A DNA stretch of 64,000 bases, from positions 15,933 to 79,932 of the forward strand of contig JAGWLZ010000017.1 in assembly GCA_028871895.1 (NCBI GenBank). Direction: 5' to 3'. This document shows, one piece after another, positions 1-64,000 of this stretch. Origin of the DNA: Alphaproteobacteria bacterium. Its GTDB lineage: Bacteria > Pseudomonadota > Alphaproteobacteria > Micropepsales > Micropepsaceae. The notes beneath the pieces were generated by a model. The model did no database searches. It saw only the letters and a program-made list of their open reading frames with translations, and had not been told where the DNA came from. A program made the translations under genes and the position numbers. The first letter of the stretch is position 1, and the number at the start of each line of letters is the position of its first letter.

Positions 1-287
1 CGCAGATGCGCCTTGGCGGCGGCCAGGCCCTTGCCGGCGAGCCTGGCAATGCGTGACTTGGTAACGACGCGGCGCTGCCGGTAAGCGGCATAACGGTCGC
101 GCGAAGCGAGCACGCGCGCGATTCCCGATCCGCGGCCGATCCGGCCACCCTGAAACTTGCTTCCCTTCCCTCTGCCGCCGCCCGCCAGATTGGATGCGTG
201 CAAGACACGTTGCAGATAGGTCCGCTCGCGTGGACTGCGTGGGTAACCGACTTTGCCGAGATGCGGTTCGAAGTCGTCGTCGCGCAT
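1..287 (-). CDS. rlxS: Relaxase (VirD2-like/DUF3363, RlxS type), 5' part only; runs off the left edge
   Basis: Not in the ORF track. Manual translation from ATG at 287 gives MRDDDFEPHLGKVG...RQRRVVTKSRIARLAGKGLAAAKAHLR, the typical N-terminus of these relaxases (RRVVxKxR...AHLRY). Lies downstream of slt, as in rdfS-traF-msi107-rlxS. Confidence 0.75.
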   Translation of the reverse strand, partial: MRDDDFEPHLGKVGYPRSPRERTYLQRVLHASNLAGGGRGKGSKFQGGRIGRGSGIARVLASRDRYAAYRQRRVVTKSRIARLAGKGLAAAKAHL

Positions 288-339
288 GGCGTCGTTCTCT
301 GCGTTTCAGCGGCATCAACACGCCAACTGCTCGCAATCG

Positions 340-480
340 CAATCGGTGCCACCCGTCACAACAGATTCAGCCGTTTACGAGTGCATGGCACCACGCAGCT
401 TCTCCACTGGTGCCAAATATTCCGATGTGCAGACCGGCAACCGGCGCCACTTGGTGCCGGAGCTTTTCTCTTGCCTTCGC
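340..480 (+). other. Candidate origin of transfer (oriT)
   Basis: Intergenic, just upstream of the relaxase. Imperfect IR CCGGCGCCA-CT-TGGTGCCGG at 441-460, followed by TTTTCTCTTG^CC (putative nic 473/474, resembling MOBP YATCCTG^Y). Repeated GGTGCCA/TGGCACC motifs at ~345-415. Confidence 0.45.
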
Positions 481-536
481 GCCATGGCTTTCACTTCGCT
501 GATTCTCAGTGCGTCTTCGTGACTTTCGGTGATGGG

Positions 537-1181
537 CTACCACGCAGGCTTTGACAGCGGAACAAACAGACCATTGTTGTTCTGCGGCGCCGATGGAGCC
601 GGATTTACGATCGCATGTGTGCTTTCGAGCATGAAGAACAATGGGGAAGTGGATGGCTTCCTGAGCGGTAAATTCGCGTTGTCCTGCTTGGCAACAGCCA
701 AGTCCCGAGCCGCTACACCACCTGGTATGATGCGATTCACATAGGCCAATGTCGCCTTCGGCAATGACCATCCGTGCCGGAGAAACGCTTCAAACCGGCC
801 CGGTCCTGCATAATAGGCGGCGAACAGATCAGGGTAGCCGTAGCGCTCGAACATGGTGCGCAGATAGGCGGTTCCGGCCATGATATTGGTCCGAGGGTCG
901 TAGGGATCAGGACCAAGTTCGTACTGGCGCCGCATGTCCGCGAAGGTGCCGGGCATGAGCTGCATGAGCCCCATGGCGCCCGCAACAGACGTTATGGGCT
1001 CGCCGTTCAGCGTGGTTCGGCCACCACTTTCGGCGCCCATGACGGCGGCAATCCAGTCTTCGGGAACGCCAAAACGGACCGAGGCACGGGCGATGATCGG
1101 CTGCCATTGCACAACGGTCGGCGCCTTCATCGGCTGTGCGGCGCACAAAATGCAAACGACTGCAGCGCTCATGGACGCCAT
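537..1181 (-). CDS. Lytic transglycosylase (SLT domain; msi107/VirB1-like)
   Basis: AESGG catalytic Glu, GLMQLMP and AAYYAGPG motifs; N-terminal hydrophobic signal. Confidence 0.88.
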   Translation of the reverse strand: MASMSAAVVCILCAAQPMKAPTVVQWQPIIARASVRFGVPEDWIAAVMGAESGGRTTLNGEPITSVAGAMGLMQLMPGTFADMRRQYELGPDPYDPRTNIMAGTAYLRTMFERYGYPDLFAAYYAGPGRFEAFLRHGWSLPKATLAYVNRIIPGGVAARDLAVAKQDNANLPLRKPSTSPLFFMLESTHAIVNPAPSAPQNNNGLFVPLSKPAW

Positions 1182-1663
1182 AGCAGCCTCAACTTGCCAA
1201 GGATGGCGCTTCGCTCGACAGGTCCGAAATAGCGCCCGTCGAAGGAGTCCGGCACGTCGGCCATCAGGAGAAACACCTCACCTCGACCAAGAGCACGACA
1301 GCCGTACCAGGCCGGAAGCGGGCGGTGGTGCGTATCGAATGCGAGGCGGATCGCAACGGCACGGTCGTCGATCAAAATGCGGTTTCCGATGCTGCAAATG
1401 CGGTCTCTCTCGAGCGCCGCGATGCGTTTGACGAGCGGTACATGCTCGGGCAGATAGCCGCGGTTCGCCGCGAGTTGGCGTGCGCTCGCAGGTGGCTCTG
1501 CCAGCACGAGTTCGCCGATGCGGAGCGGTTCGGCGGGGGACACGGCGTAAAGACCGACCGGCGCGCTCGCGGTCACATTCCAGACAAGACATGGCGATTT
1601 TGCCGCAAATATGGAGGCTATCGCCAGGCTCGTTGCGGTGAGAATCGCTCGACGTGAGGCCAT
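1169..1663 (-). CDS. traF: S26-family conjugative peptidase TraF
   Basis: WNVTASAPVGLY (Ser), PLVKRI (Lys) and SFDGRYFGP motifs. Start chosen at ATG 1663, 1 nt after the rdfS stop. Confidence 0.85.
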   Translation of the reverse strand: MASRRAILTATSLAIASIFAAKSPCLVWNVTASAPVGLYAVSPAEPLRIGELVLAEPPASARQLAANRGYLPEHVPLVKRIAALERDRICSIGNRILIDDRAVAIRLAFDTHHRPLPAWYGCRALGRGEVFLLMADVPDSFDGRYFGPVERSAILGKLRLLWRP

Positions 1664-1664
1664 G

Positions 1665-1889
1665 TCAGCGTGCCCGCGAGGCCGACCACGCATCGAGGTC
1701 GTCGATGTGATAGAAGATGTTGCGGCCATGCCGGCGGTATCTGGGGCCGGTTCCGTGCTTGCGCATCCGTCCGAGTGTGTAGGGATTGAGATGTAGGTAG
1801 TGGGCTGCCTCTTTCGTACTCAAGAAAGGACTCCCCTTCTTTGCACGCATGACCCGAAGATTTGTTTCGTCGAGATTCTTGTCGCCCAT
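1665..1889 (-). CDS. rdfS: MerR/AlpA-type HTH recombination directionality factor (excisionase)
   Basis: 74 aa; FLSTKEAAHYL...TLGRMR..GTGPRYRRHGRNIFYHIDDLDAW HTH_17-like pattern; first gene of the rdfS-traF-slt-rlxS unit. Confidence 0.78.
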   Translation of the reverse strand: MGDKNLDETNLRVMRAKKGSPFLSTKEAAHYLHLNPYTLGRMRKHGTGPRYRRHGRNIFYHIDDLDAWSASRAR

Positions 1890-1927
1890 CGCTGTGATTC
1901 ACGCCTGTCGTTCATTGCAGACCGTGA

Positions 1928-1988
1928 TTGTTAGAGGCGCAGAAACCGGCGCGGGACCGGAAGATTGCGGGCGGGCGCAATTTGCCGG
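1928..1988 (-). promoter_or_regulatory. Putative rdfS promoter with FseA-box-like inverted repeat
   Basis: Imperfect 32-bp palindrome at 1957-1988 (11/13 arm match; minus strand GGCAAA-N16-TCTTCC with inner TTGCG/CGCAA). It abuts a weak -35 (TCCCGC) 17 bp from a -10 (TAACAA, 1933-1928). Confidence 0.5.
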
Positions 1989-2006
1989 AGTGCTAATGAG
2001 CGGCAG

Positions 2007-2037
2007 CAAACCCCCGCGCCGGTGGACGACGCGGGGG
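2007..2037 (-). terminator. Intrinsic terminator after DUF736
   Basis: 8-bp GC stem CCCCCGCG/CGCGGGGG (2011-2018/2030-2037) followed by a short TTTG on the minus strand. Confidence 0.5.
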
Positions 2038-2049
2038 CACTGCGGGATA

Positions 2050-2373
2050 TCAGTCGACCGGATTCCAGATGACGGCGAAGACATCCTCGTCATCCTGACC
2101 GGCAGCTTTGCCGAGATTGGCGTAGAGCTTCTTGGGCCCGAAAGCGGGATCGCAAAGGCTCAGGCTCACATACTCCTTGCCCGAGGCTTCGCCGGTGCGG
2201 CACCAGGCCGCCCCTATTTCCGTCCCACGTGAGTACACCCGAAAGTCGGGTTGCTTGTCGCCGTTCTTTGCGGAGTTCGGCAGGATATCGATCGGCGCCT
2301 TCACCGACAACGTCTTGAGAGAACCGTGATAAGCTCCGTCCTTACCGCGCGTCACATGTCCGATGGCTGGCAT
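2050..2373 (-). CDS. DUF736 family protein (msi110-like)
   Basis: MPAIGHV...G.L.TL...DKQPDFRVYS..TEIGAAW......GKEYVSLSLCDPAFGP..LYANL...DEDVFAVIWNP. SD GGAGG precedes ATG 2373. Confidence 0.85.
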   Translation of the reverse strand: MPAIGHVTRGKDGAYHGSLKTLSVKAPIDILPNSAKNGDKQPDFRVYSRGTEIGAAWCRTGEASGKEYVSLSLCDPAFGPKKLYANLGKAAGQDDEDVFAVIWNPVD

Positions 2374-2401
2374 AGTTGCCTCCGTTTGAAGTCGCGGGAG
2401 A

Positions 2402-2627
2402 CCATTCTCCCTTGCGATGGCGTAACCGCTCATGGGCGCTCTGGATGACCGGCGAACCTGAAGGGCCGCAGCACCGCGAAGGACCGGAGCCCGCAAACTA
2501 TTTTGAGCGCAGCGCCGCGCGAGGAATGTTCGAAGCGCAGCGAAGAACAGGGGAAAATAGTTTGCGGCGACGGTTTTGCCGGCGGGCCAGCGCCCATAGG
2601 TTCCGCGCCAAAAGCAAGGGAGAATGG
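2402..2627. repeat. ~225-nt nested foldback (ssDNA promoter/ssi-like) upstream of DUF736
   Basis: Perfect 14-bp IR at 2402-2415/2614-2627, 9-bp IR at 2432-2440/2589-2597, perfect 14-bp IR at 2491-2504/2554-2567. GCGCAGC mini-hairpins in the loop. Confidence 0.7.
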
Positions 2628-3048
2628 CTCGTCCCGCAAATTCGGGAGGTGGACATGGCAGCCGTTGGACAAATGAAGCGCAACGCAGCGTAGGAGATCA
2701 ACGGAATTCTCCAACGACCATTGTAGGTGCAGACCTGCAAAGATCGACCGCCGAACAGACGCAGAATGGCGACCGGCAATTCGCGTTGAGGCGTGTTGCC
2801 GCGGACCGGAAATCTGGCCGGTCGCGCCGGACACGAAAGCTTCTGCGAAGGAATATATGTCCGTGCGAACCGTTGCGGCGCGATATTCGGACCCAGAAAG
2901 CGATACGCTCCATCTCGACCAAAGCCGCCGGTCCCCGACAACGCCACAATGCTCTGGAATCCGGCCGACCGAGCCTTCCACTGTAACCCGCGACGTTTCG
3001 GCGGGCGCGGGGTCGGCGGCTGCGATGGGGGACAATTCGGCAAGCAAG

Positions 3049-3082
3049 ACGAGGGGCGGCAGATCGACCCACCGCCCCTCGT
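3049..3082 (-). terminator. Hairpin/terminator downstream of parB-like gene
   Basis: 11-bp perfect stem ACGAGGGGCGG/CCGCCCCTCGT with a weak T-tract. Confidence 0.45.
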
Positions 3083-3104
3083 TCGCTGCACCTGCTCTGC
3101 ATCG

Positions 3105-4871
3105 CTAGGCGACTACGCGCATGTCCTCCACGCCGTTGTCGGACGCGGTCATCTCGGTTGGCGCATCATCTGCGCCTTTGAGACTACAGGTAGGTTCCGC
3201 CAAATCAGCGCCGATGCTGCGGGACGGAAACGTCATCCAGCCGGGCGTCCAATCGACCTTGGCCCGACCGTTGGCGCCCGTAAGGCAATCTTGGACGATC
3301 TGTTTCTGCGTCTTGGTTTTCTCCGCAATATTGGCGCGGGCAACGTTGTGTCCCGCCACATCGGCCAGCACGGCGTTGACGGTCGCGCGGTCGCGTATGA
3401 GGTCGAAGAATGTTTCGTCCGGCTGCCAATGTGTCCTGGCGTCCACGTTGAGGTGCGTGCCCGCGACCTCCACCGCGCCGCTGCCTGCGGCCAAGGTTTC
3501 GGCCATCCGGCAGGCGGCGATGCGCAAGACTTCCTCATTGGAAAGGGTCAGCAACCGCGCGAACACGGCAACCGCGCGGTCCTCGTTGGCTAGTGCGAAG
3601 TCGTCGTTCCGCGGCAGTTCGAGAGGTGCGTAAGCCTCGCCGCATTCCTTCTCGAATGCCACCTGCGCCGGGCTGTTCGCAATGCTCGCCCGGATAGCAT
3701 CGGTGCGGCTCGACTGGCCGTCGGCTTTGATGGACCAGTTACCCGATGCGGCAATCATGTGCGCCACCGCCAGCCGAAACGTCACGGCAGGGTCGGCAAT
3801 CAACGCCAACCGCACCGCGGCATGACGGTGCAAATCGAGATAGTTCTGCATCGCCTGCGTGATCGTGGGAAGTCCCGCCGACACGCCACTGCCGCTCAGC
3901 TTCTCCTGTTTGCGGGCCTCACGTTCCTCGGCCTTGGCGAGCTTTCTGGCTTCCTTCTGCGTCAGCCAGCCATCATGGATTTCGACATCGCCCTTGTGGG
4001 AAACGGTGATGAATACCTTGCCGCCCTTTTTCTTGGGCATCTTCACATGCTCCCATTGGGAGAAGTGCTGGCCTACCTCCATGATCTCGACAGCGATCCA
4101 TCCGGCCTTGAGAAGCGCATCCCGTTTGGCGGCAATCGCCCCGTTCTGCAAGGTCCAGAACAGGTCGGTATCCGCAAAGTAACTCTCCTTGCCGAAGAGG
4201 TCCTCCACGATCTGCCCGGTGTAGTCCTTGAGGGCAAACAGCGCCACTGTTGTCGAGATATCCTGCCCGCCGAGCAACCACTGCCTGATGTACGTGCCAC
4301 GCGGCGCGCCCTGTTGGGGATCGGCAAACAGTCGTAGCCACTTGCGCTGCTGGCTGGCCCTGGCAAGCGTCAGTTGCCGCGCGGTCTGGTCGTCGATGTC
4401 GCCTGCCGTGTAGAGTTCCCGTACCTTGGGAAGCAAGTTGCCCAGCGCCAGCCGCTGTTTCACCTGCGCCGTGGTCATGGCGAAGGTGGCGGCGATATCC
4501 TCGACCGTCTCGCCCTCCTTGATGAGGCGCACGAAGGCCAGATGCTCTGTCATCGGCTCGGCGCTACGCCGGGCAAGATTTTCGAGAAGCGAGGCCTCGA
4601 CGGCGGCGGCATCGCCGCCGTCCTCCATGACGGCACACGGCGGATCGTCCACGTCGCCCACTTCCTGTTTGAGGGTCTTGAGGGCGAAGAAGCGCCTTCT
4701 ACCCGCCACTACACCGAACTTGCCGTCCTCGGGCCGGGCAATGAGCGGCAGCAAAATGCCGAGCTTCCTGATGCTCGGCAGGATGTCGGAGACATCCGGC
4801 GGCGGCTCGCGGTGACGCATGTTGCAGGCGGAGATTTTGAGCTTACTCAAGGGGATGTGTTCAATGTTCAT
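3105..4871 (-). CDS. Long ParB/RepB/Spo0J-family protein (leading-region type)
   Basis: N-terminal ParB domain (SIRKLGILLPLIARP, VVAGRRRF, ASLLENLAR) plus HTH. ATG 4871 has SD AGGAGG. Confidence 0.85.
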   Translation of the reverse strand: MNIEHIPLSKLKISACNMRHREPPPDVSDILPSIRKLGILLPLIARPEDGKFGVVAGRRRFFALKTLKQEVGDVDDPPCAVMEDGGDAAAVEASLLENLARRSAEPMTEHLAFVRLIKEGETVEDIAATFAMTTAQVKQRLALGNLLPKVRELYTAGDIDDQTARQLTLARASQQRKWLRLFADPQQGAPRGTYIRQWLLGGQDISTTVALFALKDYTGQIVEDLFGKESYFADTDLFWTLQNGAIAAKRDALLKAGWIAVEIMEVGQHFSQWEHVKMPKKKGGKVFITVSHKGDVEIHDGWLTQKEARKLAKAEEREARKQEKLSGSGVSAGLPTITQAMQNYLDLHRHAAVRLALIADPAVTFRLAVAHMIAASGNWSIKADGQSSRTDAIRASIANSPAQVAFEKECGEAYAPLELPRNDDFALANEDRAVAVFARLLTLSNEEVLRIAACRMAETLAAGSGAVEVAGTHLNVDARTHWQPDETFFDLIRDRATVNAVLADVAGHNVARANIAEKTKTQKQIVQDCLTGANGRAKVDWTPGWMTFPSRSIGADLAEPTCSLKGADDAPTEMTASDNGVEDMRVVA

Positions 4872-4962
4872 GTCGGTCCTCCTGACCAAGGTTTGAGAGA
4901 ACCGGCCTCGTCCGTGACGTCCTTCCATGACTCTGCGGGCGAGGCCGGGCGGTGCCTCGCAC

Positions 4963-5415
4963 CTATCCGGCGCCCTCATGCGCCGGAATGACGTTGGACC
5001 AATCGGAGAGGGTATAGCGCCGTCCCTCCGCATCGATCCGGATGTTGGGATCGTTGAGGTCCGCCCCATCCGTATCGTAATCTCGGACCTCCACACGGGC
5101 ATAACCGCAATCGCTGGCGACGTTCTGGACGACACCGCCGGAGACGATTACGATCACGCGTGGGCCTTCGCCGCGCTCGGTCAAGGCCGCTGGAATCGGA
5201 AGTTGGGTAACCGCATCGCTCCACAAATCCACGTCGTCGCCCACGGCCACGGCGTCCACGAAGGTGGAGCCGCAATCGTCCAAGGACTCCCATTCACTGC
5301 TCGCGTTTGCCTGCTCGACGGCCTTCGTCAAAGCCTCGTCAAGCGTGTCCGCGTCCACGACTTCGGTATGGGCGTAGTAGGCAGCATAGCCGAGCTGGAC
5401 CGTGTAGCGGGTCAT
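4963..5415 (-). CDS. Highly acidic 150-aa hypothetical protein
   Basis: ATGA overlap with the ardC stop (5412-5415) indicates translational coupling. Protein MTRYTVQLGYAAYYAH... has no recognised family. Confidence 0.65.
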   Translation of the reverse strand: MTRYTVQLGYAAYYAHTEVVDADTLDEALTKAVEQANASSEWESLDDCGSTFVDAVAVGDDVDLWSDAVTQLPIPAALTERGEGPRVIVIVSGGVVQNVASDCGYARVEVRDYDTDGADLNDPNIRIDAEGRRYTLSDWSNVIPAHEGAG

Positions 5416-6353
5416 GACACGGCCTCCCCCTCGACGGCGGCAAGCTCGCGGAAACCGAGGATGTAATCGGCCACTTTGCTTGCTTGGCTTGCGGCATAGA
5501 AGATGGCGCGGCTGTCGGACTTGAGGATTTGAAGCCACGATCCGAGGTAAACGGCATGGCGCACTTGCGGTTCGATGCCGAACTGGGCGCATAAGAACGC
5601 GCTTGCCAATTCCGCGATCAATTCTTCGCGCCCATACGCCGTTGAGCCGAAGCGATGTTGCAGGTTGCGGTTCAATCGCGATGGGTGCGCTGTGGCGTGT
5701 GCTGCCTCGTGAAGCAGAGTGCAAAGCCGGTCGGCTTCGTTCACAAAGGCTGAGCGCGGCGGCATGCGGATGAAGTCTTCGCGCTGGTGGTAATAGGCCT
5801 CGTTGCCGCCTTCTCGGATGACAATTCCGGTCGCTGCGATCAGCGCCTCAACTTCGGGCCATGTCTCGCTCGTAGCGGCATTGGTAGACGATTGCGGCAG
5901 GGAAGCGATATGGGAAGGCAGACCTTCCGTCTGCTCCACGTTGAACACGATGAAGCGCTTGAGAAACGGCACGGCGTGCGGCTCGTCGCTCTCTTGGTAC
6001 GCCCGTTCCCGCTCCTTCTTGGGGATGAACCGGTCAGCATAAAAGATGGCGGTGCCGCGCTCGCCCTTGCGCACATGGCCGCCCAACCCTGCACATTGCC
6101 GGAAGGTGAGCCATTCCTGCGTGGCGAAGCCGCGCGCCAGCACGGCCTCCCATAAGATCAAAATGTTGATGCCGGAATACGCGCGACGTGAGGCGGCACT
6201 GCGGGGAAGTCCAAGGGCAACGCCCGAGTCTTTCCATGGCTTGACCCACGGGACGGTGCCTTGCTCAAGCTCGCAGACAATACGGTTGGTGACGTCTTCA
6301 TAGAGCGCAACACGGCTTGCGCCGGTGGCCGGTTGTTCAAGCATCTGGCGCAT
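5412..6353 (-). CDS. ardC: Antirestriction ssDNA-binding protein ArdC (DUF1738 plus zincin-like domain)
   Basis: PWVKPW, RAYSGINILILW, WLTFRQ..GG.VRKGE, FNVEQTEGL, LLHEAAHAT.H, Y..EELIAELASAFLC, H..YL.SWL..LK.D.RAIF.AAS.ASK. Confidence 0.92.
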   Translation of the reverse strand: MRQMLEQPATGASRVALYEDVTNRIVCELEQGTVPWVKPWKDSGVALGLPRSAASRRAYSGINILILWEAVLARGFATQEWLTFRQCAGLGGHVRKGERGTAIFYADRFIPKKERERAYQESDEPHAVPFLKRFIVFNVEQTEGLPSHIASLPQSSTNAATSETWPEVEALIAATGIVIREGGNEAYYHQREDFIRMPPRSAFVNEADRLCTLLHEAAHATAHPSRLNRNLQHRFGSTAYGREELIAELASAFLCAQFGIEPQVRHAVYLGSWLQILKSDSRAIFYAASQASKVADYILGFRELAAVEGEAVS

Positions 6354-6388
6354 GCGGTGCCTCCTGTTCAGGTCCCCGCCCCAGGCTT

Positions 6389-6665
6389 TTCCCCGGATGC
6401 AGGGCGGGCGGCGAGAAGCGACCGGAGAGCCCCGCTGAGGGAGGCGCGCCGCACCCCCCGGGGTCCCTGTCGCGCGCAGCGCGACGGGGTGGGGCTTAGG
6501 GCCGGAACGAAGTGGAGGACCGCGCGAAGCGCGGTTGCGGCGCGCCGCAGCGGGGCTAGAAGGGAGCGCCGCCTGCCCTGCAGAGGGGAACGGCCAAAAG
6601 AAAACTTCAGCGCGCGGCAGGTAGGCGCGTAGCGGCAGCGTGCGCGCGCGTACTGCCGCGCGCTG
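6389..6665. repeat. Nested foldback (ssDNA promoter-like) upstream of ardC
   Basis: IRs at 6389-6394/6585-6590, 6398-6413/6567-6582 (15/16), 6428-6437/6548-6557 and 6443-6453/6536-6546. Inner GNA-triloop hairpins at 6469-6485 and 6519-6535. Separate 13-bp IR at 6608-6620/6653-6665. Confidence 0.72.
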
Positions 6666-6735
6666 ACCGTACTGAGTTCGCTGAAAATGTCAGGAAGCGG
6701 TCATCGGCACAGGCGCTGTCGACGTACGCACGACG

Positions 6736-6999
6736 TTACCTGCGCCCTTTGCGTCTGCCGCCAGGGAGCGGCTTTACGGGGCTTCGCACAGCGGCCCTTT
6801 CGAAGAGTTCGGAAATCTCGACCGTCAAAGTGATCGCCAACTTCTCTAGAACGGCCACCGTGGGATTTTCGAGCTCGCGCTCGAGCCGGCTGACATAAGT
6901 CCGGTCAATTCCGGCGTCGACGGCCAACGCTTCCTGGGATAATCCGCGAGCCACGCGAAGCCGTCGGATGTTCCTTGCCACCAGAATCTGCGCCCTCAT
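6736..6999 (-). CDS. qseC: XRE/controller-protein-like HTH regulator QseC
   Basis: VARNIRRLRVARGLSQEALAVDAGIDRTYVSRLERELENPTV pattern; divergent from the qseM-like gene. Confidence 0.8.
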   Translation of the reverse strand: MRAQILVARNIRRLRVARGLSQEALAVDAGIDRTYVSRLERELENPTVAVLEKLAITLTVEISELFERAAVRSPVKPLPGGRRKGRR

Positions 7000-7092
7000 G
7001 TGGGAAGGCGAACAGGGTGCGGCTTTCTAAACCACGGACAATGGTGCTATCATTCTGGTGCTTTGGCTGGGAATGCATTGGAGTGATTCGCG
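7000..7092. promoter_or_regulatory. Overlapping divergent qseC/qseM promoters and operators
   Basis: Plus strand TTCTAA-N17-TATCAT (7025-7053) with extended TG. The same 29 bp read ATGATA-N17-TTAGAA on the minus strand. TGGTGCT direct repeat at 7042-7048 and 7056-7062. Confidence 0.45.
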
Positions 7093-7383
7093 ATGGTGCC
7101 AAGGCCGAGACCGTGCAAGGACCCTGAAATCGCCAATTCCGCGCCCGATGTGTCGTGTCTCACCGATTACGATTATAGGCTGCTCGTCACGTATCTGCGT
7201 CTGCTTGACGCGGAAAGAGAAGGCGCGGACTGGCACGAGGTTGCGCGGATTGTCCTCAAGACTGATCCCGACCGCGACTATCGACGCGCTAAACGCTGCT
7301 ACGACTCGCATCTAGCACGGGCCCATTGGATGACGGAACACGGTTACCGCCATTTGCTGCGGGAAGCAGACGACGAATGGTAG
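7093..7383 (+). CDS. qseM: Antiactivator QseM (DUF2285-type)
   Basis: LTDYDYRLLVTYLRLLDAEREGADWHEVARIVLKTDPDRDYRRAKRCYDSHLARAHWMTEHGYRHLL resembles the remembered QseM pattern (LTxYD...YMRLLDA...G.DP..EP.RA...SHL.RA.WM...GY). Convergent with fseA. Confidence 0.8.
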   Translation: MVPRPRPCKDPEIANSAPDVSCLTDYDYRLLVTYLRLLDAEREGADWHEVARIVLKTDPDRDYRRAKRCYDSHLARAHWMTEHGYRHLLREADDEW

Positions 7384-7387
7384 CGTC

Positions 7388-8173
7388 TCAGCGGAGGAAC
7401 GCCCGATATCCATGATCCATCAGGGTGCGGCCTCGCGTGATGGCGTGGCGAACCTGATCGCGCAGGTTTTCTTTGGGGTCGCGCCAGTCACGTTCGACGC
7501 GTTCGTGTCCGTAAAGCACTGTCGCAATCTCGCGCTGCGTTGCACCGCCGAGCCAGCCGTCCAGGGCTCGTAGCACAAACGTTAGGCGGGCGGCAGGCGG
7601 ATCAGGTGGGAAATATCGCTCGGGCAATCCGTGGCCGGCCCGACAGGCATGAAAACAGGCAAGCATCTGCACCTGATACACAAAGAGTGGTTCCGGCATT
7701 CCCGTATCAAATGTGAGTGTCACCGGCGCAAGCAAATTCTCTCCGCGAACGCAGAGTTGAAGGGCGCGTACGCCGTCCCGAATGAGAACATGCTGTAGCC
7801 CGTCATCGGCAAGAAGCAGCGTGGTGGGTAATTGGGTGTCCGCTAGCACAAAGGGTTGCGTCTTTGTCTGCGCCGGCAGGGCCAGAAGACGCAGCACCTT
7901 GGGGCAAGCATCGGGATCCCAAAAGACCGTCGCAGCGCCAGCGTCCTCATCGGCAGAAACGGTGAACAGGCAGGCCTCGGTCGGCATTGTCGAACGAGCA
8001 CAAACCACCTGCAGCGGACCGCCGTCTGTGCGCTTTCGCCATTTGGCCGTCTCGCACGCCTCGCGAAACGAGTCTTTGCGGCGCAAATATTCCCAGGCAA
8101 AGGCCTGTCGCGGAAAGCGAAGAAAATCGTAACCTGTGCGCCAGTCGGGCGGCACTTCCGATGCAGCTGACAT
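7388..8173 (-). CDS. fseA: Transcriptional activator FseA (DUF6499 plus DUF2285 fused in one frame)
   Basis: N-terminal DW...YD....PRQAFAWEYLRR (DUF6499). C-terminal LRALDG...GATQREIA.VLYG.ERV..DW......LRDQVR.....GR.LM..GYR.FL (DUF2285). Downstream of traI. Confidence 0.82.
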   Translation of the reverse strand: MSAASEVPPDWRTGYDFLRFPRQAFAWEYLRRKDSFREACETAKWRKRTDGGPLQVVCARSTMPTEACLFTVSADEDAGAATVFWDPDACPKVLRLLALPAQTKTQPFVLADTQLPTTLLLADDGLQHVLIRDGVRALQLCVRGENLLAPVTLTFDTGMPEPLFVYQVQMLACFHACRAGHGLPERYFPPDPPAARLTFVLRALDGWLGGATQREIATVLYGHERVERDWRDPKENLRDQVRHAITRGRTLMDHGYRAFLR

Positions 8174-8232
8174 GGATCATCTCCACGCCCCCGAGCCAAT
8201 GCTACCCTCTCCCCAGGGTGAACGTGTTGAAA

Positions 8233-8862
8233 TCAGGCCGCGCGCACGACGGGCGCCCAAAGCACCGGGCCGTCAAGGCCGCCGAGTTTGCGCAGGCGCT
8301 TGAGCGCGGCAACCGAGACTTCGAGATAGCCAGCGACCGCCATTGTGGTACCGATCGCCCGCGGCGGTCCGAGCCTTGCAAGCGGCCAAGCTGCACGTCG
8401 CAGGATCCGTTCCATGCGCACATCGGTCACCGTCAGGATCCTGCTCAACGATTTTGCCAGCCCGAACTCGACCATGCCGGCGAACAGCTCGTAGGTCGGG
8501 GCGGCAAGCCCGCCTCCCGCGTTGGCCGCATCGCGGTGTATGTCGAGTGCAAACCGGCTGCTCTCCCAAACATCGGCCGCCCCGGGAACCGGACCATTTG
8601 GCAGAAGCGCCGGAAATGCGTCACGCAGCATGGTAGGTCCCAATGACGGGAGCAAGCGGACGCAACCCTGAATCTGGCCGTCGAATCCCCTTAGCAGCAA
8701 GTAAGCCGGCTGCAGCGCATCGAATTCGTCGGCTTCCATGTCGCCGGCAGTCTCAACTTCCCACCCCAGGCGTTCCTTGAAGACGCGGTAGCGCAGACGG
8801 TGCATTTCGGCGAGAAGGTCAACAAACTCGCCATAACAGTTAGGTGTAATCAGTTGAATCAC
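8233..8862 (-). CDS. traI: Acyl-homoserine lactone synthase (LuxI family)
   Basis: MHRLRYRVF..RLGWEV...E.DEFD, GCVRLLP, WESSRFA and LTVTD motifs. GTG start at 8862 with SD GGAGG. Confidence 0.93.
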   Translation of the reverse strand: MIQLITPNCYGEFVDLLAEMHRLRYRVFKERLGWEVETAGDMEADEFDALQPAYLLLRGFDGQIQGCVRLLPSLGPTMLRDAFPALLPNGPVPGAADVWESSRFALDIHRDAANAGGGLAAPTYELFAGMVEFGLAKSLSRILTVTDVRMERILRRAAWPLARLGPPRAIGTTMAVAGYLEVSVAALKRLRKLGGLDGPVLWAPVVRAA

Positions 8863-8917
8863 GATCGCCTCCGTAATGGTCGGCGCGATTGAAGCGGAAT
8901 GCAGAGCGGATCGGATA

Positions 8918-8933
8918 CTGTCCAGTTGGTCAG
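8918..8933. promoter_or_regulatory. Putative tra/lux box for traI-fseA
   Basis: CTGTCCAGTTGGTCAG (6/8 pairs), centred ~63 bp upstream of the traI start. Candidate -10 TTCAAT (minus strand, 8893-8888) at class-II spacing. Confidence 0.55.
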
Positions 8934-9676
8934 GGGGGCGAGGAACCAGACCCTCGCTCGTCCGCTTGGGCCTTGGCGAGAAGGACCGCCGCCTGGCAGA
9001 TGGTGCGTACGCCCAGTTTGTGACGCACATTATCGAGATGGAACTTTACCCCGCGCGAACTCAGTCCCAGTATCGCCGCGATATCAGGCTGCGACTTACC
9101 CTGGGCTGCATGATTGAGACACTCCACCTCCCGAACGGTGAGCTTGACGTCGCCAATCTGGACACAATGAAAGAGTTTCCATCGTGCATGCGCGTGAAGC
9201 GAAATCGCCATCAGCTGTAGGACACGCCGGTTGGTCTTGATCGTGTGCTGGAACGCAACTCTGCGATCGTCACTCGCGAAGGTCACTGCGGCTACCGGTT
9301 CGTTGTCGTATTGTATTGGAACCGTGAAGCCGGAACGAATGCCAAACTGCGCGGCCTCTTCGAAAAATTTTTCCTGGGCAGTCGACATGAGCAACGTGTC
9401 GGCGCCCATTCCCCATTCAAAGGGCTCGCTCTGGCGATGAGCCAGAACGATAACTGGATCGAGTTTCTCGTAATGGGCCTTAAGATAATAATCTGTCCAT
9501 GGCAGCGGGTAGTTCGAGATGAGCTCCGGGCCGGCTTTCCTGCGGCGTGGCATCGTCAAATAGGCGAAGCACGGCAGATCGAACGCGATCGCCGTTTCTG
9601 CCATGGCTTGGTGGAAGCCTTCGCGGTCGTAGCTTTCGTTCAGGCGATCCACGAATCTTTGAAAGACGCGTTGCAT
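8930..9676 (-). CDS. traR: LuxR-family AHL-responsive regulator
   Basis: Autoinducer-binding motifs SNYP..W...Y, DPV, FEW, G...GFTVP; C-terminal LT.RE.ECL...AQGKS..DIA.ILGLS..GVKFHLDNVR.KLG HTH. Confidence 0.92.
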   Translation of the reverse strand: MQRVFQRFVDRLNESYDREGFHQAMAETAIAFDLPCFAYLTMPRRRKAGPELISNYPLPWTDYYLKAHYEKLDPVIVLAHRQSEPFEWGMGADTLLMSTAQEKFFEEAAQFGIRSGFTVPIQYDNEPVAAVTFASDDRRVAFQHTIKTNRRVLQLMAISLHAHARWKLFHCVQIGDVKLTVREVECLNHAAQGKSQPDIAAILGLSSRGVKFHLDNVRHKLGVRTICQAAVLLAKAQADERGSGSSPP

Positions 9677-9794
9677 GCTCGATCCCGTAAGACGGGAAGA
9701 CCCGGTATGAACTAAAAAGACCGACTATATGCTGTGCCCTTCCAAGCCCTGCGAGCTCGTCGATTGACGGTATCGGTCGAATGGCACATTCCCT

Positions 9795-11456
9795 TTACCG
9801 TCCTTTGGTCTCCCGAATTGAGATCGAAGCAGACGCAGGCGCCGCTCCATCAAATTCTGGCATCGCTGCGATCACATCGGAGTCGACATAAGCCTCAAAC
9901 CGCCGGAAATTTTCGCGGAACATTCGAACAAGCTTCCGAGCTTGGGCGTCATAGGCGGCTTTGTCGGCCCATGTGTCACGAGGGTTCAGAATTTGACCTG
10001 CGACATGCGGCACGGCGAGCGGCACGTTGAACCTGAAATGGGGGTCAACGCGCATTTCCGTTTCGGCGAGAGCGCCGGACAGGGCCGCATTCAGCAAAGC
10101 GCGGGTGACGTTGATAGGCACGCGCAAACCCGTACCAAACGGTCCTCCCGTCCAGCCGGTGTTGACGAGCCAGCAATCGGCTTGGTGGCGGGCCATCAGC
10201 GCGCGCAGCAGATTGCCGTATTCGCACGGATGACGCGGCATGAAGGGTGCGCCGAAACAGGTCGAGAAGGTCGGCAGCGGGTCTTTGCCAAGGTTCTTCT
10301 CGGTGCCCGCCACCTTCGCTGTGAAGCCCGATAGAAAGTGATACATTGCCTGTGACGGCGTGAGGTGCGCGATCGGCGGTAACACTCCGAAAGCATCAGC
10401 CGTGAGCATGATCATATTCTTCGGGTGACCAGTACGTCCGGTAGAAGAGGCATGGCGGATAAAATCGATCGGATAAGCGGCGCGGGTATTTTCGGTATAG
10501 CGGGCATCGTCCAGGTCGAGCGCGCGTGTATCCTTGTCGAACACCACGTTCTCCAGAATGGTGCCAAAGCGTTCGGTCGTGGAGAAGATTTCGGGTTCGG
10601 CCTTGCGATTGAGTCTGATAACTTTGGCATAGCAGCCGCCTTCGATGTTGAAGACGCCGTTTGGGCCCCAGCCGTGCTCGTCATCGCCAACCAAGGTTCG
10701 CGAGGCGTCCGCCGACAGAGTCGTCTTGCCCGTACCCGAAAGACCGAAGAAGATTGCAGCGTCGTTCGATGCGCCGACGTTAGCCGAGCAATGCATCGAC
10801 ATCACCCCTTTGGTCGGTAGCAGATAATTCATGATGGTGAAGACCGATTTCTTAATCTCGCCTGCATAGGAAGTGCCACCGATCAGGACCATGCGACGAG
10901 TGAAGTTCACTGCGATTACCGTCGAGGACGCGCAGCCATGCCGTGTGGGGTCGGCCGTAAAACCCGGAAGGTCGATCACGGTGAAAGTCGGCGTGAATTC
11001 CGTTAGCGCGTCGGCATCCGGCCGGATCAGCAGATTGTGGATGAACAGCGACTGCCAGGCGTGTTCGGTGACCACCTGTAACCTAAGGCGGTAGGCGGGA
11101 TCGGCGCCGGCAAAAAGATTTTGCGCGAACAATTCGCGCCGTTCGGCGTAGTCCATCATGTCACGATGTAACAGATCGAATTTCTCGGGCACCATCGCCT
11201 TGTTATTGGCCCACCACACGTTATCGGCGGTGTGTGCATCCTTGACGATGAATTTGTCCGGCGCTGAACGGCCGGTGTGCTTACCTGTGGACACCACCAG
11301 CGGACCTGCCGCGGCCAGATGGCCCTCCTCGCGCCGCAGCGCCATCTCGTACAACGCCGTCGGCCGCAAATTCCAATAAACGCGCTTGAGATTGTGGAAA
11401 CCAGCCGCCTCCAGTCCGCATGCACTCGGACGCACGGAATCCTCGAATCCCATCAT
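9795..11456 (-). CDS. pckA: Phosphoenolpyruvate carboxykinase (ATP)
   Basis: [64 protein letters not shown]. Confidence 0.96.
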
Positions 11457-11552
11457 TACACGACGCCTCCATACCAGTTCATCGCAATCGCCCACCGCGA
11501 ACTCGTCTGCGGCGCTTGCGGTGCGACGCGCTCTCCGCGTGAGGGGAATTTC

Positions 11553-12812
11553 TCATGGGAACAATCCACGAAGTTTCTTACCGGCAGCGACGCGCTCCAC
11601 GCCAATGGCATGTGCCGCCAAGCGGTTGGAGATGCGTTCGGCATTGACCCGACGGATGACGATCTCAAAGGCCCGCTCCAGAAGCTGTGCAAGCTGGTTT
11701 CTCACTTGGTCTTCGGACCACATCAAACGCTGCAGGCCCTGCACCCATTCGAAATAGGAAACGATCACCCCTCCGGAATTGCAGAGGATATCCGGGATCA
11801 GGAATATATCTCCGCGATCTTCGATGACCTGATCGGCCTCCGGTGTGGTCGGCCCGTTCGCGCCCTCTGCCAGGATTCTGCAGTTCAACGCCCCGGCAAG
11901 ATCAACATCGATGGCCCTTTCGGTTGCCGCGGGAATGAGAATGTCGCAGCGCCTCCGGAGCAAGTCGGAGGGATCGCTGATCAGTTCGCGCGACCAGCCT
12001 TTTAGCGAACCGTTTCGCGCGGCATAAGCGACAAGGTCCCGCACAGGCAAGCCTTTCGCGCAATAGTATGCCGCGGAATGATCGCTCACGCCGATGACCC
12101 TGATCCCCATCTCTTCGTGCAATATGGATGCGACGACCGAGCCAACATTGCCGAAGCCTTGGACAATTGCCGTCTGACCCGCATGATCGTGACCGATGTA
12201 CTTCATAGTTAGGCCGATCAGATGGCACGCGCCCCTGCCCGTCGCTTCCTGTCGGCCGATACAGCCGCCGAGGCTTACGGGCTTGCCTGTCACGATTTCC
12301 GAAGTGGCATGTCCGCTGTACATGGAATAGGTGTCCATGAACCATGCCATCACCTGTTCGTTGGTGCCGACATCTGGTGCCATGACATCGGTATGGGGCC
12401 CGACGAATGGTATCAATTCCTGCATGTATCGACGCGATAAAACTTCGCGCTCTCTCGGCGACAGCGCGTAGGGGTCGCAGGCAACGCCGCCTTTTGCGCC
12501 GCCATAAGGCAGCCCCGCGAGCGCGCATTTCCAGCTCATCCAAATGGCCAGTGCTGCGACCTCGCCGATCTCGAGTTCCGGCGCGAATCGCGTCCCACCT
12601 TTGGTGGGGCCTAGCGTGAGATGGTGCTGAACGCGATAACCTTGGAACACCTCCGTTCGGCCGTCGTCCCTGTGAATGGGCACCGATACGGTGATGGCGC
12701 GCTTGGGGTACAACAGGCGCGCTCGATCGTCCGCCGGGATATCGAGGTGGTTTGCGACCAACTCGAACTGATCGCGTGCCATGTTGAATACAGGACCGTC
12801 ATAAATCGACAT
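11553..12812 (-). CDS. gdhA: Glu/Leu/Phe/Val-family dehydrogenase (glutamate dehydrogenase)
   Basis: GYRVQH...GPTKGG.RF, MSWKCAL..LPYGGAKGG, DVMAPDVGT, TGKP, QGFGNVG, EGANGPTT, GGVIVSYFEWVQ. Confidence 0.92.
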   Translation of the reverse strand: MSIYDGPVFNMARDQFELVANHLDIPADDRARLLYPKRAITVSVPIHRDDGRTEVFQGYRVQHHLTLGPTKGGTRFAPELEIGEVAALAIWMSWKCALAGLPYGGAKGGVACDPYALSPREREVLSRRYMQELIPFVGPHTDVMAPDVGTNEQVMAWFMDTYSMYSGHATSEIVTGKPVSLGGCIGRQEATGRGACHLIGLTMKYIGHDHAGQTAIVQGFGNVGSVVASILHEEMGIRVIGVSDHSAAYYCAKGLPVRDLVAYAARNGSLKGWSRELISDPSDLLRRRCDILIPAATERAIDVDLAGALNCRILAEGANGPTTPEADQVIEDRGDIFLIPDILCNSGGVIVSYFEWVQGLQRLMWSEDQVRNQLAQLLERAFEIVIRRVNAERISNRLAAHAIGVERVAAGKKLRGLFP

Positions 12813-12821
12813 GCGATACTC

Positions 12822-15800
12822 TCATTCCATGTTGAGTAACGCGGGATCGCCACCTTGCGCGGCGATATTGACGCTGAGCGCACGCTCGACCGCATAGCGG
12901 AACAGCGCATGCGGTCCGCCGGCCTTGGGACCTGTGCCGGACAGGCCTTCGCCGCCGAATGGCTGAACCCCGACCACCGCACCGATGATGGAGCGGTTGA
13001 CATATGTATTGCCTACCGGCACCAGGGCACGTACGCGGTCAACGAAGCTTTGTAGCCGCGTATGAATTCCGAGCGTCAGTGCATAACCCCTTGCGGCGAG
13101 CGCTCCACCGCATTGTTCCAATTCTTCGGCGCGATAACGGATGACATGAAGAATGGGTCCGAACACTTCGCGGTCCGGCAACCTATCCAAGGCGATCTCC
13201 GCCATCACGGGGCCGAACAGCAGTGGATGGCCGCCAGCCGGCCTCACCTGTTTGTGTATTGTTGCCGTGGCCCGCAGATGCGCCAGATGTTTCTCCAGCG
13301 CCTCCTTGGCCGCGGCATCGATCATCGGACCGATATCGGTGGCGAAGTCGTGGGGATCGCTCACTTGCAGCACATCCATTGCGCCCTTCAGGCCGTCGAT
13401 CAGAGTTTCGGCGGTTTCCTCAGGCAGGAATAGGATGCGAAGCGCCGAACAACGCTGTCCAGCGGAACCAAAAGCGGAGAGGATTACGTCATCCAAAACC
13501 TGCTCGTGCTGGGCGGAAGTGTCGACGAACATCGCGTTCAATCCGCCCGTCTCAGCAATGAAGGGAAGCAACGCGCCGTCTCGCATCGCCAGCGAGCGAT
13601 TGATTGCGCGCGCAGTGTCGGTGCCGCCGGTGAAGGCAATCCCGGCAAGGTATGGATGGTTGACGAGCGCTGGGCCCACGGTCTCGCCGGGGCCCGGCAC
13701 CAGATGCAGCACATCGTCAGGAAGGCCCACCTCCTTGAACAACTTCACCGCGGCGGCAGCGACGCGGGGCGTCTGTTCCGCCGGTTTCGCCAGCACGGTG
13801 TTGCCCGACGCCAACGCCGCCGCCACTTGGCCAGTGAAAATGGCGAGCGGAAAATTCCACGGGCTGATGCAGGCGAACACACCGCGGCCGTGCAGCTCCA
13901 GCACGTTGGTCTCGCCGACGGGACCTTTAAGCGTTTCGGGACGGCCAAAGTGGCGCTCGGCCAATAGCGCGTAATAGCGACAAAAGTCGGCGGCCTCGCG
14001 CACCTCGCCGACCGCGTCGGGCCAGGTCTTACCCGCCTCCTTGACCATTAAGATCATCAATTCGTTGCGACGGTATTCCAGCGCGTCCGCCATGGCAGAT
14101 AGAATTCTAGCGCGTTCGGCGCCGCCTCTGGCGTCCCAGCCCGGCTGGGCCGCGCGCGCGGCAGTAAAGGCAGCATCGATCTTCGCCTGCGTCGCGTCCG
14201 GGGCAGATTCTCCGGTGTCGTACAGCCGCGCCAGCACGGTGCGCTCTGCCGTACTCGAAAGGTCCACACCCAAGCTGTTCAACCGATCGCCATAAATGTC
14301 GCGAGGCAGGGGAATGCGCGGATGCGGGCCCGGGCGCAGGTTCAGCATTTTCACCGGGTCCACGGCTACTTTTTCAACCGGCGTGTCATCGTCGAGCAGT
14401 TGATGAACGAAACCGGTGTTAGCGCCGTTCTCCAACAGTCTCCGCACCAGATAAGGTAGTAGGTCTTCATGCACCCCCACTGGAGCGTAAGTCCGTAGCG
14501 ACAGCCGCCCGAATTCGCGCTGCGCGGCCTCATACAGCGCTTCACCCATTCCATGCAGGCGTTGATGTTCGATCATGACGCCGCGCGCTTTCGCCATGGC
14601 GCGCACAGCAGCCAAAGTGTGCGCGTTGTGTGTGGCGAACTGGCCGTAAAGATGCGGAGAGGCATCGACCAATATCCGGGCGCACACCAGATAGGACATG
14701 TCGGTCGCCGGCTTGGTGGTAAAAACGGGATAACCGGGCCTCCCGGCCATCTGCGCGCGCTTGATCTCGCTGTCCCAATAGGCTCCTTTGACCAGTCGCA
14801 CCATCAACCTGCGTTCGGTTTCGCGCGCCAGGGCGGCGAGCGCCGCAACGACCTTGGGGGCGCGCTTTTGGTAGGCCTGGACCGCCACGCCCAAGCCGCG
14901 CCATTTTCCCAGCGCCGGTTCGCGCGCGAGCTTGTCCAGCAGTTTGAGCGACAACACCAAACGGTCTGCTTCCTCGGCATCCAAAGTGAAATTGATGTCG
15001 GCCTGGGCAGCCAAGTCCGCTAATCGTCTCACGCGCGGATAGAGTTCGCGCCAAATCCGCGTTTCTTGGCTGGGTTCGTAACGCGGTGACAATGCCGACA
15101 GCTTCACCGAAATGCCGTGCGCGGCTTCTGGGCCCCTGGTATCCTTGCTGATGGTCGCAATCGCGTGCGTGTAAGCCGCTTCGTATCGCTGCGCATCGGC
15201 CTCGGTGCGCGCGCCCTCGCCCAGCATATCAAAGCTGCACACGAGCTTCTCTTTCGTGGCGCGATCGAACGCCATTTCGATGGTACGCCCCAGAACGAAT
15301 TGCTCGCCCATGATGCGAACAGCCTGGGTGACGGCGGCACGCACAACGGGTTCGCCGACGCGCGCCGCAAGTATACGGATGGTGCCAACCGCATCGTCCA
15401 TACCACTGACGTCGATCAGCCGCCCCGTCAGCATGAGGCCCCAGGTCGAGGCGTTGACCAACAAACTATCGGATTGTCCTAGATGGACCGCCCAATCGGC
15501 GGTGCAGATCTTCTCGGCGATGAGCCGGTCTTTGCTCGCGGTATCTGGCGTGCGCAGCAGCGCTTCGGCCAAGCCCATCAGCGCCAAACCTTCGTTTGTA
15601 GACAAAGAGAATTGCCGCAAGAAACATTCAACCACGCCTTTTTGCCGACTTCCGTGCCGTGCGCCCGCAATAAGTCTCTTTGCTACGGACAAAACTGCGT
15701 CGCGGCTCTCGATAGGCGGCGTAACCTTCAAAAGCGCGGCAATGGCCTGGGCCTCGTCCTGATATTTGAACCGATCCAACAAGTCCCAGCTTGTGATATT

Positions 15801-15839
15801 GGATTGTTCTTCATATTCACCGCTTTTTGGCTCTTGCAT
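12822..15839 (-). CDS. putA: Bifunctional proline dehydrogenase / L-glutamate gamma-semialdehyde dehydrogenase
   Basis: SFDMLGE, ISVKLSAL.PRY, DAEEADRL, RLVKGAYWDSEIK, QRLHGMG, LVRRLLENGAN; ALDH half has ISPWNFP, AETGG, AGQRCSA, QPFGG.GLSGTGPKAGG. Confidence 0.96.
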   Translation of the reverse strand: MQEPKSGEYEEQSNITSWDLLDRFKYQDEAQAIAALLKVTPPIESRDAVLSVAKRLIAGARHGSRQKGVVECFLRQFSLSTNEGLALMGLAEALLRTPDTASKDRLIAEKICTADWAVHLGQSDSLLVNASTWGLMLTGRLIDVSGMDDAVGTIRILAARVGEPVVRAAVTQAVRIMGEQFVLGRTIEMAFDRATKEKLVCSFDMLGEGARTEADAQRYEAAYTHAIATISKDTRGPEAAHGISVKLSALSPRYEPSQETRIWRELYPRVRRLADLAAQADINFTLDAEEADRLVLSLKLLDKLAREPALGKWRGLGVAVQAYQKRAPKVVAALAALARETERRLMVRLVKGAYWDSEIKRAQMAGRPGYPVFTTKPATDMSYLVCARILVDASPHLYGQFATHNAHTLAAVRAMAKARGVMIEHQRLHGMGEALYEAAQREFGRLSLRTYAPVGVHEDLLPYLVRRLLENGANTGFVHQLLDDDTPVEKVAVDPVKMLNLRPGPHPRIPLPRDIYGDRLNSLGVDLSSTAERTVLARLYDTGESAPDATQAKIDAAFTAARAAQPGWDARGGAERARILSAMADALEYRRNELMILMVKEAGKTWPDAVGEVREAADFCRYYALLAERHFGRPETLKGPVGETNVLELHGRGVFACISPWNFPLAIFTGQVAAALASGNTVLAKPAEQTPRVAAAAVKLFKEVGLPDDVLHLVPGPGETVGPALVNHPYLAGIAFTGGTDTARAINRSLAMRDGALLPFIAETGGLNAMFVDTSAQHEQVLDDVILSAFGSAGQRCSALRILFLPEETAETLIDGLKGAMDVLQVSDPHDFATDIGPMIDAAAKEALEKHLAHLRATATIHKQVRPAGGHPLLFGPVMAEIALDRLPDREVFGPILHVIRYRAEELEQCGGALAARGYALTLGIHTRLQSFVDRVRALVPVGNTYVNRSIIGAVVGVQPFGGEGLSGTGPKAGGPHALFRYAVERALSVNIAAQGGDPALLNME

Positions 15840-15949
15840 ATTCTTTTAGTAACTCTTAGTGGCATTCAGAACTGGAATACTGCACGGTTTCTGGCAGAAT
15901 GTGCTGCCAAATATCGACGATTATTGCGATCGAAACAGGAGATTCCTCG

Positions 15950-16471
15950 GTGACAAGGGCAAGAACCCTTCGCGACCTAGACCATGTGGATCGCAATATC
16001 CTTTCGATCCTTCAAGGCGACGGGCGGATAGCGAACGCGGAGCTCGCCAAGCGCATCAATCTCAGCCCGACACCGACGCTCGAACGCGTGCGCCGGCTGG
16101 AGAGGGATGGCTTCATAGAAAGTTATGTTGCAGTGCTCAATTCGTACAAAATGGAGGCCGCCATGACGGCCTTCGTCGAGGTCAATCTCGACCGAACGAC
16201 CGAGGACGTTCTAAAGAGATTCGCACAAGCGGCGCTGGCGACGCCAGAAATAATCGAGTGCAACATGATCGCGGGCGGCTTCGACTATCTCTTGAAAATC
16301 CGCGTGGAAGACATGGTGGCCTATCGAAAATTTATGGGCGCCAGACTGGCGGAACTGCCGGGGATCCGCGCGACGCATACCTTCATGGTGATGGAAAAGA
16401 TCAAGGACGAGACGGCGTTTCCGGTTGGGCTTCCCGTCCAAAAGGAAGCCCGTCCGCATACACACAAATAG
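15950..16471 (+). CDS. putR: Lrp/AsnC regulator, divergent from putA
   Basis: LDHVDRNILSILQGDGRIANAELAKRINLSPTPTLERVRRLE..GFI..Y and I.EC.MIAGGFDYLLKIRV.DM..YR motifs. GTG 15950 has SD AGGAG. Confidence 0.88.
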   Translation: MTRARTLRDLDHVDRNILSILQGDGRIANAELAKRINLSPTPTLERVRRLERDGFIESYVAVLNSYKMEAAMTAFVEVNLDRTTEDVLKRFAQAALATPEIIECNMIAGGFDYLLKIRVEDMVAYRKFMGARLAELPGIRATHTFMVMEKIKDETAFPVGLPVQKEARPHTHK

Positions 16472-16533
16472 GCTCCTGAGCATCGTGATACGATTCAATC
16501 GGGCGGAAAACGGCTCGCGGGCTTCCTCCAGTA

Positions 16534-17883
16534 TCATTTACGGTCCAGCCCTATGGCGTGCAGGTGCCGCTTGACTCGTCTCAAAGCAAACCAGACGAGC
16601 GCGACGACAGGTATGGTGATGGACCCCGTCGCGACTTCCGGGGAAATTTGTGGCAGCACAACGCTGAGACCTTCCGAAATGCCCTTTAGCAAGCCAATGG
16701 CATAATAGCTGATCGCGACCACCGACAGTCCTTCGACCGTGTGCTGAAGGCGCAATTGGAGCGCCACGCGATGATTCATTGAGCGGAGCTGATCCCTGTT
16801 TTGTTTTTCGACGGCGGTGTCTACGCGGGTCCGAAGTAGGGCGCTCGTCCAGGACACGCGTTGCGATAGTTCATCCAGGCGGTTCGAAAAGGAATCGCAG
16901 GTACGTGCGGCCGGCATGAGTCGGCGTTCGGTGAAGTCGGTCAAGCATTGATAACCGGGAACGACACGCACATCGAGGCTTCGCAGCCGGTCGTTGCTGA
17001 GTTGGGCGTAGGCTCTGGTTGCACTCATGCGATACCGTGTGGAAGCTATAAGCTGCGCCAGTTCCGCGCTTAGGAACGAGACCTCTCGGAGCAACTCGTC
17101 GTCTTGTTGCTGTTGTTCGGCGATTGACGCCGTCAATTGAGAAAGCCTTTGATCGAGTTGCGCGACCTGGGGCATCAGACGCTGGGCCTCCGGCAGGCCC
17201 AAAAGCGCCATGTTGCGGTAGTGGCCCTGTTCGAGCAACCTCTGGATCAGGTTAGAAGGTTCGAATCCTCGCATCCCGCGATCAGCGACGATGAGCCGGC
17301 CGAAACCGTCTCCATGGACGTCGAAGTCGGACCAGAGCCTGGCCTTTCCTCCCGCAAGATCGCACACGACGATATCTGGCCGCGAGAAAATGCGTGCAAG
17401 CTCGCCTGTCGTCGGATCCGGTTCGCCCACGGGCAGATAGAGTATTTGCGTTGCCTGGATAGTTCGTCCCGGCAGTGACGCAAACCAGTCAACGGGGAAA
17501 GCCTCTTCCAATTCGTTCAGATTCAACGGCTGCTTGCGACCGCTGGCGACGACGATGAAAGTGCAGAACTCGCTATGGGCTTCGAAGATCAAGTCGAAAG
17601 CCCCGACGCGTTGCACGAAATATTTACCGATCTTCGTAGTGGGCGGTGATGCGACATCGCCGAGTCGTTGGATATGCTCCATACCCAGCTGCGCGATGTG
17701 CGCCTCACCTTGCATGACAAATTGGACGAGACGGGTCGGGCTCTCGAAGTGCGGGATTCTGCGGACATGCATCTCCTCAGAGATGAAGCTGCGCAATGGA
17801 TGATTGGTTGGCGGCACGACGGAACCGGGAATGAACAGGGTTCTTTCCACGGGTGAGCCAGTATTGATTGGACGACGCTTCAC
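16534..17883 (-). CDS. DUF3422 family membrane-anchored protein
   Basis: HPLR..I.EEMHVR, E.HSEF.TF, RLWSDF..H.DGFGRL, QRLLE...YRNMALLGLP.A, LQLRLQ.TVEGLSVVAISYY motifs. Confidence 0.75.
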   Translation of the reverse strand: MKRRPINTGSPVERTLFIPGSVVPPTNHPLRSFISEEMHVRRIPHFESPTRLVQFVMQGEAHIAQLGMEHIQRLGDVASPPTTKIGKYFVQRVGAFDLIFEAHSEFCTFIVVASGRKQPLNLNELEEAFPVDWFASLPGRTIQATQILYLPVGEPDPTTGELARIFSRPDIVVCDLAGGKARLWSDFDVHGDGFGRLIVADRGMRGFEPSNLIQRLLEQGHYRNMALLGLPEAQRLMPQVAQLDQRLSQLTASIAEQQQQDDELLREVSFLSAELAQLIASTRYRMSATRAYAQLSNDRLRSLDVRVVPGYQCLTDFTERRLMPAARTCDSFSNRLDELSQRVSWTSALLRTRVDTAVEKQNRDQLRSMNHRVALQLRLQHTVEGLSVVAISYYAIGLLKGISEGLSVVLPQISPEVATGSITIPVVALVWFALRRVKRHLHAIGLDRK

Positions 17884-17983
17884 TGCAAGTTCTCAACCCA
17901 AGATGCCCAGCGGCCCAATGTTACCGATGTATAATCCGATGAGGTGATTGGTCCCACGGTATGGCAAGGTGGACTTGGCATGA

Positions 17984-19162
17984 CTAGACGTGAGCTTCTG
18001 GCTTTAGCAGTTTGAGCGACCAAAACCCGAGAAACTCTCCAGACGGTGCGAGTTCAAGCGTTCCATTCAATTTTTGGGAGATATTGCATTGCTCAAGATA
18101 CGCAATAATTTGATGCCAGTCATCGGACCCCGGTTCGATCACGTAAACGGAACCATCAGGACGGAGCCGGCAGGGAACTATGCCCACTTCATGTACTCCA
18201 TCCTTTGTCGCACTAACCAAAGCCATCGTCGTCATTCGTGTATCGGGATGCATTGGGAGATATGGCCAACCTTCTCGGGGAGCTACAGCGTACGGAGCTT
18301 TCCAAATATCACCCGAAGACATCTCCGTGAGGAACCTTTCGAGCTCTTCCGCTGACATTCCAAGTTTGAAGTCAAATACAAAATGGCCAAGCCCGTAGAG
18401 AATTGGACACCCTTTATACCACTCCATGCCGCGCAAAGTATGATGGTGATGACCAACGACCATGTCGGCGCCGACATCAATGCAATATCGCGCGGTTCGC
18501 AACTCATGGTCAGATAGATGGTGGGGGCGGCTTTGGTCACCAGCATGAACACTGACGACTACCAAATCCGCCAGCTCCTTTGCACCACGAATATCCCTAG
18601 CCAAGTTCATCATGTCAGATTCGTCAGGAACGGTCGCCGAAATAGGCTGAGCGCCAGGCATGTGTAGGCGTGATATTGGCGTGCGCCACACGTCGTATGC
18701 GCGAATTGGCACCAATCCGGGGATGTTGGCGTAAGCTTCGTACCCCCAGGGGAAAATGCTAGAATAGCCAAGATAAGCTACTGTAAGCCCCTCTGCGCGC
18801 ACCAACGCTGGGGTTCGAGCATCGGAAATATTCTCACCGGCGCCACAAGTTTGTATCCCCTGCTTCCGAAGCCTAGATCTATTTTCAAGCATGGCATCGG
18901 AGCCCACATCAAGTATATGGTTGTTAGCGAGTGAAAGGACGTCAAATCCAACTTTCGAGAACACGTCGAGGTTTGCACCCGCGCCACTAATCATCGCCGA
19001 CATTCCGGAAGCAGGATAAGGAGTGTCCGTATAGGCACCTTCCATGTTACCAAAAAGAATGTCAGGCGCTTTCAAAAGCGCCTGTACGTCGCGAAACGGT
19101 GCTAGAGCGTCTTCACGATTCACAAGCAAGTCGCCTACGAATCCGAGGTTGATGGTCTTCAT
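17984..19162 (-). CDS. CapA/PGA_cap-family metallophosphoesterase-fold protein
   Basis: GDLL, FGNMEG, FDVLSLANNHILD.G, VVSVHAG, VVGHHHH, ILYGLGHFVF. Confidence 0.85.
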   Translation of the reverse strand: MKTINLGFVGDLLVNREDALAPFRDVQALLKAPDILFGNMEGAYTDTPYPASGMSAMISGAGANLDVFSKVGFDVLSLANNHILDVGSDAMLENRSRLRKQGIQTCGAGENISDARTPALVRAEGLTVAYLGYSSIFPWGYEAYANIPGLVPIRAYDVWRTPISRLHMPGAQPISATVPDESDMMNLARDIRGAKELADLVVVSVHAGDQSRPHHLSDHELRTARYCIDVGADMVVGHHHHTLRGMEWYKGCPILYGLGHFVFDFKLGMSAEELERFLTEMSSGDIWKAPYAVAPREGWPYLPMHPDTRMTTMALVSATKDGVHEVGIVPCRLRPDGSVYVIEPGSDDWHQIIAYLEQCNISQKLNGTLELAPSGEFLGFWSLKLLKPEAHV

Positions 19163-19251
19163 GAGTGACTCACTCTTTTTCTGCCAGAACCTGCGCTGGT
19201 CCGTGTTGGTGCCCATTTATGGGAACTCAGAAGCACCTTTATCTACTCACG

Positions 19252-20244
19252 TTAGGAGCTTTGAGCGTCATCATATCTGTTGTGGCCGAGAGACGAGCCA
19301 TGCGCCGCACCGCCGCCATCGAGTATGAGCGCCGCTGCAGCCCAATCCTCAATTGCGGTCCCGACCGACTTGAAGACGATTATCTCATCGTCCGATTTCC
19401 GGCCCTGCACTCGACCACGAATTAACTCAGCCAACTCGCCTTCAATCTGAGATCTACAGATGATGCCCCTATTGAGGGGGCCAATTATGTCACCAGCTTC
19501 TTCTAGCGCTCCAGCGTATGTGTCCACAAAAATGCGCGCTCTGGAAATCAGAACATCGTCGGCTTCACGCTTGGCTGGCGAGAAGCTTCCTATGAGGTCG
19601 ACAAATGTTCCAGGCCTTACCCAGTCGCCATCCAGTACCGGAACCGCGCTATTTGTAGCACAGGACACAATGTCAGCTTGACCTACGGCGGCCGCAATAT
19701 CCATTCGCTGTTCTATTTCAACGTGAGGCACCAGGGCGTGAATGCCGGCGGCGGCGATTTGGACCAGATCGGAACTGCGTCCACATATGCACACGTTGCG
19801 AATTTGACGTACCAAGCAGTGGGCAGCTACGTGTGTTGGGACGATAGGGCCGTCCCCGATAATGACGAGACGTGCACTGTCCATTCGTGACAAATATCTC
19901 GACGCTAATGCGGACGCGGCGGCGGTCCTGAGATGAGTCAAACTAGTTCCATCCATGATGGCAACTGGGGTTCCATATTCGGAAAGCACAAGGACAACCG
20001 CTTGAATATTAGGTAACTTCCTTTCTCTATTGTTTGGTAGAACGGTGAAGAGTTTCACCACACTCAATCCGTTACGCTTGAACGCTGGCATTGCGACTAG
20101 GAGACCATCGTCGCCCTCTGTCGAAAAGTTGAAAGCGTGTCGGTTGGGAACATCGAGCTCCTCGACAAATGCCCGCTCAAGCGCCGTAATCAACGCGCCA
20201 AGAGGAGCACGGGTTTGAATCTGTGCTGCGCTATAATACTCCAT
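19252..20244 (-). CDS. Ornithine cyclodeaminase / mu-crystallin family (imine reductase, DauB/LhpI-like)
   Basis: MPAF, VKLFTV.PNN, DGT.LT.LRTAAASALA..YL, ADIVSCAT, G.F.P..RE.D, FKSVG.AIED. Confidence 0.88.
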   Translation of the reverse strand: MEYYSAAQIQTRAPLGALITALERAFVEELDVPNRHAFNFSTEGDDGLLVAMPAFKRNGLSVVKLFTVLPNNRERKLPNIQAVVLVLSEYGTPVAIMDGTSLTHLRTAAASALASRYLSRMDSARLVIIGDGPIVPTHVAAHCLVRQIRNVCICGRSSDLVQIAAAGIHALVPHVEIEQRMDIAAAVGQADIVSCATNSAVPVLDGDWVRPGTFVDLIGSFSPAKREADDVLISRARIFVDTYAGALEEAGDIIGPLNRGIICRSQIEGELAELIRGRVQGRKSDDEIIVFKSVGTAIEDWAAAALILDGGGAAHGSSLGHNRYDDAQSS

Positions 20245-21538
20245 CCCCGTTTCTCCTAGGATATTTGGCGCGAGTCGTCTTTTGACCAAATCGAGCAAGT
20301 GAATAGGCGGATGCGTCAACGGTAGGTGCCTTTTCATCAAGTAAGTCAGCTAAGAGTTCCGCAGAGCCGGCTGCTGTTGTCCAACCTAAGTGACCGTGAC
20401 CGCAGTTGACATAAAGATTCGCTATTGGTGTCGCGCTCACAATTGGTACGCCGTCGGTCGACATGGGCCTTAAACCACACCATGGTCGAATTCGTGCTGT
20501 GCTCATCGGTAGAATGGGGAGAATTTGGCTTAATTGAGTAGCGAGGTTGCTTAAGCGAGCTTTGCGCAAAGATAGATCAAAACCAGCGAATTCCGCCGTG
20601 CCAGCAACGCGCAAGTCACTACCAAGTGGTACGACCACCACATGAAGCGAGTCGTCAACTAGTGGCGCTCGCAAGGCACAGTGTGATAAGCCGTCAAATA
20701 CGGTCAGCGAGTAACCTTTGACAGGTGTCACCGGGAGATTTAGTCCTGAGAGCTGCAACAAGGGGCTAATGTAGCTTCCTGCTGCAATTACGTACCGGTC
20801 TGCCCGCAGCCTCTGGTCAACCAGATCGAGACACACTAACTGACCGTGTTCTACTCTTAGCGGACCAACTGTCTGGTTGAACAGAAACGCTGCGCCCTCG
20901 GCCTTCGCACGTTCTGCCAAGGCAACGCAAAACTGATAGGCGTCCCCAGTCTCATCTTCGGGATACAGAATTGCGCCCGCGATACCTTTAGATATTGGGG
21001 CCAGCGCAGGTTCGAAAGCCAATAACTCAGGCAGAGTTAGACGCCGTGACTGAATGCCTTCATCTGCTAGGGCTGCAGCGACCTCCAGAGCTTCTTCATG
21101 TGCCTTGTGATTGCGGAACAACTTCAAGGTCCCACGCTCACTTCGGCAATACGAAATACCTGTGACAGCTCGCCATTGCCCCAGGATGTTCAAAGAATAT
21201 TGGGCAAGTCGGAGGTTCTTAACCCGGTTGCGTTTAAAAGCGACTGGGTTAGCGCTTTTTAGAAATGACGGACCCCAGCGAGTCAAAGAGGGCAATGCTT
21301 TCAAGCGGAGCTGAAGAGGAGAATCTTCACGACAGAGCGAACCCAGCAACACCTTCCAGCAACCTGGGGCGTTCCAGGGATCTGCCATGCTCGGTGTCAG
21401 TAAGGCACCATTGGCGTAAGTAGTTTCCAAACCCGGCGCACTGCGGCGCTCTATCACAATGACGTCATGTCCCCGTTTTGCTAAGGCATAAGCAGACGAT
21501 ACACCTATGATACCAGCTCCAATGATTACGACTTTCAT
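20231..21538 (-). CDS. FAD-dependent D-amino acid dehydrogenase (DadA/DauA family)
   Basis: VVIIGAGIIGVSSAY.LA..G.DV.VIER, ET.YANG, PVKGYSLT, RVAGTAEFAG, WCGLRPMS.DG.P, GHGHLGWT.AAGS. Confidence 0.9.
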   Translation of the reverse strand: MKVVIIGAGIIGVSSAYALAKRGHDVIVIERRSAPGLETTYANGALLTPSMADPWNAPGCWKVLLGSLCREDSPLQLRLKALPSLTRWGPSFLKSANPVAFKRNRVKNLRLAQYSLNILGQWRAVTGISYCRSERGTLKLFRNHKAHEEALEVAAALADEGIQSRRLTLPELLAFEPALAPISKGIAGAILYPEDETGDAYQFCVALAERAKAEGAAFLFNQTVGPLRVEHGQLVCLDLVDQRLRADRYVIAAGSYISPLLQLSGLNLPVTPVKGYSLTVFDGLSHCALRAPLVDDSLHVVVVPLGSDLRVAGTAEFAGFDLSLRKARLSNLATQLSQILPILPMSTARIRPWCGLRPMSTDGVPIVSATPIANLYVNCGHGHLGWTTAAGSAELLADLLDEKAPTVDASAYSLARFGQKTTRAKYPRRNGDGVL

Positions 21539-22560
21539 GAGTGCCAAACCGTTTGAGCGACACGAAGCCAGTTTTTGCCCAAGACGCCGCGTACAGATTC
21601 GTCATCTAATCCGGATTGCGATAGCTGATCGGCGATTTCAGTCAACGCTTCAGGCGGTATCATCTTAAGCTCAGTCAGCCCTAGATCGGTCGGAAAGTGT
21701 TGAGGGTTTTCACGTATGGCAGCTTCTAGCTCAGCGGTGTCGAAGACATAGTCCAAGCCCATTCCTACATGTTTCGGCCCAACCACATCGATGGCATATC
21801 GAACATGGTCGACAAAGCGTCTAACGAGATTGACGGATGTACCCAGAAATAGATTTATGCCGGTGATTCCGACCACGCCGCCCGTCGCCGCACATTGCTT
21901 CATCAGTGCGTCGGATACATTTCTTGGATGCGTATGCATCGCCGCAGGATTGGAATGCGACAGTATTACTGGATTGCGGGAATAATCGATCGCCTCTGAA
22001 GCAGTTCGGCTCCCAGTGTGACTAACACAAAGCACCATGCCGGCGCGCTCCATGGCATCTATGAGTCGCCGTCCACAAGGTGTCAGCCCTCCATCGTCAT
22101 CCAGGCATCCGCCGCCAGCGGCGTTACTATAATTGTAAGCAACCAGCATCCATCGTACACCTAGCGAATATAGAACTTCGACGAGGGCGGGGTCTTGCTG
22201 AACAGGGTACATACCCTCAACATCAAATGTGATCCCAAGCTTTCCATCATTGAAACAGGATATTATGTCAGGAACTCGTTCTATCAGACGATAGGTCTGC
22301 GGATTTTTGCTGATCCAATCGCGCATGTGGTTGATAGTGGCAAGATCATCTTGCAGAGTCTTTTCCGCATAGCCAACGTTGATCGAAACGACCCGAAATC
22401 CCGCCCTCCTGTAGCGCTCCAACTGCGGAAGATAGTTATCTTTGGGTAGTAGCGGCAGACATCCATGATTATCCCAGACCAATGATGTACGCACGAGTTC
22501 CGCCCCGCGACAGTGTAGAGGATGTTGCCGGGTTATGATGTTTACGTCCCTAACCATCAC
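21535..22560 (-). CDS. Membrane/renal dipeptidase family (M19)
   Basis: WDNHG, DVEG, GVRWM...YN, GLT..GR.LI..M...GM...SH, SHSN, HPRN, GGVVG, G.GLDY. Confidence 0.85.
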   Translation of the reverse strand: MMVRDVNIITRQHPLHCRGAELVRTSLVWDNHGCLPLLPKDNYLPQLERYRRAGFRVVSINVGYAEKTLQDDLATINHMRDWISKNPQTYRLIERVPDIISCFNDGKLGITFDVEGMYPVQQDPALVEVLYSLGVRWMLVAYNYSNAAGGGCLDDDGGLTPCGRRLIDAMERAGMVLCVSHTGSRTASEAIDYSRNPVILSHSNPAAMHTHPRNVSDALMKQCAATGGVVGITGINLFLGTSVNLVRRFVDHVRYAIDVVGPKHVGMGLDYVFDTAELEAAIRENPQHFPTDLGLTELKMIPPEALTEIADQLSQSGLDDESVRGVLGKNWLRVAQTVWHS

Positions 22561-24445
22561 TGCGGGACCTCGCTTGATTGGGGGCGCCCATTAGAATAGA
22601 GAGAATTAGCCGAGATGGCGTATTCTTTCCGTATAGAACCGTCTGCTTGGCGGGAATCGGTAACCCGACTTTTCCGCCGCGGTTTGTATTGCGATCAAAT
22701 CTGGGGAAATCCGACGAGCAGATACTCAACCGAAGACGGTGACCAGACATAAAGCGATGCGCTGTGGCCCACATATCGATTTCTAAGCGGTGTACATTTC
22801 CTGGCGTGAGTTGTGTTGGTATCGCGGAACGAAAGCGGGAACGTAATATTCCACTTTGAATTAGGATTGCGCGCCCATCTGGGCCGACGTCGGAAAGGTG
22901 CGAAACAAAGTCAGTATCGCGCACCGTCGACCGGACATACAGTTCCAAACGAAGATCCCCCACCACATCAAGTGGCGTGTCCAGAACTGGCGTCGTGTAA
23001 GTCAGGACATCGGGTCGGCTGTCGAGTATAGAAATGTCGGTGCTACCGCCTACATATACATTCGATAAGATGCTTCCACCGAGTGTAGGCGTTGGATTTC
23101 GCGGGTCGTAAACAAAGCTCTCTTCTGCTGAGCCCGAATGCTGGTCACGGCTGAGACCAGCGTCGGGCGCCAAATACAAAGACAATTTATTGGTTTCTGC
23201 TGGGGGCCAAGACCGAGCGGCCCGCCATTCGTTTGCTCCCATCAAATAATAAATAACCTTCGGCCACCAAGATAATTTTCCTGATTGTACCGCGTCGAAC
23301 CAGCGTAGCAGTAATCCAACAATCTGATCAGTTCGGTACGTGCGCTGTAGTTCCGGGTGGCAGAACAATCCTTCATGGTAGCCGGGCCCGTTGTGAGCTC
23401 CAGGAGTTATGATCAGACGACACGTACTTGCAACGGCAGAGCGGCCCTCGCGGTTGAGCAATCGCCACGTCGCCAAAGCATCGTTCAAGCACCAGTCATA
23501 CCATCCAGTGACAATAAGAGGGGGAGCCAGAATCGATTGACACCTTGCTGTCTGCGATACAGCCGGCAAGGTGTGAGCATCGTGTGGTACAGCGTGGCCA
23601 AAGAGTTCCGCCAACCGCTCAACTTCAACAATGGTCACATTTTTGACGTTAAATGCCTTTTTGACGAGTCCTGCGCGCTGGGCGCTCGTGAGTGAGCAGT
23701 ATTTCGCCCACAGCCAACTTTGCGCCTCCGCATGCTTTAGGGATCCAAGTTCGGGGTAAACGTCGATAAGGGCCGGAGGAAACGGCTTCTCGAACGGTTC
23801 GTTATAGAAACCGCCCTTCAGCGTCTGCTCGAGCATTTCGCGCTCGGTCACCGCAAGTGGCTTGAGGTTTTTTCCTACGCCCTTACCTACGGATTTTGCG
23901 TAGGAGTCTAGAAATAGATAAAGATGCGCTGTATTCGAGGCGACCCCGAGCCCACTTACTTCTGGCGCGATGGTCGACATTTTGGGATGCGTTGCCATGC
24001 ACCACTGTGTCTGCCCGGCGTAAGATCCCCCACAAGATCCCAAAAAGCCATTATACCACCGTTGCTGTGCCGCCCATTCAACGCAGTCATAGCTGTCTTC
24101 CGCCTCATACATGTAGTAGTCCCAGGCGTCTGGTTGACTGTCTCCGGTACCTCGGCAATCTTGAGCAACGACGACATAACCCCGGCGTGCCAATACCAAG
24201 AACACCCCAATATTCTTGTCATTCGCACGACCATAAGGCGTCCGAAAAATAATAGCCGGCGCCGGGCATGTACCAGACAGATAAACGTCAGTTGCCAGTT
24301 CCACACCGTCGCGCATGGTAACCATCTCTGTTGTGCAACGAACTTGATCAGGCCCCAGGCAGGGCTTCGGTAAGACTCCAAATGTGAGCGTTTCCTCCAA
24401 AGCAGGTGATATGATAGGTAGTTTTACCTGGGTCACAGAGTCCAT
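22550..24445 (-). CDS. CocE/NonD-family serine hydrolase (S15-like)
   Basis: MRDGVELATDVY, RTPYG, GYVVVAQDCRGTGDS, GGSYAG nucleophile, GWYD, YDP.NPTPTLGG, GHRLRL.I.SSDFPRFDRN.N. Confidence 0.9.
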   Translation of the reverse strand: MDSVTQVKLPIISPALEETLTFGVLPKPCLGPDQVRCTTEMVTMRDGVELATDVYLSGTCPAPAIIFRTPYGRANDKNIGVFLVLARRGYVVVAQDCRGTGDSQPDAWDYYMYEAEDSYDCVEWAAQQRWYNGFLGSCGGSYAGQTQWCMATHPKMSTIAPEVSGLGVASNTAHLYLFLDSYAKSVGKGVGKNLKPLAVTEREMLEQTLKGGFYNEPFEKPFPPALIDVYPELGSLKHAEAQSWLWAKYCSLTSAQRAGLVKKAFNVKNVTIVEVERLAELFGHAVPHDAHTLPAVSQTARCQSILAPPLIVTGWYDWCLNDALATWRLLNREGRSAVASTCRLIITPGAHNGPGYHEGLFCHPELQRTYRTDQIVGLLLRWFDAVQSGKLSWWPKVIYYLMGANEWRAARSWPPAETNKLSLYLAPDAGLSRDQHSGSAEESFVYDPRNPTPTLGGSILSNVYVGGSTDISILDSRPDVLTYTTPVLDTPLDVVGDLRLELYVRSTVRDTDFVSHLSDVGPDGRAILIQSGILRSRFRSAIPTQLTPGNVHRLEIDMWATAHRFMSGHRLRLSICSSDFPRFDRNTNRGGKVGLPIPAKQTVLYGKNTPSRLILSILMGAPNQARSRSDG

Positions 24446-24452
24446 AGCAGAT

Positions 24453-25868
24453 CTACCCAGCAGCCATTGGCCGACGAATAACTTCCTCGATCACTGCATT
24501 GAGCACCGTCAACCCACTACCTAATTGTACTCGCACTAGCGTGTCGTGGTCGGTTACCTGCGCTTCCGAGAATTTTACATAACGTTGAATATCTGCGATG
24601 GCCTCGTCAAAGGCTTTGTCCAAGCGCGCGATGGCACTTTGCATCACTGTCGTCTGGCGCGACACCTTCATCAACCGCACATATTGGTACATTTGGCAGA
24701 GACCCCAGAAGCCCCCATCTACAATGATGGCCTGAAACAAATCTTGTTCAGTCGCGATTTTGTTGTGCTGTGGATTAAACAGCACGTCCCGCGTGGGATG
24801 CAGAGACATGGGCCGCCCTCCTTCTGGCAAGAAATCTCGATTAGGGAATGCGCCGCCAGCTATGGCAGCACGATAGAGCGGACTCTCCTTATCGAGATCA
24901 GTTTCGACCTTTTTCCACTCCTCTAATAAAATTGTCGCAAGATATTTTCCGTCCGCATCAACGCGGAGTTTGAATTTGCGTAGCGGAATTTCTGTTTTGC
25001 GCTTGGATTCGTCCATTGGATGTCGGACATAGCCAAGTTCCGCCACCATCGTCAGAGCCAGTGGTTTGATTTCTTCCAAATAGTCCCAGCTGGACGCGCC
25101 GTAAGGCAGCAACTCTTCGGGACGAGGATTTGAACCAGCCAAATGATCGTAGTGACGCTTGACACTCCAGATTTGACTTATGCCAGCGCCGTAACTTGGG
25201 CAAACCTCTTTCCATATTGGGTTAGTTTGCAAGGGGAAGTGTTGCGACTTGAGAAATTCGTGCAGCTTTTTGTGATAACGATGATCTATATCGCGGTTGA
25301 ATTGGAAGAATGCTCCACCAGTCCAAGCATTATGGAGAGAAAAGAAAAAATCGGGTTTTTCTGCGTCTAAGATTCCTTTGAGCACCTTCGCTTCCAAAGA
25401 GGGGCGCGACCATCTCAAACGTTTGTGATTCACGGGGAAAGAGACGTCGACTTGGTCACCGGGCGCCTGGACATAAAAGTTTCTCATATAGTTTTCGAGG
25501 GAAAATGGCTTAAGGCTCCAAGCTTCGTTTAGTTGTGCTCCATCGGGATCGATGCATGGGACGATATGCCATTCCACATCAGCCTTAGACAGTTCAGCGT
25601 TTCCTTGCTCCAACAGCGATAATATCCCAACGACCGTCAGTCCACAGATTGGCTCCTTGCAGTGGGGATATCCCAGGAGAAGTACCTTTGTTCTACCATT
25701 TCCAAACCGGATTTGGTGAATGGGCTGCTCCTGCGCGCTGTAACCCGCAACACGAACGTCAAATCGGTCGTCATGCGCCAATCGTTCTGCGATTTCGTGC
25801 AGTTGTCGTACCGAACAAAAAGTGTCGAAGTGAGGAAGGTGATCGATAACCTTCTGAACATCGATCAT
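24453..25868 (-). CDS. M14-type zinc carboxypeptidase/amidase
   Basis: G.S....PI..I.FG.G, PHCKEP (HxxE), VPCIDPDG, FFFSLHN. ATGA overlap with MFS stop. Confidence 0.78.
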   Translation of the reverse strand: MIDVQKVIDHLPHFDTFCSVRQLHEIAERLAHDDRFDVRVAGYSAQEQPIHQIRFGNGRTKVLLLGYPHCKEPICGLTVVGILSLLEQGNAELSKADVEWHIVPCIDPDGAQLNEAWSLKPFSLENYMRNFYVQAPGDQVDVSFPVNHKRLRWSRPSLEAKVLKGILDAEKPDFFFSLHNAWTGGAFFQFNRDIDHRYHKKLHEFLKSQHFPLQTNPIWKEVCPSYGAGISQIWSVKRHYDHLAGSNPRPEELLPYGASSWDYLEEIKPLALTMVAELGYVRHPMDESKRKTEIPLRKFKLRVDADGKYLATILLEEWKKVETDLDKESPLYRAAIAGGAFPNRDFLPEGGRPMSLHPTRDVLFNPQHNKIATEQDLFQAIIVDGGFWGLCQMYQYVRLMKVSRQTTVMQSAIARLDKAFDEAIADIQRYVKFSEAQVTDHDTLVRVQLGSGLTVLNAVIEEVIRRPMAAG

Positions 25869-27229
25869 GTCGAACGATCCCCTCCTAATTGCACCAGAGA
25901 TGCGACTTGCTGGTTTTGAGAGTTTTGATTTTGCTCCGTGTAGTTCGAGCCAACTTCGTTTTTCGCGGCAGTCGCCATGTCCGCGGCGATCGTTCGGCTT
26001 GCCAAAAGATAGTGCCAGGCGGCCCAAAGATAGCCCGGGCACAAGGCCAACAGAGCGTAGCGAAGAGAATTATGCCCAAATGCTGTGCTAAGGCTGTCGC
26101 TGAGCGCGCCTGTGACCAGAGGCCCAATCCCCATGCCGATAAGATTCGTGAAGAAATACGTGACTGCTATGGCCGTCGCACGTGTCCGCGCAGGCACCAG
26201 TGACTGTATCATGGCAAAGAGCGGCCCATAGGTTGCATAGCTACTAATCGCGGTCAGGCCAAGGAATCCGAATGCTATGCCGGCGTTCGGTGCCAAATAA
26301 GTCCCCGTCGAAATGAACGCAAACGCAACGTAGATCCCGGCAAAAGCAAGAAGCTGGGCCCGTTCGTTCCGTGAAGCAAAGCGAGAAACGAGTTCACCGC
26401 CAAGCAATGTGCCTATGAGGCCGCCTACTCCCCACACAATGGCGAACCAAGTGCCAAGCTGTTCAACACTGAGCCCGTAGCTGCGGAAAAAGTAGGTAGG
26501 CGCCCACAGAAAATTTCCAATTCCGAAGAACGCCATGAGGGAGTAACCGATCACTACATGACGGAACGTACGGTTTTTCCAGAGTAGACTATAAGTCTGT
26601 CGATTGGTGAACTCTCGCTCTGCGACGAAGTCCCTCGACCTTTCCTCGGTTTTCGCCGCTCGCCGTGGTTCCCTCAGCGTGACCAAGCAGAGCACTGCCA
26701 GCGCCAAACCTGGCAACCCTAAAAGCATAAACATAAGTCGCCAGCCATACAGTCCACTTAACCAGCCAGCCGCGAAATAGCCAACGATCGAGCTAACAGG
26801 GTAGCCAAGCATGTAGAGCGCTGTGGCTCTGGGGCGCGCGTCCCGCGTGAAGTAATCTGCGATCAGAGAATTAGAGGCCGGAAAGCAACCGGCTTCTCCT
26901 ACGGCAACGGCGACGCGAATTATCATTAGCTGTAAGAAGCTTCCTGCGGCGCCACAAAGCGCTACTGCCGCACATTGTAACGCCGTCGTAAGAGAAAGGA
27001 TGCTTACTCGGCTTCCACGGTCAGCCCATCGCGCCAACGGCACGCCCATCACGGCATAAAATAGAGTGAACGCGATTCCCGTAAGCAGCCCCAGCTGAGT
27101 ATCTGATAGCTTCAGATCAACCTTTATACTTTGCAGGACAACACCTAACGCCGCATGCTCCACTTTATTGAACACCAAGACCACGAACAGAACAAAAAGT
27201 AAGTATTTTTGATGAGTACCTTTTTGCAT
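25865..27229 (-). CDS. MFS transporter (spinster-like)
   Basis: IK.DL.LSDTQLGLLTGIAF.LFYA.MG.PLARWADRGSR, VGEAG..PAS.SLIADYF; about 12 hydrophobic segments. Start uncertain. Confidence 0.88.
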   Translation of the reverse strand: MQKGTHQKYLLFVLFVVLVFNKVEHAALGVVLQSIKVDLKLSDTQLGLLTGIAFTLFYAVMGVPLARWADRGSRVSILSLTTALQCAAVALCGAAGSFLQLMIIRVAVAVGEAGCFPASNSLIADYFTRDARPRATALYMLGYPVSSIVGYFAAGWLSGLYGWRLMFMLLGLPGLALAVLCLVTLREPRRAAKTEERSRDFVAEREFTNRQTYSLLWKNRTFRHVVIGYSLMAFFGIGNFLWAPTYFFRSYGLSVEQLGTWFAIVWGVGGLIGTLLGGELVSRFASRNERAQLLAFAGIYVAFAFISTGTYLAPNAGIAFGFLGLTAISSYATYGPLFAMIQSLVPARTRATAIAVTYFFTNLIGMGIGPLVTGALSDSLSTAFGHNSLRYALLALCPGYLWAAWHYLLASRTIAADMATAAKNEVGSNYTEQNQNSQNQQVASLVQLGGDRST

Positions 27230-27288
27230 CGCAAATCTGGTGACGCCCAAGAGGGCGCCACCACCTTTGTGCAGAACGGCGCACACGC

Positions 27289-29511
27289 CTACAACTTTGC
27301 GGTAAGCGCCAACATGAAGGTCCGTGGTTGATATACCGATGCAGACTGGGGACCATTACCGCCGGCAGAAGTTTCATCGAGGACATAATTGATAGCCAAT
27401 TTATTCGCCACATTCTTCACAGAGAACGTCAACGAATAATCCTGGTTTTCGACACCTGCTCGCAGATCGATGATGTTAAACTGTGGCATCTTTTGTCGCG
27501 TGCTCGTCGGTTCGAATTCTGCCATGCGCGAACCAGTGTAGTGCCAATCGACGCCCTCAAAGCTAGAATAATCTGCAAACAGAGGCTGCTCGTATGACGC
27601 AGAAAATGACGTTTCCCACATCGGCGAACTCGGCAACCGGTCCCCAGTCTTACCACCCACGTTAGCTGGCGTATCTTCCGTTAATCTCGCATCTGTATAG
27701 GAACCATTGAAACCAAGCGTGAGGCCACTCAGAGGAGTATAGTTCACACTCCATTCCGCGCCGTCACTTCGAGCTGTGCCACCATTGGCATACGTGCCAT
27801 ACCCATTAATGTACGCAAACAATTGGATGTTGGACCAATGTACAGTAAACGCGTCAAACTCCGTAATCAACGCGCCGTCTAGCATGCTGCTCTTGACGCC
27901 CAGTTCGTAATTTGTGGTTGTCGAAGCCTTGTAAAATGGCGGTACAGGCGCGGAAGGAACGGCATTTGCCGGGCCGCCGGGCGAGAAACCTGTAGCGACG
28001 CGTGCGTAGAGCATGTGCTCGTCGGTAACGTGCCAACGCGCGTCAGCCGAGTATGTGAGCGTGTCCTCCGATGAGGTACGTGTAAAGTCAGACGTTCCGA
28101 GAAACTTGCCGCTCGTTGTCTGATGCAAAAGTTGGCTATTCCTACTGTAACGTCCGCCAACCGCTACATCAAAGGCAGGCGAGAAGTGGTAGTCAACATT
28201 CGCGTATCCCGCATATTCGCGATAGTTTGAAGGATACATCGCCTCGCCGACCGTAGGTGCCGTAGCAGTCTCTATTGTATGAGTACTCAAGCTGGCTGCC
28301 GCGTAGTACAACCAATAATGGGATACCTCGTCGGTAAAGAAGCCACCGAGCATCCACTGTAGTGGACTATCGCCTTCGGACGACAAGCGGAGCTCTTGAG
28401 TAATAGCGTGCAACGGGCGATTTTGAACGTTGCCCACGCCGGAGGGGCTACCGACGATACTGCTGACAAAGGCACCGTATCGTTTGCTGCGATCCCACGT
28501 AAAATAGGGGTCAAATTCCGATTCGCTGGTGGCGGAAACCAGATTTCCAATTCCGAGGTCCCAGTTAATCGTTGCATTGTAAATCTGAGTGATAACGTGC
28601 CCGGGCTGTGCAATCACATTTTCCTGACACAACGAGCAATAGATTGGCGCAAATGTGTTTGGGTTGACGTCTTCATTACCCGCATCCGACCAGCCACGCA
28701 CTTGATAAAGAGCATTGAGTCGAAGCGAAAAAGTGTCTGCCGGCTGATAGAGGAATGACGCCCGCATACCTGTATAGTGGGACCCGTTGATGTGGCTGAG
28801 ATTACGACCAGGGTCGTCGATGAAGCCGGGATAATAATTGTCATACGCCACTACGCGCAGTGCAGTGTCGTTTGTGAGCGGAACATTGACCATCCCATGT
28901 ACGTCAAACCCCACGCCGCCATGCTCAACGGAGCTGACGCCAGCCTCAAGCTTATCGGAGAATGCCGTCGGGTCTGGAGCGTTGGTGACGAACTTTAGGA
29001 GGCCTCCCAGCGCATTTGATCCGTAAAGCGTACCTTGCGGGCCACGCAGAACCTCGATGCGCTGCATGTCAAAGGTGTCGAGATTAGGTGCTGAAGCAAA
29101 CGAACCGGCGAGCCCTCCGTTTACGTTGTACGGCGTTTCATCGATGTAGCTAGCCACGGGCGAAGTAGTAGGAACGGCACCAGTGGTGATACCTCGAATA
29201 ACAAGGGAGCTACCTGCCCCATTCCAGGAATTCATCCACGTCAGGCCAGGAACATTACCTACATAGTCCTCGAAGCGATACGCCTGTGTTCGTTCCAACT
29301 TTTCGCCGCTGAGCGCTGTTAGCGACATTGGCACATCAAGCGACGATTCCTTTTGCTTCTCGGCCGTGACAGTAACGGTCTCGATCACGTTACGCGTATT
29401 CTCGCTCGTACTAGCATTGGAAACAGCGCCCGCGCTCTGCGCAACCGCAGGAGCCGCGAATCCGCACAAAATCACCGTCGACAGTAGCCATTTCGCCTTA
29501 TGCAAAGACAT
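27289..29511 (-). CDS. TonB-dependent receptor 1
   Basis: Signal peptide, IETVTVTAEK TonB box, RIEVLRGPQGTLYG.NALGG plug motif, C-terminal PRTF...TAKL. Confidence 0.92.
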   Translation of the reverse strand: MSLHKAKWLLSTVILCGFAAPAVAQSAGAVSNASTSENTRNVIETVTVTAEKQKESSLDVPMSLTALSGEKLERTQAYRFEDYVGNVPGLTWMNSWNGAGSSLVIRGITTGAVPTTSPVASYIDETPYNVNGGLAGSFASAPNLDTFDMQRIEVLRGPQGTLYGSNALGGLLKFVTNAPDPTAFSDKLEAGVSSVEHGGVGFDVHGMVNVPLTNDTALRVVAYDNYYPGFIDDPGRNLSHINGSHYTGMRASFLYQPADTFSLRLNALYQVRGWSDAGNEDVNPNTFAPIYCSLCQENVIAQPGHVITQIYNATINWDLGIGNLVSATSESEFDPYFTWDRSKRYGAFVSSIVGSPSGVGNVQNRPLHAITQELRLSSEGDSPLQWMLGGFFTDEVSHYWLYYAAASLSTHTIETATAPTVGEAMYPSNYREYAGYANVDYHFSPAFDVAVGGRYSRNSQLLHQTTSGKFLGTSDFTRTSSEDTLTYSADARWHVTDEHMLYARVATGFSPGGPANAVPSAPVPPFYKASTTTNYELGVKSSMLDGALITEFDAFTVHWSNIQLFAYINGYGTYANGGTARSDGAEWSVNYTPLSGLTLGFNGSYTDARLTEDTPANVGGKTGDRLPSSPMWETSFSASYEQPLFADYSSFEGVDWHYTGSRMAEFEPTSTRQKMPQFNIIDLRAGVENQDYSLTFSVKNVANKLAINYVLDETSAGGNGPQSASVYQPRTFMLALTAKL

Positions 29512-29548
29512 ACGCCCCCTCCTTGTATCTGGTCACCGTGACACTTTA

Positions 29549-29565
29549 TTGGAGATTATATCCAA
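29549..29565. promoter_or_regulatory. Candidate GntR operator upstream of TonB receptor 1
   Basis: TTGGAGATTATATCCAA; 7/8 palindromic pairs. Confidence 0.6.
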
Positions 29566-29775
29566 AATCAAATGTTCTTTTGGGCTGTCCGTGCTTAATC
29601 CCGCATGAGCGGAAAATCGTCGAAATTCGTTCGCTACCAAATCGACCGCAGGGCAACAGCCCACAGGCTCTTGAGGCACGAATTCGTCGCTAACCAGCAA
29701 TGTACTAAGAGGCACGCAGGAATGTGGGAACAGGAATGCAGGGCTAGGGATACTCCCTCCTGCTCAATCGCCAGA

Positions 29776-30519
29776 TCAGGCTGCCTGATTACCGCGTTGT
29801 TGAACCGGTTCGCGCTCTAAAATCTCCAACAAGTCTACACGAGCACGATCAATGTGATCGTGGGTCAACGCAACTGCCTGCCTAACAGCGCGCTTGCGGC
29901 ATAGATCCAAGAGCCCGCCATGATCCTCCTTTGCGCGTTCTACGCCAGTCCCCAAAGTGAGCACCAACCTAGTGTACCGATCAGTGTTGACTAGCAAACC
30001 GCGCACGATCTCAAGCGTTTTGCTTCGTTCCGACGCAGCATAAAGTGCTATGTGGAACCGCGTATTGTGCTCACCCCAGCTTAGAACATCTGAATTATCT
30101 AAGCCGACATTATAAGAGGTGAGGATTTTTTCAGCCGAGGTCAGATGCTCAGGAGTCATTTTGGGAATAGCTATTTCCAATAATTGCGGCTCCAACAAAG
30201 AGCGGAGTTCAAATAGCTCCAAGATCTCACTCCTCGAAAGAGCCGTGACTACATAGCCGCGATGAGGATAACTCGCTGCCAAACCTTCACTTTCGAGGCG
30301 AAATAGCGCTTCACGAATGGGAATGCGGCTAACACCAAATTGCTCAGCTAGCGCGTCCTGCCGAAGTGCCGTTCCGTCAGCCAGCTCGCCCGAAATAATC
30401 ATTCTTCGCAGCTGCTCGGTGGTCGCGTCAGCCACTGTTGTCCGCGGCAGTTTGCGCGAAGGCCGCGAGCCGACACGCAACCGTTCAGTCCCTGCTCGGA
30501 TTTGGGAAGAGTCTCGCAT
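29776..30519 (-). CDS. GntR-family regulator (FCD domain)
   Basis: LRRMIISGEL..G..LRQDALAEQFGVSRIPIREAL.RLESEGL....P.RG..V; FCD motifs FH.ALY and EDH..LL. Confidence 0.92.
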   Translation of the reverse strand: MRDSSQIRAGTERLRVGSRPSRKLPRTTVADATTEQLRRMIISGELADGTALRQDALAEQFGVSRIPIREALFRLESEGLAASYPHRGYVVTALSRSEILELFELRSLLEPQLLEIAIPKMTPEHLTSAEKILTSYNVGLDNSDVLSWGEHNTRFHIALYAASERSKTLEIVRGLLVNTDRYTRLVLTLGTGVERAKEDHGGLLDLCRKRAVRQAVALTHDHIDRARVDLLEILEREPVQQRGNQAA

Positions 30520-30595
30520 ATCTTCTTATATGACAGCGCTGCGAGCCTGGCAATTGGATAAATTGTACATATGTAAATGGATCAATCGACCATTA

Positions 30596-30612
30596 TCGGA
30601 TATAATATTAAA
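30596..30612. promoter_or_regulatory. Second copy of candidate GntR operator (autoregulatory)
   Basis: TCGGATATAATATTAAA, 14/17 to the idealised palindrome TTGGATATNATATCCAA. A weaker copy lies at 30554-30570. Confidence 0.5.
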
Positions 30613-30684
30613 TATTCTGCAACTCATTCTGAACAATCCGAAATGGGACCGGTGTTGTCGCGTCGAGCTTGGCGCCACCGAATG

Positions 30685-31970
30685 GCCACCTCGAAGAACC
30701 GGCGATTTGACGTGTGCGGCGAGCGGTTGAGGGTGATTTCGGCGCCGACGACGTCGGAACCCGGTGCCGATCTGGCCGATCAGCGCGGGTTTCGGCGCAC
30801 TCATGCCGCCTGAAGATCATGCCGGCGCAGATTTCTGCTCCAACCAGGCGAGCCGAGAGAAGTTGTAGACCAGATTGACCATGCCGATCTTGATCGTGGC
30901 GCGGGCCACGCCGACAGTCCGCACGAACAGCCCAAAGCAGTGCTTCTCGGCGGCAAAGATGTGCTCGATGGCCGAACGGACCTTGGAGCGGGCGGCATTG
31001 GCTTTGCAATGATGTTCCGGCAGCGGCTTGCCCTTGGGTTCTCTGAAGTGGACCTTCGAGACGAAGCCGTGCCGCTCCATGAAGCGCTCGTTGCGCGCCG
31101 AGCGGTAGGCCGTGTCGGCCCACACCGCGGCCGCCATGTTGTTCTTGTCGAGCAGGTCCGGGAACGGCCGGCTGTCATGGGCCGCCGCGCTGGTCACGAT
31201 GTAGCGCCGTATGAAGCCGAACCGCCGGTCGCTTTCGACATGGTTCTTGTAGCCGAACGACGGGATCACCAATTCCTCGACCTTGGCACCATCCGGGCGA
31301 ACCATCGCCTTGCGACCTCGTTTCAGGGTCCAGCGGGCGTCGCGGTCTTTCTGGGCCAGCTTGGTAGGCTTGTCCTTCCACTCTGCCGGTATCTTGCCCG
31401 CCTTCAAGTCCGCCTTCTCACCGTCGCTGTTGTGCTGACGCGGCGCCTCCACGATTGTGGCATCGACGATCTGGCCGCCCATGGCAAAGTAGCCCTTGTC
31501 CCGCAAGGCGTCCTCGAACCGGCCGAACAGCTTCTCCATCGCTCCGGGACGGACCAGCAGTTCCCGGAACAGCCAGATCGTCTTGGCGTCCGGCGCCGGG
31601 TCGGAAAGCCCCAACCCGAGGAAGCGCATGAACGACAGCCGGTCGCGGATTTGATACTCCGCCTGATCGTCGGACAGATTGTATAGCGCCTGCAACACCA
31701 AGACCTTGAACATCTGCACGGGATCGTAGGGCGGGCGGCCACCCTTGCTGCGGTCCGACCGGTTCAGTGCCGCCTTCAATTGGTGCCGGAAAATCTCGAA
31801 ATCCACGACCTGGGCCAGCCGCTCCAGTGGATCACCCGCTTCCGAAAGCTTCGCGTACCGCTCGTCGATATCGAAAAATCTCGGCTGCCCGCTCATCGCC
31901 GCGGCTCCCCCAAATCACCGCCGCGAGTGAATCACGATCCCGCTAAATCAGCGAGGTTTTTAGAGGTCTC
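30685..31970 (-). mobile_element. IS5-family insertion sequence (~1.29 kb)
   Basis: Imperfect 16-bp terminal IRs: GCCACCTCGAAGAACC (30685-30700) versus the reverse complement of GGTTTTTAGAGGTCTC (31955-31970), 12/16 match. Single transposase; no clear target duplication. Confidence 0.8.
30817..31896 (-). CDS. IS5-family DDE transposase
   Basis: GRPPYDPVQMFK.LVLQ.LYNLSD, DRLSFMRFLG, VDATIV, GYKNHV, ADTAY, RSAIEHIF. Confidence 0.95.
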   Translation of the reverse strand: MSGQPRFFDIDERYAKLSEAGDPLERLAQVVDFEIFRHQLKAALNRSDRSKGGRPPYDPVQMFKVLVLQALYNLSDDQAEYQIRDRLSFMRFLGLGLSDPAPDAKTIWLFRELLVRPGAMEKLFGRFEDALRDKGYFAMGGQIVDATIVEAPRQHNSDGEKADLKAGKIPAEWKDKPTKLAQKDRDARWTLKRGRKAMVRPDGAKVEELVIPSFGYKNHVESDRRFGFIRRYIVTSAAAHDSRPFPDLLDKNNMAAAVWADTAYRSARNERFMERHGFVSKVHFREPKGKPLPEHHCKANAARSKVRSAIEHIFAAEKHCFGLFVRTVGVARATIKIGMVNLVYNFSRLAWLEQKSAPA

Positions 31971-33056
31971 TGAATGTCTGCAGTTCGTAACCTTTCGGAG
32001 AGAGGGCAATTCGAGAACGTCGGTCCGTCGGTCTCAAGAGCGGATCAGGGGAGATTATATTCGCATTATTGGGCTCGCTCATGAGATTTCCCTTCTTTAT
32101 AGGCCGCTCCGGACTTACCGCATTAAAATGATCTTCTTAGGCTTTACCGGGGAGAGTGGCGAGAAGCAGGGAAAGTCGTGCTCAGCGGCGAGTTCTTCAA
32201 AAAAATCGGCGCAAGTTCGCCCTTCCCGGATGAATTTGAACGGCATGGTTGGGGCGCACTTCGGTCATTCCTGCGTCCCCCTTTCCCCAAAGCCCTGCCA
32301 TTCGTCGAGATACTGGAGCTGTTAGGTCGTTGGCGGCAAGCTGTGCTTATGTACCACGACAAGTCGCGTGTAGCTGTTGGGTAGCTTCATGGGTGTCGAG
32401 CATTGGCGAGCATTCAGAGCCTCGATCACAGATCCGCCGGCGGTGAGTCCGCATAGCTAAGCCACTGTCTTGAAAGGATCAGAGTTCGATACGTATCTAG
32501 GAAGGCCACCCGAAGCTCTTATCCTCAGCACCTATCTTCAGCGCGCAAGGCGGCCGCCCCCGGATGCGTACCCCGCTCTTCGAGCGCGTCGAGGAGCTCC
32601 GTCGCGGTCTGCTGCGCGGGCGCTGCGCCTGTGGGCATTCCTTTCAGTTCGAGCATTTCTGCCACCCAAAAGGAGAAATTCACGCGGTCAGTCTGCTACC
32701 ATAAGTATAATAAATTGTGAATGTTCGCGTAATATGAACAAATATCTGAAAATATTAAAGAATTTCTGAGGGGTCAGCACGACATGAATGGAAATACATG
32801 TGAAATTGCGCGGAACATTGCCCCTGGCCCTAAATCGCTCAGGGCATTGAAATTGCGACAAAATATCCGAATGGGAGGGGGTTATCTTTCGCGCGAAACT
32901 TGACCCCTCCGTCGAAACGCATTTACGTGCCTGATCAATGAAATGCGATCTATTCCGATGGGGTCAGGCTTGGAAGTAATTCGACACCACCTATCCCTCC
33001 TCGCGAATGGAGCCCTGACTTGGCAGTGCCTGAAACGGCAATGACGCTCGTCTGCC

Positions 33057-34463
33057 TCAACGCCAGTCGTGTATTGGCCGGCCGTCCATCCAAAATCGCT
33101 CGATGGCTTCAAGACTGTGCCCCCTTGTCTCGGGAACAAGGCGGTGCACGAAAAGCCAGCCAATGAGACTGAGGAAGGCGTAAAGAGTAAAAGTTGCTGC
33201 GGGCCCGAACGATCGGAGCATTTGCAGAAATGTAAGTGCTACGAGAAGATTAAAGCCCCAATTGGCGATGGTCGCCACGCCCATGGCGCGCCCGCGCATG
33301 ATGAGAGGAAAAATTTCCGCGATGAGAAGCCAGAATACGGGCCCCAGGCCGATCGCAAAGAAGGCGACATAAGCCATCAGGCTGCCGATGGCGAGCCACT
33401 GGAAGCCCGGCACGGCGCTGCCGAAAGCAAACCCTGCGGCGAGCACGAGGAGCGAGACAGCCATTCCGATCATACCAATCAGGAGTAGGGTTCGTCGGCC
33501 GGCGACATCGATGATCCTCAAGGCTAGAATTGTGAAAACCACATTGATCACACCGACGCCAGTCGTGGCGAGGATTGCCGCAATGGCGGACTTGAAGCCG
33601 GCCGACTGAAAGATTGTTGGCGCATAGTAGATGACGGTGTTGATGCCGGTGATCTGCTGAAAAATCGCAAGTCCCACCCCCAGCATCATGGGGCGCCTGA
33701 AGATCGGGCCCAGAAGCTGGCGCCAGCCGATGGTTTCGCGCTCTAGCTCGAGATCGGCCTTGATGTCCGCAATTTCCACGCTCACATCATCCCACCCGCG
33801 CACACGCTTGAGGACGTCGACAGCGTCTCTTTCGTGCCCGCCCTTCAGCAGCCAGCGCGGCGATTCCGGTAGATACACCATGCCAATGGCCAGCAAGATG
33901 CCCGGGACGGCCCCAAGCCCTAGCATCCAGCGCCAACCGCCCTCGGCCGCATAAGCCGTATCGACGATATAGGAGACGAGGATACCGATCGTGATCGCGA
34001 GCTGATTCAGCGACACCAGCTTGCCGCGGTGCTGGGGAGGGGCGATTTCAGCGATGTAGAGAGGTGCAACAAAAGAGACGATGCCTATGCAGATGCCGAT
34101 TATGAATCGGCCGACCAGCAGTGCGTCGACAGATCCAGCGAAAGCTGATAACAACGCGCCAATAATAAAGAAGAACGCCAGATCGATCATCACAAAGCGA
34201 CGGCCGACGCGATCAGCTAACCAACCTCCGAAACCCGCAGCAAGGCAAGCTCCCGCGAGCACCGCGCTCGTCACAATCCCTTGCATTTCGGTGGAGAGGT
34301 CAAAATCCGACCGCAGAAACAGCAGAGCACCCGAGATAACCCCTGTGTCGTAACCGAAGAGAAGTCCACCCATGGCTGCGGTCACGGCGGCCATAATCGT
34401 GAAGGCGTTAGCCCTAAGCGGTCTCAGAGTTGCAGACTCACTGTCTCCTAGGTCGCTACTCAT
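33057..34463 (-). CDS. Sugar porter family MFS transporter (GalP/XylE-like)
   Basis: GGLLFGYDTGVISGA, ADR.GRR, PLYIAEIAP...RG.LVS.NQL, PESPRWL, QQITGIN.V.YY, GPVFWLLIAEIFP, VPET.G.SLE.I. Confidence 0.93.
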   Translation of the reverse strand: MSSDLGDSESATLRPLRANAFTIMAAVTAAMGGLLFGYDTGVISGALLFLRSDFDLSTEMQGIVTSAVLAGACLAAGFGGWLADRVGRRFVMIDLAFFFIIGALLSAFAGSVDALLVGRFIIGICIGIVSFVAPLYIAEIAPPQHRGKLVSLNQLAITIGILVSYIVDTAYAAEGGWRWMLGLGAVPGILLAIGMVYLPESPRWLLKGGHERDAVDVLKRVRGWDDVSVEIADIKADLELERETIGWRQLLGPIFRRPMMLGVGLAIFQQITGINTVIYYAPTIFQSAGFKSAIAAILATTGVGVINVVFTILALRIIDVAGRRTLLLIGMIGMAVSLLVLAAGFAFGSAVPGFQWLAIGSLMAYVAFFAIGLGPVFWLLIAEIFPLIMRGRAMGVATIANWGFNLLVALTFLQMLRSFGPAATFTLYAFLSLIGWLFVHRLVPETRGHSLEAIERFWMDGRPIHDWR

Positions 34464-36213
34464 GTGTTCCCCCCGTCTTTGGGCATTGATCGACAGATCT
34501 GTAACTGGCGGCAAACGGGTAGAGCGCCAGGAGTTGCCGGGTGACGCCGTTGGTCCAGCCGAACCCATCCTGGAGGGGGTATTCCCCTCCTCCTCCCGGC
34601 CGGTCGAGCGTCACGACGTCATATTTCTCGACGAGCTTGCCGGTCCGGCGATAGACGTCGTGCACATTGACAATCCAGCGACAGGCAATTTCTTGTGCCG
34701 GCAGAGTCTTGTCGTAGCGTCTCAAACCTGCGACAGCGACCCATTGCAGCGGTGCCCAGCCGTTTGGTGCATCCCATTGCTGGCCCGTCACCGCGGTGGT
34801 GGTCACAAGTCCGCCAGGTTTGAGGAGTTCCAATTGGGTGATCGATGCAACGGCGGTTGCCTGGACCTTGTCCGCCAAGCCGACGAAAAGAGGATAGAGC
34901 GTGGCGGCGGAGAGTACATTTGATGACGTTTTCTGGGTCCAACGATAGTCCAGGTATGCCCCGCGTGTTGGCGCCCAGAGATACCGATTCATGGCGGCCC
35001 GTCGCTTGGCGGAACGGCGCGCAAATTCGCGGACGCAGCCATCATCTTTGCGCTGACCGCAGCCTAGGCGAATCGCATTCTCGAGCCCGAAGAGCAGGCT
35101 GTTTAGGTCAACGGGGATGACCTCTGTCGTGTCGATCGACGGGAGCGATTGCGCGTCAGAAAACCAGCGCGAACTGAAATCCCAGCCGCTTTCGGCCGCA
35201 GCACGAACATCGCGGTAGGTCTGCGCAGCGGGCCTCGGCGATTGTTCTGCCAGCGCCCGATCCTCGCGAAATGACTCATCGCGTGGCATATCGGCGTTGT
35301 CCCAATACCGGTTGAGCACGGCACCATCGGGCAATGCGACAACACGGTCGCGAGCCTGTCCGGCGCGCAGCCCGTCGGCGCCACGCATCCAAAAGCGGTA
35401 TTCAGCTTTCAGCTCAGGTAGATAGCGGGCATATGCCTTTGCTGGATTGTGTAGATTGAGCAAGCCCACCATCTCGAAGAAAAAGGGGGGCTGTGACCGA
35501 CTGAGATAATAGGTCCGGTTTCCGTTGGGAATATGTCCGTACGCATCGATCAAGTGTGCGAAGTCCGCCACCATATCGCGAACAAGATCCTGCCTACCGC
35601 TCTCTGCCAAACCCAGCATGGTGAAATAGGAGTCCCAGTAATACATCTCCCGGAACCGTCCACCAGGTACGACATAGGGATAGGGGAGCGCTATGAGGGA
35701 GGAATAGCGTGGCGCGCTGGGTGATCGGCGCACGAGATGCAGCCAGAGCCGGTCTATGTGCTGGGCGATAGGAGGCAGGTTTGACACTGCCACCGAAGCG
35801 ATGGGCGGGCCCGGCTCGGTCGGCATGATGAAATGCGCCCTGACAAAGCGCCGCAACGCTTCCCGTCCCGCTGGATGCTCTTCACGAAAGAGCCTGAGAA
35901 TCGCGGCCGGCGATGCGGTGGGGATTGCATCAGCAAATGTCTTGCTGTCGGGGAATATCCCGGCATCCTCCACGGTCGCATACAAATCCCCGAGGGCAAC
36001 TTGTGGCGGCGTCAATGGTCCAGGCCGCGCAGCAGCCATTGTTGCCGCGACGCAGCTTGTGACAAATAGAATTGCAAGGCAGTGCACGCGCGCCCGACGC
36101 AATCTGTGCACCCGCCGCCCTCGACCGCGCCGGCGAGCGCTGACCGAAGAATGCTGGTCGCGTGACAGCCGTGCGAGTCGGCGGTGGCTATTGCCCTCTG
36201 CCGACTCGCCCAT
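34456..36213 (-). CDS. treA: Alpha,alpha-trehalase (GH37), probably exported; start uncertain
   Basis: F.DSKTFAD, YVVPGGRFREMYYWDSYF, PNGNR.YYL.RSQPPFF, AESGWDFSSRW, PVDLNSLL, QWDAPNGWAPLQW, EKYDV, GGGGEY.LQDGFGWTNGV. Confidence 0.92.
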   Translation of the reverse strand: MGESAEGNSHRRLARLSRDQHSSVSARRRGRGRRVHRLRRARVHCLAILFVTSCVAATMAAARPGPLTPPQVALGDLYATVEDAGIFPDSKTFADAIPTASPAAILRLFREEHPAGREALRRFVRAHFIMPTEPGPPIASVAVSNLPPIAQHIDRLWLHLVRRSPSAPRYSSLIALPYPYVVPGGRFREMYYWDSYFTMLGLAESGRQDLVRDMVADFAHLIDAYGHIPNGNRTYYLSRSQPPFFFEMVGLLNLHNPAKAYARYLPELKAEYRFWMRGADGLRAGQARDRVVALPDGAVLNRYWDNADMPRDESFREDRALAEQSPRPAAQTYRDVRAAAESGWDFSSRWFSDAQSLPSIDTTEVIPVDLNSLLFGLENAIRLGCGQRKDDGCVREFARRSAKRRAAMNRYLWAPTRGAYLDYRWTQKTSSNVLSAATLYPLFVGLADKVQATAVASITQLELLKPGGLVTTTAVTGQQWDAPNGWAPLQWVAVAGLRRYDKTLPAQEIACRWIVNVHDVYRRTGKLVEKYDVVTLDRPGGGGEYPLQDGFGWTNGVTRQLLALYPFAASYRSVDQCPKTGGTHE

Positions 36214-36242
36214 GTTCGGGTCCTGAGCGTTTTGGGTGCCGT

Positions 36243-38597
36243 TCACGCTCGGACCTCGAAGTGAGCCTGAATCAGATCGGTCGAGTCTCCCCCGACCGAA
36301 ATGGTGAACATCCCAGGCTCGAGTGTCGGTTGCAGATCGTGGCCATAGAAACTCATGTCCTGCGGACCGATTTCGAAGGTCACGCGCCGACGCTCTCCCG
36401 CTTTGAGGTGGATTCGCTGAAATCCGCAAAGCTGAAGGACCGGACGCGTCACGCTTGCGACCTCGTCGCGCAGGTAGAGCTGCACGACTTCGTCACCATC
36501 CCGGTCGCCCGTATTTGCAACCGTCACCTCGGCGCGCAGGCGATCACCGACACGAATTTTGGAGCTGCTGAGTCTGAGTTTGCCGTAAGCGAAAGTCGTA
36601 TAGCTGAGGCCGTGACCGAATGAAAAAAGCGGTGTCCACGGCACGTCGATGTATTTGGACGTGTTCGTAACATCGAGCTGCGGTGGACGTCCGGTTGGCT
36701 TGTGGTCGTAATAGAGGGGCACCTGCCCGACGGCACGCGGAAAGGTGACTGGAAGTCGTCCGGCCGGGCTGAAATCCCCGAAAATCACATCCGCTATCGC
36801 GGGACCGGCTTCAACACCAGGAAACCAGGCAAGGAGAATCGCCGGTACGTTTTCCGCAAGCCAGTCGATGGCCAACGGGCGACCAGCAAACAGAAGCACG
36901 GCGAGGGGTTTGTCGATAGCGATGGCCTGGATGGTCCTCGCCAACGCGTCCTGTTTGCCGGGTAAGCCCAACGAGCTGCGGCTTCTGGCTTCACCAGTCA
37001 TATCGCCGTCCTCCCCTAGAAACAGAAGGACTGCATCCGCTTCACGGGCGATTCGCTCTGCCTCGGCGAAACCGTCGTCGTCTGCCCCGTCGATGGTGAC
37101 ACCGTTGGCATAGGTCAGCCGTATACCGGAGCCAATGCGTGAACGGATGGCCTCAAGCGGCGTGATCACATCGCTGGCCTGTCCCGCCCCAATCCAGCTT
37201 CCCAGCATCGCCCGATGGTCGTCGGCAAGCGGACCGATCACGGCAAGAGTTCCGATGTCCTTGGCAAACGGAAGGACCTGCTTGTCATTCTTGAGAAGCA
37301 CGAATGATTTCCGCGCCGCATCCCTGGCCAGAGCGCGGTGTTGGGGCATCAGCGTATAACTGCGTTCGCGTGCAGCGTTGCAATACCGATAGGGGTCGGC
37401 AAAAAGGCCGAGGCGTACCTTCGTGCGCAGCACGCGCCGAACGGCATCGTCGAGCGCGACCTCATCGAACTTGTTGCCGCGGAACGCCGCCGGCAGGTCA
37501 TTGACGTAGACGCCGCCGTCCATGTCGACATCGATGCCCGCCTGGAAAGCTAGGATCCCTGCCGTCTCACGATCACCCGCCACGCCATGCGCCATCAACT
37601 CGGGAATGCCCGCGTAATCACTTACGACGATGCCGTCAAAACCCCATCCCCGGCGCAGAAGCCCTTCGATCAGCGCCTGGTTGGCGTGCATCGGGACTCC
37701 GGCGATCTCGTTGAACGCCGCCATCACCGATTGCGCGCCAGCTTCAAGGGCAGCGCGGAACGGCGGGAGATAGATCTCATGAAGCGTTCGCTGCGATATA
37801 TCAACGGTGTTGTAGTCGCGACCGCCTTCCGCGGCTCCATAGGCCGCAAAATGCTTGACGGTGGCGAGCAGCGTATCGATCGCCGCCAAACTCTCTCCCT
37901 GGAAGCCGCCCACCCTCGCGCCAGCGAAGCACGAGCCAAGATAGGGGTCCTCACCGGCACCCTCGACGATGCGGCCCCAGCGCGGATCGCGAGCGATATC
38001 GACCATTGGGGCGAAGGTCCAGTGAATGCCGTGGGCGGTAGCTTCGATTGCGCCTGCGCGAGCGGTCTGTCGAGCCACCGCCGGGTCAAAGCTGGCCGCC
38101 TCGCCAAGGGGCACCGGAAAAATCGTGCGCAGGCCGTGGATGACGTCGAAGGCAAACAAGAGCGGAATACCGAGGCGGGACTGCTCGGCGGCGATTTTCT
38201 GCAGACCACGCGTGTAGTCGGCCCCGCAAATGCTCAGAAATGATCCGATCAACCCGGCCCGGATTCTCTCTTCGCTGCCCGGCGGCACTGAGGGGCCCGC
38301 CTCACTCATGCTGCCCAGCACCTGGGTCAGCTGACCAAGCTTTTCCTCAAGGGTCATGCGGGGTAGGAGCGCATCGATGATCGCTTCTTCACCCTTGACC
38401 GCAAAGGAATCTTTGCGAGCGATTTGCGCTAGGGCTTGCGTCCACCGGTTCTTCTTGGTCGGTGCCGGAACGCCGGCTCGCCCCTCCGCGGCGAACAGTG
38501 GCGTAGACGCCACGGCGGCTACACCGGCGGAGCAGCGAAAAAGATGGCGCCTTGTGACCTGAACACCAGCGCTATCCATCTTGCTGCGGTCGACCAT
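36243..38597 (-). CDS. bglX: GH3 beta-glucosidase with Tat-like signal
   Basis: TRRHLF; MTLEEKLGQL, SRLGIPL.F..DVIHG, DPRWGR..EG.GEDP, KHFAAYG, VVSDY nucleophile, GE..SR..L.LP, fibronectin-like C-terminus. Confidence 0.93.
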   Translation of the reverse strand: MVDRSKMDSAGVQVTRRHLFRCSAGVAAVASTPLFAAEGRAGVPAPTKKNRWTQALAQIARKDSFAVKGEEAIIDALLPRMTLEEKLGQLTQVLGSMSEAGPSVPPGSEERIRAGLIGSFLSICGADYTRGLQKIAAEQSRLGIPLLFAFDVIHGLRTIFPVPLGEAASFDPAVARQTARAGAIEATAHGIHWTFAPMVDIARDPRWGRIVEGAGEDPYLGSCFAGARVGGFQGESLAAIDTLLATVKHFAAYGAAEGGRDYNTVDISQRTLHEIYLPPFRAALEAGAQSVMAAFNEIAGVPMHANQALIEGLLRRGWGFDGIVVSDYAGIPELMAHGVAGDRETAGILAFQAGIDVDMDGGVYVNDLPAAFRGNKFDEVALDDAVRRVLRTKVRLGLFADPYRYCNAARERSYTLMPQHRALARDAARKSFVLLKNDKQVLPFAKDIGTLAVIGPLADDHRAMLGSWIGAGQASDVITPLEAIRSRIGSGIRLTYANGVTIDGADDDGFAEAERIAREADAVLLFLGEDGDMTGEARSRSSLGLPGKQDALARTIQAIAIDKPLAVLLFAGRPLAIDWLAENVPAILLAWFPGVEAGPAIADVIFGDFSPAGRLPVTFPRAVGQVPLYYDHKPTGRPPQLDVTNTSKYIDVPWTPLFSFGHGLSYTTFAYGKLRLSSSKIRVGDRLRAEVTVANTGDRDGDEVVQLYLRDEVASVTRPVLQLCGFQRIHLKAGERRRVTFEIGPQDMSFYGHDLQPTLEPGMFTISVGGDSTDLIQAHFEVRA

Positions 38598-38642
38598 GGC
38601 GTTTGTCCGTGGTTGTGGACTGCCGAGAATCTCCAGGGCAGC

Positions 38643-40268
38643 CTATTTGCAGATGAAGCTTGCAGCGTCGTCCGGATTGCCGGTTCCGTCGTAGTGGGCC
38701 GTTTTCGGGAAAGGACATAGCGGCCTCGACAGGATGGGCTTGTCGTCCTTCACCTGTGTCGCCATGATCCGAGCCGGTGCCTTGTCGTTCTCGACCCAAT
38801 TGACCATGGCTTTGAGGGGATCAAACTGCGTAAGGCCGGCCCCACCCCCGCAGTGCTGTACGCCTGGTACCATGAAGAGCCTGACCGATTGATCGATGGA
38901 CGGTTGTCCCGGGTATGTTCGGATCGACGTTCTTATCCTTTCGTAGAGATCAATCGACATGGCCGGCGGAATTGCCGGATCGGCCCAGCCGTGCCAGATG
39001 ATCAGTTTGCCGCCCATGCGTATGAAAGGTCCTAAGTCCGTATCGTCGGCATCCAGCAGCCCGCCAAGCCTCGTTTCAAGCGACTTGGCGCTGATCTTCA
39101 TCGCGAACATCCGCGCGTCGTAGTTCGGATCACCAAAGGCTATGTAGCGCAGGAATTGCTCGCCCAGCAGGAACTGGTTTGGGCCGATGCCGACATCGCC
39201 ACCTTGCGGCAGGATATCACCACGAAAAGCGAGCCGACCCGTCTTGTCGGCCAAAGGAGGCTTTGTGCCGAAAAACCATTTCGGCCACCCCCAGGAGAGG
39301 TCGACATCGCGATCGCTGCCAGACATCACATTGTATCCGAAATAGCCCTGCCCACTTACTGCAAAGCGCGGCGTAACCATATTGTCGATGGTGGAACGCT
39401 GCGCCGGTGTCAGGCAGGATGGGTCCTTCTTCCCAGGCCTGCACAAAAGCACCTTCAGACTTGTCTTGCACTGTCGTGGATCGGTGATGATGCCATCCTG
39501 GACACCGTCCTGGCTACCACAGGTCTTGGCAGCCAAGGTATCGATGGCGGTGAACGCCTTTGAAGGAATCCAGTTCGCCTTCGACTTTAGGATGGTCTCA
39601 CCGTTCTCGATGAAGGTTATCAGGAGCTTCGAATAATCCCAGGCCGGAGAACCGGCGATGATTCCGTCAAATGTGCTCGGAAACCGTTCCGCTTCAACAA
39701 CAGCCTGCCGACCGCCAGCCGAGCACCCCTGAAAATAGGAGTGCATCGGAACCTGACCATAATAGGCAGCTGTGATGGCCTTCAGATCGCGGGCCGCAAG
39801 TGCGGTGCCGGACTCAAAATGATTGAGCACGCTTACCGGGTTGTTAAGCGCCCAGCTCGCATCCTGGACGGATGTACCTTTGTGACCAGTGTCACTTGTC
39901 CCGGTCGCATACCCTTCGGTGAGGCCCGACTCTATCGGATCGAGCTTTCCAGCAAAGCCGCCAATGCCGAAGAAAAGATAACGCTTGTTCCATTGGTCCG
40001 GCAATCCGAGCACAAACCCGATTTGTGAGCCGTGGTCGATATGGCCAAAAATAGAGCAGTAGGTCGGCACTCCGGTTACCGCGGCCACATGAATCACGCG
40101 ATCGATATGGATCGGCGCACTAACAAGGCCGGCAACATGCTCAACGGAGCAGGCCGAAGGACCCTCAGCCCCAGTCCCTGCATAGAGCGGAGCCGTCGTT
40201 GTGACTAATGCTGCCATAACGGCACAGACCGCGGTTGCATTTGTAATCTTCAAACCGTTCTCCTCCAA
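38643..40268 (-). CDS. Tannase/feruloyl esterase family, exported
   Basis: Signal peptide; YF.GCSAGGRQ (Ser), R.P..FDGIIAG.PA, HGWADP (Asp), RLFMVPGVQHCGGG (His), RPLCPFP..A.Y.G.G. Confidence 0.92.
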   Translation of the reverse strand: MEENGLKITNATAVCAVMAALVTTTAPLYAGTGAEGPSACSVEHVAGLVSAPIHIDRVIHVAAVTGVPTYCSIFGHIDHGSQIGFVLGLPDQWNKRYLFFGIGGFAGKLDPIESGLTEGYATGTSDTGHKGTSVQDASWALNNPVSVLNHFESGTALAARDLKAITAAYYGQVPMHSYFQGCSAGGRQAVVEAERFPSTFDGIIAGSPAWDYSKLLITFIENGETILKSKANWIPSKAFTAIDTLAAKTCGSQDGVQDGIITDPRQCKTSLKVLLCRPGKKDPSCLTPAQRSTIDNMVTPRFAVSGQGYFGYNVMSGSDRDVDLSWGWPKWFFGTKPPLADKTGRLAFRGDILPQGGDVGIGPNQFLLGEQFLRYIAFGDPNYDARMFAMKISAKSLETRLGGLLDADDTDLGPFIRMGGKLIIWHGWADPAIPPAMSIDLYERIRTSIRTYPGQPSIDQSVRLFMVPGVQHCGGGAGLTQFDPLKAMVNWVENDKAPARIMATQVKDDKPILSRPLCPFPKTAHYDGTGNPDDAASFICK

Positions 40269-40347
40269 TCCGCTCTTAGGCGCTGGTCAGATCGCCGCGA
40301 GACCTTGTTCCGCCGGCGTGCGCCAACCACTTGGCTGCGTCGCGCAC

Positions 40348-41535
40348 CTAGACTTTCGATCTCGCCCGCCTCGTCTTGCGTCCAAGGTGGCGATCGAAAA
40401 AGCGCCCAACGATGTCGTAGACCTCGCGGGATTCAGGCAGTGTCGGGTCCATCATGAACGCGTGCCAGAGTCCATCGAAGACGAACAGCTGCGAGTCGAC
40501 GCCGGCCTCCCACAATTTGCGTTGCATCATCGTCTCAGAACTCACTGAGAAATCCCGGCTGCCGGCGAGAAGCAGTGTCGGTGGAAACGCGGCCAGCAGT
40601 TTTGGTGACTGGATGGGAAATGCCAGAAGATCGTGGGCATCGACGCCCTTGAAGTACGGTAGCGCCGAAAGGAGCAATGGCTTCCCCCCCGGCGGAACTG
40701 GAGGTTGACCGGCCAATACAGGCGCAAGATAGCCGGAATCGCCATCAAACTCCGCGCCGGTGCCACACATGCTGACAATCGCGCCGGGTTTTGGCAGGTT
40801 ATGCGTGGCAAACCAAGCAACCGCCTCCGCTGCCAGGATTCCGCCCGCCGAGCAACCAAAGATACCAATGTTCTCCGGCCTATAGCTTTTCAAGAGAGCC
40901 TTGTAGACCGCGGCGACGTCCTCCGAGGCGGCCGGAAACGCATATTCGGGCGCCATGCGATAGTCGACCGTTATGACCTTGATTCGATTCGTTGCCGCGT
41001 ACGGAATTGACTCGACGAGCGCTTCGCTCTCGGCGCCCCACATAAATCCTCCGCCGTGCAGATTTATCAGCACCCGCTGGCGGTTGCGGGCAGCAATGCC
41101 TTCTTTCGGCATTATGACCCGCGTCTCAACTCCGCCAATCGTCTCTGGCGTGATGGTCACGGCATAAACCTTGTCCATCTTGGCAAGCTGCTCGTCCGGA
41201 TACTTGCGTTGGTACGCCCGAAACGCCTTGATGTCGCCATGAAAATCGGGGGTCGGCGGAGTCTTGAGCGCAGCCAACGCAGCCTGCAGCGCTTCAGGGC
41301 TCGCATAATCTGAGAAGGGAATGTCCGCGTTCGTGATGTGAATGGTTCCCGGAACGGCCGTGCCTGCTGACATGCCGGGTGTGGCGGGCTCTTCCGCGAC
41401 GGCGCTGACCGATGTGAGCAAAGCGCACATCAGGATAGTAAGGACACAGCGCACAACCGTGCCAGCACTCTTTCGAGGCAACAAGCGCCTAAATAGGGGT
41501 GTGTTTGATCTGAAAGGTTCGTCAGTTCCGGTCAT
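40348..41535 (-). CDS. HSL-family alpha/beta esterase with N-terminal signal/TM segment
   Basis: LHGGGF, VDYRMAPE..FPAA.ED, GCSAGG (Ser), AGSRDF (Asp), GLWHAF (His). Confidence 0.88.
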   Translation of the reverse strand: MTGTDEPFRSNTPLFRRLLPRKSAGTVVRCVLTILMCALLTSVSAVAEEPATPGMSAGTAVPGTIHITNADIPFSDYASPEALQAALAALKTPPTPDFHGDIKAFRAYQRKYPDEQLAKMDKVYAVTITPETIGGVETRVIMPKEGIAARNRQRVLINLHGGGFMWGAESEALVESIPYAATNRIKVITVDYRMAPEYAFPAASEDVAAVYKALLKSYRPENIGIFGCSAGGILAAEAVAWFATHNLPKPGAIVSMCGTGAEFDGDSGYLAPVLAGQPPVPPGGKPLLLSALPYFKGVDAHDLLAFPIQSPKLLAAFPPTLLLAGSRDFSVSSETMMQRKLWEAGVDSQLFVFDGLWHAFMMDPTLPESREVYDIVGRFFDRHLGRKTRRARSKV

Positions 41536-41734
41536 CGTTTTCTCCCAATTCGTGCGCCGCGTGCCTCGCCCATCTTCTGCGATCATCTCGCCGCGGACTG
41601 CCTCGCAACGCCGGCCTCTGCGGCCTTCCGATCGCAGCGATTTCTGTCCGAATACCGAGCCGTGCATGCACCGCCTTAAGGCGACGCATGCACGCCGCGT
41701 TGGATTTCGTGAAGTTTGGCTGTTTTTACCCTGA

Positions 41735-44011
41735 TCAGAAGTTTCTGTGCAGTTCAATGCCGACCATCCTCGGTTCTCCGTACACCGTCGAAACAAGTCC
41801 GGACGAGATGTAGGTCGGATTGCTGAGGATGCGATACGTTTTGTTTCCGACGTTTGTGACGAAGACCGATGCCCCCCAATCGCCCCTTGTCCAATCCAAA
41901 CGAAGATTGGCGAGCATGTAGCCGCTGATCGTGTCGAACGGCTCGACATCGTCTGCGACCACCATCTTGCTTTGATAGGATACAGTCCCACCAAGCGTCA
42001 GCTCGCCCCATGAACTGTCGAACGGCAGTTTGTAGCGAGCGTCCACACTGACTTTGTGCTTCGGCGTGTATTCGAAGGGATGGTCCGTGAAGTCCTGTCC
42101 GATCGGAGTGATGTAGCGGTTATAGTGCGCGTCATTGCTGGAGTATGTCACCGACAAGGTCACCGGATCGATCGGGATGACGGTTGCTGCGAGCTCGATG
42201 CCCTGAATGGTGGCGGATGCGGCATTACTCGTGATCTGCAGCGGCAAACCTAAAACGGTCGCATAGACGCTTCTTTGGACGTCGTTGTAGTCGGTGTGGA
42301 ATGCATCCAGATCAACCCGCGCCGGCATACCGGCGACTTCAAACTCGGACTTGACGCCCAATTCGACATCAAGAGCCTTTTCAGGTTTGTAAGCGTAATA
42401 GACGTTGTTTGTCGGGACGGACGCGTTAAATCCGCCGCTCTTGTAGCCCTGGCTCGCACGCATGTAGAGCATCGTACGATCTGAGGTGTGGTAGTCGACG
42501 CCAAGCGTCCAGGAGGCCCCACTGCTGTTCGAGCTGTTTGCTTGGAAGCAGTTAGGCAAGAACGACGCCAGCGGCGCCGGCCCGGTGACGCAGAGACCCG
42601 TAATGACACCTGGGATCGTGCCGGACGAGCTGACGCCCTCGTACACATAATCCCACGTATAGCGGTACCCGGCAGTTAAGTTGATCCCTTCAAAAGCCGG
42701 CGAAAGCGCGCCGAGATCCAATGTCGCCTGCCCATAGTAGGCTCTGCTACGTGCCTTATCGTCCTTGCGGTCTTGATGAACCAGATAGCCAAGCGAGGCA
42801 AGGAAGTCGATATTGTAAGTCTGTGGACCGGGATTGTGCGTGTACTCGAAGTACGCACCGGCCTGCCAGGTAAGGCCGTCGTGCAAGCCATGACCTTGGA
42901 GATGAAAATCTTCGGTGAAGGTCGCTCGGTCATCGGACCACCCACCGGGGTCCGCTCCTGTCAAATCTGCGACGGCAAGCGGACTCGCGTCGGCATCAAT
43001 GCCGCCGTTATTCTGATAGTGCGAATAGCTGAAAACGTTCTTGATCGTGAGAAGATCGGGAACAACTTCCCAACTCGCGTTGTCGACGACGTCCAGAGCT
43101 CGTGACTTTTGGACTTCTGGATAGTCGTAGGACACTCTACTGGGGCCGCGCACCTGCTGCAATGCCAGATAAGGCATCAATGCCGGTTCGACATTAGGGT
43201 CAGCCGCTACCAGAACATAACCCGCGCCGTGCTGATTGTAGTAGACATACTGCGCCACCAAGTAGTTCTCGAAACCTTCGAACGGCTTGGCGAGAACGCC
43301 GAGGCGAAACGACCGGCTGTGTCGGTCGTTATAGTCGATGTTGGTCACGATATCGCGCGTGTATCCGGTTTGGTCGTCCGTCATCCCCGCCACGCGGAAT
43401 GAGAGCCAGTCCAACACCGGTACGTTCACAGCCGCTTCGTACTGCATGCGCCCAAAATCACCGAGGATCGCATCGGCATAGCCGCCGAATTCGTTCGACG
43501 GCCTTACCGGCTCCATCAGGACGGCGCCACCTGTGGTGTTGCGGCCAAACAGAGTACCCTGGGGGCCTTTGAGAACCTGGAGGCTCTCGAGGTCGAAAAA
43601 TACGCCGGGGCCACCTGCGTTCGTGGGCGCCTCGGCAAGATAAGCCACAACTCCGGGGCCGCCGCCTGGCCCGCCGCCGGTCAAATTGCCCGTGGGACCA
43701 ATGCCACGGATAGTAAACGAATCGGGGGCCGTTGCGATCGTCAGCACGTCGAGCGACGGCACGAAATTCTGCAAGTCGTTTGCCGTCTGGATGTTCTTCT
43801 GATCGAGATCGTTCTGACTGAATGCGGTGATGGCGACGGGAACGTTCAGTTCGTTCTCGCGCGTGCGCGTGGCCGTGACAATGACTGTCTCGATCTGACC
43901 TACGTTCGCTGCCTCCGTCGAAGATCCGCTCCCCTGATCCTGCGCCAATGCTGGATGCGAGCACAGCGCAAGCACCGACACGGTTGCCGCAAGACGGTAT
44001 TGTGCTTTCAT
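41735..44011 (-). CDS. TonB-dependent receptor 2
   Basis: Signal peptide, IETVIVTATR, LQVLKGPQGTLFGRNTTGGAV, GYKSGGFN, terminal GEPRMVG...NF. Confidence 0.93.
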   Translation of the reverse strand: MKAQYRLAATVSVLALCSHPALAQDQGSGSSTEAANVGQIETVIVTATRTRENELNVPVAITAFSQNDLDQKNIQTANDLQNFVPSLDVLTIATAPDSFTIRGIGPTGNLTGGGPGGGPGVVAYLAEAPTNAGGPGVFFDLESLQVLKGPQGTLFGRNTTGGAVLMEPVRPSNEFGGYADAILGDFGRMQYEAAVNVPVLDWLSFRVAGMTDDQTGYTRDIVTNIDYNDRHSRSFRLGVLAKPFEGFENYLVAQYVYYNQHGAGYVLVAADPNVEPALMPYLALQQVRGPSRVSYDYPEVQKSRALDVVDNASWEVVPDLLTIKNVFSYSHYQNNGGIDADASPLAVADLTGADPGGWSDDRATFTEDFHLQGHGLHDGLTWQAGAYFEYTHNPGPQTYNIDFLASLGYLVHQDRKDDKARSRAYYGQATLDLGALSPAFEGINLTAGYRYTWDYVYEGVSSSGTIPGVITGLCVTGPAPLASFLPNCFQANSSNSSGASWTLGVDYHTSDRTMLYMRASQGYKSGGFNASVPTNNVYYAYKPEKALDVELGVKSEFEVAGMPARVDLDAFHTDYNDVQRSVYATVLGLPLQITSNAASATIQGIELAATVIPIDPVTLSVTYSSNDAHYNRYITPIGQDFTDHPFEYTPKHKVSVDARYKLPFDSSWGELTLGGTVSYQSKMVVADDVEPFDTISGYMLANLRLDWTRGDWGASVFVTNVGNKTYRILSNPTYISSGLVSTVYGEPRMVGIELHRNF

Positions 44012-44230
44012 TGTCGAACCTCCCCTCAGATTTATTACCTTCGCGAACACTTTTTGGGTTCGCGCGCGAGAGGGTCAGCGTTCAACAGTCGGTGGGAATA
44101 CTGCGTTCCAGCAGCAGTTATAGATCAATAACTTCGATATAAGAATGTACCGCTGCGTTGCTTGATTCCTTCGGAACTGGGCTCAACCCTTCACGCGAAG
44201 TTCATAATCCGGGCCATCAACTTGATGGTA

Positions 44231-44246
44231 AGTAACATACGGTAAG
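44231..44246. promoter_or_regulatory. Motif shared with the TonB receptor 3 upstream region
   Basis: AGTAACATACGGTAAG; 14/16 identical to 52246-52261. Confidence 0.45.
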
Positions 44247-44507
44247 TTAATTACCTTCTAAGGATATTTGAGAATTAAGTGTTGCGCTTCCGACACAGCG
44301 TATCGCGTTCCAGATCTCCGCTGGCAGAACCAAGCGCAGCCGCACCACGCAATCCCCAAAGACATCGTCGCATCCCACACAAAGCGATCGTCACCGGGCG
44401 CCGTCTGTAGCGTTGAGGTTACCCTTGAGATCGTTGCCGTTTTGGATCAACTCACGCCGACGCCTGAGCCAAGTCTGTTGGCGGCCACGCATCACCATCT
44501 TGTATCT

Positions 44508-45062
44508 TCAGACAGACAGAAAAAGACCGATCAGAAACCACGTAGCAGACCGATCTGGCGAGAGCGCTGGAAATATTCCGATTTCGCCGTCAAGTGCTTG
44601 CTGGACGCCATACTTTACAATTTGTCTACGACGATAGATTGGAGTGCGCGTCCGCAGAACATACCCGAAGTCTGCAAGGAGAATCGCTTGGTCCGTCGAG
44701 GTATATATTTCAGAAGTGCGCTTGCCGGTGATATCGCAATTATATCGACGGTGTAGAGCACTGCCGGCTAAACGGACATATAAATCGTGTCCGTCGTCGA
44801 TAGGTTCCCACACCATCAAATGACACATTATATCGGATAAAGCGCGCGATGGAATATCTTTGCCGACAACGAACCCGCCGTTTGAATTGCGATCGCGCCA
44901 AACCTCGATAAGTTTCAGAAGACCAGGTTGTGAGGGCTTGTCCAGGAAAGACCAAAATCGCGACGCATCGGTCTGCAAATCGACTTCCCCAGGTAACGTA
45001 CCAGTCGAGATCATCCTATTTGTCGCCCAAGATAGATAATCCTGGTTCGAGTTCTGACACAT
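44508..45062 (-). CDS. Standalone PAS-fold (PAS_5/DUF1457-like) protein
   Basis: L...W...R.......D.P...L.....H.M..E......D..VRLAG..L......DITG pattern typical of this family. Start uncertain (45062 or 45014). Confidence 0.6.
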   Translation of the reverse strand: MCQNSNQDYLSWATNRMISTGTLPGEVDLQTDASRFWSFLDKPSQPGLLKLIEVWRDRNSNGGFVVGKDIPSRALSDIMCHLMVWEPIDDGHDLYVRLAGSALHRRYNCDITGKRTSEIYTSTDQAILLADFGYVLRTRTPIYRRRQIVKYGVQQALDGEIGIFPALSPDRSATWFLIGLFLSV

Positions 45063-45158
45063 ATAGGTTAGCTAACTCTTAAGATTTGCATGGCCACCGT
45101 AGTGGCGCGCCTTCGAAGCGCCGCCCGGCGGGCCCACCTCGTGACGAAAACGCAACTC

Positions 45159-48100
45159 CTAACCCCCGGGCGAATTACTCAATAGATCAAGCGATTCCCG
45201 TGCTCGTTGTTCAAATACTGGCGCCTCCTGGGTTTGAGCAACATTGATTGCCCGCAATAAGAGTCGCTGCGCGCCAGCAACGTCCGGCTTGGGACATTGT
45301 AAAAGAAGTTTTGCAGTCAAGCGGTTGTACTCGGCTTCCCACACGCGCTCATCGTGCTCCTCGATGAACTGAAGTGCGGAGGCGGCAAGCTCCAGACCTT
45401 GCTCGGTTTTTTTGAGCTGGCAGCAAATCTCGGCACCCAGGAGCAGAAGACATGAGATGAGGTAGCGTTCGCGGAATTGCCGGATAAAATCGACCAACCT
45501 ATCAAGATGGATGATATGTCCGTCGCGCCGAAAACTTACCCATTCGACACTGGCTGTCCCAAACGGCTGCCAATAACGGCACTCACGCTCGGTACAGACC
45601 GTCTGCAATTGGTCGTTATAGGTCAGGATGGCCTCAAGATCGTCGCAGCAGGTCGAATAGAATATCAGCCAGGAAAGAACCATCGCCAAGGTGGATGGAT
45701 CGTTCTTAGCTTCCGCTATGGTCAACGCCTGTACCGCAAAGGCCTTAGCCTCGTCAAAATGACCGAGATGCCAAACGGTCCACGACAAGTAGGCGGCAGA
45801 CGCAGCTCCTGGATCAAAGCCAAACCGCGGGCCGTGGCGATTGATGTCATAGAGTGCAAGGGCTCTTTTAAAATGCGTACGAGCCTCGCTGAACTTTCCG
45901 CGAAAGGCTGCACTCGCGCCAAGCAGGCGACACGCTTCCACTTCCAGCAAGTCGTCGTCTGCAATTCGAGCTGATAAGTTTGCGAATTCGTTTGCCAGGG
46001 TAACAGCAGACGGCCAGTCGCCACGCCCGGCGGCGTGCGTCCAAAGTCCGTAGACAGCGTTGGCTAAAAAGTGTTCCTTGCCGGGCTCAGCCGCCAGTGA
46101 CTTTGCTCTTTGGTAGATTGCCAAAAGTTCTTGATCCCCGTACCCGCGGGCGTTTCGCGTGACAGAGCCAAGGTCGATCAACACTTCAAGTTCGCGTTCG
46201 CGGTTGCTTTGGCTTGGTGGGAGCGCTTTAAGGGCATCCAGCGCCAGATCAAAATCCGTGATCGCCTCCGCAAGCGCGTAACGGCTTGCAGCTTTCCGTC
46301 CTGCGTCGACCCAAAACGGAATTGCCTCGTCAGGCCGCCCTGCGTCTAGCATATGTTTCGCAACAAGCTCGGGATGCTCTGAAGCTGTTTCTGGAAAGGA
46401 ATCGATGAGCAGGTTACCGACCTTGTAATGCAAATCGCGGCGGGAGTAATCGAGCATCGAGCCGTAGGCGGCATCCCGCAGTAAGGCGTGACGAAAAGAG
46501 AAGGAGTTTGACGTTTCACCTCCCTGCAGGACGATCACACCCGCGGCCAGCAGCTGATCAAGCGCCGTATCAACGTCAGCTTCGGGGTGTTCGGAAGCCA
46601 ATATGAGCAAGCTCCGGGTGAATTGGCGGCCGATGACCGCCGCCAACTGCGCAACCTTCCGCGTCGATCCAAGCCGATCAAGTTGTGATACCAAGAGATC
46701 ACTGAGGCTCTCGGGCACACGTGCCTCGCTCAATTGGCTCTCGTCCGATGCCAGGAATAGCTTGGTCAGTTCTTCCAGGAAGAGTGGAATGCCCTCCGCT
46801 TTTTGGAGAATCTGGAACCGGGTGTTCGCCGAAATGGCGGTCGAGCCAAGAACCTGGTTAATCAACTCATTGCAATCGGCCGCTGGCAGACGTGCTAGAC
46901 GCATGGAGGTCACATTGGTTTGCCGAGCAAGACAGACCGGCAAATCATCGCGGCTTGTGAGCAGCACCATGAGCGGAATGCTCGCCGCAAGCCTCAGGAG
47001 ATCTTCGAGAACCTCGATCGTTGTTGGATCGGCCCAATGAATGTCCTCAATGAGGAGAATCGTGGGCCGGGCCTGTGCCTGGGCACACAGGATGTGCTTA
47101 AAGAGGTTAAGTGTCAGGTCCTTCTGCTGGCTCGCCGACAGCGTGCTTAGAGCTTCGTCGCCCGATCTCGACAGCATGGCACAGAGCAATGCCTTGTTGA
47201 GAGAATTACTCAAATCGAAACGGGCGAGATAGGCGTCGAGAAGAGAGTCCGCTGCAGTTTCTTCCTCTGACTCGATACTGATCTGATCTTTCACCAACTC
47301 GACGAATGGATAAAGCGTGCTGTTGGGATGGTGTGATGAACATTGGACGCGGACTTGCGCACCCTCGTCCTTCATGCGGTCCAGCACAGACTCTGCGAGT
47401 TTTGACTTACCGATTCCGGCGTCCCCAATCAGGGCCACCCCTTGGCCTTCGCTTTGAAGCGCTAGGCGCCACCGGCTCAGCACCAATGCGACCTCTTCCT
47501 GACGTCCGATGATTGACGACTGGCTACCCGCGTGCGCGGCTTGGAAGCGCGTCATGACGGGTCTGGCTTTCAGAAGGCGCCACAGGAGTAATGGCTCACG
47601 TCCGTCGTCATGCAAGGTGCCCGCTGGGACAAGATCGAAGAACGTGCCCGAAAGCCGCCGCGTTGATTCGGCGATTAGAATTCCGTTCAATGGCGTCTTC
47701 ACCAGAATCTTTGTGGCGATTGCCGGCGCCTCACCGACAACGTTCGGCCGCAGAGAGCCCGTGTCTGGCCCCTGGCCCGCGCGGGTCACTACCTCACTGG
47801 TAGCCACACCAATGCGAAGGCCAAGTGCCGTACCATCGCAGGATCCCGGCAATTCACTTATCATCTCAAGTGCTGCCGTCAGCGCACGACCAGCGGCATC
47901 CTCCAGAGCGTTTGGCCAGCCAAAGTAAACGATCAAGCGATCGCTGGCCCCGCCGTCCACCGCGCCGCCATGATGCTTTGCGATTGCGCTACAACGCGCG
48001 TGTAACTCATCGAACGAACTGAGAAAATCGCTTTCGATCGAATAGACCGCGACGTTCTGCTCATCACCGAATGCGCAGGATATGACCGTAACAAGCCGGC

Positions 48101-48593
48101 GCTCATCGGTAGGCAACCAAGTGAGGTGATCTGCGGCAGGAGTGTTAATCGGTCGAAGTTCAGGTTGCTCCGGCACAGCCGTTGTCTCAAAAGCATTGGC
48201 CATTGCCGACGCGTCCACAATCTGGAAAATTGGGACGTAAGATCCCTTTGGAACTTCCAGAACGATCCTGTCGTCCTTTCCGTATTCTGTCCGATATTGT
48301 GTCAGGAGGCGCCGAAGCCTGCCCGCCTCTACGCGCACCACGGCACTTGTGCCGGGCTCAAAATCGGTAGCCTTCTCGAAAACGTTGACAGCGATCGTGT
48401 ACTCTTTGAGTTGAGAGTCGCGCCCGGCAAGCATTTCCTCTACGAGGAACGCGAGAAAACGCTGCATCCTGGGGGCACGTATGAATGGCGGGCTCGACAA
48501 TACCCGTGCCAGATGGTCTTTGATCTGCGCGGTGTCGCTGAGGGCAACTACCCGACTATCCATATCGGGACCGGATAAGTACTCCCCGGCCAT
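45159..48593 (-). CDS. Multidomain regulator: wHTH-like N-terminus, class III cyclase-like domain, STAND AAA ATPase, TPR
   Basis: N-terminus RMQRFL.FLVEE.L.G....LKEYTIA..VF.....F......VRVEAGRLRR.L; cyclase-like ERRLVTV...YFGWP..LEDAA.RA..RIGVAT; Walker A GDAGIGKS; Walker B LLIEDIHWAD; AEG.PLFLEEL; helical C-terminus. Confidence 0.85.
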   Translation of the reverse strand: MAGEYLSGPDMDSRVVALSDTAQIKDHLARVLSSPPFIRAPRMQRFLAFLVEEMLAGRDSQLKEYTIAVNVFEKATDFEPGTSAVVRVEAGRLRRLLTQYRTEYGKDDRIVLEVPKGSYVPIFQIVDASAMANAFETTAVPEQPELRPINTPAADHLTWLPTDERRLVTVISCAFGDEQNVAVYSIESDFLSSFDELHARCSAIAKHHGGAVDGGASDRLIVYFGWPNALEDAAGRALTAALEMISELPGSCDGTALGLRIGVATSEVVTRAGQGPDTGSLRPNVVGEAPAIATKILVKTPLNGILIAESTRRLSGTFFDLVPAGTLHDDGREPLLLWRLLKARPVMTRFQAAHAGSQSSIIGRQEEVALVLSRWRLALQSEGQGVALIGDAGIGKSKLAESVLDRMKDEGAQVRVQCSSHHPNSTLYPFVELVKDQISIESEEETAADSLLDAYLARFDLSNSLNKALLCAMLSRSGDEALSTLSASQQKDLTLNLFKHILCAQAQARPTILLIEDIHWADPTTIEVLEDLLRLAASIPLMVLLTSRDDLPVCLARQTNVTSMRLARLPAADCNELINQVLGSTAISANTRFQILQKAEGIPLFLEELTKLFLASDESQLSEARVPESLSDLLVSQLDRLGSTRKVAQLAAVIGRQFTRSLLILASEHPEADVDTALDQLLAAGVIVLQGGETSNSFSFRHALLRDAAYGSMLDYSRRDLHYKVGNLLIDSFPETASEHPELVAKHMLDAGRPDEAIPFWVDAGRKAASRYALAEAITDFDLALDALKALPPSQSNRERELEVLIDLGSVTRNARGYGDQELLAIYQRAKSLAAEPGKEHFLANAVYGLWTHAAGRGDWPSAVTLANEFANLSARIADDDLLEVEACRLLGASAAFRGKFSEARTHFKRALALYDINRHGPRFGFDPGAASAAYLSWTVWHLGHFDEAKAFAVQALTIAEAKNDPSTLAMVLSWLIFYSTCCDDLEAILTYNDQLQTVCTERECRYWQPFGTASVEWVSFRRDGHIIHLDRLVDFIRQFRERYLISCLLLLGAEICCQLKKTEQGLELAASALQFIEEHDERVWEAEYNRLTAKLLLQCPKPDVAGAQRLLLRAINVAQTQEAPVFEQRARESLDLLSNSPGG

Positions 48594-49145
48594 CTTGTGT
48601 TTCCACCCCTGATGTCGCGCCGATACTCATTTCGGCATATTTGCTTGCGCATTTGTTCTTGTGGGTTCGCGGAGCGTCAACTAAACGAACCTTTGATCTA
48701 GATACTGCAGGCAGCCGCACTCGCCACTTGGCCAACAATGCTCCCCTAGACTCTCCTGGTCGAGAGTAAATTACAAATTTTTCCCTAGCCATGTGAAATT
48801 GCTACAGATTTCCCGTGTCACTTGACGGCGTCAAATCTGTGTTCGAGAAGTAAATCTAAACCCGGGAGGTATTGAAACGACGGCGACCGGCTACAACGCC
48901 GAGGGTGCGCAAGCGACCTGTGCAGACGGGCGTGCAAGCAACCCGCGTGAGCTTTCTTTATACCTATAGCTAAGGCAGGCTTGACGTAACGCGGCATCGG
49001 CGACCGAATCCAACTCAAAGCACAACCCAACGACGAGGCGCTGGCACGGAGTGAACGTATAATCAGCAACCAGCGTTTTCCCGAGCCTAACCGCTCCACT
49101 GATACCCCCTTGAACAGCTAATAATCAAATAATATGCATGCGATG

Positions 49146-49595
49146 TTACTTATAGAAACCAACACCGCAGACTTGATCGCCAACGCGCGTGTAATAACTC
49201 TCCTTGAGGGTTGGTTCGGAGGAGCCTGGCCGCGGAAATAAGTAACTCAACTCCGAAATCGCACCTTCTTTAGCTTGTATATACATTTCCTGGCCAAAAT
49301 GCGCCCCACCCTTGTCGATTAGAGTACGTACATCCTGACCAAGCAGCGTTGGGTGTGCTGTTAGTTTGCCGTCCCCGCCGTTGAAGCAAAAAACATAAAG
49401 ATCTCGATCCCTGAAACCATTTTGTCCAGCGTTGAATTCATTTAGGGCCTTTGTTCTGTCAATTTTGAGTTCTGCCACTGCACGTTGGAGCATCGCTTTG
49501 GCCTCCGCGGCAGTGCCATGACTTTCCGCCGCTATGGCGGAACTAAAGGCGAGCATTGCTGATAGAGCTAGAGGTAGTAAGTGCCATGCTTTCAT
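49146..49595 (-). CDS. Secreted single-Cache-domain protein
   Basis: Signal peptide; GT..EA.AML.RAV........AL..FN.....F.DRDLYVFC, AHP.L.G, ..Y.FPRPG..EP..K.SY...VG..VCGVG.YK. Confidence 0.8.
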   Translation of the reverse strand: MKAWHLLPLALSAMLAFSSAIAAESHGTAAEAKAMLQRAVAELKIDRTKALNEFNAGQNGFRDRDLYVFCFNGGDGKLTAHPTLLGQDVRTLIDKGGAHFGQEMYIQAKEGAISELSYLFPRPGSSEPTLKESYYTRVGDQVCGVGFYK

Positions 49596-49735
49596 CTTTG
49601 CGTTCCTCTTCGTTATTTTCTGGGTTACTGAGGTAACTACATCCGCTTCGAACGTGGTCGCTACCATGGAATGTACCCACCACCAGGAAAACGATGGACC
49701 AACCTCAACATGGAGGTTGGTCCCGAGTACGCCCC

Positions 49736-52066
49736 TCAGAAATGCAGATCCAAAGAGACACCAATAGTCCGGAAGGAGGAGGCACCGAATTGCTGCAAAT
49801 AGGTCCGCTCTGGCGTGCCCGAAAAACTGTAGAGCCCGTCAAGAGGATTTGCGACGATCCAAGTCGGAATGCGTTTGTCAAATAGATTGCGTACAAAAAC
49901 CGACCCACGAATGTGCCCGTCTTCCGTCTCCACGCCGAGGCTACCGCCCAAAAGACCATAATCTCCGACCTTGGTATTCGGATCATGCGTGGCAATGAAC
50001 CATGTCGTGCTGCGATAGTAGTAGTCGGCGTGAACGAAGGCATTCAATCCCGAACTGATCGACCTTTCATAATCTGCCGAAATCGTCGCTACCCACCGCG
50101 GTGCGTTCGCCAACTGGTTGCCGCTGGCTACGCTGGCACCACCGCCCAGAGACGGATCGCACATGTTGCGGCCGACACCGCTCGGTTCACCAGGATAGCA
50201 GCCGGTGATGTACCCTTGATAGATCGCATCGTTATACGTCCCTCCCCCGGTGAGGGTGAAACCCTCTATCGGCAACGCGGTGAATTCTAACTCGACGCCC
50301 TTCTGCAGCAGGGAGCCGGCATTTGTCGTCACGAAAACCAAGCGGCTCGGATCGAAAGCCTGCGTTTGGTAATTCTCGAACTTTGTCCAGAAGAGAGCGA
50401 GATTCGCAACGAGCCGGTGATCGAACCACGCTGACTTCAAGCCGAGTTCGACGTCGGAAGGAATTTCCGGTTTGAGTCGTTCAACGCCGGTAATGCCACC
50501 GAACGTCGGAGACTTGTAGCCACGCGTATATGTCCCGTATGCCATGGCATCGGGCGTGACATCCCATTCAGCGCCGAGTTTGTAAGAGAAATTGGTATAA
50601 GAATATCCGTTCGATGCCGTTGTCGGTCCCAATGGGCTCACTAAGCCGATGGTACAGCAAGATCCATCGAGATGAGCAATTCCGCCGAGATCGTCGTGCG
50701 TCAACCGTGCGCCCAAAATGAGTCGAGCATTGTCCACGATGGACAGCTTCCCCTGACCGAAGATGGCGTAGTTCTTGTTCTCGATCGTGGAATTGTTCTT
50801 GTTGTAACCGATGTTGGAGTAGTGCGGCGGAGCGGGGGGTGGAAACAACGGGGCGAGATCGCCCAAAATGGTGTTCCAACCATAGTCCCGAACGTAGAGA
50901 TAGAAGAGTCCCACTTGATATTCAAATCGACCGCCGGTCGGCGATGCCAACCTCAATTCGTTGGAAGCCTGCTTCTGCTCCTTACCATCGAGATTCGTGT
51001 CAATAAAGCTGATCGGCAGCAGATCGTAATCGAGATTGCTGCGATCGTGATACACACGGAACGCCGCGATATCCGTCAGTGAATATCCACCGCCGAAGGA
51101 ATACACAGTTTTGAGCGATGCACCGCCAAGCTGGAAGGTGTTGACCGTCGGCCCATCACTGCCCATCTTAAGGTTGTTCGGGCCGGCCGTGATGCCGAGC
51201 GCGGCGTTCTGCGTCGCCACAAATCCACCGGGCGCTTCGGTCCTGTAGGTGAAAGCACTTGGTCCAACACCATTTTCGTGCGCGTAATCGGCGGAGAAAT
51301 AGATTTCCCAGTTGTCCGTCGGCTCCCACAGGTATTTCACCCGAGCGCCGTATTCCGTCATTCCGAGGTCCTGGCTGGGCTTGAACACATCCTTGATAAG
51401 CCCATCCTGTCTTGTAAAGAACGCGTCGACGCGGGCGGCGGAATCATCCGAGATCGGCACATTGACCACACCTTGGGCGACAAATTCATTGCCCGCGGTG
51501 GCATCATTCATGTTTCCGTAGGACAGATGCGCGGTCTCTTCCCATTGGTCGATCTTTGGCTTTGTTGTGACGATATTGACGACGCCTGCGGACGCGTTCT
51601 TTCCGAACAGCATTCCCTGTGGGCCGCGCAGCACTTCGACATGATCGATGTCGAAGAATTCCGACACGCCCATCGTGGATCTCGCAAGCGGAACATCGTC
51701 TATCACCGTCAAAACAGATGCTTCTGCCGCCGGGCCGTAAATCGTCGTGCCAACGCCGCGAATGTAGAAATTGATGGCGCCGACGCGATTGTTGATCGAC
51801 TCTTCCTGAAGGCTTGGCACCGAGTATTGAAGTTGCTCCGGCGCGATGATCTGCTGATTCAAGATCGTGTCCTTCGACACGACACTCACCGCGACAGGAA
51901 CCTTCTGGACGTCCTCGGATCGCTTCTCGGCCGTCACGACGACGGTCTCGATCTGCGCTTCCTTGTTCTGGTCTTGCGTGCCCTGCGCCGTCTGAGCATA
52001 GGCGCATTGCGCACCTTGGATTACCGCGATCACCGATACGGTCGTCAGCAAATATTTTGTTTTCAC
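49736..52066 (-). CDS. TonB-dependent receptor 3
   Basis: GTG start with SD GAAGGGG, signal peptide, IETVVVTAEKR, VEVLRGPQG.LFGKNASAGVVNI, terminal ..DLHF. Confidence 0.92.
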   Translation of the reverse strand: MKTKYLLTTVSVIAVIQGAQCAYAQTAQGTQDQNKEAQIETVVVTAEKRSEDVQKVPVAVSVVSKDTILNQQIIAPEQLQYSVPSLQEESINNRVGAINFYIRGVGTTIYGPAAEASVLTVIDDVPLARSTMGVSEFFDIDHVEVLRGPQGMLFGKNASAGVVNIVTTKPKIDQWEETAHLSYGNMNDATAGNEFVAQGVVNVPISDDSAARVDAFFTRQDGLIKDVFKPSQDLGMTEYGARVKYLWEPTDNWEIYFSADYAHENGVGPSAFTYRTEAPGGFVATQNAALGITAGPNNLKMGSDGPTVNTFQLGGASLKTVYSFGGGYSLTDIAAFRVYHDRSNLDYDLLPISFIDTNLDGKEQKQASNELRLASPTGGRFEYQVGLFYLYVRDYGWNTILGDLAPLFPPPAPPHYSNIGYNKNNSTIENKNYAIFGQGKLSIVDNARLILGARLTHDDLGGIAHLDGSCCTIGLVSPLGPTTASNGYSYTNFSYKLGAEWDVTPDAMAYGTYTRGYKSPTFGGITGVERLKPEIPSDVELGLKSAWFDHRLVANLALFWTKFENYQTQAFDPSRLVFVTTNAGSLLQKGVELEFTALPIEGFTLTGGGTYNDAIYQGYITGCYPGEPSGVGRNMCDPSLGGGASVASGNQLANAPRWVATISADYERSISSGLNAFVHADYYYRSTTWFIATHDPNTKVGDYGLLGGSLGVETEDGHIRGSVFVRNLFDKRIPTWIVANPLDGLYSFSGTPERTYLQQFGASSFRTIGVSLDLHF

Positions 52067-52245
52067 GACTTTCCCCTTCTTCTGGCTGCATGGCGAGAAC
52101 GTGCGGGTTCCCCGCCGCGCCGAACCATCCGTTTCCTCTCCCTGATCCGTCTTGCGTTCTTTCATGCGCAAGTAGCGAACTGTGGCGAATGAGCAACATT
52201 CATTGCGCCATGTTGCAACACTAGAAAAGGGCAGAACGAGGTACC

Positions 52246-52261
52246 AGTAACATACTGTTAG
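52246..52261. promoter_or_regulatory. Motif shared with the TonB receptor 2 upstream region
   Basis: AGTAACATACTGTTAG, containing the TAACA-N3-TGTTA palindrome. Confidence 0.45.
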
Positions 52262-52372
52262 ATGACTCAAAATTGCTCCGATCTGCGGTATAGCGATCAC
52301 AAAGGGCTGCGCCGCTCTCTCCTTCTTGGGGCGCGAAGGTGAATCTTCCATCTTCGAAACAAAGGGGACGCC

Positions 52373-54070
52373 ATGATTGCCACCGTTAACCGCCGAGTAG
52401 CATTACGAGTGGGCGCAGCTGTCGCGGGAATACCGTATCTACTGTTTTCTGCGAAGTCGTCGAGCGCCACCTCCACCGCTTACACCTTGACGACGGGACC
52501 CTTCGTTGAAGTCGAAACGACGAACGGAAAGCTTCGAGGTGGCCACAGTCGTGGCGCCCTTGCATTCAAGGGTATTCCCTACGCGGGTCCTGTGTCAGGC
52601 AAAGGCCGCTTCAAAGAAGCACCACCAGCGGCCTCATGGTCGGGCGTGCGCGACGCGCTTCGGCTCGGCCCCCCTTCCATGCAAGGTGTCGGAACAACAG
52701 GAGGCGAGGATGAACCTCCGTGCAGCGAGAATTGTCTTGTCCTCAACGTTTGGACGCCAGCAATGGGCGACGGTCGCAAACGCCCCGTGATGTTCTATTG
52801 CCATGGCGGGGCTTATTCGATCGGCTCCGCCGGCGCTCCGGGACAAGACGGCTCGCGTCTCGCAGCCACGTATGACGTGGTCGTCGTAGCGAGCAATCAT
52901 CGCCTGGGCTTATTGGGCTTTCTCTATCTCGGCGAATTTGGTGACGAAGAATATGCAACGTCTGGCAACCAGGGCATCCTTGATCTCATCGCAGCCCTGC
53001 GTTGGGTAAGAATCAATATCGAGGCCTTCGGCGGCGATCCGAACAATATAATGGTCTTCGGCGAATCTGGTGGCGGTTTCAAGACCGGTACGCTGCTGGC
53101 GATGCCCAAGGCCCACGGCCTTTTCCATAAAGCCAGCATCGAGAGCGGCGCAGCATTACGAAGGATGACGCGGGACAACGCCATCAAGACGACGCGGAGA
53201 GTGCTTCAGGCTTTGGACATCGCACCCTCCATGTGGCGCAAGTTGATCGACGTGCCCGCAGAAACTCTCGTTGCCGTTCAGTTGAATCTGGAACGCAGCA
53301 ATGGGTTGCTTGCAGAGATGTCCAGCGAAGCGCTCCCGGTGGGTGCGGCGTTGTTGCATTCAGCAGGGTACTATTTTGAACAACCTGGTAGCCTGGCTCC
53401 CGTTGTCGACGGAACATACTTGCCAGTCCAACCCTTCGATCCCGTCGCACCAGAGATCTCCTCGGCGATACCACTCATCGTTGGGTATAATCGTAATGAG
53501 GCAACGTTCTTCAACATGAAGCGACCTGACACATTCAAAATGGACAATGAAGCGTTGGTCGCAAGACTGCAGAGAGAATTTAGTACGGAAGCGCAGCGGA
53601 TTCTCAGCGTTTATCGACACTTTCGCCCTGATGCGACTCCGTCGGAACTCTATATCGCCATTGCAACCGCGAGGCTCCTCGGCAACGATTCCATCATTAC
53701 GGCTGAACGAAAGTCGCGACAGTCAGCGCCCGTATACAGCTATCGTTACGATTATCAATCGAACCTAGCAATTCCAGGTACCAGCTACAAATTTGGCGCC
53801 GGTCACGCGAGCGAAATCGCAATGAAGTTCTTCAACTTCGATATACCCGGGCTTCAAGGTGACGGTCCTGGCATCGCGACAGCGTCGCACAACATGAGCG
53901 AGATGTGGACAAATTTCGCCCGCACGAACAGGCCGTACGCGTTCGGTCAACCAGAATGGCCGCCATACGACATCGAGCGCAGGGCCACAATGCTGATCGA
54001 TGTGAATTGCAGCGTTGCGCATGACCCGAACCGTCAGGAGCGCGAACTTTGGCAGTCCCGGAGTATCTGA
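52373..54070 (+). CDS. Type B carboxylesterase (para-nitrobenzyl esterase-like), Tat-like leader
   Basis: FKGIPYA, SENCL.LNVWTP, HGGAY..GS, NHRLG.LGFL, FGGDP.NI.VFGESGG (Ser), N..E, GA.HA.EI (His). Confidence 0.92.
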   Translation: MIATVNRRVALRVGAAVAGIPYLLFSAKSSSATSTAYTLTTGPFVEVETTNGKLRGGHSRGALAFKGIPYAGPVSGKGRFKEAPPAASWSGVRDALRLGPPSMQGVGTTGGEDEPPCSENCLVLNVWTPAMGDGRKRPVMFYCHGGAYSIGSAGAPGQDGSRLAATYDVVVVASNHRLGLLGFLYLGEFGDEEYATSGNQGILDLIAALRWVRINIEAFGGDPNNIMVFGESGGGFKTGTLLAMPKAHGLFHKASIESGAALRRMTRDNAIKTTRRVLQALDIAPSMWRKLIDVPAETLVAVQLNLERSNGLLAEMSSEALPVGAALLHSAGYYFEQPGSLAPVVDGTYLPVQPFDPVAPEISSAIPLIVGYNRNEATFFNMKRPDTFKMDNEALVARLQREFSTEAQRILSVYRHFRPDATPSELYIAIATARLLGNDSIITAERKSRQSAPVYSYRYDYQSNLAIPGTSYKFGAGHASEIAMKFFNFDIPGLQGDGPGIATASHNMSEMWTNFARTNRPYAFGQPEWPPYDIERRATMLIDVNCSVAHDPNRQERELWQSRSI

Positions 54071-54388
54071 GGTCATTTGGTCATTGGAGGAAAGCAGTCG
54101 ACGGCACTACGGCTCACAACTGGCGCTGGCCCATTCCAATTCTCCGTGGTTAGTGTTTCCGCAGGACTCACGTCTTGCAAGCCGCGGCAAATCGTTGGTG
54201 CCCGGCGCATGTACTGCGGCGCATGTACGAGCGGTGGCGCCAACTGTCGGTTGTTCTCTAACGGTATGATACTGGCAACTAATCCTCATTCCCCCTGAAA
54301 TTCACGTGTATTCGCCTCTCCTGCCGGCGAGAGGCTAATCGGGTGCATCGCGCGATGCGAGGCGTTCACTGGTTGGGGGTAGGAACCT

Positions 54389-55567
54389 ATGAAAACCGCG
54401 GAATCGGTTGTCATAACCACATATGCGAGAACGCCAATCGGTAGTTTCCGCGGCGAGCTGAGCGACCTACCTTCGCCACAATTGGGTGCGACGGCGATAG
54501 AAGCTCTTCTGTCGCGCTCACGTGTTCCGGCTGGCGAGATTTCCGAAGTGTTAATGGGCTGCGTCTTGTCGGCTGGCTTACGTCAGGGCCCGGCGCGACA
54601 GGCTGCGCTGGCAGCGGGTCTTCCCGACACTATTCCATGCACGACCGTGAACAAGCTCTGCGGCTCCGGCATGAAGGCGGTCATGTTGGCCCATGACCTA
54701 ATTGTCGCGGAAAGTGCAAACGTCGTGATAGCCGGCGGCATGGAGAGCATGTCGAATGCGCCCTACATGCTCGATCGCGCGCGCAGCAGTTATCGCCTGG
54801 GTCACGGGCAGCTCATAGACCACATGTTCTTCGATGGTCTTGAAGATGCGTACGAGAAGGGCCGGTTGATGGGCAGCATCGCGGAGGCCGCTGCGCAGGA
54901 CCACCAGATCACGCGGGAGGCGCAGGATGAATTTGCCCTATGTTCACTAGAGCGCGCCAAGGCCGCCATCGAGGATGGATGCTTCGACAAGGAGATTACC
55001 CCTGTCAACTGCGGCAAAGGTGAAACAATCAACCGCGATGAACAGCCCTTTAAAGCCAAGCCGGAAAAGATTCGCTCTCTGAAACCTGTCTTTCGTCCCG
55101 ATGGGACGATCACTGCGGCCAATGCGTCTTCGATATCCGACGGTGCCGCGGCATTGATGCTGATGCCTGAAGCAAAAGCTGCTGCGATGGGCGCTCGACC
55201 GTTAGCCCGGATTTGCGGCCACGCAACCCATGCGCAAGCGCCCGCGGAATTCCCCATCGCGCCCGTTGGTGCGATCCGGAAAGTTCTAGACAAGGTCGGT
55301 TGGCGCGCTGACGACGTGGATCTTTATGAAATCAACGAGGCCTTTGCGGTCGTCGTGATGATCGTACGACAAGCTCTCGGGTTGTCCGACGAGAAAGTCA
55401 ATGTGCATGGCGGGGCGTGCGCCCTGGGCCATCCCATCGGAGCATCCGGTGCTCGCATTCTTGTTACGCTGCTGGCGGCTCTTGAGACATATAGCCTTCG
55501 CCGCGGCGTGGCTTCGCTCTGCATTGGCGGTGGAGAAGCTACAGCTATCGCCGTCGAACGCCTTTAA
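54389..55567 (+). CDS. Acetyl-CoA C-acyltransferase (thiolase)
   Basis: TVNKLCGSGMKAV (Cys), TAANASSISDGAAA, YEINEAFA, VHGGA.ALGHPIGASGARI, LCIGGG.A.A. Confidence 0.95.
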   Translation: MKTAESVVITTYARTPIGSFRGELSDLPSPQLGATAIEALLSRSRVPAGEISEVLMGCVLSAGLRQGPARQAALAAGLPDTIPCTTVNKLCGSGMKAVMLAHDLIVAESANVVIAGGMESMSNAPYMLDRARSSYRLGHGQLIDHMFFDGLEDAYEKGRLMGSIAEAAAQDHQITREAQDEFALCSLERAKAAIEDGCFDKEITPVNCGKGETINRDEQPFKAKPEKIRSLKPVFRPDGTITAANASSISDGAAALMLMPEAKAAAMGARPLARICGHATHAQAPAEFPIAPVGAIRKVLDKVGWRADDVDLYEINEAFAVVVMIVRQALGLSDEKVNVHGGACALGHPIGASGARILVTLLAALETYSLRRGVASLCIGGGEATAIAVERL

Positions 55568-55579
55568 CGAGCTGCAACA

Positions 55580-56341
55580 ATGAACCTTCGAGACATTTCC
55601 GCGATTGTCAGTGGTGGCGCCTCCGGCCTAGGAGAGGTCACCGCTCGTGCCCTCAGGCGCGCTGGTGCCCATGTGGCCGTGTTGGACATCGACGGGCACA
55701 AGGTAGCCCGCGTGGCTGCGGACATCGACGGCGTTGGCATAACCTGTGATGTGACGGACAGTGCCGACACCGAAACAGCCGTCGCGAAGGCTTACGACCA
55801 AAACGGGTCAGCCCGAATCGTGGTGATGTGTGCTGGAATTGCGCCCGCAGGCAGAATCCTGGGTCGCGACGGCCCGATGGATCTCGCCTCATTCCGAAAA
55901 GTGATCGAGGTCAATCTCGTCGGAACCCTTAATCTCATGCGCCTCGCAGCCGCGCAAGCTTCTCTTTTGCCCCCAATGGAAGATGGCGAGCGGGCTGTGA
56001 TGGTAACAACGGCTTCGATTGCGGCGTTCGATGGCCAGATCGGCCAAGCCGCTTATGCGGCCTCCAAAGCCAGTGTTGCGGGCCTGACCCTGCCCGCCGC
56101 ACGGGAGTTTTCGTCTGCAGGCATCCGGGTCTGCTGTATTGCGCCCGGGATATTCGCAGCGCCCATGTTGCTTGGAATGCCCGACGACGTGCGACGGCAG
56201 CTGACCGACAGTGTACCATTTCCCAAGCGTCTGGGTCGCCCAGAAGAATTTGCAAAACTGGCTCTCGCCATCATCACCAATCCAATGCTGAACGGAGAAG
56301 TCATTCGCCTGGATGGTGCTCTGCGGATGGCGCCGCGGTGA
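55580..56341 (+). CDS. SDR 3-hydroxyacyl-CoA dehydrogenase type 2 (HSD17B10-like)
   Basis: SGGASGLG, VMCAGIA, TASIAAFDGQIGQAAYAASK, IAPGIF.PML, PFPKRLG.PEEFA, LNGEVIRLDGALRM. Confidence 0.92.
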   Translation: MNLRDISAIVSGGASGLGEVTARALRRAGAHVAVLDIDGHKVARVAADIDGVGITCDVTDSADTETAVAKAYDQNGSARIVVMCAGIAPAGRILGRDGPMDLASFRKVIEVNLVGTLNLMRLAAAQASLLPPMEDGERAVMVTTASIAAFDGQIGQAAYAASKASVAGLTLPAAREFSSAGIRVCCIAPGIFAAPMLLGMPDDVRRQLTDSVPFPKRLGRPEEFAKLALAIITNPMLNGEVIRLDGALRMAPR

Positions 56342-56394
56342 TCGGGGAGCAGGTCAAAAACAACAAAAAAGTTCAGGTGAGGTAGCGAACAGTC

Positions 56395-58065
56395 ATGGCC
56401 CAACACACTAGTGTTGACCCAACAAAGCGCATTCAAGAATTGACCCATCTTTATGGCGCAAGGGATGTGAGCGTCGCCGCCCTTCTGTGCGACGGACATA
56501 ATCCCCATGCGATAGCCTATCGTGTGATCGACGAGGACCTCTCATCGGTCGATGTCACATATGGGGAGTTACGCGAAAAGTCTGAGCGCTTGGCAGCCGG
56601 TTTTCGCTCCCTAGGCGTGAAACCTGGCGATCGCGTTGCGACCTTGATGGGCAAGAGTGTCGAGTATCTTGTCACCTTGCTGGCGATTTGGCGGCTCGGC
56701 GCGGTCCACGTCCCCTTGTTCACGGCCTTCGCCGCGCCGGCTGTGGCCGTGCGCTTAAAGGGAAGCGCTGCGAAGCTGGTGGTCAGCGATGGGCGCCAAC
56801 TTTCAAAACTTGCGCAGACCGAAAAAATGCCAGAGTTCCCGGTCCGTATCGTCTCCACGGCAAACCAGACCGGATCTGGAATCGTAAGTTTTGACGAACT
56901 GTTGTCCTCGCACAGCTCAGGAATGGTTCCCGCAGCGCTGGGCGGCGAGGCGCCCATCATCCACATCTACACCTCTGGCACGACCGGGATACCCAAAGCT
57001 GTTGTGGTGCCGGCGCGGGCTATCGCCAGCTTTCGGGCCTATGCCGAGTTCGGGCTAGGCCTCAGGCCGGACGATACTTACTGGTGCGCAGCCGATCCGG
57101 GATGGGCCTATGGTCTTTATCTCGGCGTGATTGGATCCCTGGCGACCGGCATACGGAGCATCTTCTATCGAGGTGGTTTCAGCGCTGAGGCAACGATCGC
57201 CATTCTGAGGCGTGATGGAGTTACAAACTTCGCTGCGGCCCCCACCGTGTACCGCGCAATGATGTCCGCGGCCATCCCGGCAGGGGGTGGTCTCAAATTG
57301 CGTTGTGCGTCGAGCGCGGGCGAGCCGCTGACGCCGGAGATCAACGAGTGGGCGGTGTCCACTCTGGGTGCCCCCGTCCACGATCATTATGGGCAAACCG
57401 AAGCGGGCATGCTGATCAACAATCATCACCATCCTGCGCTGCGCCGGCCGCTCAAGGTCGGGTCGATGGGGCAAGCCATGCCGGGCTGGCGCGCGGTGAT
57501 ATTAGAGGAGTATCGTGACGAACTGGCTAGTGTCGGCACCTACGGCCGTGTTGCCTTCGAAGTGAACGAGAGTCCGCTGGTTTGGTTCTCCGGCTACTAC
57601 GATGACCCTGCCAAGAGTGCCGAACGATTTGCCGGCAATGGGCGCTGGTACCTGACAGGTGACACCGGTCGCGTCGACGAAGACGGCTATTACTATTTCT
57701 CCGCGCGCGATGATGACGTGATCATCATGGCCGGCTACAGGATCGGACCGCTCGAAGTCGAATCTGTCATTCTTTCCCATCCCGATGTTCTTCAGTGCGC
57801 CGTAATCGGCGCACCGGATGTTACGCGGGGGGAGGTCCTGGAAGCCTTCGTTGTCCTGAAAACACCCGACAGCGCCATCGCCGCGAAAGCGGTCGATATC
57901 CAACAATGGGTCAAGAAGCGTTATGCCGCACACGCCTATCCGCGCGTTGTCCATTTTGTAGACGACCTACCCAAGACCCCCAGTGGAAAAATCCAGCGCG
58001 CAATCTTACGCCAGAAGCGCTGCAGCGAGCTTTTGATCACCAGCCATCTGTCCAGTCGCAAATGA
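56395..58065 (+). CDS. Short/medium-chain acyl-CoA synthetase (AMP-forming)
   Basis: YTSGTTG.PKAV, W..ADPGWAYG, SSAGEPL, DHYGQTE, YLTGD, R.DDVI..AGYRIGP.EVES, PKT.SGKIQR. Confidence 0.92.
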   Translation: MAQHTSVDPTKRIQELTHLYGARDVSVAALLCDGHNPHAIAYRVIDEDLSSVDVTYGELREKSERLAAGFRSLGVKPGDRVATLMGKSVEYLVTLLAIWRLGAVHVPLFTAFAAPAVAVRLKGSAAKLVVSDGRQLSKLAQTEKMPEFPVRIVSTANQTGSGIVSFDELLSSHSSGMVPAALGGEAPIIHIYTSGTTGIPKAVVVPARAIASFRAYAEFGLGLRPDDTYWCAADPGWAYGLYLGVIGSLATGIRSIFYRGGFSAEATIAILRRDGVTNFAAAPTVYRAMMSAAIPAGGGLKLRCASSAGEPLTPEINEWAVSTLGAPVHDHYGQTEAGMLINNHHHPALRRPLKVGSMGQAMPGWRAVILEEYRDELASVGTYGRVAFEVNESPLVWFSGYYDDPAKSAERFAGNGRWYLTGDTGRVDEDGYYYFSARDDDVIIMAGYRIGPLEVESVILSHPDVLQCAVIGAPDVTRGEVLEAFVVLKTPDSAIAAKAVDIQQWVKKRYAAHAYPRVVHFVDDLPKTPSGKIQRAILRQKRCSELLITSHLSSRK

Positions 58066-58127
58066 AACCTCGCGCTCGCGGTGCATCCGCGGCTGGCATG
58101 TGTCGCGTTGTTAAGGGAGTTTGGTTC

Positions 58128-59144
58128 ATGCGTTCAAGTGGGGGATATGAACTCGTTCTGGTTGGAGATCTCGGGGGAACTAACGCCCGATTAGGTATCG
58201 CCAGCTTCGATCGCGGACGCCCTGTTCTGCGGTCGTGCACCACGCTCAGTGCGTCGGACTTCCGAGCGCCGGAAGACCTTATTGCTGCCTATCTTGCTTG
58301 TTTGTCGTTGCCGAGCCCTCCCTGGGCGGCCGTACTTGCAGCTGCGGGCCCCGTTGCGCGCGGCTGCGTTTTTTTCACCAATCTTAATTGGCACATCTCG
58401 GAAGACGTTCTGGCAAGAAAGTTCGGCTTGGAACGGGCTCTATTGGTCAATGACTTCGTTGCCCTCGCAAAATCCATACCCGCGCTCGCCAGTAACGACG
58501 TTACAATCATTGGACCGGAACTCGACGGTACGCCTGGTGAGGCCGTCGCCGTTCTAGGCCCTGGCACCGGGTTTGGGGTCAGTGCGATTGTTACCAGGGA
58601 CGGGCACGAGACGGTCCTTCCGACAGAAGGTGGTCACCTGCCATTTGCCCCTCGCTATGAAGTCGAGATTGTTGTCTGGCGCGCGCTTTGTGAGCGGTTT
58701 AACCGCGTTTCGATTGAGCGAATTCTCTCAGGTCCCGGCCTCCTCAATCTCTATTCGACGCTTTGCCGGATCGACGGGAAAATTCCAGTCTTCTCCGATC
58801 CTGGCCAGATCACAAGCGCGGCAGAGGAAGGTGATGAGCTTGCGGCGCGAACGGTTGATGAGTTCTGCGCAATTCTCGGTTCAGTCGCCGGTGATATTGC
58901 GCTCAGCCTCGGCGCGCGCGGCGGCGTCCTTATTGGTGGCGGTATGGCCCCACGGTTGCTGGGCCGGCTGCAATCCGGTGCATTCCGCAAATCCTTTGAG
59001 GCAAAAGGTCGGCTCGAAGCCTACGTCAAGGGCATACCGACACGCGTCATCGTTCAACCCTACGCGACGCTCTTGGGCGCCGCGCGGATATTGATGCACG
59101 ACAGAACATCTGTGGAGGCGAATAGAGTGCCTGCTTCGCGTTGA
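58128..59144 (+). CDS. glk: Glucokinase (Glk family)
   Basis: GDLGGTNARL, AGPV, TNLNW, L.NDF.ALA, GPGTG.GV, EGGH..FAP, ER.LSGPGL..LY, GG...FR..FE.KGR. Confidence 0.92.
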   Translation: MRSSGGYELVLVGDLGGTNARLGIASFDRGRPVLRSCTTLSASDFRAPEDLIAAYLACLSLPSPPWAAVLAAAGPVARGCVFFTNLNWHISEDVLARKFGLERALLVNDFVALAKSIPALASNDVTIIGPELDGTPGEAVAVLGPGTGFGVSAIVTRDGHETVLPTEGGHLPFAPRYEVEIVVWRALCERFNRVSIERILSGPGLLNLYSTLCRIDGKIPVFSDPGQITSAAEEGDELAARTVDEFCAILGSVAGDIALSLGARGGVLIGGGMAPRLLGRLQSGAFRKSFEAKGRLEAYVKGIPTRVIVQPYATLLGAARILMHDRTSVEANRVPASR

Positions 59145-59249
59145 CCACGGCGGCCGAAGTCGCGGACCACCTGCCTTTCATTGTCGCAGCTAACGCCTGG
59201 CAAAAGTTGTGACGAAGATTTTGTTAATGCTCCAATGATGGGTGGGGTG

Positions 59250-60404
59250 ATGAATATCAAGAGTGGACCAGAGCCTGGACGGAAGAAATCTGTTGCGCTC
59301 TCCGGCGTTACGGCGGGGAACACGGCGCTATGTACGGTGGGTCGCAGCGGCAATGACCTGCATTATCGCGGGTATGATATTCTCGATGTGGCAGAGACCT
59401 GTACGTTCGAAGAGATTGCGCATCTTCTGATTCACGAACGCCTTCCGTCGGCCAAAGAGCTCGCTGCATATAAGACAAAGCTCAAGCGGCTGCGCGGTCT
59501 GCCCGTGCCTGTGCGCACCGTGCTCGAAACACTACCTGCCTCGACACACCCGATGGATGTCATGCGCACGGCAGTCTCCACGCTCGGCTGTCTGAACCCC
59601 GAAAGCACCCAGCACACGACGAGCGAAGCGCGCGATATCGCCGATCATCTGCTGGCGTTTCTCGGCCCGGCGCTGCTCTACTGGTTCCAGTTCAGCCGTC
59701 ACGGCCGTCGCATGGAGGTCGAGACAGACGACGACAGCATTGCCGGTCAGTTCCTGCACCTGTTGCATGGTGAGCCGCCACCGGAATCATGGGTCAGGGC
59801 GATGCAAACCTCGCTCAACCTCTATGCCGAGCACGAGTTCAACGCCTCGACCTTCACCGCGCGGGTCATCGCGGGCACGGGATCGGACTTCTACTCCTCC
59901 ATTTCCGGCGCCATAGGCGCCTTGCGCGGCCCCAAGCACGGCGGAGCCAACGAGGTCGCCTTCGAGATCCAGAGCCGCTATGCGAACCCCGATGATGCGG
60001 AAGCCGATATCCGCAAGCGCGTGGCCAACAAGGAGGTCGTCATCGGCTTCGGCCACCCGGTCTACACCATCTCCGATCCGCGCAACCGTGTGATCAAAAA
60101 CATGGCCCGCAGGCTCACGGATGAGGCCTGCTCGGTCACGCTCTTCGCCGTGGCCGAACGCATCGAATCCGTCATGGCCGAGACTAAGAAGATGTTCCCC
60201 AACCTCGATTGGTTCAGCGCCGTGAGCTACCACCTGATGGACATCCCGACCGCGCTCTTCACGCCGATCTTCGTCATCGCGCGCACCGCAGGCTGGAGCG
60301 GGCACATCATCGAGCAACGCCTCGACGGCAAGATCATTCGCCCTTCGGCCAATTACGTCGGTCCGGAGTCACGGCCCTTCGTTCCCCTCGGCCAGCGCGG
60401 CTGA
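59250..60404 (+). CDS. prpC: 2-methylcitrate synthase
   Basis: [79 protein letters not shown]. Confidence 0.95.
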
Positions 60405-60441
60405 GCCGTCGTCTCAATTCCAAGTCCAGAAAAGGTTGATC

Positions 60442-61893
60442 ATGTCGTCTGCCATCAGCACCGTCCGTCCCGCGCCCGATCAGGTCCTAGTCGATATCGC
60501 CCAATATGCCGACCGGTACGAAATCAAAAGCCAGCTCGCCTATGAGACCGCGCGCAATTGCCTGATCGACACGCTGGGGTGCGGGCTGGAAGCCCTGGAG
60601 TATCCGGCCTGCACCAAGCTCCTCGGACCGATCGTGCCCGGCATGACGGTGCCAAATGGCGCCAAGGTGCCGGGGACGAGTTACCAACTCGACCCCGTCC
60701 AGGCCGCCTTCAACATCGGTGCCATGATTCGCTGGCTCGACTTCAACGATACGTGGCTCGCAGCCGAATGGGGACATCCCTCCGATAATCTGGGAGCGAT
60801 CCTCGCCACCGCCGACTGGCTGTCCCGCCAAGCGATGGCCGAAGGCAGGGCGCCGCTCGCGATGCGCGACGTGCTCACCGCTATGATCAAGGCCCATGAG
60901 ATCCAGGGTTGCCTGGCGCTGGAGAACGCCTTCAACAAGGTCGGCCTTGATCATGTGGTGCTGGTCAAGGTGGCCTCCACTGCCGTCGTCGCCAAGATGC
61001 TGGGGCTTTCGCGCGACCAGATCATTGACGCGGTATCCCAAGCCTGGGTCGACGGCCAATCGCTGCGCACGTATCGCCATGCCCCCAACACCGGCTCGCG
61101 CAAGAGCTGGGCGGCGGGCGATGCCACGAGCCGCGCCGTACGCCTCGCGCTTATCGCCAAGACGGGCGAGATGGGCTACCCCACCGTGCTGACGGCGAAG
61201 ACCTGGGGTTTCTACGATTCCCTCTTCCGCGGTCGTTCCTTCGAATTTCAACGACCCTACGGCTCCTATGTGATGGAGAACGTGCTCTTCAAGGTCTCCT
61301 ATCCGGCGGAGTTCCATTCCCAAACCGCAGTCGAGGCGGCCATGACACTGCACGGCAAGTTCAAGGCAATGGGAAAATCGAGCGAGGACATCGCGAAGAT
61401 CACCATCCGCACGCACGAAGCCTGCATCCGCATCATCGACAAGAAAGGGCCGCTCGCCAATCCGGCCGACCGCGACCACTGCATCCAGTACATGGTGGCA
61501 GTGCCCCTGATCTTCGGCCGTCTCACCGCCGCCGACTATGAGGATACCGTCGCCGCCGATCCGCGCATCGACGCCTTGCGGACCAAGATCGCCTGCGTGG
61601 AAGACCCGCAGTTCACGCGCGACTATCACGACCCTGACAAGCGTTCTATCGCCAATGCGCTGACGGTCGTGCTGAAGGACGGCACGAAGCTAGACGAGGC
61701 CGTTGTCGAATATCCCATCGGCCACAAGCGCCGGCGCGGGGACGGCATCCCGCTTCTGGAAGCCAAGTTCCGCACAAACCTGGAGCGACGCCTGTCACGC
61801 CGCCAGCAGGAGACAATCCTTCAGGTGTCGCTCGACCAGACACGCCTGGAGGCCGTGCCCGTGCCGGCCTATGTTGATCTCTACGCTGTCTGA
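60442..61893 (+). CDS. prpD: 2-methylcitrate dehydratase
   Basis: AAFNIG.MIRWLDFNDTWLAAEWGHPSDNLG, LRTYRHAPNTGSRKSWAAGDA, LFK.S.PAEFHSQTAVE, PADRDHCIQYM, EYPIGH.RRR. Confidence 0.96.
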   Translation: MSSAISTVRPAPDQVLVDIAQYADRYEIKSQLAYETARNCLIDTLGCGLEALEYPACTKLLGPIVPGMTVPNGAKVPGTSYQLDPVQAAFNIGAMIRWLDFNDTWLAAEWGHPSDNLGAILATADWLSRQAMAEGRAPLAMRDVLTAMIKAHEIQGCLALENAFNKVGLDHVVLVKVASTAVVAKMLGLSRDQIIDAVSQAWVDGQSLRTYRHAPNTGSRKSWAAGDATSRAVRLALIAKTGEMGYPTVLTAKTWGFYDSLFRGRSFEFQRPYGSYVMENVLFKVSYPAEFHSQTAVEAAMTLHGKFKAMGKSSEDIAKITIRTHEACIRIIDKKGPLANPADRDHCIQYMVAVPLIFGRLTAADYEDTVAADPRIDALRTKIACVEDPQFTRDYHDPDKRSIANALTVVLKDGTKLDEAVVEYPIGHKRRRGDGIPLLEAKFRTNLERRLSRRQQETILQVSLDQTRLEAVPVPAYVDLYAV

Positions 61894-61908
61894 ACGTCGG
61901 AGCGAATT

Positions 61909-62826
61909 ATGACCTACCTCGTCGGATCGAGCCTGCCGGATTTGTCCGCAGGCGAACACTTGCGCCGGCTTCTCGCCCGGCCGGGAATTCTTAAGATGCC
62001 GGGCGCACAGAACGGATTGGCCGCCCTGCAGGCCAAGGCAGCCGGCTTTGAGGCACTTTATTTGTCCGGTGCGGCCATGACGGCGTCGATGGGATTGCCA
62101 GACCTTGGCATTATCACCGTCGATGAGGTGTGTTTCTTCGTCCGTCAGGTGGCACGCGCCAGCGGCTTGCCCGTCCTCGTCGACGGCGATACGGGATACG
62201 GTGAGGCCCTCAATGTCATGCACATGGTGCGCGCCTTCGAGGATGCCGGCGCCGCCGCAGTCCACATTGAGGACCAGCTCCTCCCCAAGAAGTGCGGCCA
62301 CCTCAACGACAAGAAGCTTGCCGCGCCCGCCGACACGGCGGCTAAGATCGCGGGTGCCTGCAAGGCCCGCCGTCACCTTTTCATCATCGCCCGTACTGAC
62401 GCCGCCGCCAGCGAAGGCCTGGACGGCGCGGTGGCCCGCGCCGAGCTCTATCTCGAAGCGGGCGCCGACGCGATCTTTCCCGAAGCGTTGACCAGCGCCG
62501 AGATGTTCAAGGCGTTCGCCGCGCGCATGAAGGCTCCTCTTCTCGCCAATATGACCGAGTTCGGCCGTACGCCCTTCTTCACAGCGAGCGAGTTCGAAGC
62601 CATGGGATATAAGATGGTGATCTGGCCGGTGAGCTCCTTGCGCATTGCGGCCAAAGCCCAGCAGGATTTTTACCGTGACCTCATGAAGGACGGCGGCGCA
62701 CACAACACCACCGACCATATGCAGACCAGGCAGGAACTCTACGACACCATCGGGTACGGCGATTACGAAGCCCTCGATAAATCGATCGTGAAAACTGTCG
62801 TACCCAAAAGCACACTGTCTCAATAG
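61909..62826 (+). CDS. prpB: 2-methylisocitrate lyase
   Basis: YLSGAA..AS.GLPDLG, DGDTGYG, IEDQ..PKKCGH, ARTDA, GAD.IFPEAL, LANMTEFG.TP. Confidence 0.95.
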   Translation: MTYLVGSSLPDLSAGEHLRRLLARPGILKMPGAQNGLAALQAKAAGFEALYLSGAAMTASMGLPDLGIITVDEVCFFVRQVARASGLPVLVDGDTGYGEALNVMHMVRAFEDAGAAAVHIEDQLLPKKCGHLNDKKLAAPADTAAKIAGACKARRHLFIIARTDAAASEGLDGAVARAELYLEAGADAIFPEALTSAEMFKAFAARMKAPLLANMTEFGRTPFFTASEFEAMGYKMVIWPVSSLRIAAKAQQDFYRDLMKDGGAHNTTDHMQTRQELYDTIGYGDYEALDKSIVKTVVPKSTLSQ

Positions 62827-62902
62827 ACACCGTTTCAGTCAGGGGTATTTCAGGGCGCCCAGCCGCGTACCAATAGCTCAACGAGAGAGTCTCAAGTAGC
62901 GG

Positions 62903-63856
62903 GTGCATCAGAGAGGTCTCGCATTGATTTCGCGAGAAGTTCTGTACCAGCTTGTCTGGTCCAAGCCGGTGACAAAAGTCGCCGCCGAATTCGGTGTCTC
63001 CGGCAGCTACCTAGCCAGAATGTGTACTCTGCTGAACGTTCCTCGACCCGAACGAGGCTACTGGGCCAAGCTTGCCGTTGGGAAGGCCCCTTCACCCCAG
63101 CCGCTCCCAGAACCGCGTCTGGGCGATCAGCTACATTGGTCAAACGATGGGCTACAACCTCCCCAACCGCCACCACCGCGATCCGTCCCTATCCGGCGCA
63201 AGCGACGAATTCGTTTGCCAGAAAATCAAATTCACAACTTGGTCGCCGGCGCAAAAGTGCACTTCGAAAACAGCAGAACTGAGGGCGATGAGGGTTATCT
63301 TAAACCCTTCAAAAAGCTGCTTGTCGATGTGACCGCCTCTAGGGCTTGCCTGAGTAAGGCGTTGGACTTCGCCAACACTTTATTCAACGAGTTCGAGGCT
63401 TGGGCACCGAGTCGTATTGGCCTCTTCAGAGGCCAATTTGCGGCGCGCCAACGTCGATGAACGCGACGTGCGAATCAAGCAGAGAAATGAATACTACTGG
63501 GGCAATCTCTGGTCTCCTCAACGCCCGACTGTAGTTTATCTCGGGAGTGTGGCCATTGGACTCGCTATCGTCGAGATGTCGGAAGAGGTGTTGCTCCGTT
63601 ATGTCAGCGGAAAATACATCCGAGAAACGGATTACCATCCCGCCAAAACATCTCGCTACGGTGCTGACCACACATGGACGACGCCCCGTGAACTCCCATC
63701 GGGTCGGCTTCGGCTCATCGCCTATTCACCCTATCGGCGGGTCAACTGGTCTAAAGAGTGGCACGAAACGACCAAGTCCTCTCTGCTAACCGCGATCAAA
63801 ACCCTAGCCAAATCGGTCGAGAACGAGGCCGCGGCCATGATGGTGAAGCTCGAAGA
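62903..63856 (+). pseudogene. Conserved hypothetical mobile-element protein, frameshifted (~63400) and truncated by IS21
   Basis: N-terminus SRE.LY.LVWSKP.TKVAA.FGVSGSYLAR.C..LNVPRP.RGYWAKLA.GK (HTH-like). The protein-like reading continues in the second frame (LGHRVVLASSEANLRR...). ORF ends 10 codons into IS DNA. Confidence 0.65.
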
Positions 63857-64000
63857 TGTAAATTCGCTCGCAATAATGACCCCCTGAGGGGTGTTTTTCG
63901 CGTCCAAAACCGACCCCTCTGACGAGATGTGTCAGCGTCCTTCCTTTGGCCTGAGTTGGCCGGGAAGGACTGGAGGGGATGATCGGCGTGGACATGATCG
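63857..64000 (+). mobile_element. Left end of an IS21-family element
   Basis: Starts TGT. Internal repeats CAATAATGACCCC (63871-63883) and CAAAACCGACCCC (63905-63917). SD GGAGGGG precedes an ATG at 63979. Confidence 0.65.
63979..64000 (+). CDS. istA: IS21 transposase IstA, first 7 codons only
   Basis: MIGVDMI... after a strong SD, downstream of an IS21-like terminus. Confidence 0.5.

Follow-up and report, generated by a model that had tools for sequence, protein, structure and literature searches.

Single-stranded-DNA promoters are, to our knowledge, the only route by which anti-defence genes of a conjugative element can be expressed before the second strand exists, and the only plasmids in which we know them to have been demonstrated are those of the IncF and IncI groups in E. 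coli. In pESBL and F, one such promoter is present per leading-region operon (PMC12672017; bioRxiv 10.64898/2026.01.09.698686). Class 1 comprises Frpo1 and Frpo2 of F together with ssi1-3 of ColIb-P9/pESBL; its members are long imperfect hairpins located on the template strand of the leading-region genes, with the hairpin base some tens of nucleotides from the start codon and an A/T-rich apical stem. In the Frpo region of F upstream of ssb, for example, the T-strand folds into a hairpin of about 300 nt with such an A/T-rich apical stem, the distance from the hairpin to the start codon being about 47 nt. The promoters of class 2 (ardA, klcA) and class 3 (M.EcoGIX) of pESBL and F are hairpins of unrelated sequence in front of anti-restriction genes and were validated by 5' RACE in transconjugants (PMC12672017). 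As the three classes are unrelated in sequence, single-stranded-DNA promoters are polyphyletic, and they are often located before ardA-type genes.

Further relevant signals are the phage G4 origin and ssiA of RSF1010, as well as the sso of rolling-circle plasmids and of ICEBs1. These are stable single-stranded-DNA hairpins with GNA or GNNA mini-hairpins; SSB does not occupy them, and a primase or RNA polymerase is recruited there (PMC13037366). The promoters of the phage N4 virion RNA polymerase are likewise DNA hairpins with a 3-nt loop of the G-N-A type (GGA or GAA) on a single-stranded template; they are, however, short 5-bp hairpins used by a phage-encoded polymerase. Finally, a covarying motif directly upstream of DUF736 genes has been listed as ncRNA cluster #378,112, 'upstream of DUF736' (bioRxiv 10.64898/2026.10.21.760802).

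The DNA analyzed here, referred to as the window, is a stretch of 64,000 nucleotides from an Alphaproteobacteria bacterium (GCA_028871895.1 JAGWLZ010000017.1:15933-79932). Its gene neighbourhood is that of the ICEMlSymR7A backbone, in which the DUF736 gene is msi110 and adjoins rdfS-traF-msi107 (PMC8627217). All neighbouring genes are on the minus strand and comprise ardC (5412-6353), an acidic ORF, a ParB-like gene (3105-5135), a spacer of about 445 nt followed by the foldback studied here, the DUF736 gene, an HTH_17 (rdfS-like) gene, traF (S26 peptidase) and a gene for an SLT transglycosylase. The gene for the relaxase, a protein of 658 amino acids with a DUF3363 domain, lies mostly beyond the start of the window and overlaps its first 287 bases. 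A sequence search of the PDB with the DUF736 protein gave no match, and no polymerase gene of the N4 type was seen in the ICE. The approximately 445 nt between the stop codon of the ParB-like gene and the foldback (2640-3105) are non-coding and are not conserved among relatives. Directly after this stop codon a G+C-rich hairpin without a T-run is present at 3048-3083.

Upstream of the DUF736 gene, a repeat search detected three perfect nested inverted repeats of 14, 9 and 14 nt (2402-2415/2614-2627, 2432-2440/2589-2597 and 2491-2504/2554-2567). An earlier note on this DNA had described these repeats at exactly the same coordinates and had placed the end of the foldback 28 nt before the DUF736 start; the ATG of the ORF at 2050-2373 is indeed 28 nt from the outer arm. 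The note had also taken the foldback to be 225 nt long (2402-2627). This region is paired, as proposed, and is part of a larger structure: in minimum free energy folds of the extended element and in alignments of arm against arm the base pairs extend outwards to about 2379-2649, giving a self-pairing DNA element of about 280 nt as a whole. When folded as DNA, the segment 2395-2635 reached -67.8 kcal/mol (z -5.4) on the plus strand and -66.3 kcal/mol (z -5.5) on the minus strand. None of 200 dinucleotide shuffles attained the fold energy of the segment, so that the folding check suggested earlier came out in favour of the foldback. With RNA parameters the z-scores were -6.0 (plus) and -6.7 (minus). 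Since the foldback of the window is strand-symmetric, this copy alone carries no information on the strand that is relevant. The features are listed below; R1 denotes a covariance model that represents the central domain only and was built on the strand complementary to the gene.

441-475, plus strand: oriT-like inverted repeat and nic-like TCTCTTG|CC (nic-like sequence at about 467-475), between the SLT gene and the relaxase gene
2050-2373, minus strand: DUF736 gene, msi110-like, putatively served by the foldback (Pfam PF05284, E 1.6e-25)
2379-2401, plus strand: basal 5' flank, complement of the DUF736 Shine-Dalgarno sequence (CCTCC at 2379-2383), partner of 2628-2649 in MFE folds and arm-against-arm alignments
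2402-2415, plus strand: 5' arm of P1, CCATTCTCCCTTGC, perfect 14-nt inverted repeat with 2614-2627
2432-2440, plus strand: 5' arm of P2, ATGGGCGCT, perfect 9-nt inverted repeat with 2589-2597
2449-2583, plus strand: conserved central domain, R1 match with 83 bits
2463-2490, plus strand: conserved purine-rich block, GGGCCGCAGCACCGCGAAGGACCGGAGC, family consensus GGGCCGnAGCGnAGyGGAGGACCG from alignments
2491-2504, plus strand: 5' arm of P4, an A/T-rich helix, perfect 14-nt inverted repeat with 2554-2567
2507-2513, plus strand: first GCGCAGC mini-hairpin motif with GNA triloop, read from the sequence
2518-2526, plus strand: conserved unpaired block, CGCGAGGAA, nearly invariant in the core alignments and the wider family
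2535-2541, plus strand: second GCGCAGC mini-hairpin motif, read from the sequence
2550-2567, plus strand: GGGGAAAA block and 3' arm of P4, from inverted repeat, alignment and covariation
2569-2582, plus strand: GACGGTTTTGCCGG, its CGGT pairing with ACCG at 2483-2486 (helix 3 of R1); holds the family-wide TTG-containing motif
2589-2602, plus strand: 3' arm of P2 and CCCATAGGTT, where a T closes the duplex and the next base, an A, is unpaired opposite a 4-nt loop
2614-2627, plus strand: 3' arm of P1, GCAAGGGAGAATGG, perfect inverted repeat
2628-2658, plus strand: far flank, inverted copy of the Shine-Dalgarno and start region of DUF736 (GGGAGG...CATGG)
6484-6544, plus strand: R1-related module in the foldback upstream of ardC, GGGCCGGAACGAAGTGGAGGACCG[GCGCGAAGCGCG]CGGTTGCGG (23.2 bits, E 7e-4 in the window)

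The far arm of the foldback is an inverted copy of the DUF736 Shine-Dalgarno sequence; in relatives the copied stretch further includes the start codon and as many as about nine codons of DUF736. A Shine-Dalgarno sequence with an ATG at 2645-2658, which opens a plus-strand ORF of 12 codons, was considered as the start of a divergent gene and rejected, as no conserved ORF was found there in 46 loci; both the signal and the ORF are spurious because the far flank is the inverted copy of the DUF736 start. The two GCGCAGC motifs that the earlier note had seen in an apical loop are present on the plus strand, as stated there. What had been called a loop is, however, a conserved structured domain.

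A paralogous foldback is located on another contig of the same genome, and all three of its stems show compensatory changes (in P1, for instance, CTCGGC/GCCGAG). By a protein-guided scan, the element was found upstream of DUF736 in 44 of 52 loci, and R1 gave 72 matches in the fetched loci. In the alignment of these 72 members 96.3% of the cells are paired, as compared to 75.0% in shuffles. Compensatory changes were observed in 16 of the 18 modelled pairs (in P4, 9 of 10), amounting to 234 cells where 62 were expected, and the covariation score was 0.53 versus 0.16 in shuffles and at most 0.13 when the partners were slid against each other. The long outer arms, which R1 leaves uncovered, were evaluated with custom scripts: in 22 loci the cognate 3' arm was the best partner among 46, and the mean score was 55.9 for cognate and 36.1 (sd 12.4) for non-cognate arms. 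RNAalifold on a plain MAFFT alignment returned only 21 pairs because the variable arms are misaligned in it; arm-against-arm alignments and the core covariance model were therefore used instead. The stems thus covary among homologous upstream regions, the absence of which would have spoken against the reading proposed in the earlier note, and the structure is under selection.

On which of the two strands the structure is selected was judged from wobble pairs and loop motifs in the relatives. In the core helices, 58 G.T pairs on the strand complementary to the mRNA stand against 4 A.C, in an alignment fitted to the model of that strand. Isolated transition mismatches in the arms, scored symmetrically, gave G.T on the mRNA-complementary strand in 31 versus 14 cases, and in 23 further, more distant loci the same count was 34 versus 10. 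Wobbles on the sense strand are hence the minority in every count, which argues against selection on that strand. As the arms tolerate all kinds of mismatches (57 transversion contexts versus 45 transitions), the wobble polarity is to be regarded as moderate, not overwhelming, outside the core. Hairpins with GNA triloops occur 21 versus 0 and 30 versus 6 times on the mRNA-complementary and the other strand, respectively, and GCGNAGC occurs 73 versus 1 times in 46 loci and, in a second count, 43 versus 5 times. The middle base of GCGNAGC varies between C and A, while the flanking G and A are fixed. RNA-type GNRA or UNCG loops are enriched on neither strand. The GCGNAGC mini-hairpin is extraordinarily stable as DNA and far less stable as RNA. 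It binds SSB poorly and occurs at the phage G4 origin, in RSF1010 ssiA and in the N4 virion-polymerase promoters (PMC13037366). Both the wobble pairs and the mini-hairpins favour the strand complementary to the DUF736 mRNA, i.e. the plus or template strand. The fold energies were also considered as strand evidence and dropped: in 45 of 46 loci the plus strand gives the more stable fold, the mean advantage being 9.75 kcal/mol, and dinucleotide shuffles give 8.2, which makes the asymmetry an effect of composition, the sense strand being C/T-rich.

The element is not associated with a single gene family. It is located on the strand opposite its gene in 72 of 72 R1 matches, the ATG follows 71-115 nt from the core, and clustered copies are co-oriented. 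Copies precede DUF736 and also ardC, ardA and SLOG/YAcAr (DUF2493-type) genes, which are typical of leading regions, and several can occur in one conjugative element. In the window itself, the foldback upstream of ardC (6354-6700, z -7.6) shares with the one upstream of DUF736 the sequence GGGCCGnAnCGnAGyGGAGGACCG...CGGTTkCGG and thereby the purine-rich block found at 2463-2490. The other R1 matches in the same genome are a third ICE copy before DUF736, a full-length copy before ardC and a copy before SLOG/YAcAr. The copies of this genome are at C60:10087-10213, C42:18384-18541, C42:15780-15894 and C30:2062-2189 (loci L056, L058, L060 and L059), and the genome contains at least three further conjugative-element backbones with hairpin copies, before DUF736 (twice), SLOG/YAcAr and a second ardC. 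Two additional R1 matches lie off a DUF736 start, one about 800 nt upstream (L054, 2050-2202, 93 bits) and one being a short module of the ardC type (L009, 1165-1230).

Among 151 alphaproteobacterial genomes, one per family, R1 matches were found in 12 including the own genome. The genes downstream of these matches encode DUF736, ArdC, YAcAr/SLOG, ArdA (twice) and one small unknown protein. A blastn search of plasmids with the window's own copy gave no match; the plasmid members of the family were reached through the DUF736 protein together with the covariance model. By this route, the element was found before DUF736 in an Agrobacterium Ti plasmid, S. meliloti pMl2, the Ensifer plasmid pOV14c, P. 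putida pTTS12 and an Enterobacter plasmid, and the family is also present in Citrobacter and Cupriavidus plasmids. With blastn, 627 plasmid records were found to contain the Ti-type copy and 122 the gammaproteobacterial type, and in nearly every record the matched position is unannotated. Ti plasmids are among these records, as are large conjugative plasmids from Pseudomonas, Citrobacter, Klebsiella and Salmonella. In pTTS12 and the Enterobacter hormaechei plasmid (L081 and L082, 3230-4000) the element occupies a gap of about 770 nt between a block of DUF932, ParB and a small ORF and the DUF736 gene. In the gammaproteobacterial element, three hairpins with GCA triloops are found on the non-coding strand, and plasmids of Citrobacter, Klebsiella, Salmonella and E. 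coli contain nearly identical copies of it. In Rfam 15 no gathering-score match was obtained for the window or eight related loci, and up to E 10 the matches were at chance level only. The family is unannotated and absent from Rfam 15, one preprint listing a DUF736-upstream motif as an RNA.

With regard to the direction of transfer, the spacer between slt and the relaxase gene (287-537 in the window, 10220-10470 in the related locus L055) was aligned from 28 loci. On the plus strand it consists of an invariant GATGTGCAGAC block, a covarying inverted repeat and then CTTT-(T/A)ATCTTGCC, with the nic-like consensus (T/A)ATCTTG|CC. MOBP oriTs have an inverted repeat 5' of YATCCTG|Y on the nicked strand, and the spacer shows this arrangement, which makes it a well-conserved candidate for the oriT. 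A nick at 467-475 would mean that slt, traF, rdfS, DUF736, parB and ardC enter the recipient first and that the plus strand is their template. An independent system, the Ti-type, MOBQ plasmid pOV14c, agrees with this: the interval that separates traC from traA contains an inverted repeat and ATAATTGCGCCCT on the strand that also carries the element, and transcription of DUF736 is directed towards this oriT. In the F plasmid the leading-region genes are transcribed towards oriT as well (PMC11541004). By analogy, the plus strand of the window is predicted to be the transferred strand, with DUF736 on the leading side; because this assignment is based on the likeness of motifs and the position of the nick is itself predicted, the identity of the T-strand is to be read as a prediction.

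Conventional promoter signals were searched for in 2300-3150. On neither strand was a sigma-70-type promoter or a terminator found, and no canonical -35/-10 combination reconstituted at a conserved spacing in the hairpin was detected, be it in the window, across the wider family or among the gammaproteobacterial copies, the hosts of which have canonical sigma-70 preferences. The statement of the earlier note that no canonical -35/-10 is obvious therefore holds. Two features of the 3' arm are family-wide. One is the TTG-containing motif at the 3' edge of the core; the other is an internal loop at 35-60 nt from the start codon, where the non-template arm has the sequence CCAT and continues with unpaired A-rich bases (CCCAT/A/GGTT at 2593-2602 in the window). 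These two may take the place of promoter boxes, and the duplex that ends in T next to an unpaired A (2589-2602) is a candidate for a fork-junction-like mimic of -12/-11 (-10). A sigma-70 or Caulobacter-type promoter in the 3' arm was considered by comparison with the Caulobacter promoter consensus, since arrangements such as TTGCCGG-N12-CATAGGTT (window), TTGCGGC-N12-GCTAGAAG (before ardC) and TTGACGC-N12-GATAGGTC (Kordiimonas copy) occur. The arrangement seen in the window is not kept in the wider family or the gammaproteobacterial copies, and across the wider family the TTG motif is separated from the CCAT/A loop by anything from 15 to more than 40 nt; this promoter was therefore rejected and is at best a weak lead.

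When taken together, the element resembles a single-stranded-DNA promoter in anatomy and placement. Like Frpo and ssi of class 1, it is a long imperfect hairpin on the template strand, one per operon, whose base lies some tens of nucleotides from a start codon and whose apical stem is A/T-rich. The template is the predicted transferred strand, the large stem-loop is supported by its stability (z -5.4) and covariation and is assigned to one strand by the polarity of wobble pairs and loops, and the GNA/GNNA mini-hairpin motifs of ssi and sso signals are found on the strand to be copied. With classes 2 and 3 the likeness is one of description, the DUF736 element being known from its sequence. In contrast to Frpo/ssi, it has no canonical -35/-10, and its most conserved part is the apical multi-hairpin domain, whereas promoters of the Frpo type carry their boxes in the stem. 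The hosts differ, too, being ICEs and plasmids with MOBP-like RlxS and MOBQ relaxases as opposed to IncF and IncI plasmids. With filters switched off, the best R1 match in 18 kb of the F leading region scored 9.8 bits (E 0.25), so that the DUF736 element does not belong to the Frpo/ssi sequence family. The earlier note had suggested that it may be a distinct alphaproteobacterial class; a restriction to alphaproteobacteria does not apply, as members occur in Pseudomonas, Enterobacter, Citrobacter and Cupriavidus plasmids.

Our preferred reading, to which we assign a probability of roughly 0.55, is that the foldback acts on single-stranded DNA as an initiation signal or promoter through which genes are expressed early, its activity being predicted. 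When the ICE enters a recipient, the transferred plus strand would fold into the hairpin of about 280 nt, with the template for the DUF736 ribosome-binding site at its base and the conserved domain with the GNA-triloop mini-hairpins at its tip. The hairpin would thus offer an island of duplex at which RNA synthesis could start on DNA that is still single-stranded, and the stem, which extends across the 5' UTR and the first codons, could supply the downstream duplex that is held by RNA polymerase. The product might be the DUF736 mRNA, possibly including rdfS, traF and slt, or a primer, or both. With synthesis of the complementary strand the signal would be lost, making expression early and self-limiting. 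We infer that the hairpin forms on single-stranded DNA in vivo, that it is used by RNA polymerase rather than by primase, and where transcription would start. For DUF736 itself, the association with the element may point to a role as an anti-defence or establishment factor. It is also conceivable, though distinctly tentative, that the family constitutes a new and very widespread class of single-strand initiation signals, unrelated in sequence to the described ones, in which the apical domain is recognized in place of sigma-70 boxes in the stem. The recognizing factor would be, for example, a primase, or RNA polymerase at a fork-junction-like loop. Furthermore, the palindrome could work twice, firing the gene on the incoming T-strand and, once the element is established as double-stranded DNA, silencing it in read-through mRNA by sequestering the ribosome-binding site.

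If active on single-stranded DNA, the element would extend zygotic induction to ICEs and to other relaxase families. It would then also be a marker for leading regions and for the polarity of transfer where oriT is not known, would nominate DUF736 and SLOG/YAcAr proteins as early establishment factors, and would represent a promoter-like element that works without recognizable sigma-70 boxes.

Among the alternatives, a signal on the same single-stranded T-strand that is not a promoter is a serious rival, since conservation is highest in the apical domain and SSB-resistant mini-hairpins abound there; we nevertheless regard it as rather unlikely. The element would then be an ssi/sso-type primase site for synthesis of the complementary strand or a structural roadblock that delays this synthesis. 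The evidence for strand polarity and for the T-strand applies equally to this case, the canonical promoter boxes are absent and the conserved apical domain could be a protein recognition site. GNA/GCGNAGC mini-hairpins with poor SSB binding are hallmarks of the G4 origin and of RSF1010 ssiA (PMC13037366), and in F, ssp2 is reported to act as a roadblock and Frpo transcripts as primers, so that such elements may combine these roles (bioRxiv 10.64898/2026.01.09.698686). A Toprim-domain, primase-like gene adjoins one copy, being located directly upstream (82-1407 in L060) of the hairpin that precedes SLOG/YAcAr in the C42 element. Priming or a roadblock would, however, require neither a fixed distance upstream of a start codon nor recurrence before each operon, nor a stem that, in four unrelated gene families, takes in the ribosome-binding site together with the first codons. 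In this respect the G4 origin, ssiA and sso signals differ, as they are not tied to a gene start, whereas the element studied here always abuts a start codon and its stem includes the translation start.

Less probable still is a structured 5' leader of the DUF736 mRNA, thus a function of the sense strand, which would control translation through a sequestered Shine-Dalgarno sequence and start codon. The outer stem does pair the SD/AUG region with its far-upstream copy, the sense strand has two conserved anti-SD-like CCUCC blocks, and perfect Watson-Crick covariation alone cannot distinguish the strands. The covarying motif reported as ncRNA (bioRxiv 10.64898/2026.10.21.760802) belongs here as well; compared by description, cluster #378,112 is probably the same object as the foldback. 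It was presented as an RNA motif tied to DUF736, whereas we find the polarity of the opposite strand and copies that also precede ardA, ardC and SLOG genes. Wobbles (58 vs 4, 34 vs 10 and 31 vs 14) and GNA loops (21 vs 0 and 30 vs 6) favour the other strand, GNRA/UNCG loops are not enriched, a conserved promoter or other conserved sequence upstream of the fold was not found and no Rfam match exists. The occurrence before several unrelated gene families likewise makes a gene-specific riboswitch or leader unlikely.

A cis-antisense RNA of plus-strand sequence, comparable to FinP, would account for the polarity of the G.U pairs towards the plus strand and for the overlap with the Shine-Dalgarno sequence, the start codon and the first codons, as its promoter would lie within the 5' end of the gene and the transcript would block the ribosome-binding site. 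We consider it very improbable, since such a promoter would be needed inside the coding start of four unrelated gene families and no promoter-like or terminator-like signal was found on the plus strand (2300-3150). Moreover, a near-perfect RNA duplex of 100 bp would be unusual for an antisense regulator, and GNA triloops have no special stability in RNA (PMC13037366). The least probable alternative is a palindrome of double-stranded DNA, serving as site for a dimeric regulator or partition protein or as a cruciform with no single-stranded role, for although the repeats of the window copy are perfect and strand-symmetric and a ParB-like gene lies upstream, compensatory changes over arms 100-200 nt apart, an asymmetric central domain and strand-biased wobbles and loops are not expected from it.

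Independently of these readings, a direct repeat is present on the plus strand, consisting of GCGATGG at 2414-2420 in the basal 5' arm and GCGACGG at 2566-2572 at the 3' edge of the core. In most relatives the consensus GCGATGG occurs at both sites, which could represent a protein-binding site.

Follow-up and report, generated by a model that had tools for sequence, protein, structure and literature searches.

What is the function of the large foldback that lies directly upstream of ardC, and in which DNA strand does it act? The locus belongs to a 64,000-nucleotide stretch of DNA (the window) from a 3.9-Mb alphaproteobacterial genome, related records of which are labelled Rhizomicrobium, and the left 9.7 kb of the window form that end of an ICEMlSym-type ICE which carries the genes for transfer and its regulation. 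Read from the left, its genes are rlxS (MobA/VirD2-like with DUF3363, ending at window position 287), slt (537–1181), traF (1169–1729), rdfS (1665–1889), DUF736 (2050–2373), orf134 (2698–3102), parB (3105–5135; Pfam ParB_N, 1.5e-7), an acidic orphan (4963–5415), ardC (5412–6353; Pfam ArdcN, 7e-38, and MPTase-PolyVal, 3e-47), a qseC-like HTH gene (6736–6999), qseM (7093–7383), fseA (7388–8173), traI (8233–9030) and traR (8930–9676), all of them on the minus strand except qseM, which is on the + strand. T4SS genes and traG lie farther left on the same contig. The first gene downstream of the foldback, termed element 1 below, is ardC, which is followed on the same strand by the acidic orphan and then by parB.

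Anatomy of the foldback and of the adjacent hairpin

Element 1 occupies 6385–6593 of the + strand, where it gives a full match to the covariance model R1, and it lies 31 nt upstream of the ardC start codon (6353). Its G+C content is ~75%. Folded as single-stranded DNA (ssDNA), the + strand of 6380–6680 reaches −114.1 kcal/mol, where shuffled sequences average −84.9 (z −6.96; none of 100 shuffles folds as well), and the minus strand reaches −103.5 kcal/mol (z −5.95). An earlier, sequence-only reading of this DNA had described four nested stems of 6, 16, 10 and 11 bp that enclose two 7-bp hairpins, and every one of them was recovered where it had been placed. The outer stem (6389–6394/6585–6590) is followed inward by the 16-bp stem 2 (6398–6413/6567–6582; 94% complementary), stem 3 (6428–6437/6548–6557) and stem 4 (6443–6453/6536–6546). 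Stems 2 and 3 are separated by an internal loop with 14 nt on its 5′ side (6414–6427, AGAAGCGACCGGAG, of which CGACCG is conserved; columns 35–48 of alignment A1) and 9 nt on its 3′ side (6558–6566).

The junction beyond stem 4 bears three parts. The first is an optional module (6454–6497, + strand) that contains the hairpin GTCGCGC-GCA-GCGCGAC (6468–6484); most close homologues skip query positions 239–279 and carry a bare CCC-GAA-GGG in its place, and a related module, GGGGTCCC...GGGGTGG with various loops, occurs in plasmid copies from Rhizobium, Bosea, Bradyrhizobium, Xanthobacter and Ancylobacter. The second part is GGGCCGGAACGAAGTGGAGGAC, the most conserved block of the foldback family, which is kept in copies from Rhizobium, Bosea, Bradyrhizobium, Roseibium, Xanthobacter and Sphingobium. 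Inside this apical block, on the + strand, sits the GNA mini-hairpin ACGAAGT (6507–6513), which reads GCGAAGC in most homologues; covariation affects its closing pairs, which change from G-C to A-T in 7 sequences and from C-G to T-A in 2, and its loop is G/A-N-A throughout the homologues. The third part is a variable hairpin, ACCGCGC-GAA-GCGCGGT (6519–6535, + strand), directly 5′ of a −35-like hexamer. Its stem covaries strongly, with double changes at three of the four modelled pairs, and about one half of the homologues have a GNA loop here, whereas several carry an embedded GC-GNA-GC instead.

These comparisons change the weight of individual hairpins. Two of the three GNA features on which the sequence-only reading had relied are incidental, one being the GTA in the loop of a terminator and the other the GCA hairpin of the optional module, which is often non-GNA in homologues. 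The remaining one, at 6519–6535, has a covarying stem but keeps its GNA loop in just about half of the homologues, and the conserved, covarying mini-hairpin ACGAAGT/GCGAAGC at 6507–6513 had been overlooked.

A further stem to the right of element 1 had been described as an adjacent 13-bp stem with GC-GTA-GC in its loop. The stem exists, as a perfect 14-bp duplex (6607–6620/6653–6666; 100% complementary), and GCGTAGC does lie in its 32-nt loop, at 6627–6633; it is no part of the device. The minus-strand tail that follows the stem is AGTTTTCTTTTGG, the reverse complement of 6594–6606, and a G+C-rich stem with an immediate T-run on the transcribed strand is the signature by which a Rho-independent terminator is recognised. 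For this reason 6607–6666 reads as the intrinsic terminator, on the minus strand, of the upstream minus-strand gene qseC, lying outside the foldback. The automatic terminator scan of 6300–7100, which listed no site on either strand, omitted this hairpin because its loop exceeds the 8-nt limit, and the assignment was made by eye. At the corresponding position the homologues carry a covarying hairpin that is shorter and has a minus-strand tail rich in T. The gap between terminator and foldback is 13 nt. Such a terminator would shield ardC from transcription entering from upstream, as would suit expression of ardC that relies on the foldback; no role is apparent for the GC-GTA-GC of the terminator loop.

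Conservation, strand and family of the element

Is this structure maintained by selection? ArdC-based searching of 185,579 species' genomes yielded 34 related loci, and in 22 of them the 170–210 nt upstream of ardC align with the window. Within the 22-sequence alignment 98% of cells are standard pairs and compensatory double changes occur at 18 of 48 pairs, where the homologues are kin, so that neither these counts nor the strand counts below represent independent events. None of 500 shuffles reaches the covariation of the alignment, and sliding the partners by 1–3 columns lowers pairing to 40–47%.

The pairs themselves are identical on both strands, and it is the non-Watson-Crick cells that discriminate between them. 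Among the 22 homologues, read on the + strand, there are 45 G·T cells at 11 pairs versus 2 C·A cells. With DNA parameters every homologue (22 of 22) folds more stably as the single-stranded + strand than as the complement, the mean difference being 9.5 kcal/mol, to which composition contributes since the + strand is G-rich (G 1662 vs C 1248). R1 scores the homologues at 119–172 bits on the + strand and 17–46 bits on the other, and element 1 itself at 121.3 and 12.8 bits, respectively. The polarity of GNA loops points the same way: the seven-base GNA mini-hairpin motifs of the 22 elements number 72 on the + strand versus 11 on the minus strand, so that their orientation in homologues is non-random, and the 64-kb window as a whole shows no bias (239 vs 231). 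The sequence-only reading had placed all GNA loops on the + strand, and the polarity stands (7 vs 1 in the two elements of the window), though it is not exclusive. Mini-hairpins of the GC-GNA-GC type are exceptionally stable in DNA, and this stability is specific to DNA; Hirao and colleagues reportedly found exceptional stability for d(GCGAAGC) and GNA-triloop mini-hairpins. Taken together, the alignments support a structure that is under selection and polarised to the + strand, and we consider it likely, at about three chances in four, that element 1 folds and acts as ssDNA in the + strand.

A second foldback in the window (element 2; 2402–2626, + strand) lies 28 nt upstream of DUF736 and is a distant paralogue of element 1. 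R1 was built from ardC-upstream elements alone, and it finds element 2 on the + strand, over its full length, at 29.5 bits (E 1e-4 in 12 kb). The resemblance between the two had been described as one of architecture with little shared sequence; the architecture is indeed common to both, but a full-length match to R1 is more than architecture. The alignment places ACCTGAAGGGCCGCAGCACCGCGAAGGACC of element 2 opposite the apical block and GGTTTTGCC...CATAGGTT opposite the −35/−10-like region. The same element precedes DUF736 in 11 loci, with GGTTTC-N17-TAGGT(T/C) conserved. Members of this sub-family show pairing of CAT with ATG, an unpaired A at −11 and covariation between GGT(C/T) and (G/A)ACC; in 12 of 12 the more stable fold is that of the + strand, and G·T outnumbers C·A, 14 to 5.

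The family extends to plasmids. BLAST against plasmid sequences found the core in 58 alphaproteobacterial records, including Mesorhizobium, Sphingobium, Rhizobium, Roseibium, Bradyrhizobium, Agrobacterium and Xanthobacter. Compensatory changes affect 44 of 50 pairs in the distant plasmid copies, a figure biased toward structure because that alignment was fitted to the model. In nine of nine clear plasmid cases, which span MOBP and MOBQ systems, the element lies 50–90 nt upstream of an opposite-strand ardC or DUF736 in the orientation of the query; in a tenth (Tardibacter) it falls within an annotated ORF. Rhizobium etli p42a (MOBQ, Ti-type) has at least three copies on one strand downstream of traG, preceding ardC, DUF736 and a small ORF. 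Leading regions carry several copies, all on the same strand. Constant across the whole family are GTTGC, the GNA loops and, at the apex, the block GGGCCG.AACGAAGTGGAGGAC. The sequence-only reading had proposed that a covariance model be scanned over the leading regions of ICEs and plasmids, and R1 returned one such copy in the window itself, element 2 before DUF736. For the ICE of the window, the model found no copy within the 16 kb on the side of the relaxase and T4SS genes. R1 matched in 3 of 150 other genomes, a sample of one genome per family of the class in which few matches are what is expected of a mobile element; the plasmid sequences proved the richer source.

Which strand enters the recipient? 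The oriT of ICEMlSym(R7A) lies between msi107 (slt) and rlxS (PMC11963761). The slt–rlxS spacers of the nine loci with both genes contain, on the window's + strand, GATGTGCAGAC (424–434 in the window), an inverted repeat and TTT(A/C)TCTTGCC. Gene order is conserved as well, ardC...slt-rlxS lying on one strand. The candidate nic region of oriT is at 465–475 of the + strand (TTTCTCTTGCC; TTTATCTTGCC in relatives), and the conserved nic-like motif between slt and rlxS is TCTCTTG|CC. The MOBP nick consensus is YATCCTG|Y, from which TATCTTG|CC differs by one base, and by analogy a nick is predicted between G473 and C474. Since the inverted repeat is on the relaxase side, the + strand would be the one that is nicked, leaving 5′ to 3′ toward slt, DUF736, parB and ardC. 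From the nic-like motif and the rule that the relaxase gene enters last, we infer that the + strand is the transferred strand, in which case it would be the template for every gene from slt to ardC.

A candidate promoter in the presumed transferred strand and its rivals

The promoter-like signals are found in the 3′ arm, where GTTGCGGC-N-CCTAGAAGGGAGCGCCGCC is conserved in the close family and reads TTGCGG-N16-TAGAAG. The −35-like TTGCGG (6535–6540, + strand) is at the multi-branch junction: T6535 pairs with A6519, closing the variable hairpin, and TGCGG lies within stem 4, with a P(unpaired) of 0.14. GTTGCGG is present in 19 of the 22 homologues, the other three having TTGCGC or TTGTGG, and GTTGC is kept in the distant plasmid copies too. 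The −10-like hexamer TAGAAG (6557–6562, + strand) and the adjoining GGAG extend to 6566. Its T, A and final G are invariant in the 22 sequences, among which the variants TACAAG, TAAAAG, TATGAG, TAAACG and TAGCAG occur. T6557, at −12, pairs with A6428 and closes stem 3 (P(unpaired) 0.04), and from A6558, at −11, the arms part, with P(unpaired) of 0.62 on the 5′ side of the internal loop and 0.57 on its 3′ side, compared with 0.02 for stem 2. In the folding model this arrangement of a paired −12 and an open −11 resembles a promoter that has already been opened. The opening is just partial, as the value of 0.57 indicates, since roughly half of the close family could form pairs between GAAG and the CTTC on the 5′ side of the loop. 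If the 3′ arm serves as non-template strand, transcription would follow the 5′ arm in the 3′-to-5′ direction, leaving the hairpin and entering ardC, which is the orientation required of a single-strand promoter; in duplex DNA the same boxes face away from ardC.

These boxes are non-canonical, the −10-like hexamer having G at its last position where the canonical base is T. A strict sigma-70 scan of 6300–7100 found no promoter on either strand, so that a promoter reading depends on relaxed, alphaproteobacterial-type boxes. Moreover, the −10-like box and the −12 T:A pair are absent from distant copies (Rhizobium, Bosea, Bradyrhizobium), and what is constant family-wide, namely GTTGC, the apical block and the GNA loops, fits no promoter model. 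It may therefore be the junction, and not a set of classical boxes, that is recognised by the factor reading the element. A sigma-54-like GGC-N9-TTGCA seen in the Rhizobium etli copy was rejected, because its spacing depends on the hairpin of variable length.

We hypothesize, with a probability slightly above one half, that element 1 is an ssDNA promoter, and maybe also a primer site, for ardC-orphan-parB; the narrower proposition that RNA polymerase uses it as a promoter for ardC has, judged by the features of the sequence, about an even chance. In the proposed mechanism RlxS would nick oriT at ~473/474, and the + strand would enter the recipient 5′ end first, delivering slt, traF, rdfS, DUF736, parB and ardC in this order and rlxS last. 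Before its complement is synthesised the + strand would fold, such that the 3′ arm becomes the non-template strand with TTGCGG, a 16-nt spacer and TAGAAG. The arms would form a duplex up to the T at −12 and would part from the A at −11 into the internal loop of 9 × 14 nt, in the manner of an open promoter; the 5′ side of this loop (6414–6427) would be the unpaired stretch of template. Host RNA polymerase would start there, using the 5′ arm as template and continuing into ardC-orphan-parB, and the same RNA may serve as primer for the complementary strand. After conversion to duplex DNA the boxes would face away from ardC, the minus strand would offer no promoter-like site and the terminator would block read-through. 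The lack of a duplex promoter combined with an upstream terminator implies that ardC expression would be early and transient. The identity of the transferred strand, recognition by RNA polymerase and the start site are steps that we infer in this scheme. A promoter or priming function in the transferred + strand for this operon had been put forward by the sequence-only reading; the strand, the template and the orientation of the boxes agree with it, and the activity is presumed.

An alternative hypothesis is that element 1 is a priming signal only, i.e. an ssi or single-strand origin at which a primase, a primosome or RNA polymerase makes a short primer and no mRNA, with ardC expressed later from the duplex. 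The structural and strand evidence is the same for this hypothesis as for a promoter, and Frpo was originally defined as a primer-RNA promoter. In addition, the best-kept part of the family is the apical junction with its GNA mini-hairpins and not the −10-like box, which suits a recognition hairpin for a priming protein. We nevertheless judge it unlikely, since the element is always found just ahead of a gene that has the same strand as its template and, where there are several copies, each precedes a gene, whereas one site would suffice for priming; with a terminator upstream and no visible duplex promoter, ardC would also be left without any other evident promoter. Could the structure instead act as RNA? 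A + strand transcript could form a structured antisense or small RNA that regulates ardC or the upstream gene, and covariation with a bias toward G·T (G·U in RNA) fits RNA equally well. Such a transcript has neither an evident + promoter at the left, where ardC is coding, nor a + terminator after the foldback in the window; no relevant Rfam match was found in 1500–8000 at E up to 1; the element stays constant over a range of partner genes (ardC, DUF736, hypothetical genes); and the stability of the GC-GNA-GC triloops is peculiar to DNA. This leaves the + strand RNA improbable, at lower odds than priming.

RNA of the other strand fares somewhat worse still. The foldback lies directly upstream of the ardC ribosome-binding site and the minus strand folds well (z −5.95), as would be expected of a structured 5′ leader of the ardC mRNA serving as attenuator, stabiliser or riboregulator. 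On the minus strand, however, 45 conserved-pair cells become C·A mismatches versus 2 wobbles, the fold is the less stable one in all 22 homologues and the model score is ~100 bits lower; the space between terminator and foldback is too small for an upstream promoter, and we regard such a leader as quite improbable. The least probable alternative, one to which we give very little credence, is a feature of duplex DNA: a palindrome array bound by protein, a cruciform or a selfish repeat (MITE/REP). The many inverted repeats and the regulators encoded nearby (qseC, qseM, fseA) would suit it, yet duplex sites give rise neither to compensatory changes over 150 nt nor to an asymmetry between G·T and C·A, and the orientation relative to the downstream gene is fixed. 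The dispersed repeat (MITE/REP) in particular was discarded because element 1 is a single BLAST match in the 3.9-Mb genome and R1 finds just two copies, both in the leading region.

Relation to known single-stranded DNA promoters

The existence of ssDNA promoters accounts for the expression of plasmid anti-defence genes at a time when the incoming strand has yet to be copied. Frpo of F and ssi1–3 of ColIb-P9 are 300-nt foldbacks of the transferred strand that rebuild −35 and −10 boxes and give early, transient expression of leading genes (PMC9849209, PMC7690428, PMC11541004), and a 2025 study defined classes 1–3 of ssDNA promoters in pESBL and F, mapped start sites and observed weak induction in Sinorhizobium (PMC12672017). 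Frpo1/Frpo2 of F and ssi1–3 of ColIb-P9/pESBL make up class 1. In the literature found, ssDNA promoters have so far been shown in IncF and IncI plasmids of Enterobacteria only, and our search found no paper describing such elements in Alphaproteobacteria.

Element 1 belongs to a foldback family of alphaproteobacterial conjugative elements that probably acts in the transferred strand, and this family resembles Frpo/ssi in place, strand, fold, copy number and genes served, without sequence similarity to the F leading region. Like Frpo1/Frpo2 and ssi1–3, it consists of non-coding leading-region foldbacks of 200–300 nt that immediately precede early genes having the transferred strand as template; the genes served are anti-restriction and ParB-like; several related copies occur per leading region on one strand; and candidate −35/−10-like boxes lie in a stem, a design from which silence in duplex DNA is predicted. 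For F Frpo2 the transferred strand gives a comparable fold z-score (−5.2). In contrast to Frpo/ssi, the alphaproteobacterial family has a G+C content of ~75% and a branched junction in place of a single long hairpin, with conserved GNA mini-hairpins at its apex and boxes that are non-canonical and lost in the wider family. Its hosts are Alphaproteobacteria, and it resides on ICEs and on MOBP and MOBQ plasmids. BLAST of both window elements against 15.5 kb of the F leading region (NC_002483) gave chance matches of 10–26 nt, all with E above 0.03, and R1 has no match at Frpo2 or Frpo1; a shared 14-mer, GAAGCGCGGTT(T)GCG, present in both Frpo copies, was set aside as being at chance level (E 1.9).

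It is tempting to regard the family as a fourth, alphaproteobacterial class of ssDNA promoter, in which a three-way junction presents the GNA hairpins and GGGCCG.AACGAAGTGGAGGAC-hairpin-GTTGC as a recognition module next to a bubble pre-opened at −11, and we offer this only tentatively, considering it less likely than a promoter function as such. The module might then be read by RNA polymerase or sigma, or by a protein that is encoded by the element or transferred with it, such as ArdC or a ParB-like protein. If this is true, one device would serve both to activate anti-defence genes and to prime second-strand synthesis in ICEs and in Ti-type and rhizobial plasmids. Should the promoter reading hold, the principle would reach into Alphaproteobacteria, to their ICEs, rhizobial symbiosis elements, Ti-type plasmids and catabolic plasmids, and the foldback would provide a marker for leading regions and anti-defence genes in this class.

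Other folded nucleic acids offer partial parallels. The ssoA-type origins of rolling-circle plasmids and the sso of ICEBs1 are folded ssDNAs with partly paired −35 and −10 boxes at which RNA polymerase makes a primer. They share with element 1 a strand-specific fold that works in one orientation alone; unlike element 1, they serve replication, are not placed before a gene and carry the motifs RSB and CS-6, and a relation is not evident. The 6S RNA and other mimics of the open promoter likewise have duplex arms around a central loop, as in the paired −12 and unpaired −11 onward seen here, but 6S is an RNA that sequesters RNA polymerase, whereas element 1 would be a productive DNA, and there was no Rfam match to 6S. 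The d(GCGAAGC) mini-hairpins, finally, are represented at the apex by conserved GC-GAA-GC, AC-GAA-GT, AT-GAA-AT and GC-GCA-GC on the + strand only. The GNA mini-hairpin is a structural motif and not a functional family, and here it could be a nucleation point for folding, a site that excludes SSB or a site of protein recognition; if the reading of element 1 is true, its conservation would be a rare instance of natural selection acting on a DNA-specific hairpin motif.

Structured elements beside the foldback in compared loci

Most of the homologous loci among L016–L038 of our comparison set carry an additional conserved structured block, TTGCGTCAGGGATCGAAGCCCGAAGGGCCGAGACCGC...GCGGGCTCGGTTCACGAGAGCCCGGCCGCGC...GCGCGGGGCG, past the terminator that lies near the foldback. 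Read in the orientation of the transferred strand, this block lies on the 3' side of the foldback at a distance of about 60-200 nt, as exemplified by positions 5600-5760 on the minus strand of L017, and it contains a GCCC-GAA-GGGC hairpin of its own. The block is missing from the window, where qseC occupies the same place. On the other side of the foldback, plasmids of Rhizobium, Bosea, Roseibium, Xanthobacter, Bradyrhizobium and Ancylobacter (L051 and L059–L063) share a small conserved hairpin, GGCCGCGCCCATCGCGGCC, between the foldback and the ribosome-binding site, 10-20 nt away from the ardC or DUF736 start. This hairpin, which is missing from the window's own foldback family, could be either a 5'-end mRNA hairpin or a component of the foldback device.

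Duplicated and probably misannotated foldback copies

At 12344-12511, 6.4 kb downstream of ardC, L034 carries the ardC-type foldback a second time in nearly complete form (137 bits). The presence of a 63-aa C-terminal ArdC fragment behind this copy marks it as a duplicated element accompanied by a truncated gene. In the Tardibacter plasmid pHSL1 (L058), the foldback at 2497-2643 falls within an ORF annotated as 'zincin-like metallopeptidase' that adjoins a second ArdC-like ORF, and this annotation was probably extended through the non-coding element after duplication.

Other elements in the window

Directly past the DUF736 stop, a G+C-rich hairpin, CCCCCGCGCC...GGCGCGGGGG, is located at window positions 2007-2042 and, when read on the minus strand, is followed by TTTGCTGCC; it is likely a terminator between DUF736 and the rdfS promoter region. 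Within the foldback, GCGAAGCGCGGTTGCGG (6523-6540) is similar to GAAGCGCGGTTTGCG, which is found on the transferred strand in both Frpo copies of plasmid F (minus-strand positions 6289-6302 and 11678-11691), a resemblance that at E 1.9 is at chance level and only a curiosity. A candidate oriT core at window positions 424-475 comprises, in order, GATGTGCAGAC, an inverted repeat and TTT(A/C)TCTTGCC, an arrangement kept in 9 related loci. The TTT(A/C)TCTTGCC motif lies on the + strand and is one base off the MOBP nick consensus.

Follow-up and report, generated by a model that had tools for sequence, protein, structure and literature searches.

The traR–traI–fseA/qseM/qseC locus

Five intact open reading frames occupy positions 6736 to 9676 (2941 bp) of the window, which is the complete 64,000-nucleotide stretch of DNA that was analyzed. 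As the preliminary description had proposed, traR, traI, and fseA lie on the minus strand and meet qseM tail to tail, and qseC is divergent from qseM (Table 1). The stop codons of qseM (TAG, 7381–7383) and fseA (TGA on the minus strand, 7388–7390) leave a gap of only 4 bp (7384–7387), and the start codons of qseC and qseM are 93 bp apart. On its other side, fseA is preceded by traI at a distance of 59 bp, and 67 bp separate traI from traR. No terminators are predicted between traR, traI, and fseA or within the 4-bp fseA/qseM junction. With convergent genes, so short a gap, and no terminator, transcription of fseA and qseM must lead either to collision or to overlapping transcripts.

The genes for excision and DNA processing are found only 5 kb from this cluster, in the order rdfS–traF–slt–rlxS. 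This operon order is that of ICEMlSymR7A from Mesorhizobium japonicum R7A, in which traF likewise overlaps the 3′ end of rdfS within the rdfS–traF–msi107 operon. RdfS is 55–57% identical to Mesorhizobium RdfS. RlxS carries a DUF3363 domain (PF11843 at 4e-140) in addition to a Relaxase domain. The same contig also encodes traG, trbB–E, and the first 40 codons of trbL.

The host is a Rhizomicrobium-like, non-nodulating soil bacterium with an RpoC 92% identical to that of R. palustre. Neither nodA nor nifDK was found in a search of the whole genome, and thus the claim that the cluster resides outside a symbiosis island stands. As a novelty this claim does not hold, since such modules are already published as widespread outside symbiosis islands (PMC8789080, PMC10359603).

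Table 1. Genes and candidate DNA sites in the window
Feature	Position	Strand	Description
rlxS, 5′ end	3..287	-	DUF3363 relaxase; ORF continues upstream of the window on the same contig (L001 14243-15940)
slt	537..1181	-	msi107-like lytic transglycosylase; PF01464 SLT at 5e-17
traF	1169..1729	-	S26-family conjugative peptidase; PF10502 at 1e-20
rdfS	1665..1889	-	74-aa excisionase/recombination directionality factor; PF12728 HTH_17 at 8e-10
FseA-box-like inverted repeat	1959..1986	-	GGCAAA-N16-TCTTCC, then GGTCCC; upstream of rdfS
qseC	6736..6999	-	87-aa Cro/C1-type (controller-protein-like) HTH regulator; PF01381 HTH_3 at 4e-14
qseC-qseM divergent promoter/operator region	7000..7092	.	93 bp; candidate motifs only
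Candidate motif TCCGTGGT	7031-7038	-	31-32 nt upstream of the qseC ATG
Candidate motif ACCA-N7-TGGT	7031-7045		qseC-qseM spacer
Candidate direct repeat TGGTGCT (7 bp)	7042-7048 and 7056-7062		qseC-qseM spacer
qseM	7093..7383	+	96 aa; DUF2285 only (PF10074 at 3e-9), no upstream DUF6499
fseA	7388..8173	-	261 aa, one frame; DUF2285 (PF10074 at 6.5e-19) and DUF6499 (PF20109)
traI	8233..8862	-	209-aa LuxI-family AHL synthase; PF00765 Autoind_synth at 2e-44
tra-box-like imperfect dyad CCTGACCAACTGGACAGT	8917..8934	-	overlaps the traR stop codon; 55-72 nt upstream of the traI start
traR	8930..9676	-	248-aa LuxR-family AHL receptor/activator; PF03472 Autoind_bind and PF00196 GerE

Conserved features of the proteins and candidate sites

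Domain and structure searches uphold the gene identities given in the preliminary description, including the presence of DUF2285 in the products of both qseM and fseA. QseM directly matches the structure of R7A QseM (PDB 7UQT) with an E-value of 6.8e-13 over residues 13–89, which is almost the full length of the protein. Its residues R36, D39, R76, and W79 align with R28, D31, R68, and W71 of R7A QseM, which mutagenesis established as functionally critical for FseA binding and antiactivation (PMC10359603). At the level of sequence, the net charge of QseM is −3 for the whole protein and +1 for its core (residues 22–90), compared with −9 for the segment of R7A QseM in the alignment, and the hallmark of a “negatively charged decoy” is therefore weak here. 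[quoted passage not shown]

FseA is encoded by a single open reading frame that has neither a +1 programmed frameshift nor the W-G slippery motif. Such a frameshift is present in about 61% of the FseA family and a single reading frame in about 39%, making the frameshift typical but not defining. Frameshift-type genes, split at RWG(I/V), occur in a sister-genus copy (L087) and in two Mesorhizobium loci (L005 and L022). The protein is 44–48% identical to Mesorhizobium FseA and contains the motif AWEYLRRK at residues 26–33, where the family motif is AWEFLRRN. Residues W27, E28, L30, R31, R32, and D205 are invariant among 16 homologues. The AF2 model (pLDDT 75.9) predicts a RovC-like three-domain fold, with RovC (6xz5) being the only PDB fold match that has an E-value below 0.001 (E 7e-6, TM 0.52/0.62). 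The public gene call for fseA is cut to 199 aa and misses DUF6499.

TraI matches LasI (PDB 1RO5) at 1e-33 and is 79–80% identical to R. palustre-type TraI and 63% identical to that of Mesorhizobium. Its start codon is assigned to the GTG at 8862, which is preceded by GGAGG. The longest reading frame (ATG at 9030, 265 aa) was rejected because the gene calls of relatives are 209 aa and also start with GTG; in tblastn comparisons with these relatives, residues 1–209 align at 79–80% identity. With this start, traR and traI do not overlap. No other match to an acyl-homoserine lactone (AHL) synthase gene occurs in the genome, and the earlier view that a single traI sits directly in the fseA operon is borne out. 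The best PDB match of TraR is NGR234 TraR (2Q0O, at 1e-21). TraR is 44–47% identical to TraR of Mesorhizobium ICEs and 50–53% identical to R. palustre-type TraR, and a solo paralogue (55% identical) is located elsewhere in the genome, adjoining an IS-type repeat.

The tra-box-like dyad CCTGACCAACTGGACAGT upstream of traI shares 14 of 18 bases with the Mesorhizobium dyad CCTGTGCAACTGCACAGG, which is found in about 13 loci at a similar distance (about 65–80 nt) upstream of traI. Only 24 sites with four or fewer mismatches to the tra-box dyad exist in the 3.9-Mb genome, and the support is therefore positional. As judged from the sequence, traI and fseA form a unit with a tra-box-like site at the position homologous to that in Mesorhizobium.

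FseA boxes consist of inverted hexamers with a 15–16-bp spacer, located by the rdfS promoter upstream of rdfS–traF–msi107. The candidate box found here has the 6-N16-6 geometry and the GGTCCC flank of the GGCGAA-N16-TTCGCC sites in Mesorhizobium and Micropepsaceae rdfS promoters, and about 70 nt lie between its proximal hexamer and the rdfS ATG. Its half-sites are degenerate (4/6 self-complementary), and a loose pattern is matched three times in the window.

QseC is 39–47% identical to the products of HTH genes divergent from qseM in Mesorhizobium, Bradyrhizobium, and Hyphomicrobiales loci. No Shine–Dalgarno sequence precedes its ATG. In the 93-bp qseC–qseM spacer, no clear palindromic operator pair (OL, OR) was found, even by comparison with related loci. 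The candidate motif TCCGTGGT keeps its position relative to the qseC ATG in the two loci with the closest qseC genes (L062 and L017) and hence in three loci including the present one. Between qseC and ardC (382 bp) there are only GC-rich inverted repeats and no HTH-like reading frame of 25 aa or more; thus qseC2 is absent, and no R7A-type antisense-qseC promoter was found downstream of qseC. Because the stable switch of R7A requires both qseC2 and this promoter (PMC8789080), and because the operator pair is not evident, the earlier claim of a “complete bistable switch” is not supported.

Proposed circuit and alternative explanations

The cluster probably serves as the transfer control of a conjugative element of the ICEMlSymR7A family, with trb-type T4SS genes and the DUF3363 relaxase RlxS, in a Rhizomicrobium-like host. 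We infer each binding and regulatory step, as well as any bistability, by homology with R7A. TraI would produce an AHL, and TraR–AHL would bind the tra-box-like dyad located where traR ends to drive one traI–fseA transcript, which would provide positive feedback while supplying the activator. A dimer of FseA would then occupy the FseA-box-like repeat ahead of rdfS and turn on rdfS–traF–slt, and probably rlxS, leading to excision and conjugation. As a decoy consisting of DUF2285 only, QseM is expected to inactivate FseA by binding the alpha-2 helix of its DUF6499 domain, and it may also bind TraR–AHL. QseC, divergent from qseM, would set the level of qseM expression.

A possible but less favored explanation is that QseM acts on FseA only. 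AHL production would then lie outside the QseC/QseM switch, and the system would be a plain quorum-sensing cascade with a single post-translational brake, compared with the dual-target arrangement of R7A. QseM is closest (58–63% identity) to QseMs of elements in which neither traR nor traI occurs within about 6 kb (L044, L047, L053, and L062) and to the second copy in its own genome, on C42, and is just 33–44% identical to QseMs of Mesorhizobium quorum-sensing elements. Given this relationship, TraR binding should not be assumed. The QseM–TraR interface is structurally uncharacterised (PMC10359603), and therefore there are no QseM residues that can be checked for TraR contact. However, the 75–79% identity to QseMs of other quorum-sensing-linked Micropepsaceae copies points to a quorum-sensing-associated lineage, and no TraM-type antiactivator was matched in the genome, although control genomes gave no match either.

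It is rather improbable that traR expression depends mainly on read-through from putA–gdhA–pckA, which precede it, such that nutrient status, through proline/glutamate catabolism, would gate the circuit besides cell density. Genes upstream of traR are unrelated in relatives, and any coupling of pckA to traR would therefore be local and possibly accidental. Moreover, a short motif in common with the region upstream of R. palustre traR (GAGCTCGCA ... TAGTC) hints that traR has its own promoter. Read-through would nevertheless be consistent with the position of pckA, which shares the strand of traR and ends 118 bp short of it, and with the lack of a predicted terminator in this spacer. Folding of the spacer is no better than that of shuffled sequences (z = −0.3), and no sigma-70-like promoter is predicted in it by a simple consensus scan, which misses many alphaproteobacterial promoters.

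The nature of the element itself must also be considered. No integrase, tRNA, or att repeat is present on the 80-kb contig, which terminates in a multi-copy repeat and whose end cuts the trb operon. Neither element end lies on this contig, and designation of the element as catabolic is plausible only. A 46-bp tRNA-Gly repeat adjoins an integrase on C29 and C31, but it is not assignable to this element because the trbJ–trbL genes on C31 are paralogous (86% identical). Close homologues of TraI have a patchy distribution, occurring in four of 100 sampled genomes of the family, which fits a mobile element.

At least three conjugation sets related to this one are present in the genome, together with a further fseA/qseM pair that lacks quorum-sensing genes and the solo TraR paralogue. 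In a quite speculative view, AHL, FseA, and QseM from this element could therefore act in trans on sibling elements. With the sole AHL synthase gene of the host inside its fseA operon, neither frameshift brake nor qseC2, and a traR that may be reached by read-through from the proline/glutamate genes, it might in this view be a quorum-sensing “master” that governs its siblings in a nutrient- and density-gated hierarchy. Similarly doubtful is the proposal that the element is a relic past excision and transfer, and that TraR/TraI provide the host with general quorum sensing over cargo or chromosomal genes. This would agree with the unique AHL synthase gene, with a TraR paralogue residing beside an IS-type repeat, and with a contig that has no integrase or att site tied to it and a truncated trb operon. 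All regulatory and transfer genes seen (traG, trbB–E, rlxS, traF, and rdfS) are intact, however, and assembly breaks at repeats common to at least four sibling elements account for what is missing. A plasmid backbone, which would account for the lack of integrase, tRNA, and att repeat and has been reported to carry the same conjugation and regulation genes (PMC8627217), is very unlikely given that the contig showed no gene for replication, that the excisionase gene rdfS is present, and that the homologous modules of R. palustre and of G017 lie within a 4.26-Mb chromosomal contig and a single-contig 5.2-Mb genome, respectively.

Relationship to known transfer modules

As transfer control of the ICEMlSymR7A family, the locus represents the known TraR/TraI/FseA/QseM/QseC module in intact form, a correct but fairly ordinary find. 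It has the same order and orientation of traR, traI, fseA, convergent qseM, and divergent qseC as R7A. It also has a tra-box-like site upstream of traI–fseA, a 6-N16-6 FseA-box-like repeat upstream of rdfS–traF–msi107–rlxS, and the QseM residues on which FseA binding and antiactivation depend. The two systems differ in that R7A FseA needs a +1 ribosomal frameshift, and in that R7A has a decaying traI2 in the operon and a separate traI1, whereas one intact-looking traI is present here. In addition, the present locus has no qseC2, a much less acidic QseM, different FseA-box half-sites (GGCAAA/TCTTCC rather than GGCGAA/TTCGCC), and the short distance between switch and rdfS operon. Its host belongs to Micropepsales, not Hyphomicrobiales, and has no symbiosis genes.

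The arrangement had been put forward as a minimal version of the circuit, but a reading of it as minimal or new is contradicted by its recurrence elsewhere. The R7A traI2 copy already lies within the fseA operon (PMC8789080), and traR–traI beside fseA is regarded as the ancestral state (PMC8627217). R. palustre, metagenome contigs, and Mesorhizobium loci encoding a full-length TraI (L005, L022, and L024) likewise contain the traR–traI–fseA/qseM block. The layout also occurs in G017, G068, and G014, and two Micropepsaceae genomes besides the present one carry the full five-gene version.

The loci of R. palustre and other Micropepsaceae (L082, L084, L087, L088, and L089), for which a literature search found no published description, share with the present locus the gene order, a 209-aa TraI with a GTG start, and variable genes upstream of traR. 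Their fseA/qseM tail-to-tail gaps are 8–15 bp rather than 4 bp. Divergent qseC genes are also present in G017 and G068, whereas no qseC is detectable next to qseM in R. palustre-type loci, which also have another dyad, CCCCATAAGAGTTTGGGG, at the tra-box position. The fseA gene of G017 differs in being of the frameshift type.

The present example takes the quorum-sensing switch of R7A beyond the symbiosis islands of Mesorhizobium, to non-symbiotic elements in another order (Micropepsales). It is a naturally simplified copy, with a single traI and neither frameshift nor qseC2, and could help to find out which layers of the R7A circuit all-or-none behavior requires and whether dual targeting of FseA and TraR by QseM is general. 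For the genome itself, the value of the finding is mainly one of annotation.

Modules of QseC, QseM, FseA, and RdfS without quorum sensing occur commonly on elements of alpha-, beta-, and gammaproteobacteria. They likewise combine an antagonistic FseA/QseM pair of DUF2285 proteins with an XRE-type controller, and they include the QseMs most similar to the present one. In these modules, qseC, qseM, fseA, and rdfS are in a row and co-directional from qseM on, whereas here fseA is located behind traI and converges on qseM. A further parallel is provided by the TraR/TraI/TraM system of Ti and rhizobial repABC plasmids, in which a LuxR/LuxI pair drives conjugation under restraint by a small antiactivator. 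In keeping with this likeness, the NGR234 TraR structure matched by TraR was solved with TraM. The antiactivators are unrelated (DUF2285 versus TraM), and the present system has an extra FseA tier and an excision step.

A regulatory module of known type

A preliminary description reported five genes, qseC, qseM, fseA, traI and traR, between positions 6736 and 9676 of the window. All five are intact there, and the ORF map, the sequence and Pfam confirm both this observation and the gene names, which follow those of ICEMlSymR7A from Mesorhizobium japonicum R7A. The stop codons of qseM and fseA are separated by 4 bp, and the divergent starts of qseC and qseM lie 93 bp apart. With traI starting at GTG 8862, the traR/traI and traI/fseA spacers are 67 and 59 bp. 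This start, which lies behind GGAGG, replaces the ATG at 9030 of the longest ORF because gene calls in the relatives give a 209-aa product, likewise with a GTG start, that aligns from residue 1 at 79–80% identity. Terminator prediction finds nothing in the traR-traI-fseA spacers or at the fseA/qseM junction. The gene product recorded for the fseA locus has just 199 aa (76% of the ORF), starting from an internal Met and lacking DUF6499. Homologues of full length support the 261-aa ORF.

Features of the switch, its surroundings and related loci. Positions are those of the window or, where a genome is named, genome:contig:positions (G000, host; G017, another member of the Micropepsaceae)
Feature	Position	Strand	Description
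qseC	6999–6736	-	HTH_3 (Pfam)
qseM	7093–7383	+	96 aa; PF10074 alone (Pfam); stop codon 7381–7383
fseA	8173–7388	-	261 aa; PF10074 and PF20109 (DUF6499) (Pfam); stop codon 7388–7390
traI	GTG start 8862	-	209 aa; Autoind_synth (Pfam)
traR	9676–8930	-	Autoind_bind and GerE (Pfam)
Candidate tra box	8917–8934		CCTGACCAACTGGACAGT; overlaps traR stop codon
Candidate FseA box	1959–1986		GGCAAA-N16-TCTTCC-GGTCCC, upstream of rdfS
Inverted-repeat cluster	6389–6665		qseC–ardC gap; perfect 14-nt arms, e.g., 6607–6620/6653–6666
pckA–traR interval	9677–9794		118 bp
Backbone, from switch (1)		-	ardC, acidic ORF, ParB-like gene, DUF736
Backbone (2)		-	rdfS, traF, lytic transglycosylase, rlxS (DUF3363)
Backbone (3)		-	small insert of defence-like genes, traG, CopG-like gene
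Backbone (4)		-	trbB, trbC, trbE, trbJ, trbL (first 40 codons; contig end)
rlxS–traG insert (L001)	G000:C44 10052–13560		DUF6791/ThiF-family, dCTP-deaminase-like and 425-aa unknown genes
Right of traR			among others pckA, gdh, putA, TonB-dependent receptors, trehalase, esterases, prpCDB
Contig-end repeat	63850–64000		last ~147 bp
Second fseA/qseM pair (L093)	G000:C42:9545–10681		fseA 266 aa; qseM 95 aa
Solo TraR paralogue (L094 5824–6558)	G000:C12:41823–42557		244 aa
Palindrome	G000:C73:119608–119625		TCTGTGCATATGCACCGG
Five-gene module (L087)	G017:C1:21508–25122		split fseA

The assignment of QseM and FseA depended on DUF2285 (PF10074, at present named RovC_DNA-bd), and Pfam finds this domain in both proteins. 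QseM aligns across nearly its full length with the NMR structure of R7A QseM (7UQT; E 6.8e-13). Its residues R36, D39, R76 and W79 correspond to R28, D31, R68 and W71 of the R7A protein, which mutagenesis by Jowsey et al. found to be required for FseA binding or antiactivation (PMC10359603). In FseA, the DUF6499 alpha-2 motif AWEYLRRK and D205, the aspartate that pairs with the arginine of this motif, are invariant among 16 aligned homologues. The sole significant PDB fold match of its AlphaFold model (pLDDT 76) is RovC (6xz5, E 7e-6), the same match as published for R7A FseA. The nearest PDB matches of TraR and TraI are rhizobial TraR 2Q0O (1e-21) and LasI (1e-33), and conserved signature residues of the LuxR and LuxI families are seen in these alignments. 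We infer all regulatory steps of the switch from homology, and the bistability named in the preliminary description is not established.

Recurrence of the layout and differences from ICEMlSymR7A

The module had been presented as a minimal version of the circuit. Rather than representing a new minimal design, it adds a member to a family that is already well described, in a layout that recurs in relatives. The literature treats the traR-traI-fseA layout as ancestral. The traR-traI pair was duplicated in an ancestor of the symbiosis elements and later variably lost (PMC8627217), and core-gene orthologues are reported on elements throughout proteobacteria (PMC8789080).

Close TraI homologues (58–73% identity) occur in 4 of 100 sampled Micropepsaceae genomes. 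The complete five-gene arrangement, including qseC, is present in G068 and in G017, which belongs to another, sister genus; G014 has traR-traI-fseA. The G017 fseA is of the +1 frameshift type, with its split at an RWGI site, whereas the gene is fused in the host, G014 and G068. Thus, frameshifted and fused forms interconvert within one family. Frameshifting is needed by ∼61% of FseA genes, and ∼39% are single ORFs (PMC10359603). A chromosomal 4.26-Mb contig of Rhizomicrobium palustre and two metagenome contigs also carry traR and traI together with fseA as a single ORF and a qseM of 96 aa that converges on it; their flanking genes differ. No qseC is detectable beside qseM in these R. palustre-type loci.

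The single traI directly in the fseA operon is indeed present, but it is not a novelty. The R. palustre-type loci are alike in this respect, as are two Mesorhizobium loci (L005 and L022) in which a full-length TraI (63% identical) immediately precedes fseA, and the R7A fseA operon is traI2-msi172-msi171 (PMC8789080). Many other Mesorhizobium loci have only a traI remnant before fseA.

Several features differ from ICEMlSymR7A. The host FseA is without the frameshift brake of R7A. The one intact traI, within the fseA operon, is the only AHL synthase (LuxI-family) gene of the genome. There is no qseC2, and nothing but GC-rich inverted repeats occurs in the 382 bp that follow qseC; passages of PMC8789080 state that the heritable state in R7A requires both QseC and QseC2. 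These dense, nested repeats, at the position of R7A qseC2, may act as a terminator or form a single-strand structure. QseM is also much less acidic, with a net charge of −3, compared with −9 over the aligned region of the R7A protein. It is 58–63% identical to QseMs of elements without traR/traI within ∼6 kb and 33–44% identical to those of Mesorhizobium. In contrast, FseA is closest to Mesorhizobium FseA. Since QseM is nearer to the QseMs of elements without neighbouring traR/traI, dual targeting that includes TraR should not be assumed.

Candidate DNA sites

In approximately 13 Mesorhizobium loci, the dyad CCTGTGCAACTGCACAGG is found ∼65–80 nt 5′ of the traI start codon, and the tra-box-like sequence of the window matches it at 14 of 18 bases. 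An exact-seed repeat search gave no perfect tra box, and this candidate emerged only by positional comparison with Mesorhizobium. The whole host genome holds only 24 sites that match the dyad at least this well, and therefore the evidence for the candidate is its coinciding position. R. palustre-type loci have a different dyad at this position upstream of traI. Elsewhere in the host genome, a near-perfect, tra/lux-box-like palindrome on contig C73 could serve as a site for TraR or for a solo TraR paralogue.

In Mesorhizobium, the excisionase gene rdfS is preceded by GGCGAA-N16-TTCGCC and then CGTCCC, an arrangement in agreement with the published FseA box (6-N16-6), and relatives within the Micropepsaceae have CCGGCGAA-N16-TTCGCC-GGTCCCC. 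The half-sites of the window's candidate are degenerate, but it conserves the geometry, the flank and the spacing from rdfS. Inverted-repeat searches and a comparison of 13 qseC upstream regions did not reveal a QseC operator pair in the qseC-qseM spacer. The weak candidates are a 7-bp direct repeat in this spacer and the octamer TCCGTGGT, located 31–32 nt 5′ of the qseC ATG in each of the three closest loci.

Surroundings, element boundaries and sibling elements

The host's RpoC shares 92% identity with the R. palustre protein, 96% with that of a same-genus genome and 76% with that of Mesorhizobium, which places the host as a Rhizomicrobium-like member of the Micropepsaceae. Its genome is 98% complete. 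Nitrogenase NifDK was not found in it, nor was NodA, the latter a weak negative because control genomes of the same search gave no match either.

The contig of the switch (C44) also carries an R7A-type conjugation backbone, entirely on the minus strand. Its rlxS–traG insert resembles a small defence island, and there is an XRE regulator close by. The 54 kb on the right-hand side of traR hold genes for metabolism and transport, along with one IS, and are uneven in G+C. These catabolic genes are likely, but unproven, cargo of the element, because the element ends are absent from the contig and related gene sets and repeats occur elsewhere in the genome. The pckA stop precedes the traR start on one strand, with no terminator or promoter predicted between them, and read-through from putA-gdhA-pckA into traR is therefore possible.

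Neither element end is on C44, and no end-to-end overlap with another contig was found. The assembly breaks at C44 because a family of sibling elements is present in the genome. The left break falls at trbL codon 40. The repeat at the right end, common to ∼8 contig ends, is one terminus of an insertion sequence present in multiple copies; its identity is 99–100% to ends of C1, C30, C32, C40, C42 and C59, and 97.5% to one of the ends of C25. A second repeat type ends C29, C12, C3, C9, C35, C45, C58 and C68. A tRNA-Gly, 46-bp repeat and integrase found on C31 and C29 were rejected as proof of an att pair and are not assignable to this element, since the C31 start is just 86% identical to that of C44, which marks C31 as either a sibling element or the product of repeat collapse.

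At least four related conjugation gene sets are present in the host genome. Besides the one on C44, at least three R7A-type sets on C31, C57, C59, C60, C61 and C62 encode TrbE, TrbL, TraG and RlxS at 43–87% identity. A second, convergent fseA/qseM pair is found on C42, where no traR or traI is nearby; its single-ORF fseA is 33% identical and its qseM 61% identical. Cross-talk between this pair and the window's switch is conceivable. The cargo upstream of the pair includes a heavy-metal P-type ATPase. The solo TraR paralogue on C12 is 55% identical, and the genome has no second traI. C12 terminates in an IS-type repeat of multiple copies, ∼76 bp from this paralogue.

Follow-up and report, generated by a model that had tools for sequence, protein, structure and literature searches.

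A proline-catabolic cargo module adjoins traR without a recognizable terminator in an ICEMlSym-type element

The window (the whole 64,000-nucleotide stretch of DNA that was analyzed) carries a putA-gdhA-pckA unit on the minus strand, which is followed after 118 nt by the quorum-sensing genes traR-traI-fseA, with qseM and qseC alongside. The sequence-only reading proposed that this layout forms an opine-like, nutrient-gated switch for conjugation. On balance, we favor another explanation, namely that the locus is a junction between cargo and backbone of a kind that is habitual for this clade of gdhA, and that the insulator normally found at this junction was lost in this lineage, rather than an opine-like gate having evolved. 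Four relatives share a strong terminator block behind gdhA, and this block is absent from the window. We consider it slightly better than an even prospect that some read-through into traR takes place.

The gene identities and coordinates in the sequence-only reading were all confirmed, as was the architecture of the catabolic unit, with putR divergent from putA-gdhA-pckA and traR following on the same strand (Table 1). PutA scored 1352 bits against the NCBIfam PutA equivalog model NF008869 (cut-off 747), and PckA scored 905 bits against NF006822 (cut-off 806). PutR remained below the cut-off of the NCBIfam Lrp model (185 versus 233 bits), and the best NCBIfam match of TraR was TraR, yet with 98.5 bits versus a cut-off of 250. 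A comparison of C termini showed that PckA has a divergent C-terminal tail that is some 15 residues longer than in its relatives. The gap between putA and gdhA is 9 nt. The longest ORF of putR starts at an ATG (15899) that lies inside the conserved palindrome of the putR-putA spacer; the GTG at 15950, whose ribosome-binding region is conserved in an alignment with the related locus L077, is probably the real start. For traI, the ORF extends from 8233 to 9030, with a likely GTG start at 8862, 67 nt past the traR stop, and the public gene call gives a protein of 209 residues.

Table 1. Features of the cargo/backbone junction, with positions in the window.
Feature	Position	Strand	Description
putR	15950..16471	+	Lrp/AsnC-type regulator; Pfam HTH_24/HTH_AsnC and AsnC_trans_reg
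Palindrome CTGGCAG-N5-CTGCCA	15891..15909		putR-putA spacer; also present in the corresponding spacer at the orthologous loci L077 and L166; candidate PutR operator
putA	12822..15839	-	Bifunctional proline dehydrogenase/P5C dehydrogenase
gdhA	11553..12812	-	Glutamate dehydrogenase, 419 aa; Pfam ELFV_dehydrog
gdhA-pckA spacer	11454..11552	-	99 nt
pckA	9795..11453/11495	-	ATP-dependent PEP carboxykinase
pckA-traR spacer	9677..9794	-	118 nt; cargo/backbone junction
traR	8930..9676	-	LuxR-type AHL receptor/activator; Pfam Autoind_bind (PF03472) and GerE (PF00196)
traI	8233..8862	-	AHL synthase; Pfam Autoind_synth (PF00765)
fseA-like activator	7388..8173	-	DUF2285/RovC_DNA-bd; Pfam PF10074 and PF20109; single ORF
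qseM-like antiactivator	7093..7383	+	DUF2285; Pfam PF10074
qseC-like regulator	6736..6999	-	Pfam HTH_3

The backbone was confirmed to be of the ICEMlSym type and under quorum-sensing control. Its regulators include TraR, TraI, the DUF2285 proteins FseA and QseM, and the HTH_3 protein QseC, and the rdfS-traF-slt-rlxS series named in the sequence-only reading is indeed present, comprising an HTH_17 gene at 1665–1889 (rdfS), an S26 peptidase gene (traF), an SLT gene, and a DUF3363 relaxase gene (rlxS). Type IV secretion genes (TraG, TrbB, and TrbE), a ParB-like gene, and ardC also belong to the backbone. The 79.9-kb contig holds no tRNA gene, integrase, or att site, and integrases are found on other contigs; we infer that the put region lies inside the ICE. 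Placing a boundary of the ICE within the 118-nt spacer is disfavored by the duplication of putA and pckA, the family-foreign gdhA, an IS element, and low GC, all of which point to cargo. A Ti-type tra box was not found anywhere in the window at up to three mismatches, the traR-traI and traI-fseA spacers contain no short palindrome, and an Rfam scan of the window gave no matches.

Judged by its gene content, the putR/putA-gdhA-pckA module is horizontally acquired ICE cargo, since the genome has another copy each of putA and pckA, and gdhA is alien to the family. The other putA of the genome (contig C74) is approximately 52% identical, and the other pckA (contig C18) is 67% identical. Searching 200 genomes of the family with GdhA (E ≤ 1e-80) yielded, apart from the copy of the present genome, a single homolog with 44% identity, and no close homolog was found in 400 genomes of the class at E ≤ 1e-215. 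The single pckA of relatives never adjoins gdhA or putA. Both pckA copies are 70 to 76% identical to the pckA of relatives, a range that does not single out the housekeeping copy. We also considered that the spacers had arrived together with pckA from a chromosomal locus; compared with the sequences on either side of pckA in 11 relatives, they show no homology, and this origin was rejected.

GC content is low in the flanking region, which also carries an IS element, and among the products of the neighboring cargo are a TonB receptor, an MFS transporter, an X-Pro dipeptidyl peptidase, an M19 dipeptidase, a DAO-type oxidase, and an OCD-family enzyme. The module would degrade proline to glutamate and on to 2-oxoglutarate, from which the TCA cycle leads to PEP, and it runs on into a low-GC locus for uptake and hydrolysis of peptides and proline. 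Given the conserved palindrome between putR and putA, PutR-type control of putA is plausible, and proline-dependent activation of putA by PutR has a precedent (PMC6168545). The candidate operator and the predicted supply of proline by the uptake, peptidase, and oxidase genes are both in keeping with a working nutrient gate. In such a gate, PutR with proline would activate the putA promoter, transcription would read through to traR and possibly to traI-fseA, and TraR would come to exceed QseM, so that AHL production, excision, and transfer would be conditional on proline or on peptides that yield it. We regard such a gate as possible, though doubtful.

The absence of a terminator and of a convincing −35 element before traR, both stated in the sequence-only reading, was borne out. 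A consensus scan and a relaxed RNAfold scan detected no terminator in the pckA-traR spacer, which is also devoid of sigma-70 matches, and the gdhA-pckA spacer likewise gave neither an intrinsic terminator in these two computational scans nor a sigma-70 consensus match. Under the same relaxed criteria, terminator-like hairpins occur in 27 of 34 convergent gaps of the genome and in 14 of 42 co-directional gaps of 90 to 150 nt. Because such hairpins are common in convergent gaps, their absence here carries some weight and, with four co-directional genes separated by only 9, 99, and 118 nt, favors the gate. The last of these gaps is nevertheless long for an operon junction and leaves room for a promoter. 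Moreover, seven of nine co-directional junctions between cargo and traR in relatives are equally free of a recognizable terminator, and the absence is therefore not distinctive.

The same spacers bear on the opposite possibility, full independence, in which Rho-dependent or unrecognized termination in the untranslated 118 nt would leave traR to its own promoter and the adjacency would have no regulatory effect. This agrees with a T5 run that the relaxed RNAfold scan placed behind a weak, imperfect hairpin at 9709–9759. Neither spacer is more structured than its shuffles (z = +0.27 for pckA-traR and +1.18 for gdhA-pckA), however, no canonical terminator was found between pckA and traR, and termination without a hairpin, which does occur, accounts for a minority of cases (about one-fifth of the convergent gaps of this genome). 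That the sigma-70 scans recovered no promoter in the spacer also counts against full independence and in favor of the gate. Alphaproteobacterial promoters are weakly conserved, however, and 118 nt could hold one. Alignment of the 220 nt upstream of traR with six relatives (TraR 50–61% identical) revealed no conserved promoter or regulatory motif. The negative promoter result is equally compatible with dependence of traR on upstream transcription and with a weak, non-consensus promoter.

Comparison of traR neighborhoods argues for an autonomous traR. At approximately 45 other TraR loci, the closest of which encode proteins with 66 to 67% identity, the upstream genes are unrelated (an MFS sugar porter, a beta-lactamase-family gene, nasA-cobA, a TonB receptor, and ABC transporter genes, among others), about half of them being co-directional with traR and about half on the opposite strand. 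With upstream genes this varied and so often on the other strand, traR must generally have its own promoter. The variety also speaks against the gate and for a cargo/backbone junction at this position. In a second element of the same genome, a TonB receptor gene precedes traR by 116 nt and has a terminator of −19 kcal/mol at its end, which implies that traR is autonomous within approximately 70 nt there. Full independence of traR in the window, with no effect of the upstream unit, is quite unlikely in our assessment.

Whether the put-gdh-pck-traR order recurs in related ICEs, a point raised in the sequence-only reading, has a divided answer. The order put-gdh-traR recurs once, in L077, where putR/putA-gdhA is followed by traR-traI and the orthologous block sits directly upstream of traR (identities to the window: PutR 81%, PutA 79%, GdhA 79%, TraR 52%, and TraI 59%). 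The full order is confined to identical copies of the element in the window and is absent from all of the approximately 45 other TraR loci; because the exact arrangement thus occurs in one strain only, it argues against the gate. The two put-gdh-linked TraRs belong to different, well-supported clades and are not sister lineages. The lack of a sister relationship weighs against the gate, whereas recurrence beside a TraR of a different clade speaks for it. The distribution could mean that the juxtaposition arose more than once, which would hint at selection for it.

The juxtaposition is wider than putA and traR. Members of the GdhA clade to which the window belongs (77–80% identity) are the co-directional upstream neighbor of traR, or of a pair consisting of an ORF of about 90 codons and fseA, in five of seven informative contexts. 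In the background GdhA clade (64–69% identity), which served as a control, none of 80 loci has a transfer regulator as such a neighbor. A metagenome scan with GdhA returned the 64–69% clade only, and a search of a plasmid collection gave a best identity not above 66%.

On the 3′ side of gdhA, L077, L080, L081, and L166 have a block of three hairpins in common, which ends in a GC stem of 9 to 14 bp followed by U5–8, that is, a strong intrinsic terminator. In L077, the only other element with put-gdh-traR, this strong, conserved terminator sits between gdhA and traR, so the recurring adjacency is not an operon fusion, which weakens the case for a gate. Judging from these relatives, insulation is the usual state after gdhA. 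The spacers of the window show no homology to the block: local alignments of both spacers with the L077, L080, and L081 blocks were no better than those of shuffles, whereas L077 and L080 aligned with a score of 98, which was reached by none of 500 shuffles. The element in the window thus appears to have lost a terminator block that is conserved in four relatives, and the contrast with these relatives lends the gate some support. One further element (L084/L085) also lacks the block, which weighs against the preferred explanation, and gdhA is only 28 nt away from an orf87-fseA pair there. The alignments of the window spacers with the blocks also led us to reject an origin of the T5 run from the gdhA terminator of the relatives, with pckA inserted into it.

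Under the preferred explanation, loss of the insulator at a habitual junction in an alphaproteobacterium that probably resembles Rhizomicrobium, the backbone side begins with the quorum-sensing switch traR-traI-fseA/qseM-qseC, and the put-gdh block derives from a gdhA lineage that is normally sealed from transfer regulators by the terminator. With pckA between gdhA and traR and the block gone, transcripts from the putative PutR-controlled putA promoter, or from any promoter of pckA, could plausibly enter traR. The extent of such read-through could range from strong, with functional importance, to a complete block by Rho. Most likely, traR still has a weak promoter, located within the 118-nt spacer or close to it. 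Read-through would then add to the output of this promoter and would still be subject to AHL and to antiactivation by QseM; that QseM/QseC control would continue to limit TraR is a further point against a gate. This uninsulated arrangement looks like a one-off. A broader proposal is that, in a subset of ICEMlSym-type elements, an amino-acid catabolic unit with a dedicated, ICE-borne gdhA at its end habitually precedes traR or fseA on the same strand, that the terminator block after gdhA sets the leakage of catabolic transcription into the transfer activators, and that its loss here and in L084/L085 couples excision and conjugation to proline or glutamate catabolism, in an opine-like manner and in a free-living host; we consider this unlikely.

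Should read-through occur and have consequences, the element would be the first ICE with a catabolic operon feeding its quorum-sensing switch for transfer, a logic so far known from opine-controlled Agrobacterium plasmids, and the spread of a catabolic island would be tied to the availability of the substrate that it degrades. Without read-through, the locus is a cargo junction like any other. Even then, the same gdhA module beside transfer regulators, with or without a strong terminator, amounts to a natural experiment, and the terminator block bears on the way in which ICEs shield the switch for transfer from transcription of cargo.

In terms of backbone, ICEMlSymR7A (TraR/TraI1, FseA from msi172-msi171, QseM, QseC, and rdfS-traF-msi107-rlxS) is among the closest known systems. 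Its regulators and backbone genes are the same and keep the same relative order, and its traR likewise borders the cargo. Unlike in ICEMlSymR7A, FseA is encoded by a single ORF without a frameshift, traR, traI, and fseA adjoin one another, and the cargo serves catabolism instead of symbiosis. Moreover, the host does not belong to the rhizobia, TraR scores far below the model cut-off, and the scan gave no Ti-type tra box. The PutR/PutA systems of Caulobacter, Agrobacterium, and Rhodobacter share the divergent Lrp-type putR beside putA and the palindrome in the shared spacer; here, in contrast, gdhA and pckA come after putA, the copy is a second one on a mobile element, and the response to proline is putative.

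Transfer competence of ICEclc is tied to growth on 3-chlorobenzoate and to stationary phase. In this element of Pseudomonas knackmussii B13, competence is thus linked to a substrate that its own cargo degrades, and the remark in the sequence-only reading that no such coupling was known on an ICE was too broad as regards nutrient coupling in general. The mechanism is unrelated, as it involves MfsR/TciR/BisDC, RpoS, and stationary phase, with neither LuxR/LuxI nor catabolic read-through. Regulation of ICEclc is among the subjects described in PMC4063739.

The opine-inducible traR operons of Ti plasmids (reviewed in PMC3907764) are the precedent for a gate. In the occ (OccR, octopine-type) and arc (AccR, nopaline-type) operons, as in the window, traR follows, on the same strand, a catabolic unit that has a regulator of its own at the head, and if read-through occurs here, nutrient and quorum would both be needed, as on Ti plasmids. 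The Ti plasmid is, however, a repABC plasmid with TraM, whereas the element studied here is an ICE under QseM/QseC/FseA control, and a common amino acid, instead of a niche-specific opine, would act as its inducer. In addition, co-transcription in the window is putative, the arrangement is not conserved, and in the element that compares most closely, traR is preceded by a terminator. On pAoF64/95, a mannopine-inducible opine-catabolic plasmid, traR is monocistronic and the opine inhibits the antiactivator TraM (PMC6341043), showing that a TraR system can be under nutrient control without fusion of traR to an operon.

All genes named in the sequence-only reading were confirmed by an ORF map combined with Pfam and NCBIfam scans (see the table). 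The intergenic gaps are 9 nt (putA–gdhA), 99 nt (gdhA–pckA), and 118 nt (pckA–traR). On the 3′ side of traR, a single-ORF fseA is followed by qseM, qseC, ardC, a ParB-like gene, DUF736, rdfS, traF, slt, and rlxS, and traG, trbB, and trbE are present farther along the contig; the backbone is of the ICEMlSym type. FseA of the window is free of the frameshift that splits its counterpart in strain R7A (msi172/msi171); elsewhere, the homologue is split in locus L078 (73 + 180 aa) and called as a single 264-aa protein in L079. The window covers bases 15933–79932 of a 79.9-kb contig that carries neither a tRNA gene nor an integrase. The ends of the element lie off this contig, and we infer that the put–gdh–pck set is located inside the ICE. 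The PckA hits, by their source names (Rhizomicrobium), suggest the identity of the host.

Coordinates of the features discussed (without a locus prefix: positions in the window)
Feature	Location	Strand	Description
fseA	7388–8173	−	One 261-aa ORF with both PF20109 and PF10074
traI	8233–9030 (longest ORF)	−	GTG start at 8862 indicated by public gene call and GGAGG ribosome-binding site
traR	8930–9676	−	ORF map, Pfam/NCBIfam
pckA–traR spacer	9677–9794		
pckA	9795–11453	−	NCBIfam score above equivalog cut-off
PckA C-terminus	9795–9850		Divergent tail
gdhA–pckA spacer	11454–11552		
gdhA	11553–12812	−	ORF map, Pfam
putA	12822–15839	−	NCBIfam score above PutA cut-off
Palindrome	15891–15909		CTGGCAG-N5-CTGCCA, putR–putA spacer
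putR		+	Lrp/AsnC regulator, divergent from putA
Low-GC cluster	16534–30519		GntR regulator, TonB receptor, MFS transporter, 529-aa protein without assignment, X-Pro dipeptidyl peptidase, M19 dipeptidase, DAO oxidase, OCD-family enzyme, PGA_cap, DUF3422
IS	30817–31896		DDE transposase with DUF772
Small ORF	L078:10389–10649; L081:10383–10670; L084:10283–10546		Between gdhA and fseA; motifs LAMLRMVGYSPK, VAWLRTIPG
Terminator block	L077:10261–10360; L080:10261–10365; L081:10261–10355; L166:5686–5790		3′ of gdhA
gdhA–small ORF–fseA	L084:9001–11359		
Second traR, contig C12	L037:11161–14558		
Decayed ICE	L074:760–5431		Nitrate genes 5′ of traR

Several features mark the put–gdh–pck set as accessory DNA acquired horizontally. 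The genome has a second pckA (contig C18, 67% identical) and a second putA (contig C74, about 52% identical), and the single pckA of relatives never adjoins gdhA or putA. Besides the genome's own copy, this gdhA type has one 44%-identical homologue in the family (200 genomes, E ≤ 1e-80), and no close homologue (E ≤ 1e-215) was found in 400 genomes sampled class-wide. To the right of the put genes lies a low-GC cluster (0.51–0.54), and an IS separates this peptide locus from sugar/ester hydrolase cargo (trehalase, GH3, tannase/feruloyl esterase, and further TonB receptors). The low-GC cluster looks like a unit for uptake and breakdown of proline-containing peptides, supplying putA, and the chemistry of the set is coherent, leading from proline via glutamate and 2-oxoglutarate through the TCA cycle to PEP. 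PGA_cap and TonB receptor genes also occur 5′ of gdhA in L081.

The palindrome in the putR–putA spacer is a plausible candidate for the PutR operator and is shared, as a conserved sequence, with the L077 and L166 orthologues of that spacer. The annotated putR ATG (15899) falls within the palindrome, and the conserved ribosome-binding site region (AGGAG) points instead to GTG 15950 as the likely true start, giving a 173-aa protein. In Caulobacter, proline-induced, PutR-dependent expression of putA has been established (PMC6168545), and by homology the same control would apply to putA here.

The closest GdhA homologues (77–80% identical) adjoin transfer regulators in other conjugative elements. 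Locus L077 has the order putR<>putA–gdhA, 140 nt, traR–traI, beyond which come a LysR gene and trb genes, with identities to the window of 81% (PutR), 79% (PutA), 79% (GdhA), 52% (TraR), and 59% (TraI). In L078/L079, L081–L083, and L084/L085, the cargo 5′ of gdhA differs, and 3′ of gdhA come a conserved small ORF (86–95 aa), an fseA homologue, and backbone genes, in that order. The small ORF has no Pfam match and no homologue in the window. L080 and the P0251 contig lack such an arrangement, and in L166 putA–gdhA is followed after 261 nt by a pckA that is cut off by the contig end and whose 131 visible residues are 59% identical to those of the window. In all, this gdhA clade directly precedes a transfer regulator on the same strand in five of seven informative contexts. 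Among 80 metagenomic control loci with GdhA at 64–69% identity, not one encoded a homologue of TraR, TraI, or FseA within 6 kb, and 5 had putA adjacent to gdhA. By this difference (5/7 vs 0/80), the gdhA lineage is tied to conjugative elements, habitually at the junction between cargo and transfer regulator.

Directly 3′ of gdhA, loci L077, L080, L081, and L166 share a conserved block roughly 110 nt long, of which L078 has a degraded version; the local alignment score of the L077 and L080 blocks (98) was matched by none of 500 shuffles. The block folds into three hairpins (z −2.6 to −5.5), and the last, a GC-rich stem of 9–14 bp followed by U5–8, has the form of a strong, canonical intrinsic terminator. 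Since pairing in the first two stems is kept despite sequence changes between loci, the block may have a role beyond termination. In the window there is no trace of it, neither spacer aligning above shuffle level. The T5 run before traR was considered as a remnant of the block, which these alignments do not support. Apart from the window, the block is missing only in L084/L085, where gdhA lies 28 nt from the small ORF preceding fseA; this would be a stronger candidate than the window for fusion of a catabolic gene to a transfer activator.

The proposed lack of a terminator between pckA and traR held up computationally. A consensus scan revealed no terminator-like or sigma-70-like site in either spacer, the sole candidate in a relaxed RNAfold-based scan was an imperfect hairpin whose 3′ arm consumes the single T5 run, and neither spacer folds better than shuffled sequence (z +0.27 for pckA–traR, +1.18 for gdhA–pckA). 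Calibrated on the same genome, the relaxed scan found terminator-like hairpins in 27 of 34 convergent gaps and in 14 of 42 co-directional gaps of 90–150 nt. Intrinsic terminators are the norm in this host, and the missing one before traR is therefore of moderate evidential value. Within the family, however, its absence does not stand out, since a recognizable terminator is absent from seven of nine co-directional cargo–traR junctions of relatives. The PckA C-terminus runs about 15 residues beyond the conserved AAPxLAEAAE end of relatives, which may reflect remodelling of the 3′ end of pckA where it meets the backbone.

As to recurrence in related ICEs, the full put–gdh–pck–traR order was found only in 100% identical copies of the element (GCA_028869925.1 and one SRA assembly). 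Adjacency of put–gdh and traR does recur in L077, with the block's terminator in between, so that the recurring arrangement is not an operon fusion and insulation is the usual state. None of 22 TraR loci from 201 family genomes, all with traR–traI–fseA, had pckA, gdhA, or putA nearby, and neither did 18 further loci from a species-level genome collection (Amorphus, Reyranella, Afipia, Bradyrhizobium, Sphingobium, Stellaceae; within 10 kb). The three nearest TraR relatives (63–67% identity, none being higher in the collections searched) have as 5′ neighbor an MFS sugar porter, a beta-lactamase-family gene, or nirD–nasA–cobA. The cargo 5′ of traR thus varies from locus to locus, and roughly half of it is transcribed in the traR direction. 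The genome's second traR, 55% identical to the first, lies 116 nt 3′ of a TonB-dependent receptor gene on the same strand, and the gap holds a terminator of −19 kcal/mol; two related ICEs are probably present in this genome. In the decayed ICE of L074, the nitrate assimilation genes nirD–nasA–cobA end 138 nt 5′ of a co-directional traR, with no recognizable terminator, and could be another cargo operon reading into traR.

In a maximum-likelihood tree of 73 TraR sequences, window TraR is sister to those of P0002 and P0003, which have different cargo 5′ of traR, and L077 TraR falls in a separate well-supported clade. The put–gdh/traR juxtaposition was therefore not simply co-inherited with traR; the data fit both exchange of the quorum-sensing module or cargo at the junction and more than one origin.

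The sequence-only reading had proposed that a proline-induced put operon reads into traR, forming an opine-like gate on ICE transfer. On the architecture described, we lean slightly toward some read-through from pckA into traR, and its complete or near-complete lack seems rather improbable. That read-through would make AHL production and excision materially dependent on proline or on gluconeogenic growth is a tentative proposal, somewhat unlikely as it stands; even with read-through, TraR would still depend on AHL and be opposed by QseM. On Ti plasmids, traR is a distal gene of opine-inducible operons (reviewed in PMC3907764), the quorum-sensing switch of R7A is sensitive to traR dosage (PMC8789080), and a monocistronic traR can also be placed under nutrient control, by a different route (PMC6341043).
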